Positions 1 to 38,611 of a stretch of 38,611 bases of DNA are shown here, one piece after another (position 1 is the first letter of the stretch; every line of letters begins with the position of its first letter). Under the pieces are notes generated by a model. The model was not told the origin of the DNA, made no database searches, and was given only the letters and a program-made list of their open reading frames with translations. The translations under genes were made by a program, and so were the position numbers. The DNA is taken from contig NIVC01001687.1 of the NCBI GenBank assembly GCA_002269645.1, forward strand, positions 1-38,611. Reading direction: 5' to 3'. Source of the DNA: Macrostomum lignano. Lineage: Eukaryota.

Positions 1-76
1 ATTTATCTTATCTTATCTTGTCTTAGCTTATCTTATCTTATTTATATTATATTATCTTACTCTCGTATCTTATCTT
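1..76. repeat. (TTATC)n-type microsatellite, truncated by the window edge
   Basis: Imperfect ttatc/ttatct reiteration from base 1 to about 76. Confidence 0.85.
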
Positions 77-291
77 GCAGAACGATACTCTCCAGATCAG
101 CTAATTAAGCATCTAATTGAGCCAGACCAGAGGCGTAGGCGGAGCAGTTTCTTATAATTTTAGTGCCTAAACCATGCTAGTTATTCCAGCGGTAAAAACT
201 TTTTTAGCTGGTCCAGTCTAAACCGCTTATCAGTAGGAATAGAAAGCCATTTTAGATGGATTAGAAAGCCAACACGAAACGAAGATTTTGA

Positions 292-947
292 AAAAATTTT
301 GCTGCGCCGGTACGGAGCAACGCAGGTACATGAAATTCAAGAATACAGACCAAATTTTTGCTGCACACCTTCTCAAACAAGAATTAAGTTGCCAGCCCTT
401 CGGACCGTCGAGGTATTCAGCGATTCTGTCACTCAGAAGGTCAGATTCTTCCTATAAGCGCCAGTGCATTCAATGCACCCCTGTGCGCTAATCAGCCTTG
501 CCAAGCCCCAATTTCATCAGCACGTCGACCACATGTGTCTGCTTCAGCTTGACTTCTTGGTCACTGGCTTTCACCCAGGTGGAGCTTCTGGACCTTCAAC
601 AGGTAGCACCAGGTGACTAAGGGCACCCTACTGTTGCAAATTTCTCTAGTTTCAGTGATCAAGCCTCGACATTGGGCAAACCTCAACTGCCGGGCATCCT
701 CTGCTAGTCTTTCAAGCATTCCATCATCACTCCGACGCCGTCAGCACCTTCAACATAAATGACACCAGGGACTATGGACTATAGCTGAGGATGTCCAGCA
801 GTAGAGTTGGCATAATGGTTAAATAATCTGACGATCCGAAGCGGCTGGCAACTTGGTTTTTGTTTAAGAGTTGGTGCAGCGCAACAAAAAGTGTTCTTGA
901 ATTTCGTGCGCCTGCGTTGCTTCGTTCCGGCCGCAGCAAAAAATTGT
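292..947. mobile_element. Non-autonomous foldback/MITE-like element with long (about 120 bp) imperfect terminal inverted repeats
   Basis: Left arm aattttgctgcg-ccggtacggagcaacgcaggtacatgaaattcaagaa...aagttgccagcccttcggaccgtc (about 294-409) is the reverse complement, with mismatches, of gacgatccgaagcggctggcaactt...ttcttgaatttcgtgcgcctgcgttgcttcgttccggccgcagcaaaaaatt (about 830-945). No recognisable ORF inside and no TSD identified. Confidence 0.7.
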
Positions 948-1215
948 CAGGGTGAATCCCCTTTTGTAGTTCTACAATCTACTGCTAAATTGGGATATTT
1001 ACATGTATTGTATTGTATCAAAGGCCATAAAACTATTTTGCTTGATTAAAGTGCACATGCAAGTTCCGAAAATTTACTAAAAATATAGACTAAGGGATCA
1101 AAATGTTCCAAAGTACAAAACATGTTTGACACTTATTGGATTTAAGTCATTCAAGATCAAGCAAGCCGTATTAAAAAAGAAGAGTTGGAATCCGCCCCCC
1201 CCCCCCACTTGACAG

Positions 1216-1877
1216 GCCTGAGGACATCCAGATTTGCGTCGACGACGGCCGGCTAATCCGCATTCACGCCAAGCGCCAGCTGGGCGAAGATCTCACCGAA
1301 GTTCGCCGCACACTGTGCCTGCCCAGGGAGGCCGATAATCAAAATGTGAAATCTCGATTCTCCAGAGATGGCTGGCTCATTGTGCGGGCCCATTGCGAGC
1401 CAAGAGGATCGACATTCAACTCAGACATCGCTGTCCACCATGGAGACCGTCCGGATCCTGAGACGGGTCAACCTCGTTTTCTACTGGTGAGGGGCTAAGA
1501 TGATGATACGTTTGTCTGTTGAATTGTCTCGACCATTCTTTTGGGTAGAGTATGAAAGCATGTAATTTGGGTCTCATCGGTGTCAGATCGCGAGGGTCGT
1601 AAAACCTGAACTGCCATTTGCATCCCAACTGCACCGCAGATTCGTGTCAGCGTGCGCGACTTCGGCGTGGAAGACATCAGCGCCAGCGTCACGCAGGACG
1701 ACGCAAGGCTGCTGTGTGCGCGCTAAACGGCTCGATTGGCAGCTGGACGGGCGTCGGCTTCATCGATATGTCAAATTCGAAGCGCCGCTGCCGATGGGCT
1801 TTAACAGTAGCCGGATGACCACCAACCTGAAGCAGGACGGCTGGCTCGAGCTTCGGCTGCCGGCTGAGCGCAGGTGA
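1216..1877 (+). CDS. Small heat-shock protein (HSP20/alpha-crystallin family) with two tandem alpha-crystallin domains; last two visible exons 1216-1486 and 1640-1877; upstream exon(s) not located
   Basis: Exon after a cag acceptor reads PEDIQICVDDGRLIRIHAKRQLGEDLTEVRRTLCLPREADNQNVKSRFSRDGWLIVRA. A GT-AG intron spans 1487-1639. The next exon reads IRVSVRDFGVEDISASVTQDDARLL...VRAKR...RYVKFEAPLPMGFNSSRMTTNLKQDGWLELRLP*. Both show the alpha-crystallin pattern (PEDI.V...L.I.A ... LP ... DG.L.+). One frameshift near 1712-1720. Confidence 0.8.
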
Positions 1878-2998
1878 AGAGGCAGAAGAGCTCAGCGGTT
1901 GAAGTTAGACTCCCATCAAAGTAAATTTTAATACCTTGCGTATTGACCTTGCCCCTATAATGCCTGTTTACGGGCTCGAGACCAGGCCTGCAATGATAAT
2001 AAGTAAATGTTGAACTGCAAGCACTGAACATTTCTGAAAAACGGCAAATTGTCTTGATGACCCCCCCCCTATCCCGTGTTTTAACGTTTTCCTCGTTAAG
2101 GATCAGTTAATGTTAACTTTTGTTTTACCGCATTACTGTTTTTATCCAGCCTGCTTGATTTTTAATCAAAAAATGAAGATAATCTTGAAAGCATTATACA
2201 AAGTTAAGTTTTAATTTTTTGTAAAACCGTTGCATTGTTTCGTGTTAAAACTGTGCTCAAGTTATATTGTTCCTGGTAATTTTAGTAGCTATTATTATTT
2301 CTAGCTATAGTTCAGTAAGCTTACGTTCGTATCCGCTACTATTAATAATTCCAAAAAACAACTATAAGGTACCATGCCACTTTCTTTTTAAATTATCATT
2401 TGAAGTAACTATATACTGTATCTGAATGCACAAACCTTGGCATTTGTCAAAGGCTGTTTAGAAATATCATTTTTGGAATTCTGATAATTAATTAATGAAT
2501 ATGCTGGTAATTTGATGTAATTCTGCTAAAAGAACTCGGAACTTCAAGTCAGAGTTTACACGAGGCCAAAAAATCCTTAATGTGTTGAGCTTGCGCAAAC
2601 AAATAATGCGGTACCACAGCTATAGAAATGGGAAGTTCTTCATGATATCACAAAATCTTTTCTTTTAAGAGGCTTTAAGCAATACAAGCAATTAGAACTG
2701 CGAAGTCCATTCATTGCCATGACCAAGTGGGACTGTACGGATGACCTGTAAGGGCCATGGCGATCTCAACTCATTCATGAATCATTCCCACCTTATGCCA
2801 AATTTTGAAATTGGAAAAAAATTAATTCTCTGTTTCAATTGTTTTTAATGAGATCCTGTTTTCAAAGACAGAAGATCAAAGACACTTTAAAACTGATGCT
2901 ACCGATCTCACTGAACGAAATGGGAAGCTGAAAGTACACGAAAAAATGGAGGCGGAAGACTAACGAAATATTTGCGAAGTCAGTTTGTACTGATGAGG

Positions 2999-3488
2999 CT
3001 ACAGCACAGACTCCTTGACAACTAAAGCCTCTTTCTCGGTAGCTGCATCATCTCGAGCGCCGCTGTCCGTTGGGGGCGGTGGCGCAGCTGGCAGCGGCAT
3101 CGAGTAGTCATGAGGGCAGATCCCGATGGCGAGCTCCGGATGCTGGGGTGCTTGTAGAGAATCTCGTTTGATCTCTGCGACGAAGGAGGCCGTTCCAGAT
3201 TGGACACCGGGCTTAACTGGTAGCTGAGTTCGGCTTCTTGGAAACCGGTGATCGATCAGCGGCTGATGGTGGTGGTGGTGGTGCTGCTGCTGCTGCTGAT
3301 GTAGATGAGGATGAGAATGCTGAGGCTGGGGCTGCCGACGGCGCTGGTGGCAGTTAGGCAAAGCAGTTTCAGGGCCTGGCATCAACTTTGACGATTGGGA
3401 GCTCGGCTGGCAGTGCTGTTGCACTGGGACGACCTGGGTTGAGAACTGCTGCTCCGGCTGCAGGCGACGAGACAGCTCGGCCTCGGAG
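2999..3488 (-). CDS. GRIN2-like: GluN2-like exon 13 (low-complexity Q/H/P tail ending in PDZ-type ligand ESVL)
   Basis: ccgcag acceptor; the phase matches exon 12; open frame SEAELSRRLQPEQQ...QQQQQHHHHHH...ALVVKESVL*. Confidence 0.78.
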
Positions 3489-6400
3489 CTGCGGGTGGGA
3501 GTCAGTCATTATAACAAAAGAAAAAAGTGAAATCCTCCGGAAACGAATTTTGCTGCTGATCGGACTGAATTGGTCCTAAGGTCCGTTCATTGGTTAATTA
3601 GCGTCAGTTTGGTCTCAAGCGCTTCATGTTTTGGCACCGTCAGTCAGGCGGATTACAAAAGCCGAACTTCGAAATGTTTTTCCAATTTAGTGTTAAGAAA
3701 GTGAAGAGTTTTAATCCGGCAGGTTTGTTTTCAGGTTAAATCAAACCTTCAAATACTCCGGTCCGCAGGCCACATGCGGCCCGCAGAGCCTCCCTATCCG
3801 GCCCTCGGGTCTTTTGAAGCATCCCAATAGGCAATAGCTATCCGGCCCTCGGTCTTTTGAAGCATCCCAATAGGCAATAGCTATCCGGCCCTCGGTCTTT
3901 TGAAGCATCCCAATAGGCAATAGCTATCCGGCCCTCGGTCTTTTGAAGCATCCCAATAGGCAATAGCTATCCGGCCCTCGGTCTTTTGAAGCATCCCAAT
4001 AGGCAATAGCTATCCGGCCCTCGGGTCTTTTGAAGCATCCCAATAGGCAATAGCTATCCGGCCCGCTCAATGTTTACGAGAGACATCTCTTCTCAGTGCT
4101 CTTCTCTCCTCTCTTCTTTCTTCTCCTTTATTCTCTCGCCTCTCCTTTCTCTTATTTCCCTTTTCTCTTCTTTATTCCCTCTCCTCTCTTCCCTCCTCCG
4201 GCCCACAGTCATTCTCTACGTTCTCTATCTGGCCCTTAAGGTAAAAAAATTGCCAACCCCTGCCATAAGCAAGTTCAATTTTTTTAATTCTTCAAAAGAA
4301 AGTAGTACGATATTTTTATGATATCTTATCTGGGCAAATTCAGTTTCTAGAGAAGTTAATTAAAAGAAAAGAAATTATTATCGGAAGTCAGCATGCACTT
4401 ATACAGCCGATAAGCAGACCTGTTAGCGGAAATCTCCAGGTAGCCGCCGCCGCCGCCACCAGCAGGCTCGCCCTTGCGTCTCCGGCTCGAACCATTCAGA
4501 CCACCGCTGCCGCATTGTACAGGCGACTGCTGATCAGCCAGGTGACGCAACCCCCTGGCTGATGTTGATGCTGTTGCTGCTGCTGCTGCTGCATCATCAG
4601 CAGGGTCTCAAGCTTCTGCAGCCGCCGTCTGGAAGTCTCCAACTCGTGTCGAAGTTTCCATTGCTGAGTCTCGCAAATTGGATTCTTGCATTTGTGGTGC
4701 TTCATCAGGTCTACGGTTTGGTTCACTGACTGCTCAAATGACAATAGCTGGCCCATACTCTGTAAAAGTGACCGGGAATAGACTGATTTGTTTGGCTATT
4801 TATTTAAATCAGATTGAATATCTTTGCGGGAATAACTATACATTAACGAGTCTAGTTCATTGGCACACTTCAGGAACCGATTGATAATGCATTAGTTACC
4901 TACTATTAGCTATACTTTAATGGTATTAAAATAATAATAATTGATTACACCTGCCCTAATGGGCAGTTTTGCAACCGACAGCTCAGCCGCAGCTATTGCG
5001 CGGCGCATCTGAAGGCTGCGTACGGCTGTTCAGTCCAAGGACTGGGGGGTCGCCACACACCCTCAATTACCCCAGCTAATGCTGGCACCCATTTTACAAC
5101 GGGTGAACTGAAGCAATGGTAGATTGTATAGTATGTATTATCCTTGAATAATGATCGCTGTCACGAGTGGCGAAGCCACGAGTGGCTGTCGATCATTATT
5201 CAAGGATAATACATACTACACACGCTCATTGTTCTATGGCCTAAACGAGTCCCGCGATCATTGCGTACCGATCATTCCGTACCGCATAGATGTTTTCATT
5301 GCGTACCGCTTAGAATTTCTCGAAGAACAGGCCATAGACAATTTTTAATCTTGGGTGAAAAGACTTGAGGGAAGAGTTGGAGGTACCATAGACTATGATT
5401 TTCCTTGACTAAAGGCTCTTTAAAGGGTCTGTTTTCTAAGGCAAGACCAGAGGAATTTTACGCTCGTCTTAAAATGGCTTTGATCAATTGGAAACATCTT
5501 CCCTGCGAATCGTTGGATGGAGTTAGCGACAGTGAACTAAGCTTTATTACTGCGCTAAGTTATACTGATCACCACGACGACACCGATCTGCAGAATTTTA
5601 TTGGCTTCCTCACGGATCTGCAGGCTAACTCGGAAGATTATGTTTCCGGAGTCAAATTGCCAGAATTACCTGAGTCTGTGGCTGCCGACATGGACCAAGT
5701 CGAGTTAGACTCGCTACCGCGCTCCACCCAAGAACAAATGATGCAACAGGGAGGTCGATTCATTGCCTTCATGCGCAAGCATACGACTGAAGAAGTACAA
5801 AGCATGACCAACGAGAAGCTAGGAGAGTATCTTCGTTTCTATTATTTTGGACTAAAGAAATCTGATGGAAGTCTGTATTCGCCTGCTACCCTTGTATGCA
5901 TTCGAGCTGGTGTGCAGCGTTACCTAAGAATGATACTCAAGATGCAGACAGACATTATGAATGGGCCAGAGTTTGAAGCGGCTAACAGAATGCTTCGAGT
6001 GAAAGTTCGTCAGTTCAGCGCTGAGGTGGAGTTGTTCAACAGTTTCAACCTATTGAGGACGGAGACCTTCGAAAAATCAGGCAGCATTTTGACAGATCGA
6101 CCGCAGAAAAACTTCAAGATGAGGTAATTTTTTTGTAATTTTCTATACTCTAGGAGAGAGAGGCCAGGAACATTTGGAGTCGATTCGAAACGTGGGACAC
6201 TACTAGATTGTAAAGACGCGGATGGCACAGCTACCTGAAGCTTCCGCCTTTGCCAACTAAAAACCAGTCTTCGGATCCGACAAAGTGCAAGGGCAACGTT
6301 GCAAAGCAGAGTCGCATCTATGGAGCTGAGAGAGATCTTATTCTTCACTACCAGTCATTGTTGCCAGAAGGAGTCGACAATTTCTTTCCACGACCACTCG

Positions 6401-9400
6401 CTAATGCTTCTAATGGAGTCTTGAGGTTTTCTAGTCGCCAAGTGCGTGGCGTCAACTGGTTGTGCTCATTCATGGGACATCTCAGTGAAGTGTGTTCGCT
6501 TTCGCAGCGATACACGAACCATTGCATTCGCGTCACGCGCATCTCGGACCTATATGACAGCGGTCACAGCATGGACGAGATAATGGCCGTTACGGGACAA
6601 CGTAGTGAAGCTACTGTGCGCCGTTACTTATCGCGCAAAAGGGATAGAGCATTGAAAAAGGTCGCGACTGCTGTCAGCACTAGTTTTCAACGTGACGTGA
6701 CTGCTGTCAGCACTAGTCTTCAACGTGACGTGTCGGATGTGAAAAGTCTGCCAGCTGCAAGTGACAGCACGCTGGATAGTTCGTTGACTACACAATTCAA
6801 CAATTTAGCAGGTACTTCGTTTGTTACTTCACCAGCCGGTAGCACAGTGGCCGTTTCAGTAGCGCAACAACAATTGGATGTGAGTACAGCAGTGCGTCAG
6901 CCGATGTTTGCCAACTGTAGCTTTTCTAATTGTACTTTTAATTTATAATAAGTTAGGCTTCGACATTGGACTTCGTATGTGGACAGTGACAAAGTTTGCT
7001 TTTGAGACCACTTTTTCTTCTGAATGATATGTTTGTCAATGCTTAATCCGATCTGAATCTTCTAATTTCTTAAAATCTTAATCTTCCAATGCTAGGAATC
7101 CAAATATCCTACTACTAGGAATCCCACTCTTTCAATTCTAGTAGTCACAATCTTCCAATCTCTTTAATGACACCCTCCTAATCAAATTTATTTCAAAATA
7201 CAAAATTTACGCATAGTTTGCGTTATTATATCATTGTTTGTTGTGCCTGTACGCATTTTTCATATCTATTTATGCCATTCTCAATTGCCTACTGTATCTA
7301 TCGTCACTTTTGTTAAATAAACTGTTAACTGATTATTCACCAAGTTTTGTCTATGGTTTAAATTCGCTTTGGAAGCCTAAAATAATGGCGTTTTTTGGAC
7401 AATCATTAAGACTCGGGTGGGCCATAGAACAATGCAGATTTAAGCGTCTTGCTCAAGGACACAAATTTTCCAGTAGGATCGAGAATCGAACCCCCGACCT
7501 TCACGTCGTGAGTCCGACGCTCTAACCACTGAGCTACGACCTCTTAATAATTATTAATTATTGATATATTCTTGATTAATATATAATGGTATTATTAAAA
7601 TAAAAATAATCAGCATACCGCTATATTCATCTGATTTTACTACCGTTTTTTTTCACACCGCTTTATAAAACTGGCACCAGCGAATAAATTCCGCATTAAA
7701 ATCCAAAGTCAAAGGTGTGCTTATATAGTGCCATGTGCCTCAAATGAAATTTGTTTGAATTATTTCGACAATAAACTCGATATGGCTTGGGCCATCTGCG
7801 CCACCTGAGCAGGCGGTGAAACTGGTTTGTCTTGGCTTTCGAGGCCTCTTGATGGACATGGCGCATGGGAAAGGGAGAACAGGGCCTATTTTAAAGCCTG
7901 GGCTGCAGCTGCGCCTGTCTCCGGAACTGCGACTTCATTCGGGATGTTCAGGCAAACACACTGCCACTCCCTCCCATGAGATGTAGCTTGCATCACGGGA
8001 ATGCTGCTCACCCCCGCCCCTCGAACTGCCTGCCAGTCGGTCTTTTTCTCTTCCCAATTATCCAGCTGACCTCAAAAGCAGGCAGCATTAAATTTATGAG
8101 CCCTCTAGCGTCGCTCCCGCCCTGAGCTCGCCTCCTGCTGCATGGTCGCCCCGCCTCTTATGCCCGAAAGGAAAGGCTCGGGCGGAGTGACTGGGCGGGA
8201 CAGTGGCGGGGAGGGCGAGAGTGCAAGTAGTGACACGGTGGGATGCGGAACTGCTGGTTATGCTAATGAGACTGCCAACCTGGAAGCGCATATTCCCCAG
8301 CGACCGGGCCTCCATCCGCTGCAGCTCAGGGAAAAGCCAGTGAAACTGCAGCCGGCTCTCATCCTTTTTCGGACCCAGATATTGCCAAGTCGACTGTTGC
8401 CGCGAATTCTTCCGGCTTGGGAATAATTACGTGTTAAAATTTGTGAATTTTGTCTCTCTCCGGACCTTTCTAGCCTGTCTGCGCGGGAGCAATGAGTAAA
8501 AGCAGACATGCGCTTTGAATACGAAGGAAAATATTGTATCAGCAAACATCCAAATAGTTTGCGGGCTAGTTGCACCACAAGTTGCGATAGTCTAAAAATC
8601 TTACATGTAAATTAAACAAAGACTAGTGAAAGTTGAAGGGTAGGAACAAAGGACCAGAATAGGTCATTTTTTACTCACTATAGACACTAGCCCGCAGCAG
8701 CCGTACTTGTCGAAATCCTTTAGTCTAGGCCGCATGTAGCGGTAGAACCAGTGCTCCAGCAATAGCAGCAGGCAACACAGAAGCATCCCGCCGATCAACA
8801 GGATGAACGCGCTGATGAAGTTTTTCACGCCCAACGTCTGGTTGGAGTTTCGCAGACGGCCGCTCTGCTGACAGGCGCCCGTGAACCAGTATTTGCTCCA
8901 GCGCTCCAGCAGGCCTAAAAAATTTAGTTTTTGTTTTTATTTTATAGTTAGCTCGACGGGTGAATTTTTTGACAACTACTAGCCTTACTATAGATCAGTC
9001 GACCCGCAACCAGTAAGGAGGAACGCATGCACAACATTGTGCCATGGTTCTGCCTTCATTTCTCTTTCGCGACAAGACCAAAGCCAACTTTGGTACTCTG
9101 ATGCTTTTATAGAGAGTAAAACGTGTTACCACCGAGCTTACTTTGCCACCTCTCAACATAAGTTGGTTTTATCTGCGAGTCTACCCGACCTCTGCTTAGG
9201 CAGCAAAGAACGCACCGTTCTTTCTGTAGATAAGAATCTGACTATCGATGTCGGGCTTCCACTCAGAGCCTTTGGGAAATCCAACTCCGTAGCCAGTCAT
9301 TGAGTACCAGTTACCAACAGTTTTCAGCTTGCAGTCTTTGTCTTTCCCGACCCGGTACTGCAGTACAGTTGCGTCGTAGATGAAGGCGTCAATTTCGCTG

Positions 9401-12400
9401 CAAATGTTTGATTTCATTTTTAAGCGGTTTTATCATATTTGCCAGCAAAAAATCCATGCAGATGCATAGATAGTTGTTTACTGGGACCCTGAATTCAACC
9501 TAGACCTGCGTTAAAATTTAGAGATGCATTTAATTGAACTTTTACGAGTTGCGGGGGGCAAGGCCCACACGTAGAAACACGGTCACATCTGTGTCCGAGA
9601 GCTTCACAATCCGAAATAGATACGTCAAAATAAACACCCGAAAAGCTTTGCAATCAAAGAGGGATAAAATGGGATGGGATACCAGATGGGGATTTTATTC
9701 GGCCCCTCTGAAAGCAGAAATCCTCTCAAATGTGTGGGACTTTGAAGCATGCATGGGCTCATAGCTATAGCTGGCTATGCTCAGGGACTTTTCCAATTTT
9801 TATGCATAATAATATAGTAGCCAGAACTACTCGTAGTTCCTGCATTTACGAAATACGAATGACAGTTATGCATGCATACAGCGCGGCGGCTCGACGGCAG
9901 CTGATCCTGGGAAATCGAACTTTCATCCAATTACGAGCTTAGGATACTGTTGCATCCTACTGTCACAGAGCACGTTGGAGCGCCTCTCCGCTTCATAACG
10001 GCCAATACTGCTGAACTAATTGCATTCCACTCAATTTTGGGATGCCCGCTCTCATTTCTGTCCCACGAACTGGAGTTCACCTCGAGTTTGGGCTCCTTGT
10101 TGCACCAACTCACCCTTCACAAGCCGAAACCGTCCCATAACAACAACTCTGGCTTTCATTAAAAATACCTGACAGGGGTCCGCAAACTCCCTCGTCGCGG
10201 GCCACATCCAACCCATGCGAATCATCTCTATCCAGCTCTATCCATCGGGCCTTAAAACTTAACAATAGCGATCGGCTCAGGGTTTATGGCTCTTCTCATC
10301 TCTCTCCTCTCTCCTCTCTCCCTCTCCTCATCTCTCATTTCTCGTCTCCTCTTTTTCTATCTCCTCTATTCCCTTTCCTTTCCTCTCTCCTTTGCAACCT
10401 TGAGCTCTTTAGATAAAGAAGTTTGCGGACCATATACGTGGATACCAAACAAACAAAAATAAATCACTCACTGGTTCTTTAGCGCCTTTATACCCTCGTC
10501 CAAGTTGCTCTTGCTGTAGTTTCGCATGTATTCGGCCATTTGCGGAAAGTTCATCTTCACATTCTCCTCGGTGGCTCCGGACGGCACAGTGGCGAATCGG
10601 AATGGCGGTCTGTGCATGCCAGGCTCCATCAGACGCCAGTCATTGATGCCAGACAGGTCGTAGTATGACTCTTCAGCTATCATAAATGCCGCCAGGTTGG
10701 CCGTGTAGGAAGCCAGGAATACCAGGGCGAATAGAGCCCAGATGTTGCCAAGGAAACGGCTAGCTACGCCGCGGGGATTGTCGGCGTTCACCGCGGCGCC
10801 GAACAGCATTGACCAGATGAGCCATAGGGAACGAAACAGGCTGAACTTGTGCTCTGACAGAGTGTTTCGCGGATTGGTTTCGAAACTGCTATTATTGTAG
10901 GATTTGTGCAGAAATGGTGGTATTGATGATTAGGTAGTTGGATCAGAGGTTGTGTGTCGAATATCGGTGCTTGAGAAGCAGATGTGGTGAGATGGCATTG
11001 GTATTGTAGCTTAGAAATTGGTTTCTGTTGTAGAGAGCTTCATTTTTGATTGACAGCGCGAAATTATTTACGATATAGTTATTTAGTATATAGTCTTTTA
11101 ATCGGCAGTACTGCTCGACGCTTGAACTCCAATAAGAAGTCATCACTCACCTCTGGGCGGCACGTTGCCTCTGTCGAGGCCCTGGGGGCTGAGCCACTCA
11201 AACAGAAACAGAGCTGCTCCGCACGCGTGCACGGAGAACACCAGGATTAAACACCAGGATGGATAGTCGTACGGCTCTGCAACAGTGGTTGACAGTCAGT
11301 ATACGCTCCAGTCTCAAGAATTAAGACAGAAGCATTGTACCATTCCACAGTTTGGTTCTGTTTTTGAAACTCACTGAGAAAAGCCCTAGTGGAGATCGCG
11401 CCCTCTCTCAGCGCTACCAAGATGGTGATGCCGGTGCGTTGGTAGGGCACGCTGAACTCGATCTGCTCGCTCCTATTCGGTGTGATCTTCAGTGCAGTCA
11501 GCACCATGTCAGCCTTGCCCTCCAACAGAACGCGGACCAGCCCATTCCAACCCTGCGCCTGTACAGAAGTTTGTTTAATCGAAAATGCGTATGTTAAGAG
11601 CGACAAGTTTCAGATGTTTCTAAGGGCAAGGTTAAAAGTGCTCGTAATTGGTTGTTTTGGTGTTAAAATCTCACGGAATAGTTTTGTTTTCCTGTAGTAT
11701 TTTTCGAGGAAGTAAGGTACAAAGATGCTCTCTCTAGACGGGCCATTATTTCCTTTGATATTTTATTAGATTTTAATTTAGAGCAAATTTAGTAAGTAGA
11801 AGAACCGCATCCCTAATCTTTCAAGCTATGCACGTTTGGAATTTCAAGGCACTTTTATTAAAGTTTACTTACCGTCCAGCCGCCCCACTTTTTGTCCGGC
11901 ACCTCAAACAGATCCACGTCGAAGTCCAGGTCCTTCATCAGCTCTCTGAGTAGGTCAATAGACAGGCCGGAGCAGCAGTTGAATTGGTAGCGGCCAGATC
12001 CGTCCAGCTTAGTGATATTGTCAGCGTTCGACCAATGAAACTCGCTAGCATTGCTCATTACTACGCGACATTTCAGCGACGTCTCGCCACAGCGGCCGTC
12101 CGCCTCTAGCGGTCTGTAAGTGATGAACGGGTCCTCCTCGAGAGTGGCCACTCGCATGAGATACTTCTTCGGCCGGCCGATCGGTGGCGTCTTCGAATAT
12201 CCCGGCCAGATGACGCTGTCGATTCTGAAGCTGGTGCGACTGGGCGACTCGTGCCGGCTGCTCATGCTCCAACTGCCCACCGGAAACCAGCGAGTTTGAT
12301 TTTTCTTAATTTGGCTGTTTACCAGAACAAACTGTGTGGTGTTAATCACACCATTGCTGTTGAATCCAATGTACTCTCTGCGTTCGATATCGTCGCACCT

Positions 12401-15319
12401 ATAGCAGTGGCCTGCAGTCTTGGCCAATCTGAAATTATTTGTCAACTTACTCTTAAAAACTTCATTCAATATGGACTATTAATGTTTGGTGTTTCTGTAT
12501 TTCGTAGAGCGCTCAAAGAATTTTACATCAAATGAAGCAAAGATCAACCGAAGACAGACAAGCTGTAGTAAGAAGTAGTAGCAGGTATTTAGATACTTAC
12601 TTTGTTATGTGCTTTCCATACTCCCAGAACTGTCTGCGATAATCGCTATGCTTATACGTGAAATTGGGATGCAGTCGCCCCAAGACGGTTGACTCGTCTA
12701 ATCTGCTAGAATTGAGCAGCTGGCCCTTGTACTTGCGCATCGCCTCGTACCACACATAGGCGGCCGCTTCTGCAGCCTTGCTGATGTCGGGCGTGTAATA
12801 GAAGCCTGTCGTGAAATCAGATTATTGTTTAGAAAGCATTTACTAGTTATTGGATACTTGCGAGTCTAGCGCTAATCAGTCCATACCGAACAAGCCCGGC
12901 AGGTGCTCCTTCTCCAAGCCAGTGGTGAAGCCGTCCTTGATATTTTCCGACGGACTAACGATGGCAGGCGGAGAAATTAGCCAGACGTATTCGTTGCCAA
13001 ACAGGTGCAGCAGCCCGGTGTCCTTGGCCGCTTTGTAGAGCAGCATGAGATCAGAGCTGAGAGAATGGAAGCATCGAGTGGCACTATGTGAACTACTGAA
13101 TGTGGTTTTAATTTAATAATTTGGGGACGTCTCACCTCACGCCGTATAAAATGAAAATTCGCTCCTCTGTGTTGTATAGCTGTCTCAAAATTGATTTGTA
13201 TCGCCAGATGCAGCGACTGTCTTCTGGGCAAGTTCGAACTTCGCTTAATTTATTGATTCCGGGAAACTTCAGCACCCTGGTGATTTCAAACCTGTAATAA
13301 AGAGGAGCATTTGTCAACAAAAGTCGGTACTATACCGGTGCTATATCTTTTTGCGATCTAATCTCTAAAAACCGTAGTTTATTTTGCCAAAACTGCGACC
13401 TAGTTTGCCGGAGAAAACTTTTTATTTAGAATCAATTTAGGAGTGAATGAACTGAACAGTACTAACACACACGAAGAGAGAGAGGTTCGCTGCGTTGTAG
13501 CGTTCGCTGCTTGGGCCAAGTTTCTGTCAGCGACTTCACATTGGATGGCAGTTGACCTGAATTCTCTGTCTTAAGCTCTGCCTGCTCGGCAGCTGCTGAA
13601 TTGATACAGGGTGAATATTTTGGCAGAAAATAGCAGCTTATCCATGGTCATTGGCTAGATTAGTCTATGGCTCAAGCTGGGGTCGTAATGGGCTCGCCAA
13701 TACGTGGCAGCTAGGCAAATGAAAATACGATTACGACTCCTCACTTGAAAGCGCTCGAGTCAGTGAGTCGCTGCGAAGACTCCGCCGACTCTTTCATGTG
13801 CTGAATCATTTCAGCGTGGCCGGGCAGGTTCTCTGACACAATCAGGGTCGCCTTCTCCCAGTTGAACTCTTGAAGAAAGTCACTGAATGCCTGAGCGACG
13901 TGCCAGGTGGAGGGCTCAAGACGCAGGCAGAGGCTGTCTTTTTCCGACTACAATTGTTTTTCGAAAGTTTTATAACGTAGGTAGATTAGCTATATTTAGT
14001 GCGTTCAATAAAAAACCTGAGATACTTGAAAATCTACAGATATTCCGTCTTAATCTGCTTAACTCACTTGTCAGCCCATCTCACCCTTTCACCCAACTCA
14101 CGCCTCTACTCATCTACCTACCTACCTTCGCCATGTACTCCCTAGCAAACTCCAGTAAAAAATTTTTTTCAAGGTGTGTTTAAAATATTTTGCAACTATT
14201 AGTGCCAAGTTTTGTCAGTCAGCAGACGCTCATTTGGCAGCTTGCCCTCACTCGTGCGTTAGTAAAGATTAAAGTGCAAAAAATCTTCTGAGATGGCAAG
14301 TAGTTGGGTGAATTGCAGAACATTAAATTTTTGCAATAACCGGAATTTCTATGATGTCTACTTAGACTCTTTGTAGCTAAGCAACTTAAACATGCAACAT
14401 GCCGATAATAAAAAACGCCGCAATATGGGATTCAATTAGAAACAAACCAACTCGATGCAGGTTTATACCGTTTCATGATTAACTGCCGGTTGCTAAAAAA
14501 AACAGTGCGATGGTGCGAGCTTTGCAGCGGTTTTTCCAAGCAGAATTTCTTATAACTAGTTGGTTGTCTGATACCTGCGTTAGGTCAATTTTTAATGAAC
14601 ATTTTAATAGACACACTTGGGCCATAAGTTCTTGACTACAAGCTACGAGTATAAATTAAGACACCTGAACAGGGTGGGTATCTTAAATTTCCACTGGCAC
14701 TGTTAAATAGCCAAACATGACATCTGCAATAGCTATGTAGGCATTTATTGACTTATTGATAGATGCACTGTAATATGGCATCTAAACTAACTCGAATCGA
14801 CTCGACACCTCGTTCCTTAGGCCACGTTAACTGCACTCACTTCAAGCTGTCCCACGGCGTTAGCCAGGTATGTAAACGCGGGAATGCCAAGAGAGTTGAT
14901 GTTCAACAGGAAGTAATTGACCGTCATCAGCAGTCGCTTCGTGCCCAGTTGCTGCGGATGAGTGACGTGACCACCACCGCGTTTCCAAATTTGCCGTCGT
15001 CCACTTTGAGGCTTTTTAAAACCCATCCGAGGATTTTGCTCGGCGGCTCTGGAAATTTGGGTTCTATGGCAAATTCGTGCAGCAGAAACTCGAAAGCCTC
15101 ATCGTTGGCCTTCTGCTTGCTGGACAATCGGGTCTGGATCTCGTTCAGTCGGATTGAAAATGCGTTGCTTGCCTGGCGCGAGTCTTTCTCCAGGCAGATA
15201 TAGTTCAAGGCTATTTTGCGAAGCGCTCTCTGCGATTCAGAGCGAGTTGGGCCGAGGAGACAAACCAGCAATTGCGGAAGCAGCAACAGTCGCAGGAGCA
15301 GCGGAGATAGGGCCACCAT
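2999..15319 (-). CDS. GRIN2-like: Ionotropic glutamate receptor, NMDA type, invertebrate GluN2-like subunit; 13 coding exons, about 1236 aa after correcting two 1-bp frameshifts
   Basis: Signal peptide (MVALSPLLLRLLLLPQLLVCLLG), ATD, S1 (GLSIDLL...DKKWG...WNGLV...LKITPNRSEQIEFSVPY), M1-M2-M3 (SYTANLAAF), S2 (GATE, IYDATVL, GYGVGFPKGS), M4 and a C-tail ending ESVL. All 12 introns are GT-AG with mutually consistent phases. An alternative upstream in-frame ATG lies at 15367. Confidence 0.93.
3732..4262 (+). mobile_element. hAT-like MITE (CAGGGG-type TIR family) with an internal 43-bp tandem expansion and CT-rich tract
   Basis: Right end ttgccaacccctg (4250-4262). Internal ggtccgcaggccacatgcggccc motif and CT-rich stretch are shared with copies at 10173, 18885 and 36295. 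The left TIR is degenerate. Confidence 0.6.
3794..4065. repeat. 43-bp tandem repeat, 6 copies plus a partial copy
   Basis: Unit ctatccggccctcggtcttttgaagcatcccaataggcaatag starting at 3794, 3838, 3881, 3924, 3967 and 4010. Confidence 0.95.
4420..4759 (-). CDS. GRIN2-like: GluN2-like exon 12 (cytoplasmic tail); one 1-bp frameshift at a G5 run near 4551-4555
   Basis: cag|SMGQLLSFEQSVNQTVDLMKHHKCKNPICETQQWKLRHELE...QQQ then LRHLADQQSPVQ...GYLEISANS|gtctgc. The length of 340 bp is one short of that required by the flanking phases. Confidence 0.82.
4930..5118 (-). mobile_element. 3' part of a tRNA-derived CORE-type SINE, split by the Crypton-like insertion
   Basis: The reverse complement matches 24494-24650 (cattgcttcagttcaccc...gtaaaatgggtgccagcattagctggggtaattgag...ggctgagctgtcggttgca) and ends in an (ATT)n-like tail. 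Confidence 0.9.
5474..6948 (+). CDS. Tyrosine recombinase of Crypton (DUF3504/CryptonA-like) type, about 492 aa after correcting four 1-bp losses between 6025 and about 6230
   Basis: LGEYLRFYYFGLKKSDGSLYSPATLVCIRAGVQRYL; PIEDGDLRKIRQHFDRSTAEKLQDEVIFFVIFYTLGERGQEHL (box I Arg, reconstructed across shifts); LPTKNQ (Lys); YTNHCIRVT (HxxR); TGQRS; VRRY (Tyr); C-terminal FANCSFSNCTFNL. Confidence 0.85.
6667..6732 (+). repeat. In-frame 33-bp tandem duplication in the recombinase C-terminal tail
   Basis: gactgctgtcagcactagt(t/c)ttcaacgtgacgt x2, encoding TAVSTS(F/L)QRDV twice. Confidence 0.9.
7430..7543 (-). mobile_element. 5' part (tRNA-like head with A and B boxes plus start of CORE) of the split SINE
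   Basis: Minus strand gaggtcgtagctcagtggttagagcgtcggactcacgacgtgaaggtcgggggttcgattc...tgtgtccttgagcaagacgcttaaatctgcattg, co-linear with 24381-24498. Confidence 0.9.
8679..8914 (-). CDS. GRIN2-like: GluN2-like exon 11 (end of S2, M4)
   Basis: tag|LLERWSKYWFTGAC...TLGVKNFISAFILLIGGMLLCCLLLLLEHWFYRYMRPRLKDFDKYGCCGLVSI|gtgagt. Confidence 0.94.
9216..9397 (-). CDS. GRIN2-like: GluN2-like exon 10 (S2)
   Basis: cag|EIDAFIYDATVLQYRVGKDKDCKLKTVGNWYSMTGYGVGFPKGSEWKPDIDSQILIYRKNG|gtgcgt. Confidence 0.95.
10173..10431 (+). mobile_element. hAT-like MITE with CT-rich interior
   Basis: TIR caggggtccgcaaact (10173-10188) pairs with agtttgcggacc (10420-10431); gcgggccacat motif; CT-rich tract 10290-10390. 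Confidence 0.7.
10472..10853 (-). CDS. GRIN2-like: GluN2-like exon 9 (M2 pore loop, M3, start of S2)
   Basis: HKFSLFRSLWLIWSMLFGAAVNADNPRGVASRFLGNIWALFALVFLASYTANLAAFMI...FATVPSGATEENV...|gtgagt. Confidence 0.96.
11151..11276 (-). CDS. GRIN2-like: GluN2-like exon 8 (M1)
   Basis: cag|PYDYPSWCLILVFSVHACGAALFLFEWLSPQGLDRGNVPPRE|gtgagt (translated by hand). Confidence 0.93.
11375..11558 (-). CDS. GRIN2-like: GluN2-like exon 7 (S1)
   Basis: cag|AQGWNGLVRVLLEGKADMVLTALKITPNRSEQIEFSVPYQRTGITILVALREGAISTRAFL|gtgagt. Confidence 0.95.
11873..12428 (-). CDS. GRIN2-like: GluN2-like exon 6 (end of ATD and S1)
   Basis: FNSNGVINTTQFVLVN...VIWPG...YLMRVATLEEDPFIT...CCSGLSIDLLRELMKDLDFDVDLFEVPDKKWGGWT|gtaagt. 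Confidence 0.93.
12601..12805 (-). CDS. GRIN2-like: GluN2-like exon 5 (ATD)
   Basis: cag|FYYTPDISKAAEAAAYVWYEAMRKY...FWEYGKHITK|gtaagt; phases 1 and 2. Confidence 0.85.
12887..13056 (-). CDS. GRIN2-like: GluN2-like exon 4 (ATD)
   Basis: cag|SDLMLLYKAAKDTGLLHLFGNEYVWLISPPAIV...EHLPGLFG|gtatgg. Confidence 0.88.
13136..13291 (-). CDS. GRIN2-like: GluN2-like exon 3 (ATD)
   Basis: cag|FEITRVLKFPGINKL...ILRQLYNTEERIFILYGVS|gtgaga; phases 2 and 2. Confidence 0.85.
13745..13947 (-). CDS. GRIN2-like: GluN2-like exon 2 (ATD)
   Basis: tag|SEKDSLCLRLEPSTWHVAQAFSDFLQEFNWEKATLIVSENLPGHAEMIQHM...SAFK|gtgagg; phases 0 and 2 fit the neighbouring exons. Confidence 0.85.
14841..15319 (-). CDS. GRIN2-like: GluN2-like exon 1 (signal peptide and start of ATD); one internal 1-bp frameshift near 14935-14965
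   Basis: ORF 14927-15367 gives the signal peptide. ORF 14817-15026 gives LMTVNYFLLNINSLGIPAFTYLANAVGQLE, then a gtgagt donor. The length of 479 bp is one short of 3n. Confidence 0.8.
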
Positions 15320-15388
15320 CTCTCTGTTCTGGAAGAGCAAAGAACCAGGCCTGCAGTACTCGTACATTTACTGATGAATGAGGCATAT

Positions 15389-16005
15389 TTCAGCAGATAA
15401 GACACTCTTTCAGCAGATGAGACACTCTTTCAGCAGATGAGACACTCTTTCAGCAGATGAGACACTCTTTCAGCAGATGAGACACTCTTTCAGCAGATGA
15501 GACACTCTTTCAGCAGATGAGACACTCTTTCAGCAGATGAGACACTCTTTCAGCAGATGAGACACTCTTTCAGCAGATGAGACACTCTTTCAGCAGATGA
15601 GACACTCTTTCAGCAGATGTGACACTCTTTCAGCAGATGAGACACTCTTTCAGCAGATGTGACACTCTTTCAGCAGATGAGACACTCTTTCAGCAGATGT
15701 GACACTCTTTCAGCAGATGAGACACTCTTTCAGCAAATATGACACTCTTTCAGCAGATGAGACACTCTTTCAGCAGATGAGACACTCTTTCAGAAAATGA
15801 GACACTCTTTCAGCAGATGAGACACTCTTTCAGCAGATGAGACACTCTTTCAGCAGATGAGACACTCTTTCAGAAAATGAGACACTCTTTCAGCAGATGA
15901 GACACTCTTTCAGCAGATGAGACACTCTTCAGCAGATGAGACACTCTTTCAGCAGATGAGACACTCTTTCAGCAAATGTGACACTCTTTCAGCAGATGTG
16001 ACACT
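15389..16005. repeat. 20-bp minisatellite, about 31 copies
   Basis: Unit ttcagcagatgagacactct with occasional gatgt, aaat and gaaaat variants. Confidence 0.97.
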
Positions 16006-16666
16006 AATTCAAACGTTACAAAAAATCACAATTTTTAATGAAGCCCCCCTCCTCAACCCCCTCCTCAACCGAAAACAAAATATGCTCATATTTGAGCCTC
16101 CTAAACCTAGAATTCGAGACAGAAGAGAAATAAATTTCTGGTTTGGATTGAATCAACTGCGAATCATGGTTTTTCTCAGTTTCTTAGACTACAAGCCAGC
16201 TGTTTCGCATGACAATAAGGCAAACCCAGGCCAACCCTTGATTTGTGCAGGTGGGCAATCAGGTGTAACAGGAGAAAGTGGAATGGGAACGGGAGATATA
16301 TCCCTGCCTCACTAGGAGGTGATGCCTGTCGAATAGGTGCAGAATAAAGTTAAGGGGTGAATTCTCCGCAAGGGAAAGCCAGCTTCTTTGCGTTAACGAT
16401 GAAGCTCTCCGGATATGATTTCGTACACCTGCAGTTCTGTGCCTCACCTAATCCCTAAGTCTCTCGATCCAGCCTCTCCATTCGTATCTTCCCTCCGATA
16501 TCTTCCAGAAAAATTTGGCTTGGCATCGCTACATCCCCGGACTTCCTTATTGAATTTTTTCTTTGCGTCCTGAACACTTTGTTACAGAATAGGAACAACG
16601 TGTACTTTTTAGAAATTAAACCTTGTTCGAGGTTCCATTGAGAAACGCTCAAAAAATTGTTTGAAA

Positions 16667-18363
16667 GGGGAAATCAGGGACTGCATCCAGCTGTTCCAAC
16701 TGGGAAATGAGGGACTGCATCCAGCTGTTCAATTGGGAAATGAGGGACTGCATCCAGCTGTTCCAATTGGGAAATGAGGGACTGCATCCAGCTGTTCCAA
16801 TTGGGAAATGAGGGACTGCATCTAGCTGTTCCAATTGGGAAATGAGGGACTGCATCCAGCTGTTCCAACTGGGAAATGAGGGACTGCATCCAGCTGTTCA
16901 ATTGGGAAATGAGGGACTGCATCCAGCTGTTCCAATTGGGAAATGAGGGACTGCATCTAGCTGTTCCAATTGGGAAATGAGGGACTGCATCCAGCTGTTC
17001 CAATTGGGAAATGAGGGACTGCATCTAGCTGTTCCAATTGGGAAATGAGGGACTGCATCTAGCTGTTCCAATTGGGAAATGAGGGACTGCATCCAGCTGT
17101 TCAATTGGGAAATGAGGGACTGCATCCAGCTGTTCAATTGGGGAAATGAGGGACTGCATCCAGCTGTTCCAATTGGGAAATGAGGGACTGCATCCAGCTG
17201 TTCCAATTGGGAAATGAGGGACTGCATCCAGCTGTTCCAATTGGGAAATGAGGGACTGCATCCAGCTGTTCCAACTGGGAAATGAGGGACTGCATCCAGC
17301 TGTTCCAATTGGGAAATGAGGGACTGCATCCAGCTGTTCCAATTGGGAAATGAGGGACTGCATCCAGCTGTTCCAATTGGGAAATGAGGGACTGCATCCA
17401 GCTGTTCCAATTGGGAAATGAGGGACTGCATCCAGCTGTTCAATTGGGAAATGAGGGACTGCATCCAGCTGTTCCAATTGGGAAATGAGGGACTGCATCC
17501 AGCTGTTCCAATTGGGAAATGAGGGACTGCATCCAGCTGTTCAATTGGGAAATGAGGGACTGCATCCAGCTGTTCCAATTGGGAAATGAGGGACTGCATC
17601 AGCTGTTCCAATTGGGAAATGAGGGACTGCATCCAGCTGTTCCAATTGGGAAATGAGGGACTGCATCCAGCTGTTCCAATTGGGAAATGAGGGACTGCAT
17701 CCAGCTGTTCCAATTGGGAAATGAGGGACTGCATCCAGCTGTTCCAATTGGGAAATGAGGGACTGCATCCAGCTGTTCCAATTGGGAAATGAGGGACTGC
17801 ATCCAGCTGTTCCAATTGGGAAATGAGGGACTGCATCCAGCTGTTCCAACTGGGAAATGAGGGACTGCATCCAGCTGTTCCAATTGGGAAATGAGGGACT
17901 GCATCCAGCTGTTCCAATTGGGAAATGAGGGACTGCATCCAGCTGTTCCAATGGGGAAATGAGGGACTGCATCCAGCTGTTCCAATTGGGAAATGAGGAA
18001 CTGCATCCAGCTGTTCCAATTGGGAAATGAGGGACTGCATCTAGCTGTTCCAATTGGGAAATGAGGGACTGCATCCAGCTGTTCCAATTGGGAAATGAGG
18101 GACTGCATCCAGCTGTTCCAATTGGGAAATGAGGGACTGCATCCAGCTGTTCCAATTGGGAAATGAGGGACTGCATCCAGCTGTTCCAACTGGGAAATGA
18201 GGGACTGCATCCAGCTGTTCCAATTGGGAAATGAGGGACTGCATCCAGCTGTTCCAATTGGGAAATGAGGGACTGCATCCAGCTGTTCCAATTGGGAAAT
18301 GAGGGACTGCATCTAGCTGTTCCAATTGGGAAATGAGGGACTGCACCTAGCTGTTTCTGGGAA
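16667..18363. repeat. 34-bp minisatellite, about 50 copies
   Basis: Unit tccaattgggaaatgagggactgcatccagctgt with 1-bp indel and SNP variants. It explains all the MQSLISQLEQLDAVPHFP... ORFs. Confidence 0.97.
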
Positions 18364-18884
18364 ATTTAAGATTCTTCCTTTGAAGAGCTCACTCTAAATT
18401 TTAGTTTGAATATTTTATGGATAAAATACTATTATTTTTTGAATCTCAGCTCAGTTGAGTAGCCAGCCCCGGCCCTAGCTCAGAATTTCATTTAATTTCA
18501 TTGCCTGCCAACTGGTCTCTGCTCTGCCAAGGAGTGGGGCGGCTCCTCCAACTGCAGATCTTCTTTTAGCCAGTTGAGGTCCGCAGCGCCACTCTGCCAA
18601 ATTGAACGCCGCCGAGTCGGTGGCCACCTGCTGCAGTGCTGGGCCACTCGACTTCAGCTGCTGGCCGAATCACCAACCCACCCCCCCCCCAAGGCCAAGT
18701 GAGTCCCTACATGGAGACCCACCACAACCAAAACTTGGAGTAAGCAACTCCCAATTTTCTGACAATTCTTTTCTGACTTTTCTTAGGCTTTTTTTACACA
18801 CTAGTGATAGACAGGTGTGGTAATGACAGAATGGAGTTTTGAATATACACACAAAATGAAACTAGTTATATCAGAGTTCGACAA

Positions 18885-19765
18885 ACTCCAGCCTCTTTAT
18901 CCGGCCCTCGGGTCCTTTGAAACTTCACAATAGCAAAACGGCCCGCTCAGGGCTTGTGTCTCTTCTCAACTCTCTTCTCTAATCTCTCCTCTCCTCTCCT
19001 CTCCTCTCCTCTCTCTCCTCTCTCTCCTCTCCTCTCCTCTCCTCTCCTCTCCTCTCCTCTCTCTCTCCTCTCCTCTCCTCTCCTCCTCTCCTCTCCTCTC
19101 TCTCTCTCCTCTCCTCTCCTCTCTCTCCTCTCCTCTCCTCTCCTCTCCTCTCCTCTCCTCTCCTCTCCTCTCTCTCCTCTCTCTCCTCTCTCTCCTCTCC
19201 TCTCCTCTCCTCTCCTCTCCTCTCCTCTCCTCTCCTCTCCTCTCCTCTCCTCTCCTCTCCTCTCCTCTCTCTCTCCTCTCCTCTCCTCTCCTCTCCTCTC
19301 CTCCTCTCCTCTCCTCTCCTCTCTCTCCTCTCCTCTCCTCTCCTCTCTCTCTCCTCTCCTCTCCTCTCCTCTCTCTCCTCTCCTCTCCTCTCCTCTCCTC
19401 TCTCCTCTCCTCTCCTCTCCTCTCCTCTCCTCTCCTCTCCTCTCCTCTCCTCTCCTCTCCTCTCTCTCCTCTCCTCTCCTCCTCTCTCTCCTCTCCTCTC
19501 CTCTCCTCTCCTCTCCTCCTCTCCTCTCCTCTCCTCTCCTCCTCTCCTCTCCTCTCCTCTCTCCTCTCCTCTCCTCTCTCCTCTCCTCTCCTCTCCTCTC
19601 CTCTCCTCTCCTCTCCTCTCCTCTCCTCTCCTCTCCTCTCCTCTCCTCTTCTCTTCTCTCCTCTCCTCTCCTCTCTTCTATTCTCTTCTCTCCTCTTCTC
19701 TTCTCTACTCTCCTCTCTTCTCCTCTCCTCTCCTCTCCTCTTCTCTCCTCTCCTCTCCTCTCCTC
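18885..19765 (+). repeat. Roughly 800-bp (CTCTC)n polypyrimidine tract grown out of the CT-rich interior of a hAT-like MITE copy
   Basis: tatccggccctcgggtcctttgaaacttcacaatagcaaaacggcccgctca (about 18898-18949) matches the MITE interior at 36320-36362 and 4010-4068, and is followed directly by pure C/T sequence to about 19765. Confidence 0.9.
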
Positions 19766-20323
19766 AGCCTACAGTTCAGCCTACAGCCTACAGTCAGCCT
19801 ACAGTTGTCTCAATATAGGGAGTTGCTACTCCAGATTTTGGTTGTGAGTCTCCTTGGTAGTTCACTGCCCCCGCGAGTAAGTCACGGCACACTCTGCCTG
19901 CACCCCCTCTTGGCTGCCAGAGCTCGGGGCAGGAAGGCGGCTTAGAAACCAGCAGCAGCTGCCGCAACAGCTCAACACTGTGCGACACTCACTGAGAGCT
20001 CCTCGAGAGCCGCTCGGTCAACTAAACTGACACTCACTTGAGGACTTGAAGACGTTAGTTGGAGTTTTACTATGTGTCTCAGGGGCCATAGGGGGCATTC
20101 TTGCCTATCTGCTCAGCCAAACGATCTAATTTGTCAATCTGAAGAGCTAGAGGATTAGGCCTCTGAACTCACGCGATATACTTTTCCCCTCCCCTATCTT
20201 ACGCCGCACCCTGCTGCCAAACCAGAGTTTCCTCCTGAAGCGTTTGATCGGTAATTATTTGCCATTGTTTGAGCAAACGGTTCCAGGAGAGCAAAGCAGA
20301 TCAGAGAAACCGATGGCACGATT

Positions 20324-20979
20324 AGTCCAATCTCAATGAAATCCAATCTCACTGAAGTCCAATCTCACTAGAGTCTAATCTCTCTGGAGTCCGATCTCAC
20401 TGGAGTCCAATCTTACTGGAGTCCAATCTCACTGGAGTCTAATCTCACTGGAGTCCAATCTCACTGGAGTCCAATCTCACTAGAGTCCAATCTCACTGAA
20501 ATCCAATCTCACTGGAGTCCAATCTCACTAGAGTCTAATCTCTCTGGAGTCTAATCTCTCTGGAGTCTAATCTCACTGGAGTCTAATCTCACTGGAGTCT
20601 AATCTCTCTGGAGTCCGATCTCACTGGAGTCCAATCTCACTGGAGTCCAATCTCACTGGAGTCTAATCTCACTGGAATCTAATCTTACTAAAATTCAATC
20701 TCACTAAAATCCAATCTCACTAAAAGTCCAATCTCACTAAAATCCAATCTCACTGGAGTCCAATCCCACTAAAATCCAATCTCACTAAAATCCAATCTAA
20801 CTAAAATCCAATCTCACTAAAATCCAATCTCACTGGAGTCCAATCCCACTAAAATCCAATCTCACTAAAATTCAATCTCACTGGAGTCCAATCCCACTAA
20901 AATCCAATCTCACTAAAATCCAATGTCACTGGAGTCCAATCTCACTAAAGTCCAATCTCACTAAAATCCAATCTCACTG
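20324..20979. repeat. 16-bp minisatellite, about 40 copies
   Basis: Unit tggagtccaatctcac (tggag at 20401, 20417, 20433, 20449); the taaaatccaatctcac variant dominates the 3' third. Confidence 0.95.
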
Positions 20980-21627
20980 TAAGCTTCACGCAGCAGCCAA
21001 CCTGTTTCTACAGCAGCAACACAGCTTGGCCCAGCAACCAGTCATCTGGAGACATCCTTGAGCATCTTTCCAGTCCCGAAAAGCATCTTCATCAGCTCTG
21101 AGAGGATGCCAACTTCTTGACTTTCAAACATTCTCCCAATTGGATAACGAACTGAACACCCAAGCTGATGGGAGACGCAAACGAGATTATCCCCAACAAC
21201 CAAGCGGCTTGATAAACAGGCGCATTCATTTTGTGACGTCCAGGGCCTATAAATACCCCAACAACAGTTTGCAGCCTCCGAACTACTAATATTGGGACTT
21301 AATCAGACGAAATAGTTACGCATCATCTGCGTAATGCATTCGAAAGTTCGAATATCAATGGCTATGATGAAGTTCCCAGATTTCCTGGGAGTCAGATCTT
21401 TAACAAGCGAGGACGCGGATCTGTCTGTTCGGCAACCAGTTTGCGCAGCTGCAGTTCAGAATTTCAGATCGGATTTTTGACGGACCACCTGCGGAGAGAA
21501 GCCGCTGAATCGGCACAGCGGGGGGCGGGGGAGGCTGGCAGGGCGCGGGACCGCAGACACCAAAAATTCATTCGGCACCCGAGTCCATGGCTGACTTGGG
21601 ACTGCTTTGAAATCCTCCGAAACTGCA

Positions 21628-23725
21628 ATTCGGAAACACAAGCGCCCGTGTGTTTATTGTTTGATTCCAAGCACAAGCATCCGTGTGTTTATTGTTTGAT
21701 TCCAAACACAAGCACCCGTGTGTTTATTGTTTGATTCCAAACACAAGCACCCGTGTGTTTATTGTTTGATTCCAAGCACAAGCACCCGTGTGTTTATTGT
21801 TTGATTCCAAGCACAAGCACCCGTGTGTTTATTGTTTGATTCCAAGCACAAGCACCCGTGTGTTTATTGTTTGATTCCAAACACAAGCACCCATGTGTTT
21901 ATTATTTGATTCCGAGCACTAGCACCCGTGTGTTTATTTTTTGATTCCAAGCACAAGCACCCGTGTGTTTATTGTTTGATTCCAAACACAAGCACCCGTG
22001 TGTTTATTGGTTGATTCCAAGAACAAGCACCCGTGTGTTTATTGTTTGATTCCAAACACAAGCACCCGTGTGTTTATTGTTTGATTCCAAACACAAGCAC
22101 CCGTGTGTTTATTGTTTGATTCCAAACACAAGCACCCGTGTGTTTATTGTTTGATTCCAAACACAAGCACCCGTGTGTTTATTGTTTGATTCCAAACACA
22201 AGCACCCGTGTGTTTATTGTTTGATTCCAAGCACAAGCACCCGTGTGTTTATTGTTTGATTCCAAGCACAAGCACCCGTGTGTTTATTGTTTGATTCCAA
22301 ACACAAGCACCCGTGTGTTTATTTTGATTCCAAGCACAAACACCCGTGTGTTTATTGTTTGATTCCAAGCACAAGCACCCGTGTGTTTATTGTTTGATTC
22401 CAAACACAAGCACCCGTGTGTTTATTGTTTGATTCCAACACAAGCACCCGTGTGTTTATTGTTTGATTCCAAGCACAAGCACCCGTGTGTTTATTGTTTG
22501 ATTCCAAACACAAGCACCCGTGTGTTTATGTTTGATTCCAAACACAAGCACCCGTGTGTTTATTGTTTGATTCCAAACACAAGCACCCGTGTGTTTATTG
22601 TTTGATTCAAACACAAGCACCCGTGTGTTTATGTTTGATTCCAAAGCACAAGCACCCGTGTGTTTATTGTTTGATTCCAAGCACAAGCACCCGTGTGTTT
22701 ATTGTTTGATTCCAAAGCACAAGCACCCGTGTGTTTATTGTTGATTCCAAGCACTACACCCGTGTGTTTATGTTTGATTCCAAGCACAAGCACCCGTGTG
22801 TTTATTGTTTGATTCCAAACACAAGCAGGTGTGTTTATGTTTGATTCCTGAGCACAAGCGAGGTGTGTTTATGTCTGATTCCGAGCACTAGCACCCGTGT
22901 GTTTATGCCCGATTCCGAGCACTAGCACCCGTGTGTTTATGCCCGATTCTGAGCACTAGCACCCGTGTGTTTATGCCCGATTCCGAGCACTAGCACCCGT
23001 GTGTTTATGCCCGATTCCGAGCACTAGCACCCGTGTGTTTATGCCCGATTCCGAGCACTAGCACCCGTGTGTTTATGCCCGATTCCGAGCACTAGCACCC
23101 GTGTGTTTATGCCTGATTCCGAGCACTAGCACCCGTGTGTTTATTGTTTGATTCCAAACACAAGCGAGGTGTGTTTATGCCCGATTCTGAGCACAAGCGA
23201 GGTGTGTTTATGCCCGATTCTGGGCACTAGCACCCGTGTGTTTATGCCCGATTCCGGCACTAGCACCCGTGTGTTTATGCCCGATTCCGAGCACTAGCAC
23301 CCGTGTGTTTATGCCCGATTCCGAGCACTAGCACCCGTGTGTTTATGCCCGATTCCGAGCACTAGCACCCGTGTGTTTATGCCTGATTCCGAGCACAAGC
23401 GAGGTGTGTTTATTGTTTGATTCCAAACACAAGCGAGGTGTGTTTATGCCTGATTCCGAGCACTAGCACCCGTGTGTTTATGCCTGATTCCGAGCACAAG
23501 TGAGGTGTGTTTATTGTTTGATTCCAAACACAAGCGAGGTGTGTTTATGCCCGATTCTGAGCACAAGCGAGGTGTGTTTATGCCCGATTCTGGGCACTAG
23601 CACCCGTGTGTTTATGCCCGATTCCGGGCACAAGCACCCGTGTGTTTATGCCCGATTCCGAGCACAAGCACCCGTGTGTTTATGCCCGATTCCGAGCACA
23701 AGCACCCGTGTGTTTATGCCTGATT
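21628..23725. repeat. 35/34-bp minisatellite, about 60 copies, two subtypes
   Basis: 5' subtype caagcacccgtgtgtttattgtttgattccaaaca (35 bp); 3' subtype ctagcacccgtgtgtttatgcccgattccgagca (34 bp); transition near 22830-22880. Confidence 0.96.
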
Positions 23726-24380
23726 GTGCCTAGCGATAATGAATTTCCGAATGCATGACACAGTGCAGACTCATGGTTCCAAAATCGCAAAATTCTATCT
23801 GAAAAGCTTCAATCGAATTCCATCACTCACCCGCGCGGCGCTTTGGAAGCTCCGAGAGGAAAAATCCTCAATTTGCTGCTGCGATGCTTGACGGGCTCAG
23901 ATTGCAGAATTAGGGAGAGTATACAGTTGCGCAGTCGCCTGATGAAGCTGATTCCTACGAACCAAAAGCGATATAATTGGAGATGCTGGATCTTTCGCGA
24001 TCTCTCTCTCACGCTCTCTAGCGCTCAAGAGTCGAGCCGCGGCCTAATCTGAAACGAATAATTTTTCTCTATTAGAATGGGAGCTTTGCCGGACCCTACC
24101 AAGAGCTGTCCCTATAGCTCCAGTGGGCTGAAGCCGCTGGTCTGACATTGGTTGGGAGAGTCAGAGCCAATCGGCTGTCGCATGGCTTGTACTGCTGTGT
24201 TGTAGGTAGATACAAGTCAACAGCGGTCACAGATAATAGAAATACTACTAAACATGCAAAAACTACGATCATCTACTCGTTCTAGTAGCAAGTTAGAGTT
24301 TTTTTTAGCTTTTTGCTAGAAAGATAGAAAGATTATTAAATTTTACAAGAAATTTACAGTTTTTGAAGCCACTGAAGGAG

Positions 24381-24665
24381 GGGGTTTTAGCCTAGTGGTT
24401 AGAGCGTCGGACTAACAAAACTAAAAGGTCGGGGGTTCGATTCCCGATGCAACTCCGAACAATCTGTGTCCTTAAGCAAGACACTTAACTCTGCATTGCT
24501 TCAGTTCACCCAGCTGTAAAATGGGTGCCAGCATTAGCTGGGGTAATTGAGGCTGTGTGTGGTGACCCCCCAGTCCTTGGACTGAACAGCCGAACGCAGC
24601 CTTCAGATGCGCTGCGCAATAGCTACGGCTGAGCTGTCGGTTGCACATCTGGCCCCATCTGCCCA
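24381..24665 (+). mobile_element. Uninterrupted tRNA-derived CORE-type SINE
   Basis: A box tagcctagtggttagagcg; B box ggttcgattccc; CORE-like tgtgtccttaagcaagacacttaac...cagctgtaaaatggg. Co-linear with both halves of the split copy at 4930-5118 and 7430-7543. Confidence 0.88.
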
Positions 24666-25189
24666 TATGTCGGAAAAAATGAGAATCACTGCAGACTTGC
24701 TCAGGATCGTGAAGCACACAATAATTTGCAGGGCTTTCTAAATTAACAAATTTAGAAATTCAGCCTCTAAAAAAGCACAAAGTGGTCACAGATCAGCCCG
24801 CATTCGTGCGCCCCGCTATTCAGAATATCAGAGCAGCCCAGGCCAGTAGGGCGGGCGATGCTGCACTCAGCTTGACTGGATCAGCAATCCTCAAATCCAT
24901 GCCAAGCTGCTCGTCAGTCCTGCAAGGCAGCAAAATCGAATGGCTGATCGTTAATTAGACTCGCGCGACAGGAGAAGCCAGTTATTGAGCTTTCCTTTGT
25001 CTTTTACTTCCTTAAAACTGGGAAATGAGTTTTGAAAAACAGAGAGAGGCCCTAATTAAACTAAACTCTTGTTTTCTGCCGTGAGAAAAACAAGCTGAGC
25101 ATAAGGGCTGCTCCGGCCCTTGAATAAAGAAAGTACAAAGAAAAATGTGGAGTAAAAATACGGCTTAAAATGCTTGCTCAGCTTAAAAT

Positions 25190-25475
<286 letters not shown>

Positions 25476-25492
25476 TATTGTATCATTCCCAG

Positions 25493-25890
25493 CAGTGGCG
25501 TAAATAGGGGGTTTTAGCGGCTTGCGAAAACGAAGTAAGTTGCAAGCGAGAAAAGTGAAAGTTTATTTGCTTTACGCGGTAAGTATAAATAAGCACGCGA
25601 TCACATGGGGAGGTGCGCCAAAAAGGTGGCACGATTGAAGGCCAACCCCCCCGACTTAGCATACTGACTGTCTGTCCGAGTACACCCACCCCCCAGCCTG
25701 GCGGGCAGGGGGTTTCAGTGCAGATGTACTCGCAATCGCTGGCTGCGTGCTGATTGGGCCGCCACAGGGTATACGGGGACCTAGCTCGTATTTTGGGTAA
25801 ATCTATTTTGGCAATTGATTTTTAACAAAAAATCAGTTTTTTACACTTTTTCTCGACATTTTAAGCTTTCGAATCCTGCGTACGCCACTG
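25493..25890. mobile_element. MITE with CAGTGGCGTA terminal inverted repeats (398 bp)
   Basis: cagtggcgta (25493-25502) and tacgccactg (25881-25890); no ORF; no clear TSD; superfamily not assigned. Confidence 0.65.
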
Positions 25891-26061
25891 TTATCCGGTA
25901 TTTTCTTCTGAATTGAAAGTACATCCTATTGATGTGTTCATCTTAGCCAGAGCGGAACATTTTTAAGCAGTAACGATGCACTGCAGCTCAATAAATTCTC
26001 TTCGCTTCAATTTCGATTGTCGAGACTTGCTCTGCTTTTTTCGGCGCCAAAATAAATACTC

Positions 26062-27282
<1,221 letters not shown>

Positions 27283-27506
27283 GGGACCTACATTCATTCC
27301 GAGACACACTTTTTTATTCTAATTGATCAGTCATACTCGTGAATAATTGGCATTATGTAAGTGCATCAGCTCTCCTTCCTCTTTCTCGGACAGTCGGTAC
27401 TCTTTCCAATTTAAGCCGAGAGATTTATTTCTCTTTGAAACAATCAAGTAAGCGACCACGTCGAACGTAGTTGACTTAGTTGTCGAATTTGTTCCCAGAG
27501 GTTTTC

Positions 27507-27671
27507 GATGAAGTTCGGTGGGATTTTTTGATGAAGTTTCTGGTGGTTATTAATGAAGTTTCTGGTGGTTATTGATGAAGTTCCTGGTGGTTATTAATGA
27601 AGTTTCTGGTGGTTATTGATGAAGTTCCTGGTGGTTATTGATGAAGTTCCTGGTGGTTATTGTTGAAGTTT
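27507..27671. repeat. 22-bp minisatellite, about 6-7 copies
   Basis: Unit gatgaagtt(t/c)ctggtggttatt. Confidence 0.9.
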
Positions 27672-27757
27672 CTTCTTCCATTGTTGAGCATTGACCAAAT
27701 GGTCAATCCGTTTTAATCTTCTAGAAAAGGAAAAACAGAGAGATGGAGGGGGAGGGG

Positions 27758-27981
27758 TCTCCACCCTCTCCGTCTCTGCCCTCTCCGTCTCTGCCCTCTC
27801 CGTCTCTGCCCTCTCCGTCTCCACCCTCTCCGTCTCTGCCCTCTCCGTCTCTGCCCTCTCCGTCTCTGCCCTCTCCGTCTCTGCCCTCTCCGTCTCTGCC
27901 CTCTCCGTCTCTGCCCTCTCCGTCTCTGCCCTCTCCGTCTCTGCCCTCTCCGTCTCTGCCCTCTCCGTCTCTGCCCTCTCG
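27758..27981. repeat. 15-bp minisatellite, about 15 copies
   Basis: Unit ctctccgtctctgcc. Confidence 0.95.
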
Positions 27982-29018
27982 CTGCCCTCTCGCTCTACAC
28001 TCTGTTCCTCTCTGCCCTGCTACTTCCATTTCCGTAGTCAAGTCTCAATCCACTTTCTCACCCTTCAGTCGCGGCCAATCTATTTTCCACTTCCCTCTTT
28101 CTTTGGCCAGCACCTGTCCCAGCCTTCGCCAGCTCGTTAAAATCGCATTGAGTCAGTCTTGTTCTTGATTATCCTTTCGTGCTGTCGCCCACGCCGCCTG
28201 TCAATCAGCGGGGGTGCAGGATTTCGCTGTAAACACCACGACAAGCCTATTGAACCGGAAGAAAATAATAATACCAGATTCGAATTTCGCCTTTGCCTAC
28301 TCGTGCTGTCGGTATCGGGTGGCAGGGATTGGGGGTCCTGGCAGAGTAAAACAAATCCTACTTTGCTGGGATATCATTTTAACTAGAGACATTTTTAGCC
28401 GGATCAAAGTTCGAAAACATCATTCGTTCAAAAAAATATTCTACGTGTTTTTTGATCGAATACTTCAAAGTGCCTGACTACAACGGATCTGGCGTCCGGG
28501 ATGATTTGCTAGCTTTGATCAGCAGTAACGTGACTTCAATGCCAACTTCCAAAACCAAGTCGCAGCTGTGGATTTTCAGATCTGAAAGCTGAAACAGAAG
28601 TTCCCGCTGACGGCCTAGCTTTGGTTGTCCTTTAATAGCGACTGATAATGGAAGCTAAGGACACACATAAACTAAAATAAGCTCTATTGACTCTTCACAT
28701 ACCGTTATCTCCACTTCAAATAGCAAACGGATTTTTCGCAGGGGAGAAAAACAGGACTCTGAAGGTGAACAGCGCCCACTCGACTGAGATACTCGCTGCA
28801 GAATGTGACGCGATCTCGAGGCAGAGAAATTCCCCAGCCAATCAGAGAATTGGAAAGAAATCCCAAACCTGAGAGGAAGAGAGAAAAGGAGCAGAAATTT
28901 CTGGCAGTTTTTTTCAAAGCACCACTCGGCTCTCTAGGGACTGCCTTTCGAGCAGACCCGATCTACTTCTTCTTTCTTAGAACTCGCTTCAACCAGAACT
29001 GCTTTCGAACTCTCAACC

Positions 29019-31043
29019 ATGCAGTCACCTGTCAACGGAAGCGACTCCACGTCGAATTCGACAAGTCTTCCCGGGTACAGCAGGCTGTACATCGCAGTGC
29101 GGGCCGTCACCATTCCCGCAGCAGCCACCGGCCTGATGCTCAGCTGCCTGTCGCTGACGCTGCTGGTCCGCAAGTACCTGCGCAGCCGGGAGGTGTTCGA
29201 CGTCGGCCTCATCCTGATGCAGCTGGCCCACGTCAACTACTGCCTGGCCACCTGCGGCTACATGCCGTTCGACCTGGCGCTGCTCATGTCGGAGCACACT
29301 TTAGAGGCGTCACTGGCGAATACATTGTTCGATGTGAGCTGGCTCGATGGCTTTATCAACTACTCGTAATTGCATAATCTCATTGTGCTTTTTTATTTCA
29401 GCACCTAGAGAAGCAGCATCGCATAGTATAGGATGCCAAAAAGAGCTGAAAAGTTTAAGCAGATTTTGGAGCTCCCTCCAAGCAGATCAGAACAACATTT
29501 ACGCTTGCAGATCTTAAGAAGACTTTGGCGCCTACAATGTGTTAATTTCAGCCATAGAAGTATCTCAGCTAATTTCCAAAGAGAAGCATCTTTGTTTTAC
29601 TGTCTCATCTAGTTGAAGTAAATTGAGATTAGGAATCGTTGCCTCAATACGGATTTTCCTTGGATGCCTAGCAAATCAGCGATTGACCTGAGAGGGTTCA
29701 TGGTTACCTCCCTCATGTCCCTGCGGTTGAGTCCAAGCAGGGTCAACGCGGGACTTCGCTTTCGTACAGGTGTGCAGCTATCATCCGATTAACAACTGCG
29801 TGACAACTTGAAGCTTTACGCAAGAAACTGTCTAATTAAACTTGGAAAGAGGATTAGGCAAATGTGATTGATATAGTTCAGAGTTTCTTCTGGATCTGAC
29901 GGGCAGAAGATTTTCCCAAAGGAACATGAGCGGCAGCCATAGTCATGAATAGGTCACGAGTCACGGCAGCCGGGTCACTTATGTATTAATAATCTCGGAG
30001 TTCCCTGCGTTAGGCCGTCAAAAAAGGCTGCGAACTTGACTATTGGCTATGACTGTCACGGCGTTGTTGCGAGAAAACCCTATGTTGTATGCAAAATTTC
30101 TAAGAAAGTAATTAACACTTTCAACCCTTTTATGTTGAAGACAAATACTCAGCAAGTCTTTGATTGTTTTAGAGCTTCTGCCGCACCTCAAACTGTTCTC
30201 TCTCAGGTGAGCTACTGCTGGGTGTCGTTCAGCGTGGCCGTGAAGAACATGTGGACGGCCTGCATCAGCGTGTTCCGCTGTCTGGCCACCTTCAAGCCCA
30301 TCGGCTTCCGCCGCTGGCTGACGCGCCGCTTCCAGCTGTGCGGCTTCGGCGTCCTGCTGCTGGTCGCGGCCGCCGCCGGGCCCGGCACCTTCGCCGCGTG
30401 GCGTCTGGCAGCCGGCGGCAGCGAGCGGTTCCTGGTGGACGTGATGCTGCCGCTGACGAGGACGCCTCAGACTTACCTGCCCGTGCCGCTGATCCTGCTG
30501 GCCTCCGGCGTCACCGCCGCTCAGTTGGCTGTTGCCAGGAGCAACCAGCCTGGTGAGACAGCCGACACCGCCGCAAACGCCAATGGAACTGCGAACTCGG
30601 AGGCTCGCAGTTGGAGCACGGCCACCCGCATCGTGCTGGTGCTGGCGATCTCATTCTCCATCTTTGAGCTGCCTGGCGCCATCTTCATCACATTTGAGAT
30701 TTACCAGCTGCTTCCAGACTGGATGGTGCCGGTGACCGACCTGCTGGTGACCATCGACAGCGCCTGCAGCTTTTTCGTGTTCTACGCGTTCAGCGCCAAC
30801 TTCCGTCGCTTGGTTAGGCAGCTGGTGAAGGAGCCCACAGCTGCCGGTGCGGACCGCCCGGTTCCCGCCGATACCCGAGCCGCCGCTCAGCGTCGAAACC
30901 GACTTCGCACCACTAGCAGCCGAACAGGCAGCAGCAGCAGCGTCGACGGAGGCGGCAGCAGTCGTCAGAAGCTGCTCGGTCCGCGCGTCCCGACAATGTC
31001 GGTGCAGTCACAGCAGCCCATTGCGCTGCGCGATTTGCAGTAG
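29019..31043 (+). CDS. Rhodopsin-class (class A) orphan GPCR, peptide-receptor/Srw-like; exons 29019-29333 and 30207-31043, 383 aa
   Basis: Seven hydrophobic segments. TM3 ends SVFRCLATFKP (DRY equivalent); TM6 RIVLVLAISFSIFELP; TM7 TDLLVTIDSACSFFVFYAFSANFR. N-terminal NxS/T sequons; phase-0 GT-AG intron. Confidence 0.87.
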
Positions 31044-32030
31044 TGTGCTTGGAATTATTTATGAAGCTTAATTTAATCCTTTGAGTAGTCCAGGGAATAC
31101 AGCTAAAATTCGATTACTATTTCACTGTTATCCCTTTGTGCTGATGGACTGTCATTATCCAAAGAATTTGACAAATAAATAAAGAAAAATATACTTTTGT
31201 TTCCCCGCGTTGCATTCTGAAACATCCCGTGTGCTTATCTTGTGATTTTCTGTGTTTCATTCTGAAAAAATCTGACTTGCCTGAAGGAAAACCTCGCTCA
31301 CAGGTCGTAGTAAGTTTACGATCGAGAAGCCTCATGTTCCCAATTCATTTTTGAGAATTTATGCAGCCTTGCTTATTGCGGCTTCCATGAAATCAGATTT
31401 TATGTACATGTGGATTGTAGGTTGATTTTCAAGTCTTTTCAGTCGATTCAGCAGTGATGAATGGAGTGGCAGCTCGGAGACGGCGGGTGGCACTGATTGG
31501 CTTGTGACCAAGTGTTCCGATAGTTGACTGGGCTCGTGCAGTTTTATTGCACTCTTACTATTCAGTAGCTGGTAAGCCAAAAAAAAACAACGAAGCGTGC
31601 CACCAGCCGGCTCCAAGCCGGTTAATAAATAGTATGCAAAGAAAATGGGATGCGGGTCAAACCGGCCCGAGCGAACACACAAAAAAGAACCCCGCGAGCA
31701 CCCCACCCCAGCCCAGCCAATCAAAATACACGCTGGGTAAGGCTCCACGAGGGGGGTAGAAAAAGAGGGGGGCTGCCGGCCCAGCCAGCCAATCCGCGCA
31801 CGCGCAGGCTGCCCAAAACCAGAACCGGTCTAAACCAGCTCAAACCAGCTCGCCAGATCAGAACCAACTAAGGCGGCAGACTGGGCGGTTGGCATGCACC
31901 AAAAAAGTGCGAGGAGGTCATTGTGGCGCAGGCCACAACATAGCTAGCAAGTTTAGTGCCAATATATATAAGGCCTTAACAACCAAATTAAGTCATTAAA
32001 AAATTAACCAGATGTTGAACAATGTATGAC

Positions 32031-33150
32031 TATCAAGAGGTCACGATTCACACACAACTTACCGCGTAAGGCAGTTGCCTTACCGCGTCTCGGCCTACGA
32101 TGAGCCAGTAAGTGGCATAGAAAAAAATGCGAGCGAAGCGAGAATTTTTTTCTATGGTGCTTACTTTTGCGAAATCGTCGGCCTCGACGCTATGGCAGTT
32201 GTGTGTGAATCGTGAACTTTCGATAATGGAATTGTGTCTAGTTTCGTCCAAAAACCAATTCAAAACGGCTAGGACACAACTTCCCAGACGGGAATTGTTC
32301 ACTGAGCGATTCTAGGGATTTGTGTCATAGGCATTTTCCACTTGGCGCAAGCCAAATGATGGCCATAGACTAAACGTCTGGAACGAAAAGTTAAGCGGAA
32401 CAGTCTGAAATTACCATAGACGAAACATGTTAAATGAAGTTGTGGTCTTATAAGCTGGAACTCTGCAGCAGAGGATACATGTTCCTGTTTCTTCTGTTTG
32501 CCCTAACCTCTATTCATGCCACTCATACGAATGATAAATTGGTCGAATTTGCCGATTGAAAGCATTGACGGCTTGAATGGAAATGAGGTCAACTTTCTCA
32601 GCGACTTGAGTATGGGTGGACGTGACGAGGCGGATGACGAAGAGTTGATGGAGTTCATCCGATTCATTGAATGCGGTAACGATGATGCTCTGCCACCACT
32701 GCCAAGCGAATAAGAGGCTTGCCCCGAGGATCCTATGCGGAACAAACCATGCAATTCGGCCGATGTGAGTGTAATTATTGTCGATTCTAGCTCTACTCAT
32801 CGATTATTGCGGAACAATTGGTCCACTTTCATTATGCCCACGTTACGGCCGTTTTCGTACATGTATACAATCTGTTTATTCAGCTTTGTTGTATTGAATA
32901 AAAAATATCCTCGCAAACGCATTGATACAGGAATATACAGATTGCTTATCTGCAAATGGGTATATCCAAATATAACCCGTTGGGAATATCCAAAGATGGG
33001 GGGCGGCTTGACCATAGACTATTCGCAGATAAGCAATCTGTTGTATTCCTGTTTCGATGCCTGAAAGGCGCGCAAAAATTTACTTAGTTCACAATTTCCG
33101 TCGACGCAATCATTTGTGGCTCAAACGAAACTAGACACAATTGCTATAGA
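32031..33150 (+). mobile_element. Non-autonomous Crypton-like derivative (about 1.1 kb); exact ends uncertain
   Basis: Left hairpin with 18-bp perfect outer arms (32041-32058 vs 32198-32215) and 13-bp inner arms, centred on gcgagcgaagcgag. An 18-bp perfect inverted repeat (32230-32247 vs 33125-33142), ggccatagac at 32361, and a short ORF homologous to the recombinase N-terminus. Confidence 0.78.
32516..32713 (+). pseudogene. Truncated 65-aa ORF homologous to the N-terminus of the Crypton-like recombinase
   Basis: MINWSNLPIESIDGLNGNEVNFLSDLS...DDEELMEFIRFI...LPPLPSE aligns by eye with MALINWKHLPCESLDGVSDSELSFITALS...DDTDLQNFIGFL...LPELPES (5474 onward). Confidence 0.75.
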
Positions 33151-33265
33151 TAATTAATTCGTGTACACGCCTTTCTGTGACGAGACATACCTCTGGTCTA
33201 GAGATGTATCGCAGTATGTATTACAGAAACTATAAAAAACAGTATTTAAAAGCACATCTCAGAAC

Positions 33266-33655
33266 AGTTCCAGAGACACATCACAGCAGAGTTCCGGAGA
33301 CACATCACAGTAGAGTTCCGGAGACACATCACAGCAGAGTTCCGGAGACACATCACAGTAGAGTTCCGGAGACACAGCACAGTAGAGTTCCGGAGACACA
33401 TCACAGTAGAGTTCCGGAGACACAGCACAGTAGAGTTCCGGAGACACAGCACAGTAGAGTTCCGGAGACACATCACAGTAGAGTTCCGGAGACACATCAC
33501 AGTAGAGTTCCGGAGACACAGCACAGTAGAGTTCCGGAGACACAGCACAGTAGAGTTCCGGAGACACAGCACAGTAGAGTTCCGGAGACACAGCACAGTA
33601 GAGTTCCGGAGACACAGCACAGTAGAGTTCCGGAGACACATCACAGCAGAGTTCC
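33266..33655. repeat. 24-bp minisatellite, about 16 copies
   Basis: Unit agagttccggagacaca(g/t)cacagt. Explains the SRVPET(H/Q)H ORF. Confidence 0.95.
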
Positions 33656-35921
33656 AAGGACACGCTGCACATTTCTAGAGACACGTCGCAAAACCGTTTG
33701 AGGGACATATCGCAGCACAACTCCAGAGACTTAAATAGAAAGCTTTTGATACTGGTAAGGTATCTATTGAGATTGTCTATAAAAACATCATTAGTATCAG
33801 TTTAATTACGTACTTTCTATCGCTAGCAGCTACAGCTGACAAAGTGCGCAAGGCTTGTTTAGATTAATAAATATTCGTCCTTAGACTAAAAGCTAAAGCA
33901 AGTTGCTTCACGAAAAATTCCAATAAATATCAAGTCGCTTTATAAGCGTTATATTAGCTGTCTTGTGCCTTTCAGGTAAGCTACATCAAAGACAAAGCGC
34001 AATATTCAAGACTTCGGAAATTCGGTTAACGAATTGCGACGCTGATCTGCTGCATCATTATTCCCAACTAAGAAGATGCGAGTAAATGTAATCTGACGAA
34101 TCACCCCGGAACTGTGAAAGGCTTGTTGCGAGTTTGAGGTTGCAGTACCCGCTATCATTTTCTACCTCCTCATGATGCAGCTTAGTGCCCAGCTGCCAAT
34201 TATACTCGTACTAAACAATTACAATATCGTATGCTAATAATAATTATTAAATTATAACCCTTGTTGATGAAATGTATAGCGGCCCTGACTTTCTAATCGT
34301 CATCTAAACTCCTAAAGAATTTGGCGAGAAAAGGGGAAAAATATGAAGCCAAAGCACAGCTTCCTGCTTGAGCGATTTTTTAGGGAGAGAAAAACTTAAA
34401 GTGCAAACTTAGCAATCAAAGACCTAGGCAGCAAGAGCGTCGTACAGAGGCAAATGCGTCACTAAAAGTTATTTATTAAAGCGCAAAACCCAAACCGCGC
34501 TCACGGACGCATAACATCAAGGGGTGAATCGAAGGGGGGCATTTTTGAGCATTTTTTTACAAGTAATACGGAAGATGACTCAGATTTTCACAATCAGTTC
34601 GTACTCCGAGCACATGTCAGCGAGCGGTTGGATGATTTGCTAAGGGAACTTCGCGGTTTACCAGCCTTGAACGGCAAGAACGGCTACCAGGCTTGACTAC
34701 CAGTCCGAAACTTTGAGATAACGCACCTGCAGCTAGGTCTTGAAAATAGAATACCGATAGAAAACCGGTCACTGTACTATTAGTAGTATTTCCAAAGCAC
34801 TGAATAATCAAGTAGAAGGACACTGCTGCTGCACTTCCAAATCGGGTCGGGAGAATTTGACGTTTTTCTCACCTAATCAGGATTCTTGTATTGAGGTCCT
34901 GACATTCTGCAATTGGATTTTGCAGATTCCGCAGGATCTGCATCAAATACTGTGTGTGTCATCAAAGTTTCTCATTATCTCAAAAAAGGAAACAGACTGA
35001 CTCAGAATTTACATTTCGTAATTCAAAATTAACATGAATACGTTTATTACTCTGAAAGGCAAGGAGGGATGCCGCAGGGCACCTCTGAAAGATTAGATTA
35101 TTTTAATCTGACTGACATTCAACTGAGTCAGAAGCACACTGGACTGCACTGTCCTCTCTCCGCCGCCATCGGAGTACACATTGTACTGTATTTTCAAGAG
35201 TTTAATTCTTCGTAAGGTACTCATTTGGCACAGCAAGGGTGCAGGAGTTCTGATACAGCGTTCTGATGCGAAAATCTTCAAAGTCGTGCAATTCAAACAC
35301 GTGTACTACACATGTACACATGTAAATTTTGCATCACCATGTATTTAGCTGTACAATGTACATGCTTACGATCGTATTTCACCTTTAGCATTTGAATGAA
35401 AACATGATGGAAGTACATGATGGACTTCTTTAAATCACTTGCATTAGTGATTGGGGAGGTGGTTTTTGATGCCATAGACGTTTTTGAATCTCTGGGCTTT
35501 TGGGCCGTTTCGGTATGGCCTGCGGTGCAGGCCTTTGGCCTTCAAATGGTTAATCGGTCACAAGGATCTTTGTCACAAGTAGATTTGTTAAAAGGATCTT
35601 GTCGCAGGATTCATGCCTAGAGGGGCCAACCCGGCCAATACCTATGGTGCAGGGTAACGGGGTCAGCTCAATAAACATGACTGCCTGTCTCGTCGCCGGT
35701 TGCAGGTCGACTGTCACCTGTGATTTGCAGTGGCAATCTAAAAGACAAAACCTACTGCGGTACAGCGTTAAAAGCCATTAGCTCGTACAGCAATCCGAAG
35801 TCGGAGCAAAGCAAATGAGACGCCAAAATCGTTCGGCTGAACAGAGTTCTTCCATCAAAAGAGATTATCGTGCCGCTTGTACAGTAGAAAGTATAAAAAT
35901 AATGTTTACTAATGTAGCCTC

Positions 35922-36027
35922 CATTCTAGAAACTTCTGCGCTCTCCCCATACACCAAAAATAGTAACATTCTAGAAACTTCTGCGCTCTCCCCATACACC
36001 AAAAATAGTAACATTCTAGAAACTTCT
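35922..36027. repeat. 45-bp tandem duplication (2 copies plus a partial copy)
   Basis: cattctagaaacttctgcgctctccccatacaccaaaaatagtaa at 35922 and 35967, partial at 36012. Confidence 0.9.
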
Positions 36028-36294
36028 CTCGCGCATCCCGAGGCTATAAATAGAAACACCCCTAACTGCACCGTAACCAAGACTATCTACTCTCTCTTAC
36101 GCGCACTAATTGCTACTGTGCTAATGCTAAAAATACGCACTTCTCCTCTCTGCCGAGCACTTTGGTTTACTAACAATACTCAAGGTCTCTGTTCGTTCAA
36201 TTACCAGAGATACAACAGGAATGCTAGCAGCTCGAATATATTTGGGCCATCTTGCTGAGTGACAAAGTCATAAGAATTCACGTCAGTTTAGATA

Positions 36295-36470
36295 AGGTCG
36301 GCCCGCAGGCCACACGTCCCTCGAGTCCTTTGAAACTTCACAATAGCAATACGGCCCGCTCAAGGTTCGTGTCTCTTCTCAGATCTCTTTTCTTTAGTCT
36401 CCTCTCTCTTCTCTCTAATCTCCTCTCTCTTCTCTCCTCTCCTCTTCTCTCCTGTGTCCTTTTCAGGGCA
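36295..36470 (+). mobile_element. Fragment of the hAT-like MITE family with CT-rich tail
   Basis: ggtcggcccgcaggccacac...tcctttgaaacttcacaatagcaatacggcccgctca followed by a CT-rich tract; matches 18898-18960 and 3760-3790. Confidence 0.65.
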
Positions 36471-36559
36471 TTTTCAGGGCATCAATATGGCACTTTTTGC
36501 CTCGAATTGTCTATTAAGGCAAAGTAAAGTATTAGGACTTGTATGGTATGTAACTTCGT

Positions 36560-37150
36560 TAAATAATGGCCATAGAAACTCGTGCGTTTATATGTATACA
36601 AGTGCATTAACTGCCGCTAATTTGCATTAAAGTAAGTTTTGACAAAGACAATCGGGCGTTAAATGTCATTAACTGCCCGCTAATTTCGATATTTCTTTAC
36701 TGCAAGCGGGCATAAATGTAGTCTATGGCATTAAAAGGCAAGAATAAAAAGTGCCCAGCGGGCACAAAGGTCATGGTACAATCGGGTATACCATCGCGTT
36801 CTAGTTGATTTAGCTCTTCAATCACGTCGTCTGGAATGTCGAGAATCTCTTCTGACTCGATCTTGTCCGCGAATTCCTTGTTCAATTCCTCCAAATACCG
36901 GCTGTTTGACTCCGCTCAAATCCAGGCCAGCTCTTCGGTCGACATACCAGAAACAACTTTTCTAGGTAAATTTGAATAATTGATTAAGTGATTCATCATG
37001 TTCAGAGCGCGGAAGCAGAATGCTAACAGATTAAAATGTATCCTGCCGTTCTTATTCCTTTTACAGTGAATCTAAGCCCATAAATACTTATGCCTATTTG
37101 TCTATGGTCCTAAATTGACAAATGAGGAGAAAGAATGGCCATAGACACTT
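36560..37150 (-). mobile_element. Degenerate Crypton-like derivative (third copy); boundaries approximate
   Basis: Minus-strand remnant ORF from 36999; GGCCATAGA-type motifs at 36568, 37100-37110 (inverted) and 37137. No terminal hairpin was found. Confidence 0.6.
36697..36999 (-). pseudogene. Remnant of the recombinase N-terminus with an in-frame TGA at 36916-36918
   Basis: MMNHLINYSNLPRKVVSGMSTEELAWI*AESNSRYLEELNKEF...IPDDVIEELNQLERDGIPDCT; similar to LINWKHLP...GVSDSELSFI and DMDQVELDSLPRST of the 5474 ORF. Confidence 0.65.
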
Positions 37151-38113
37151 AAAACTTCCTGCATGTGATAACACAGATCCCGGAATTTTCGTCATTGACG
37201 CCCGGGAATTTCCTACATTATGACAATATTACAACAATATCACAATATCACAATATCACATGCATTGAGAAATGGTATAATTGGTATAATGGAGAAATGA
37301 GAAATTGGTCGGTCGTAAGCGCCCGACCAAAAGTCTACACTGTTGCCCGGAAAAAATGTAAATGTTATAATGACACAATTCCAACCCTTCAGGAAATTTA
37401 AATGTTGCTAATGACGCCACCGATTCCTGGAAAATATATGCTGGCCTGAGGCAATTCCTTTCCTTATCTCACATTGAATAAAAAGTGAATGAAAAGTCAT
37501 GGAGCGCTTTTAACGAGTGAAAATATTTAGTCTGTTTAAGTCATAACTTGGCGGGCAGACAAAAAATGCGCGGTAAACCAACGAAAAAACATCTCAAATA
37601 TTTATTTCGCCTTTCACATGCATACAGCTTTCAAATTCAATGCGATACACTCATAAACTCACGATTACATGTCGTCTGTTACAGCGGGCACTATTACTCT
37701 CAGCTGTTTTAAGGAATGCTTATCATAACTTATTTCAAGCCTAATATCAATTTTCGATGTATCCAAGATCCATAGTGCTGAATTGAAGTCGACTATTTGA
37801 GCACCTGACTCTATTCCAAGTTAGTGATTCCCAAATTCAGATCGTACCTGGCATCAAGCGAGCAATAGAAGTGAATGTTATTAAATTCATTTTTGTGAGT
37901 TTCTTTATTTAGTAGCAACTTCTTCTCAGTAATATTTACTGAGCCCTAGGAGACGCAATAAACTCTGGCCAATCGTGCTTCATCGGACACTTTTTTCAGC
38001 AATTAAGGACAAAAAACGTCAGACGAGTGTCCTGAAACCCCCAACACGGTGCAAGCTACGAGTATAATCCGAGAGCTAGAATCCGAGTCTGCATCGCAAT
38101 GCGTTTTACTAAA

Positions 38114-38430
38114 ATGCCAGACGCCAACATCAGCAGCCATGGCCCCGAGGCCAGCAACGCCACGGGTCCCGGATACAGCAGGCTGTACATTGCTGTGCGG
38201 GCCGTCACCATTCCCGCGGCCGCCGCTGGCCTGCTGCTCAGCTGCCTGTCGCTGACGCTGCTGGTCCGCAAGTACCTGCGCAACCGGTGGTGTTCGACGT
38301 CGGCCTCATCCTGATGCAGCTGGCCCACGTCAACTACTGCCTGGCCACTTGCGGCTACATGCCGTTCGACCTGGCGCTGCTCATGTCGGAGCACACTTTA
38401 GAGGCGTCACTGGCGAACACGTTGTTCGAT
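38114..38430 (+). CDS. Exon 1 of a second, paralogous orphan GPCR (rest of the gene outside the window); one 1-bp frameshift near 38289
   Basis: MPDANISSHGPEASNATGPGYSRLYIAVRAVTIP... then VFDVGLILMQLAHVNYCLATCGYMPFDLALLMSEHTLEASLANTLFD|gtgagc; near-identical to 29073-29333. Confidence 0.85.
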
Positions 38431-38611
38431 GTGAGCTGCTCGATGGCTTATCAATTAATTGCATAATCTGCGGGTCCTTTTCTGATTTGAGCATGTAGAG
38501 AATTCTGATTTGAGATGGGGCAGCTGAAACGAATGTACGTGCGCGGCCACATTAATGTAGGGTTGTTTAATTCGTCTCGTGCAATCCACGCTCATGAAGA
38601 CCAATTCTCAA

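What the first reader, a model, noticed from the sequence alone, without database searches (positions are those of the whole stretch)
4930..7543. Crypton-like tyrosine-recombinase transposon splitting a SINE: the window contains both the filled site and an empty-site reference
Seen: SINE 3' half ...ctgaag-CAATG | 2311 bp insert | CAATG-cagatt... SINE 5' half. The intact SINE at 24381 reads, in reverse complement, ctgaag-CAATG-cagagt, so the insertion has exactly one extra CAATG. Established: Cryptons are tyrosine-recombinase DNA transposons described with short (4-6 bp) terminal direct repeats, thought to reflect recombination through a circular intermediate. Inference: this is a precisely delimited, full-length metazoan Crypton in an NMDA-receptor intron. 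The CAATG is probably a recombination core carried by the element and matched to the target, not a classical TSD.
Basis: partly seen in the sequence, partly recalled or inferred. Interest (0 to 1): 0.85.

Follow-up and report, generated by a model that had tools for sequence, protein, structure and literature searches.

The report
Crypton transposon inserted in a SINE
A 2.3-kb Crypton-type mobile element, moved by a tyrosine recombinase, sits inside a short repeat in an intron of a flatworm NMDA-receptor gene, and its relatives share a hairpin plus inverted-copy structure next to an AAT crossover point that I did not find described in the papers I could search.

Summary
A tRNA-type SINE (4961-5118 and 7430-7543) is split by a 2311-bp insert (5119-7429), and CAATG lies on both sides. 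An intact SINE copy at 24388-24654 has a single CAATG.

The insert encodes a CryptonA/DUF3504-type tyrosine recombinase. Its closest hits are Macrostomum lignano proteins. An intact relative models as a Cre-like fold. All catalytic residues are present, but four single-base deletions break the frame; there is no nonsense codon.

It lies in the intron after the M4 exon of a GluN2-like gene, in antisense orientation.

The short repeat is a crossover microhomology carried by the element, not a target-site duplication:
- In seven related families the right end always finishes in xAAT.
- Only AAT (3-5 bp) is shared with the target.
- Two public contigs show a right end joined to a left end through one core.

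One feature looks new. After the core comes a 100-200-nt hairpin, whose apex on the ORF strand reads GA, G+C stem, GNA or GTTA loop, stem, GA. An inverted copy of the right terminus follows. The joined ends would therefore form a palindrome of about 160 bp around the crossover.

Verdict: a Crypton as proposed, and a structural variant of a known kind.

The parts
4961..5118 (-). Tail-side part of the split SINE, ending in the left CAATG (5114-5118).
   Evidence: 93% identical to 24654-24494; alignment.
7430..7543 (-). Head-side (tRNA-like) part of the split SINE, starting with the right CAATG (7430-7434).
   Evidence: 82% identical to 24498-24388; alignment.
24388..24654 (-). Intact paralogous SINE, used as the empty-site reference. 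It has a single CAATG.
5119..7429 (+). Element E1: a CryptonA-type tyrosine-recombinase transposon copy of 2311 bp.
5114..5231 (+). Left-terminal hairpin module. CAATG pairs with CATTG at the base. The arms are 5125-5157 and 5190-5222 (33 nt, 97% complementary). The apex, 5165-5181, reads GAGTGGCGAAGCCACGA.
   Evidence: DNA fold -40.3 kcal/mol, z = -12.9. 12 compensatory pairs against the L001 element. Apex motif found.
5227..5251 (-). Internal inverted copy of the right terminus, including the core (CATTGTTCTATGGCC...).
   Evidence: 25 nt, 88% complementary to 7410-7434. 15/15 exact for the terminal 15 nt.
7410..7434 (+). Right terminus GACTCGGGTGGGCCATAGAACAATG.
   Evidence: The ...AAC-AAT ending recurs in families L010, L011 and L005-8, and contig L013 stops just after GAACAAT.
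5332..5392 (+). Two direct CCATAGAC boxes (5332-5339 and 5386-5393) between the hairpin and the ORF. Further boxes lie at 5233 (-), 7350 (-) and 7422 (+).
   Evidence: 18 CCATAGA sites in the window: 6 in E1, 4 in E2 and 5 at 35.4-37.2 kb, around E3. L001 has the same layout.
5474..6948 (+). Tyrosine-recombinase reading frame of 492 codons. It is broken by 1-nt deletions after 6025, in the T-run 6128-6134, in the G-run 6194-6196 and at about 6231. There is no in-frame stop.
32021..33141 (+). E2: an internally deleted Crypton of a related family. Hairpin 32031-32225 with a GCGAAGC centre. An inverted copy at 32230-32247 matches the right terminus 33125-33142. Boundaries were set by analogy; no empty site is available.
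36700..36996 (-). E3: an N-terminal fragment of a third, more distant Crypton family.
   Evidence: tblastn with P0008, P0010 and P0012, E = 1e-11 to 4e-13.
4750..8678 (-). Intron of a GluN2-like NMDA-receptor gene that holds the SINE and E1. It lies between the M4 exon (about 8936-8679) and the next exon (starting at 4749).

Best explanation
E1 (5119-7429) is a copy of a CryptonA-type DNA transposon. Its only gene encodes a Cre-like tyrosine recombinase.

The most likely history is as follows. The element existed as a joined (circular) form in which the right end ...GGCCATAGAAC-AAT was followed by GGTAGATTG... The recombinase exchanged strands between that AAT-centred core and a matching CAATG in a SINE. 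This leaves one copy of the core on each side without duplicating target DNA.

In the joined form the crossover lies inside the stem of a palindrome of about 160 bp. The palindrome consists of the right terminus, the left-terminal hairpin and the inverted copy of the right terminus. I infer that this palindrome, together with the repeated CCATAGAC boxes, is the recombinase's recognition site.

Shown here: the insertion limits, the family of the protein, the shared architecture, and junction contigs in relatives. Inferred: the circular intermediate, the exact cleavage positions and the role of the hairpin.

This copy is either inactivated by four 1-nt deletions or mis-assembled at those four sites.
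For: Filled and empty sites differ by the insert plus one CAATG.

Protein family:
- Closest hits are M. lignano Tyr-recombinase proteins.
- The profile finds 13,202 cluster representatives.
- 29 of 34 relatives hit DUF3504 and 29 hit Phage_integrase.
- The catalytic R, K, HxxR and Y are conserved.
- The modelled fold matches Cre, IntI, Xer and Tn1549 Int.

No second gene and no reverse transcriptase.

The core belongs to the element:
- The inverted internal copy includes it in E1, L001, E2, L004, L010, L011 and L012.
- Only AAT is shared between junction and target in five insertions. The base before AAT differs between left and right in L010 and L011.
- L005 reads ...GCGAACAAT|ATAACAATAATATA-hairpin. 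That is the right end of L011 joined to the left end of L011 through one AAT.
- L003 reads ...CCATAGTCTAT|GGTAGATG.

The hairpin is under selection:
- z = -9 to -14 in five families.
- 12 compensatory pairs between E1 and L001.
- The central 56 bp are 89% identical while the coding sequence is 65% identical.
- The apex motif occurs once per element and always on the ORF strand.
- The joined ends fold at -60.5 and -55.8 kcal/mol.

Literature: CryptonF-1_cRei ends in CACCG, targets CAYCG, and inserts and excises cleanly (PMC9977147).
Against: - Only E1 has an empty-site reference. The limits of the other elements were set by analogy.
- No second copy of E1's own family could be retrieved, so I could not test whether its flanks vary.
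- A 3-nt invariant core is shorter than the 6-8-bp overlap usual for tyrosine recombinases.
- The junction contigs could come from head-to-tail tandem copies rather than from circles.
- The Pfam hits of E1's own pieces fall below the curated cut-offs.
- The relatives are homologous, so agreement between them is not fully independent evidence.
Confidence: 0.8

Rival explanations
1. The CAATG pair is an ordinary 5-bp target-site duplication made by staggered cuts. The enzyme could be the encoded protein acting differently, or a transposase supplied in trans.
For: One filled/empty pair cannot by itself separate a TSD from a shared core.
Against: - The two ends are not inverted repeats of each other, and no DDE gene is present.
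- The same AAT ends seven families, and the internal inverted copy contains it.
- The left and right copies differ outside AAT in L001, E2, L010 and L011.
- Junction contigs carry a single core.
Confidence: 0.08
2. It is a domesticated Crypton-derived host gene of the ZMYM, QRICH1 or KCTD1 type at a fixed locus.
For: Weak QRICH1-domain hit, E = 1e-3. The family is related to DUF3504.
Against: - It interrupts a SINE that has an empty paralogue.
- It lies antisense in an intron.
- Its frame is broken.
- The catalytic residues are kept, whereas DUF3504 genes lack most of them (PMC3212892).
- Two further fragments of related families lie in the same 38 kb.
Confidence: 0.01
3. The left hairpin is an unrelated foldback or MITE insertion that happens to lie next to the recombinase gene.
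For: It is a self-contained palindrome of about 100 bp.
Against: - It occupies the same position, just after the core, in E1, L001, E2, L010 and L011 (in L004 the contig begins at the hairpin), and is followed in each by the inverted copy of that family's own right end.
- Its centre is more conserved than the coding sequence.
Confidence: 0.03
4. It is a remnant of a DIRS- or Ngaro-type tyrosine-recombinase retrotransposon.
For: An inverted terminal sequence with an internal complementary copy recalls the ITR/ICR layout of DIRS (PMC13465315).
Against: - There is no RT, RNase H or methyltransferase coding.
- The element is 2.3 kb, and its relatives are 1.9-2.0 kb with a single ORF.
- The protein groups with DUF3504/CryptonA.
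Confidence: 0.02

Closest known systems
CryptonA elements of animals (Kojima and Jurka 2011, PMC3212892)
   Same: - A single gene for a tyrosine recombinase related to DUF3504.
- No C-terminal GCR1_C domain.
- About 2 kb in length.
- Non-autonomous deletion derivatives exist (E2).
   Different: That study reported no terminal repeats, direct or inverted, in animal Cryptons. Here the ends are defined: an AAT core, a left-terminal hairpin, an inverted copy of the right end and repeated subterminal boxes.
CryptonF-1_cRei of Chlamydomonas (PMC9977147)
   Same: The element ends in a short motif that matches the target (CACCG against CAYCG). Insertion leaves the motif on both sides, and excision is clean.
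   Different: It belongs to a different Crypton group. The passages I read mention no hairpin or inverted copy for it. Activity was observed there but not here.
Integron attC sites with IntI, and the CTX-phage attP with XerCD
   Same: A tyrosine recombinase acts beside an imperfect hairpin whose imperfections are conserved and specific to one strand. IntI is among the structural matches.
   Different: This is a resemblance only. Nothing here shows single-stranded or cruciform substrates. Sizes and sequences are unrelated.
Tn916/Tn1549 integrases
   Same: A circular intermediate and a Cre-like catalytic fold. Little homology is needed at the crossover.
   Different: Those are bacterial conjugative elements with coupling sequences taken from the flanks. 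Here a fixed AAT is kept.
DIRS1-type retrotransposons
   Same: A tyrosine recombinase, and a circle junction that falls inside complementary terminal and internal sequences.
   Different: DIRS elements encode a reverse transcriptase and are much longer.

Membership tests
Crypton (tyrosine-recombinase DNA transposon) | Encodes a tyrosine recombinase with the catalytic R...HxxR...Y residues. | tested here: met
   - R (GERG), K (TKN), H and R (NHCIR) and Y (RRY) are present in E1 and conserved in 34 relatives.
- The Cre-like fold was shown for relative P0002.
- E1's own Pfam hits are below the cut-off, and its frame has four 1-nt deletions.
Crypton (tyrosine-recombinase DNA transposon) | No reverse transcriptase or other transposition enzyme. 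| tested here: met
   There is one long frame only, and the other ORFs have no Pfam hit. The element is 2311 bp.
Crypton (tyrosine-recombinase DNA transposon) | No terminal inverted repeats and no long terminal direct repeats. | tested here: met
   The left end GGTAGATTG and the right end ...CCATAGAACAAT are unrelated. The inverted copy of the right end lies 108 bp inside the left end, not at it.
Crypton (tyrosine-recombinase DNA transposon) | A short direct repeat at both ends that is alike in all copies. | tested here: met
   CAATG/CAATG in E1, TAATG/TAATT in L001, CAATG/CAATT in E2, GAAT/CAAT in L011 and TAATG/CAATG in L010. This was tested across families, not among copies of one family.
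Crypton (tyrosine-recombinase DNA transposon) | Moves through an excised circle by site-specific recombination. | not testable with these tools
   Indirect evidence only: contigs L005 and L003 hold right-end/left-end junctions with one core. Tandem copies would look the same.
CryptonA group | Recombinase related to DUF3504, with no C-terminal DNA-binding domain. | tested here: met
   29 of 34 relatives hit PF12012 and 29 hit PF00589; 16 hit the QRICH1 N-terminal domain. No further domain was found.
Domesticated DUF3504 genes (ZMYM2-4, QRICH1, KCTD1, KIAA1958) | Loss of most of the catalytic tetrad, and a fixed host locus. | tested here: not met
   The catalytic residues are kept. The element is inserted in a SINE that has an empty paralogue.
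DIRS/Ngaro retrotransposons | Reverse transcriptase and RNase H next to the recombinase. | tested here: not met
   None found in E1, in L001 or in the roughly 2-kb relatives.
attC-like folded recombination sites | Recombination of a folded single strand that is recognised by its shape. | not testable with these tools
   There is only a structural hint: a strand-specific GA/GNA apex.

The most novel reading that the evidence does not exclude
In this branch of animal Cryptons the recombination site is recognised as a structure. The ORF-strand hairpin has a cGNAg or cGTTAg apex and conserved tandem G.A mismatches. It would be extruded as a cruciform or folded in single-stranded DNA, and the recombinase would read it there, as IntI reads attC. 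That would be a structure-specific tyrosine-recombinase transposition pathway in animals.
Probability: 0.2. Interest if true: 0.8.

Novelty: new variant of a known kind. Interest (0 to 1): 0.55.

Why it matters
Crypton transposition has never been reconstituted, and the ends of animal Cryptons were reported as featureless. This locus gives base-exact limits for one animal Crypton. Together with its relatives it gives a defined candidate recombination site: an AAT core inside a palindrome of about 160 bp with a conserved apex.

Intact relatives occur in Macrostomum lignano, a laboratory flatworm. The mechanism could therefore be tested directly by looking for the circle junction and mapping the cleavage sites. 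Whether the hairpin is needed could be tested in the same way.

It also adds context for how the DUF3504 domains of ZMYM and QRICH1 proteins once bound DNA.

Tried and rejected
- Pfam on E1's own ORF pieces gave only sub-threshold hits, so classification had to go through relatives.
- ARAGORN found no tRNA in the SINE head.
- A profile scan of viral contigs could not run, because no column block was conserved enough.
- I looked for similarity between junction and target beyond the core. It seemed present by eye, but the ungapped comparison of five insertions shows only AAT plus 0-2 neighbouring bases. I dropped the idea.
- An alternative left limit for E2, at the AAT near 32003, was suggested by AGATGTTGAA shared with L003. 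I set it aside because the hairpin base pairs ACAAT at 32019 with ATTGT at 32231, as in E1. It is not excluded.
- I first read the common start of contigs L005-L008 as an element end. L011 shows that it lies inside the element.
- L012 has only a weak hairpin, z = -2.8.
- L013-L017 are too short to show ends.
- No hairpin was found beside E3.
- No further copy of E1's own family could be reached with the collections on hand.
Full report
**1. The observation**

The window reads ...gggtgaactgaag-CAATG-gtagattgtatag... at 5100-5131 and ...gggccatagaa-CAATG-cagatttaagcg... at 7418-7446. The stretch between the two CAATG copies is 5119-7429, which is 2311 bp.

I joined 4930-5118 to 7435-7543. The result is colinear with the reverse complement of 24388-24654, with 88.8% identity over 267 columns. 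In a three-way alignment the two flanks overlap in exactly the five columns CAATG. The intact copy reads ctgaag-CAATG-cagagt.

ARAGORN does not call the SINE head a tRNA.

**2. What the insert encodes**

The long frame runs from 5474 to 6948 but changes frame four times. With one placeholder base after 6025, in the T-run 6128-6134, in the G-run 6194-6196 and at about 6231, the frame is open for 492 codons with no stop.

All four lesions are single-base deletions, two of them in homopolymer runs, and there is no nonsense codon. They may be real decay or indel errors of a long-read assembly. I cannot tell which.

Evidence on the protein family:
- The stitched product aligns end to end with proteins of 449-495 aa.
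- The closest hits are from Macrostomum lignano. P0001 is 77-84% identical. P0002 is 55-61% identical and is named 'Tyr recombinase domain-containing protein'.
- Pfam hits of E1's own pieces are weak: QRICH1 domain E = 1e-3 and Phage_integrase E = 0.05.
- A profile of twelve relatives finds 13,202 cluster representatives at E <= 1e-3.
- Of 34 full-length relatives, 29 hit DUF3504 and 29 hit Phage_integrase.
- R, K, HxxR and Y are invariant or nearly so, and all are present in E1.
- An AlphaFold model of P0002 (mean pLDDT 69) matches Cre over about 335 columns at E = 1e-9, with target TM 0.6. It also matches IntI, XerA, XerH, Tn1549 Int and lambda Int.
- E1 contains no other gene.

This is a CryptonA-type element in the sense of Kojima and Jurka (PMC3212892).

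**3. Host and position**

Exons of a GluN2-like NMDA-receptor subunit lie on the minus strand. Exon 10809-10468 matches GluN2A residues 612-721 at E = 1e-29. An S2 exon lies near 9429-9199 and the M4 exon near 8936-8679.

The best database hit is a M. lignano gene model. It is about 82% identical in the aligned blocks. It joins ...GCCGLVSI directly to SMGQLLSFEQSVNQ..., which in the window starts at 4749 behind a ttttacag acceptor.

The intron is therefore 4750-8678. It holds the SINE and E1, and the recombinase frame is antisense to the gene. The source is M. lignano or a close relative; I could not decide between them.

**4. Anatomy of the element**

Immediately after the left core come six bases (GTAGAT) and then a hairpin. 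Its arms are 5125-5157 and 5190-5222, 33 nt each and 97% complementary. As single-stranded DNA, 5114-5231 folds at -40.3 kcal/mol with z = -12.9, and the left CAATG pairs with CATTG at 5227-5231.

Next comes an inverted copy of the right terminus: 5227-5251 against 7410-7434, 25 nt and 88% complementary. The terminal 15 nt, GGCCATAGAACAATG, match exactly.

CCATAGA(C) boxes occur at 5233 (-), 5332 (+), 5386 (+), 7350 (-) and 7422 (+). Of the 18 such sites in the window, 6 lie in E1, 4 in E2 and 5 at 35.4-37.2 kb, around E3.

**5. The same architecture in relatives**

- **L001.** The intact M. lignano copy (NIVC01002014) has, in order: TAATG; GGTAGATT; a hairpin at 4617-4720 (z = -10.1); an inverted copy at 4723-4745 of its own right end 6547-6569 (96% complementary); and the same layout of boxes.
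- **E1 against L001.** The central 56 bp of the hairpin are 89% identical, while the coding sequence is 65% identical. Of 45 predicted pairs, 12 are kept through changes on both sides.
- **E2.** The window itself holds a second, internally deleted element at about 32021-33141. It has a 200-nt hairpin (z = -8.9) and an exact 18-nt inverted copy of its right end.
- **E3.** A fragment of a third family lies at 36700-36996 on the minus strand.
- **Distant families.** These are about 30% identical in protein and come from public short-read and metagenome assemblies. L004, L010, L011 and L012 each carry an inverted copy of the right end, and L004, L010 and L011 carry it directly after a strong hairpin; in L012 the hairpin is weak (z = -2.8).
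- **Right ends.** All of them finish in xAAT: ...GAACAAT, ...GTAACAAT, ...TGATAAT and ...ACATAAT.

**6. Core or duplication**

For five insertions I compared the predicted junction (right end plus left end) with the target (left flank plus right flank). Only AAT is always shared, with 0-2 neighbouring bases:
- C-AAT-G in E1
- T-AAT in L001
- AC-AAT in E2
- AAT alone in L011
- AAT-G in L010

In L010 and L011 the base before AAT differs between the left and right copies. This fits a crossover at AAT and does not fit a duplication of target bases.

The inverted internal copy carries the core as well, so the core is element sequence.

Two contigs show the junction itself:
- L005 reads ...GCGAACAAT|ATAACAATAATATA followed by the hairpin. 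That is the right end of L011 joined through a single AAT to the left end of L011.
- The sister contig L006 leaves the same right end into unrelated sequence.
- L003 reads ...CCATAGTCTAT|GGTAGATG. Here GGTAGAT is the left end shared with E1 and L001.

These junctions could come from circles or from head-to-tail tandems.

The literature agrees with a core model. Goodwin's model was supported by live CryptonF insertions that end in CACCG and target CAYCG (PMC9977147).

**7. What may be new**

Kojima and Jurka found no terminal repeats, direct or inverted, in animal Cryptons. A curation guide gives a short direct repeat as the only distinguishing feature of Cryptons (PMC8969392). A full-text search for Crypton together with hairpin found no description of such a structure. 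Repbase could not be consulted.

Joining the ends of E1, or of L001, gives a continuous palindrome of about 160 nt. The folds are -60.5 and -55.8 kcal/mol, with z = -12.9 and -15.1, and the crossover sits in the stem.

The apex follows one pattern: GA, a G+C stem of 5-7 bp, a GNA or GTTA loop, the stem again, GA. A strict search finds it once each in E1, L001, L004, L005, L009 and L011, always on the strand of the reading frame. A shuffled window gives 0.12 hits. E2 (GC-GAA-GC) and L010 (GCGC-GTA-GCGC) are looser versions on the same strand.

From my own knowledge, cGNAg triloops and cGNNAg tetraloops are among the most stable DNA hairpin loops, and tandem G.A pairs are stable mismatches. A plain duplex binding site would not need them. 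This suggests, but does not show, that the ORF strand folds or that a cruciform forms.

**8. Mechanism proposed**

The element is excised as a circle. The recombinase binds the palindrome and the subterminal boxes, and it exchanges strands at AAT with a target that carries AAT and a few matching neighbours.

Shown: the limits, the family, the architecture, and junctions in relatives.

Inferred: the circle, the cleavage positions and the role of the hairpin.

**9. Verdict**

The element is a member of a known class. Its terminal architecture, shared by a widespread branch of that class, appears undescribed and gives a concrete handle on how Cryptons recombine.

Noticed in passing
window 32021-33141: E2 is a second, internally deleted Crypton of a related family. 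It keeps about 110 N-terminal codons, a 200-nt hairpin with a GCGAAGC centre and an exact 18-nt inverted copy of its right end. It is a candidate non-autonomous element.
   Followed up: partly
window 36700-36996 (minus strand), with boxes at 35472-37145: E3 is an N-terminal fragment of a third Crypton family (like P0008 and P0012). Five CCATAGA sites lie across 35.4-37.2 kb around it, with TTCCCGGGCG-like boxes nearby. No hairpin was found.
   Followed up: partly
L005 about 1720-1835; L003 1673-1700: Public short-read contigs hold a right end joined to a left end through one core. This is the sequence expected of a Crypton circle or of a head-to-tail tandem.
   Followed up: partly
window 6663-6728: A 33-bp tandem duplication, 94% identical, lies in the C-terminal tail of the recombinase frame. 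It adds 11 residues that relatives lack.
   Followed up: no
window 4918-4928 and 7584-7594: The 11-nt direct repeat TAATGGTATTA lies outside both ends of the split SINE. It may be the SINE's own target duplication, but about 40 A/T-rich bases separate it from the SINE head.
   Followed up: no
window 15378-16011, 16668-18365, 18960-19765, 20324-20979, 21634-23725, 25190-25475, 26062-27282, 33253-33730: At least eight satellite-like tandem arrays lie in 38 kb. The one at 26062-27282 is 100% identical between copies offset by multiples of 52 bp.
   Followed up: no
window 30036-31043 (+); 29069-29412 and 38167-38502: An ORF of 335 aa hits the Srw-type 7TM chemoreceptor family. A 340-bp segment just upstream of it is repeated at 90% identity near the end of the window.
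   Followed up: no
P0001 (UniRef A0A1I8H8Y0, M. lignano): This 617-aa gene model, named 'PIPK domain-containing protein', is an E1-family Crypton copy read partly out of frame and fused to unrelated sequence. It is probably an annotation artefact.
   Followed up: partly
L002 1413-1503: The P0003 family has a short intron before the conserved C-terminal F-x-NC-x-F motif. E1 and L001 have none.
   Followed up: no
L004, L005-L011, L009 subterminal regions: Each distant family has its own repeated 10-12-nt box: GCAATAATGCCCG in L004 and TTCCGGGCG in L005 and L011. The boxes stand where the Macrostomum families have CCATAGAC, as expected of protein-binding sites that co-evolve with the recombinase.
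   Followed up: no

What the first reader, a model, noticed from the sequence alone, without database searches (positions are those of the whole stretch)
32031..33150. Second, sequence-divergent element with the same hairpin plus offset inverted-repeat architecture (non-autonomous partner)
Seen: a roughly 175-bp palindrome (18-bp perfect outer arms and 13-bp catagaaaaaaat/atttttttctatg inner arms) centred on gcgagcgaagcgag. It is followed 15 bp later by an 18-bp sequence perfectly inverted to 33125-33142, then ggccatagac and a short ORF related to the recombinase N-terminus. The arm sequences differ from those of the 5.1-kb element, but the layout and the GCGAAGC centre are the same. Inference: conserved structure despite changed sequence argues that the architecture is functional, and that a diversified family with autonomous and non-autonomous members exists.
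Basis: partly seen in the sequence, partly recalled or inferred. Interest (0 to 1): 0.72.

Follow-up and report, generated by a model that had tools for sequence, protein, structure and literature searches.

The report
Non-autonomous Crypton transposon with hairpin end
The segment is an internally deleted copy of a tyrosine-recombinase ("Crypton") jumping gene in a Macrostomum flatworm genome. Its long DNA hairpin plus inverted repeat recurs, with different sequence, in distant relatives, which points to the still-unknown recombination site of this transposon class.

Summary
Window 32031-32225 is the most stable local DNA fold in the 38.6-kb window. An 18-nt perfect inverted repeat (32230-32247 / 33125-33142) starts 4 nt after it. 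The short ORF (32531-32713) is homologous to the N-terminus of the recombinase at 5.1 kb.

The recombinase is a Cre-like tyrosine recombinase of the Crypton (DUF3504/QRICH1-type) lineage. Its closest proteins are from Macrostomum lignano.

Three results settle the anatomy:
- **Empty site.** The 5.1-kb copy (E1, 5119-7434) sits inside a SINE whose intact paralogue gives an empty site. Hairpin and inverted-repeat unit went in as one piece, at CAATG.
- **Intact member.** An intact 1.96-kb element in M. lignano has the same layout.
- **Second copy.** A second copy of the finding's own family, 94-98% identical and carrying the same deletion, lies at another M. lignano locus.

The layout also recurs in relatives with about 30% protein identity (L007, L008), with unrelated arm sequences. 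The centre is a GC clamp in all five, and an exact GCGNAGC mini-hairpin in four.

In a circularised element, IR-R, hairpin and IR-L form one long palindrome with the crossover offset from its centre. I read this as the element's attachment site. Published descriptions found no terminal repeats in animal Cryptons. The function of the hairpin is inferred, not shown.

The parts
32020..32024 (+). CAATG at the left junction of E2. This is the presumed crossover or overlap sequence, of target origin by analogy with E1.
   Evidence: Sequence. The same pentamer lies 6 nt before the hairpin in E1, where the empty site shows it belongs to the target. Homology between E2 and its second copy begins at A-CAAT.
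32025..33142 (+). E2: an internally deleted, non-autonomous Crypton-type element. The right end may extend to about 33165.
   Evidence: The second copy (L010 about 4511-5628) is 94-98% identical over 32230-33142 and shares the left terminus CAAT(G/C)TATGA(C/T)TATCAAGAGGT.
32031..32225 (.). Left-end long imperfect palindrome (195 nt). Perfect 18-nt outer arms lie at 32042-32059 / 32197-32214 and 22-nt inner arms at 32107-32128 / 32144-32165.
   Evidence: the repeat finder I1 and I3. DNA fold -58 kcal/mol, z = -8.4. Most stable 200-nt fold in the window.
32133..32139 (+). GCGAAGC mini-hairpin at the exact centre of the palindrome.
   Evidence: GCGNAGC forms an extraordinarily stable DNA mini-hairpin (PMC13037366). 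The same centre occurs in E1 and E3, and GCGTAGC in L008.
32230..32247 (+). IR-L, the left arm of the 18-nt perfect inverted repeat. It starts 4 nt after the palindrome.
   Evidence: the repeat finder I4, 100% complementary to 33125-33142.
32363..32421 (+). Two direct CCATAGAC motifs (32363-32370 and 32414-32421) between IR-L and the ORF. They are candidate protein-binding (arm-type) sites.
   Evidence: CCATAGAC occurs 11 times in the window against 0.73 expected, and no shuffle of 100 reached 11. CCATAGA is the most repeated or joint most repeated 7-mer in E1, E2, E3 and E4, and E1 and E3 have the same two-copy arrangement.
32531..32713 (+). Remnant of the recombinase N-terminus (60 codons plus a stop). 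Weaker in-frame similarity continues to about 32866.
   Evidence: BLASTP E = 5e-12 to the E1 N-terminus and 2e-12 to P0002. tblastn hits of P0003 and P0004 extend to 32863-32866.
32919..33060 (.). Second, 3' palindrome (17-nt and 21-nt arms). Its loop holds two 17-nt direct repeats and a CCATAGAC motif (33012-33019).
   Evidence: the repeat finder I2, I5 and D2. The fold of 32900-33150 has z = -6.2. It is conserved in the second copy. 3' palindromes also occur in L007 and L008 but not in E1 or E3.
33125..33142 (+). IR-R, ending in ...CACAATT. High-identity homology to the second copy ends here.
33143..33165 (+). Uncertain zone. The 13 nt GCTATAGATAATT resemble a diverged duplicate of the IR-R tip. 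They are followed by AATTCGTGTA, which also follows IR-R in the second copy.
   Evidence: Unexplained: this is either an extended terminus or an extended target preference.
5119..7434 (+). E1: a decayed full-length-type Crypton copy. Hairpin 5125-5222, IR-L 5227-5251, IR-R 7410-7434, recombinase pseudogene 5474-6945.
   Evidence: It is 62% identical to the intact M. lignano recombinase P0002.
4961..5118 (+). Left half of the SINE-like repeat interrupted by E1. It ends in ...GAAGCAATG.
   Evidence: Alignment to the intact paralogue.
7435..7541 (+). Right half of the interrupted SINE-like repeat. It starts with CAGATTTAAG...
24383..24654 (-). Intact paralogous SINE-like copy. It serves as the empty site for E1 (...GAAGCAATG|CAGAGTTAAG...).
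36700..36990 (-). E4: a third Crypton recombinase N-terminal remnant, from another subfamily. It has CCATAGA motifs and a weak hairpin preceded by CAATG upstream (37162-37267).
   Evidence: tblastn E = 1e-11 to 4e-13 to P0009, P0011 and P0015. Fold z = -2.75. Motifs.

Best explanation
E2 (32025-33142) is a non-autonomous, internally deleted member of a Crypton-type DNA transposon lineage in a Macrostomum flatworm genome. Crypton elements encode only a Cre-like tyrosine recombinase.

E2 has lost the recombinase but kept the cis-acting ends. The layout from left to right is: the (C/T)AAT(G) junction, 0-6 nt, a 100-195-nt palindrome centred on a GC-clamped 3-4-nt loop (an exact GCGNAGC mini-hairpin in four of the five), 0-11 nt, IR-L, the body, and IR-R ending in (C/T)AAT.

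By the Crypton model, the element excises as a circle. Joining the ends puts IR-R next to the hairpin, so IR-R, hairpin and IR-L form one long nested palindrome. I read this palindrome as the element's attachment site. The recombinase exchanges strands with a target (C/T)AAT(G) at the boundary between IR-R and the hairpin, off-centre in the palindrome. In the integrated copy, one outer arm (IR-R) therefore ends up at the far end.

The repeated CCATAGA(C) motifs on both sides of the junction are probably additional recombinase or accessory binding sites. E2 would be moved in trans by a related recombinase.

Shown:
- element identity and the deletion
- the boundaries and one-piece insertion of E1
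- at least two copies of the E2 family
- recurrence of the architecture in distant relatives

Inferred:
- the circular intermediate
- the hairpin as part of the recombination site
- the role of the motifs
- trans-mobilisation
For: **Recombinase identity.**
- E1's conceptual protein hits M. lignano 'Tyr recombinase domain-containing' proteins at 82% and 62% identity.
- Relatives reach the Pfam cut-offs for DUF3504, QRICH1 and Phage_integrase.
- R229, K263, H350, R353 and Y385 are invariant in 9 sequences.
- The AlphaFold model of P0002 matches Cre over about 336 columns, E = 7e-8.

**E2 remnant.** E = 5e-12 and 2e-12 to recombinase N-termini.

**Empty site.** The intact SINE paralogue reads ...GAAGCAATG|CAGAGTT. 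E1's left junction reads ...GAAGCAATG|GTAGAT-hairpin and its right junction reads ...CCATAGAACAATG|CAGATTT. Hairpin and IR unit are therefore one insert, with CAATG at both junctions and no target duplication around the IR unit.

**Intact element E3 (L001 about 3611-5569).** TAATG, GTA, a 104-nt hairpin (z = -10.4), 2 nt, then a 23-nt IR around a 449-aa ORF.

**E1 against E3.** The hairpin core is 89% identical over 56 nt. The outer arms are only 33-38% alike between the two elements, yet 88-96% self-complementary within each.

**Second E2-family copy.** It is 94-98% identical with the same deletion, has unrelated left flanks, and shares the left terminus.

**Distant relatives.**
- L007: CAATG, 4 nt, a 99-nt palindrome (z = -11.6), then a 47-nt IR.
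- L008: TAATG, a 110-nt palindrome (z = -11.5, centre GCGTAGC), then an IR ending ...ACAATG.

**Motifs.** CCATAGAC occurs 11 times against 0.73 expected and clusters around the junction in E1, E2 and E3. L007 and L008 use TTTGCGGGC instead, again in their hairpins.
Against: - No experiment or read-level evidence for a circle, for excision, or for any role of the hairpin.
- Copy number and ends could not be surveyed genome-wide.
- In the second E2-family copy, the centre and right arm of the hairpin are missing, and a mirror copy of IR-L plus the right arm replaces the left arm. A full hairpin is therefore not needed for a copy to persist, and palindromy can arise by templated copying.
- Collinear homology between the two E2-family copies starts exactly at IR-L and ends exactly at IR-R.
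- A shared 10-mer beyond IR-R leaves the right boundary uncertain.
- Several relatives show weak or no hairpins: L006, L009 and L011. In L004 the long IR lies downstream of the ORF.
- Similarity of E1's target to its circle junction beyond CAATG is not significant.
- No full-length parent of the E2 subfamily was found.
Confidence: 0.75

Rival explanations
1. Two separate things lie side by side. The IR-bounded unit is the real mobile element, a TIR-type transposon. The hairpin is an independent foldback or MITE-like repeat, or a preferred landing site next to which the unit inserts.
For: Collinear high-identity homology between E2 and its second copy runs exactly from the first base of IR-L to the last base of IR-R. 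The hairpin region is rearranged in that copy.
Against: - The SINE empty site shows E1's hairpin and IR unit absent together, with no leftover.
- There is no target-site duplication around the IR unit in E1, E2 or E3.
- Both E2-family copies share the 23-nt left terminus outside the IR unit, at unrelated loci.
- The same juxtaposition recurs in five lineages, with 0-11 nt between hairpin and IR.
- Hairpins carry the same element-specific motifs as the body: CCATAGA in Macrostomum and TTTGCGGGC in L007 and L008.
- The only encoded enzyme is a tyrosine recombinase, not a DDE transposase.
Confidence: 0.06
2. The palindrome belongs to the element but is not the recombination site. It could be a replication or priming origin for an excised (possibly single-stranded) circle. 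Alternatively, it could be a promoter, terminator or small-RNA hairpin that regulates the recombinase.
For: - GCGNAGC mini-hairpins are known at ssDNA phage priming origins and some promoters (PMC13037366).
- The hairpin lies upstream of the ORF.
- E2, L007 and L008 have additional 3' palindromes. Those of E2 and L007 stop 55-65 nt short of the junction, and only L008's reaches it.
Against: - The hairpin starts 0-6 nt from the mapped or inferred crossover in five elements.
- Its stem continues into the CAATG/CATTG pair formed by the junction pentamer and the tip of IR-L.
- It is nested inside the inverted repeat that would flank it in a circle.
- It is retained in a derivative that has no gene left to regulate.
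- No Rfam family matches.
Confidence: 0.15
3. The palindromy is a mechanical by-product with no function. It would arise from foldback-templated repair or replication slippage at the element end, which repeatedly regenerates inverted duplications.
For: The second E2-family copy contains a perfect 25-nt mirror copy of IR-L plus the adjacent arm, together with a central deletion. This is the signature of templated mirror copying.
Against: - Position, size class (about 100-195 nt) and a GC-clamped tight-loop centre are kept in elements with about 30% protein identity. The centre is an exact GCGNAGC mini-hairpin in E1, E2, E3 and L008.
- A by-product would not be expected to keep an identical special loop sequence at the exact centre in independent lineages.
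- The base of the stem is consistently imperfect and asymmetric at the crossover side.
Confidence: 0.04

Closest known systems
Crypton DNA transposons (Goodwin, Butler and Poulter 2003; the CryptonA/CryptonI groups of Kojima and Jurka 2011, PMC3212892)
   Same: - About 2-kb elements that encode only a tyrosine recombinase with the R-H-R-Y residues and no reverse transcriptase.
- DUF3504/QRICH1-type recombinase.
- Short 4-5-bp direct repeats at the two junctions that look like recombination overlap rather than target duplication.
- Non-autonomous deletion derivatives exist.
   Different: Published animal Cryptons are described as having no terminal repeats, direct or inverted, and Cryptons in general as lacking TIRs. 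Here a 100-195-nt palindrome and an 18-47-nt inverted repeat are conserved features of the ends. I found no paper describing Cryptons in Macrostomum; the one paper holding both words is a general speciation review that I did not open.
Folded-DNA recombination sites of bacterial tyrosine recombinases: integron attC, and the attP(+) of the filamentous Vibrio phage that uses XerCD (PMC4792948, PMC3442271, PMC3089051)
   Same: - An imperfect palindrome whose structure, not sequence, is conserved.
- Two inverted recombinase-site-like arms that would pair on folding.
- The crossover lies at the base of the stem, next to an unpaired bubble.
- The enzyme is a tyrosine recombinase.
   Different: There is no evidence here for a single-stranded intermediate. 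The host is eukaryotic. The recombinase is Cre-like, not IntI or Xer. The palindromes are longer. This is an analogy of mechanism only, not membership.
Lambda-type attP sites and the circular intermediates of Tn916/Tn1549-type elements
   Same: - A circular intermediate whose joined ends form the recombination site.
- A short overlap shared with the target.
- Repeated motifs on both sides of the core (CCATAGAC here) that resemble arm-type sites.
   Different: No long palindrome sits at the junction in those systems. Binding of the motifs is untested here. The protein similarity is only fold-level.
DIRS1-like tyrosine-recombinase retrotransposons (inverted terminal repeats plus an internal complementary region)
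   Same: A tyrosine recombinase and inverted repeats whose geometry only makes sense in a circular or joined form.
   Different: DIRS elements encode reverse transcriptase and RNase H and are several kb long. Nothing of that kind is present in the 2-kb elements here.
Foldback elements and MITEs of DDE transposons
   Same: Short non-coding derivatives with inverted repeats and strong hairpin potential.
   Different: There is no target-site duplication, no DDE transposase parent, and the hairpin is at one end only. The remnant ORF is a tyrosine recombinase.

Membership tests
Crypton (tyrosine-recombinase DNA transposon) | Encodes a tyrosine recombinase with the catalytic R...HxxR...Y residues. 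| tested here: met
   The family member P0002 (449 aa, intact) and 8 relatives have invariant R229, K263, H350, R353 and Y385. The predicted structure matches Cre at E = 7e-8. Pfam PF00589 is at or above its cut-off in P0009 and P0016. E2 itself keeps only the N-terminal 60-115 codons. E1 is frameshifted.
Crypton (tyrosine-recombinase DNA transposon) | No reverse transcriptase or other transposition enzyme in the element. | tested here: met
   E3 is 1.96 kb with a single 449-aa ORF. E1 is 2.3 kb with only the recombinase pseudogene. L007 and L008 are about 1.85-2.0 kb with one ORF.
Crypton (tyrosine-recombinase DNA transposon) | Short (4-6 bp) direct repeats at the termini that act as recombination substrates, not target duplications. 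| tested here: met
   E1 has CAATG at both junctions, while the empty site holds a single CAATG. E2 has CAAT, E3 has TAAT and L008 has AATG.
Crypton (tyrosine-recombinase DNA transposon) | Absence of terminal inverted repeats or other terminal repeats, as the family is described in the literature. | tested here: not met
   Inverted repeats of 18-47 nt plus a 100-195-nt palindrome are present in E1, E2, E3, L007 and L008. This is a descriptive trait rather than a mechanistic one, so I treat it as marking a structural variant and not as exclusion.
CryptonA/CryptonI group (DUF3504-related recombinases) | The recombinase is related to the DUF3504/QRICH1 domains of the KCTD1/ZMYM/QRICH1 genes. | tested here: met
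   PF12012 is above its cut-off in P0015, P0016 and P0011, and PF25561 in P0009. The Macrostomum clade gives only sub-threshold hits but is clearly homologous to those proteins (E = 1e-50 to 1e-60). No phylogeny was built, so placement in A versus I is not tested.
Non-autonomous derivative of an autonomous element | Shares both termini with a longer, recombinase-encoding parent of the same subfamily. | tested here: inconclusive
   E2 keeps a recombinase N-terminal remnant and has a near-identical second copy. No full-length parent with the same termini was found in the protein collection. The genome could not be searched by DNA.
Folded single-strand recombination site (attC / filamentous-phage attP type) | Recombination uses one folded DNA strand, with resolution by replication. 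| not testable with these tools
   Only the geometry is compatible: IR-R and IR-L would pair, and the crossover lies at the stem base next to a bubble.
TIR-type (DDE) transposon or MITE | Target-site duplication flanking the terminal inverted repeats. | tested here: not met
   The bases flanking the IR-bounded unit differ: ATGG and GCTA in E2, CGCT and CAGA in E1, GC and TT in E3.
Known structured RNA family | A match to an Rfam covariance model. | tested here: not met
   No match at gathering thresholds anywhere in the window.

The most novel reading that the evidence does not exclude
This Crypton lineage recombines through an extruded or folded DNA structure. In the excised circle, which might even be single-stranded, IR-R pairs with IR-L and the GNA-capped palindrome folds. 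That would create a forked hairpin or cruciform in which the recombinase sites flank an unpaired overlap. This would be a eukaryotic counterpart of integron attC and filamentous-phage attP(+) recombination, and the first defined attachment site for any Crypton.
Probability: 0.2. Interest if true: 0.85.

Novelty: new variant of a known kind. Interest (0 to 1): 0.6.

Why it matters
Cryptons were described in 2003. As far as I know, and in the papers I could search, their transposition has never been reconstituted and their recombination sites are undefined. The reference survey found no terminal repeats in animal Cryptons.

A compact (about 2 kb) intact element is now available with three useful properties:
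- an exactly mapped insertion junction
- a conserved nested palindrome at that junction
- a naturally amplified non-autonomous derivative

Together these give a concrete attachment-site hypothesis and ready-made substrates for an excision and integration assay. They also give a structural signature for finding the ends of Cryptons in other genomes: (C/T)AATG, then a palindrome with a GCGNAGC centre, then an inverted repeat. Those ends are notoriously hard to delimit.

If the hairpin proves to be required in folded form, structure-specific tyrosine recombination, so far a bacterial speciality, would extend to animals.

Tried and rejected
- **Exact-sequence look-ups of two E2 ORFs.** Nothing is on record.
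- **Search with P0005 for an E2-subfamily parent.** Its N-terminus looked closer to E2 by eye. It exists only as UniRef fragments with no contig, and shares only 45% identity over 31 aa. It is not the parent.
- **Locus search with the 9-sequence alignment.** A narrower alignment gave only 2 metagenome loci.
- **L002 and L003.** These contigs have under 100 nt upstream of the ORF and are uninformative for the hairpin. No contig ends overlap, so none is an assembled circle.
- **Contigs not counted as support.** L006, L009 and L011 have weak or no hairpins. In L004 the long IR lies downstream of the ORF.
- **Pseudo-attachment-site idea.** By eye, E1's SINE target seemed to resemble the E1 circle junction beyond CAATG (CGGGTG..GAA.CAATG..AGATT). 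Shuffle tests give 770 of 2000 or worse, so I dropped it.
- **Tandem-dimer explanation for the extra IR copy in the second E2-family element.** I rejected it. That copy is a perfect 25-nt mirror of IR-L, whereas the real IR-R matches only 18 nt.
- **First impression of a mosquito genome** (tRNA-SINE and minisatellites). The protein hits to Macrostomum corrected this.
- **Bacterial promoter and terminator scan.** It is irrelevant for a eukaryote and found nothing above background.
- **GCGAAGC as a window-wide motif.** It is not enriched.
Full report
**1. The observation**

- Perfect 18-nt outer arms lie at 32042-32059 / 32197-32214. With three mismatches they extend to 29 nt (32031-32059 / 32197-32225).
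- Inner arms lie at 32107-32128 / 32144-32165 and contain catagaaaaaaat / atttttttctatg.
- The centre is gcgagcgaagcgag, with GCGAAGC at 32133-32139.
- Four nt after the extended arm, AATTGTGTCTAGTTTCGT (32230-32247) is perfectly complementary to 33125-33142.

Folded as DNA, the left end gives -58 kcal/mol against -27.2 +/- 3.7 for dinucleotide shuffles (z = -8.4). In a sliding 200-nt scan of all 38.6 kb it is the most stable fold of 1537 windows. The hairpin at 5.1 kb is third, and the second-ranked window lies in a 60% G+C stretch. Neither palindrome is chance.

**2. What the gene is, and whose genome this is**

The ORFs at 5405-6948 translate, across at least four frameshifts, into a protein with HCIRVT...RRYL. 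A search with the conceptual protein returned Macrostomum lignano proteins at 82% (P0001) and 62% identity (P0002, an intact 449-aa 'Tyr recombinase domain-containing protein'). It also returned more distant proteins from sequencing-run and metagenome assemblies.

Evidence that this is a Crypton-type tyrosine recombinase:
- Relatives reach the Pfam cut-offs for DUF3504 (PF12012), the QRICH1 domain (PF25561) and Phage_integrase (PF00589).
- In a 9-sequence alignment R229, K263, H350, R353 and Y385 are invariant.
- A profile finds XerA and the Tn1549 Int only weakly by sequence.
- An AlphaFold model of P0002 (mean pLDDT 67) matches Cre recombinase over about 336 columns (E = 7e-8, TM 0.57 on Cre). 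Weaker matches follow to integron integrase, Tn1549 Int, XerA and XerH.

This is the recombinase type that defines animal Cryptons (Kojima and Jurka 2011, PMC3212892). The window is therefore flatworm DNA, M. lignano or a close relative.

The E2 ORF (32531-32713) is 38% identical to the E1 N-terminus (E = 5e-12) and 43% identical to P0002 (E = 2e-12). Weaker in-frame similarity runs to about 32866. E2 has thus kept about 60-115 codons and lost the rest.

**3. One insert, and where it ends**

E1 lies inside a tRNA-derived SINE-like repeat, and an intact paralogue sits at 24383-24654 on the minus strand.
- The paralogue reads ...TGAAGCAATG|CAGAGTTAAG...
- E1's left junction reads ...TGAAGCAATG|GTAGAT-hairpin.
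- E1's right junction reads ...GGGCCATAGAACAATG|CAGATTTAAG...

The insert is therefore 5119-7434, and the hairpin is inside it. CAATG is present once in the empty site and at both junctions of the filled one. The right-hand CAATG is the tip of IR-R, because IR-L begins with CATTG. No duplication flanks the IR-bounded unit.

This is the signature expected of a site-specific crossover within a 5-bp identity. It matches what was proposed for fungal Cryptons (4-6-bp terminal direct repeats).

E2 has the same geometry: CAATG (32020-32024), 6 nt, hairpin, 4 nt, IR-L, and a right end at ...CACAATT.

**4. An intact member**

The genomic locus of P0002 (L001, NIVC01002014.1) holds a 1.96-kb element, E3. 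Its layout is ...GTTAATG, GTA, a 104-nt hairpin (3617-3720, z = -10.4), GC, IR-L 3723-3745, the ORF 4001-5350, IR-R 5547-5569 and ...GATAAT|TTAG.

Its hairpin core is 89% identical to E1's over 56 nt and includes GTGGCGAAGCCAC. The 24-nt outer arms are only 33-38% alike between the two elements, yet 96% (E1) and 88% (E3) self-complementary within each. The arms have been replaced wholesale while pairing was kept.

**5. E2 is a family, not a one-off**

A search with E2's N-terminal translation found P0017, a chimeric M. lignano gene model (95% identity). Its locus is L010 (NIVC01000736.1).
- L010 4678-5628 matches window 32230-33142 at 94-98% identity, with the same internal deletion and the same 3' palindrome.
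- The flanks are unrelated, and the whole window shares nothing else with L010.
- Left-side homology begins at A-CAAT and covers CAAT(G/C)TATGA(C/T)TATCAAGAGGT.

The deleted form has therefore been copied to at least two loci, and the left terminus outside the IR travels with it.

The second copy's hairpin is rearranged. L010 4559-4634 is the reverse complement of window 32179-32254. It is a perfect 25-nt mirror of IR-L plus the adjacent arm. It is followed by 43 unrelated nt where the centre and right arm should be. This looks like foldback-templated copying plus a central deletion. It shows that these palindromes are dynamic.

One point is unresolved. Both copies carry AATTCGTGTA just past IR-R. 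In E2 it follows 13 extra nt that resemble a diverged duplicate of the IR-R tip. A second weak block follows (2 of 300 shuffles). The right terminus may therefore lie about 20 nt beyond IR-R, or the subfamily may have an extended target preference.

**6. Distant relatives**

Contigs were fetched through homologous proteins.
- **L007** (recombinase about 30% identical to P0002)...GAATGCAATG, TTGT, a 99-nt near-perfect palindrome (z = -11.6, centre GCGGGCGC-GCAG-GCGCCCGC), 11 nt, then a 47-nt IR (342-388 / 2018-2064) around the ORF.
- **L008** (a metagenome contig, 32% identity)...ATAATG, a 110-nt palindrome (z = -11.5, centre GCGTAGC), an IR at 127-165 / 2003-2040, and a right end at ...GTAACAATG|GATG. 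A second 106-nt palindrome at the right end (z = -17.4) contains IR-R.
- **L005** shows a weaker version (z = -4.7, 19-nt IR at 79%).
- **Not counted as support:** L006, L009 and L011 are weak or negative. L004 has its long IR downstream of the ORF. L002 and L003 are too short upstream.

Five elements from at least four sequence-unrelated arm families therefore share the same plan: a (C/T)AATG junction, 0-6 nt, a palindrome, 0-11 nt, and an IR.

**7. Shared small motifs**

CCATAGAC occurs 11 times in the window against 0.73 expected. CCATAGA is the most repeated or joint most repeated 7-mer in E1, E2, E3 and in a third remnant, E4. Its placement is similar in each element:
- two direct copies between IR-L and the ATG
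- one copy about 70-130 nt from the right end
- copies in the hairpin arms (E2, E3) or in the IRs (E1)

L007 and L008 instead repeat TTTGCGGGC, again in their hairpins.

Four of the five strong palindromes have GCGNAGC at their exact centre. That sequence forms an extraordinarily stable DNA mini-hairpin, with Tm of 70-76 degrees C for 7 nt (PMC13037366; PMC3201870). This argues that the structure matters as folded or extruded DNA.

**8. How it most likely works**

Cryptons are thought to excise as circles and to integrate by recombination at a short identity. I joined the ends conceptually. This places IR-R directly before the hairpin, so IR-R, hairpin and IR-L form a single nested palindrome of about 150-240 bp.

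The crossover at (C/T)AAT(G) lies at the boundary of the outer and inner parts, 50-105 bp off-centre. This explains the 'offset' in integrated copies.

In E1, E3 and L007 the junction itself is a mini-palindrome: CAAT-GGTAG-ATTG, TAAT-GGTAG-ATTA and CAAT-GTTGT-ATTG. This has the form of a tyrosine-recombinase core site. In E1 the mirror-image position on the other side of the hairpin is degenerate, which would make the crossover unique.

I therefore read the whole region as the attachment site, with CCATAGAC-type repeats as accessory or arm-type sites. E2 would be a substrate mobilised in trans.

Whether the palindrome acts as duplex, as a cruciform or as a folded single strand cannot be decided here. 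The geometry parallels integron attC and the folded attP of the XerCD-dependent filamentous phage (PMC4792948, PMC3442271, PMC3089051).

Three rivals are weighed in the report sections: an origin or regulatory hairpin, a mechanical by-product, and two independent elements.

**9. Comparison with the literature**

Kojima and Jurka state that Cryptons lack TIRs and that no terminal repeats, direct or inverted, were found in animal Cryptons, including 50 copies of a Rhodnius family. A 2026 paper on CryptonA elements repeats that Cryptons are not associated with TIRs.

Searches combining Crypton with hairpin, palindrome, cruciform, termini or Macrostomum found no description of this architecture. 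Repbase and Dfam consensus sequences could not be inspected.

I therefore class the finding as a new structural variant of a known kind. E2 itself is a new non-autonomous member.

**10. Limits**

- There was no DNA-level access to the flatworm genome, so copy numbers, further empty sites and the E2-subfamily parent remain open.
- The apparent similarity of E1's target to its own junction beyond CAATG is not significant.
- No Rfam family matches.
- All mechanistic steps beyond the insertion junction are inference.

Noticed in passing
window 36560-37270, minus strand: A third Crypton remnant (E4) lies here. A recombinase N-terminus at 36700-36990 is closest to the P0009/P0011/P0015 subfamily. 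Four CCATAGA motifs are present, and a weak hairpin (37162-37264) is directly preceded by CAATG. No clear inverted repeat was found.
   Followed up: partly
window 4961-5118 plus 7435-7541, and 24383-24654 (minus strand): Two copies of a tRNA-derived SINE-like repeat of about 270 bp. One copy is split by E1. ARAGORN calls no tRNA and Rfam finds nothing.
   Followed up: partly
window 33143-33165 and L010 5629-5668: Both E2-family copies share AATTCGTGTA just beyond IR-R. In the window it follows a 13-nt diverged duplicate of the IR-R tip. A second weak block, ACTATAA..ACAGTATT, follows. The right boundary or the target preference is unresolved.
   Followed up: partly
L010 4559-4702: The second E2-family copy has a perfect 25-nt mirror copy of IR-L plus the adjacent hairpin arm. 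It lacks the hairpin centre and right arm. This suggests foldback-templated rearrangement of the palindrome.
   Followed up: partly
L010 5001-6300 (protein P0017, BOX15_Mlig001804g2): This annotated M. lignano gene model is chimeric. Its first exon is the Crypton N-terminal remnant of the non-autonomous element, joined to an unrelated downstream exon.
   Followed up: no
window 33157-33732 and many other sites (15248-16029, 16595-18400, 20227-21043, 21494-23760, 25118-25500, 27503-28026, 18921-19750): The window is unusually dense in minisatellite arrays with periods of 8-35 bp. A 24-bp array starts 15 nt after E2's right inverted repeat.
   Followed up: no
window 306-931: A unit of about 626 bp is bounded by imperfect inverted repeats (41-nt and 38-nt arms, 79-85% complementary). 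It is possibly an unrelated MITE-like element.
   Followed up: no
window 29069-29341 and 38167-38438: A direct repeat of about 270 bp, 93-97% identical, with copies 9.1 kb apart.
   Followed up: no
window 8664-8834 and 10468-10809, minus strand: These ORFs look like exons of an ionotropic glutamate receptor. They carry the SYTANLAAF motif and a C-terminal transmembrane segment. I recognised this from knowledge and did not test it. If correct, E1 and the SINE lie just beside or within this gene.
   Followed up: no
L004 1528-1792: In this relative the only long inverted repeat (38-nt arms) lies downstream of the recombinase ORF. It is followed by CTATTGTTCT, whose complement ends the contig. This may be a mirror-image crossover or a permuted assembly.
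   Followed up: no
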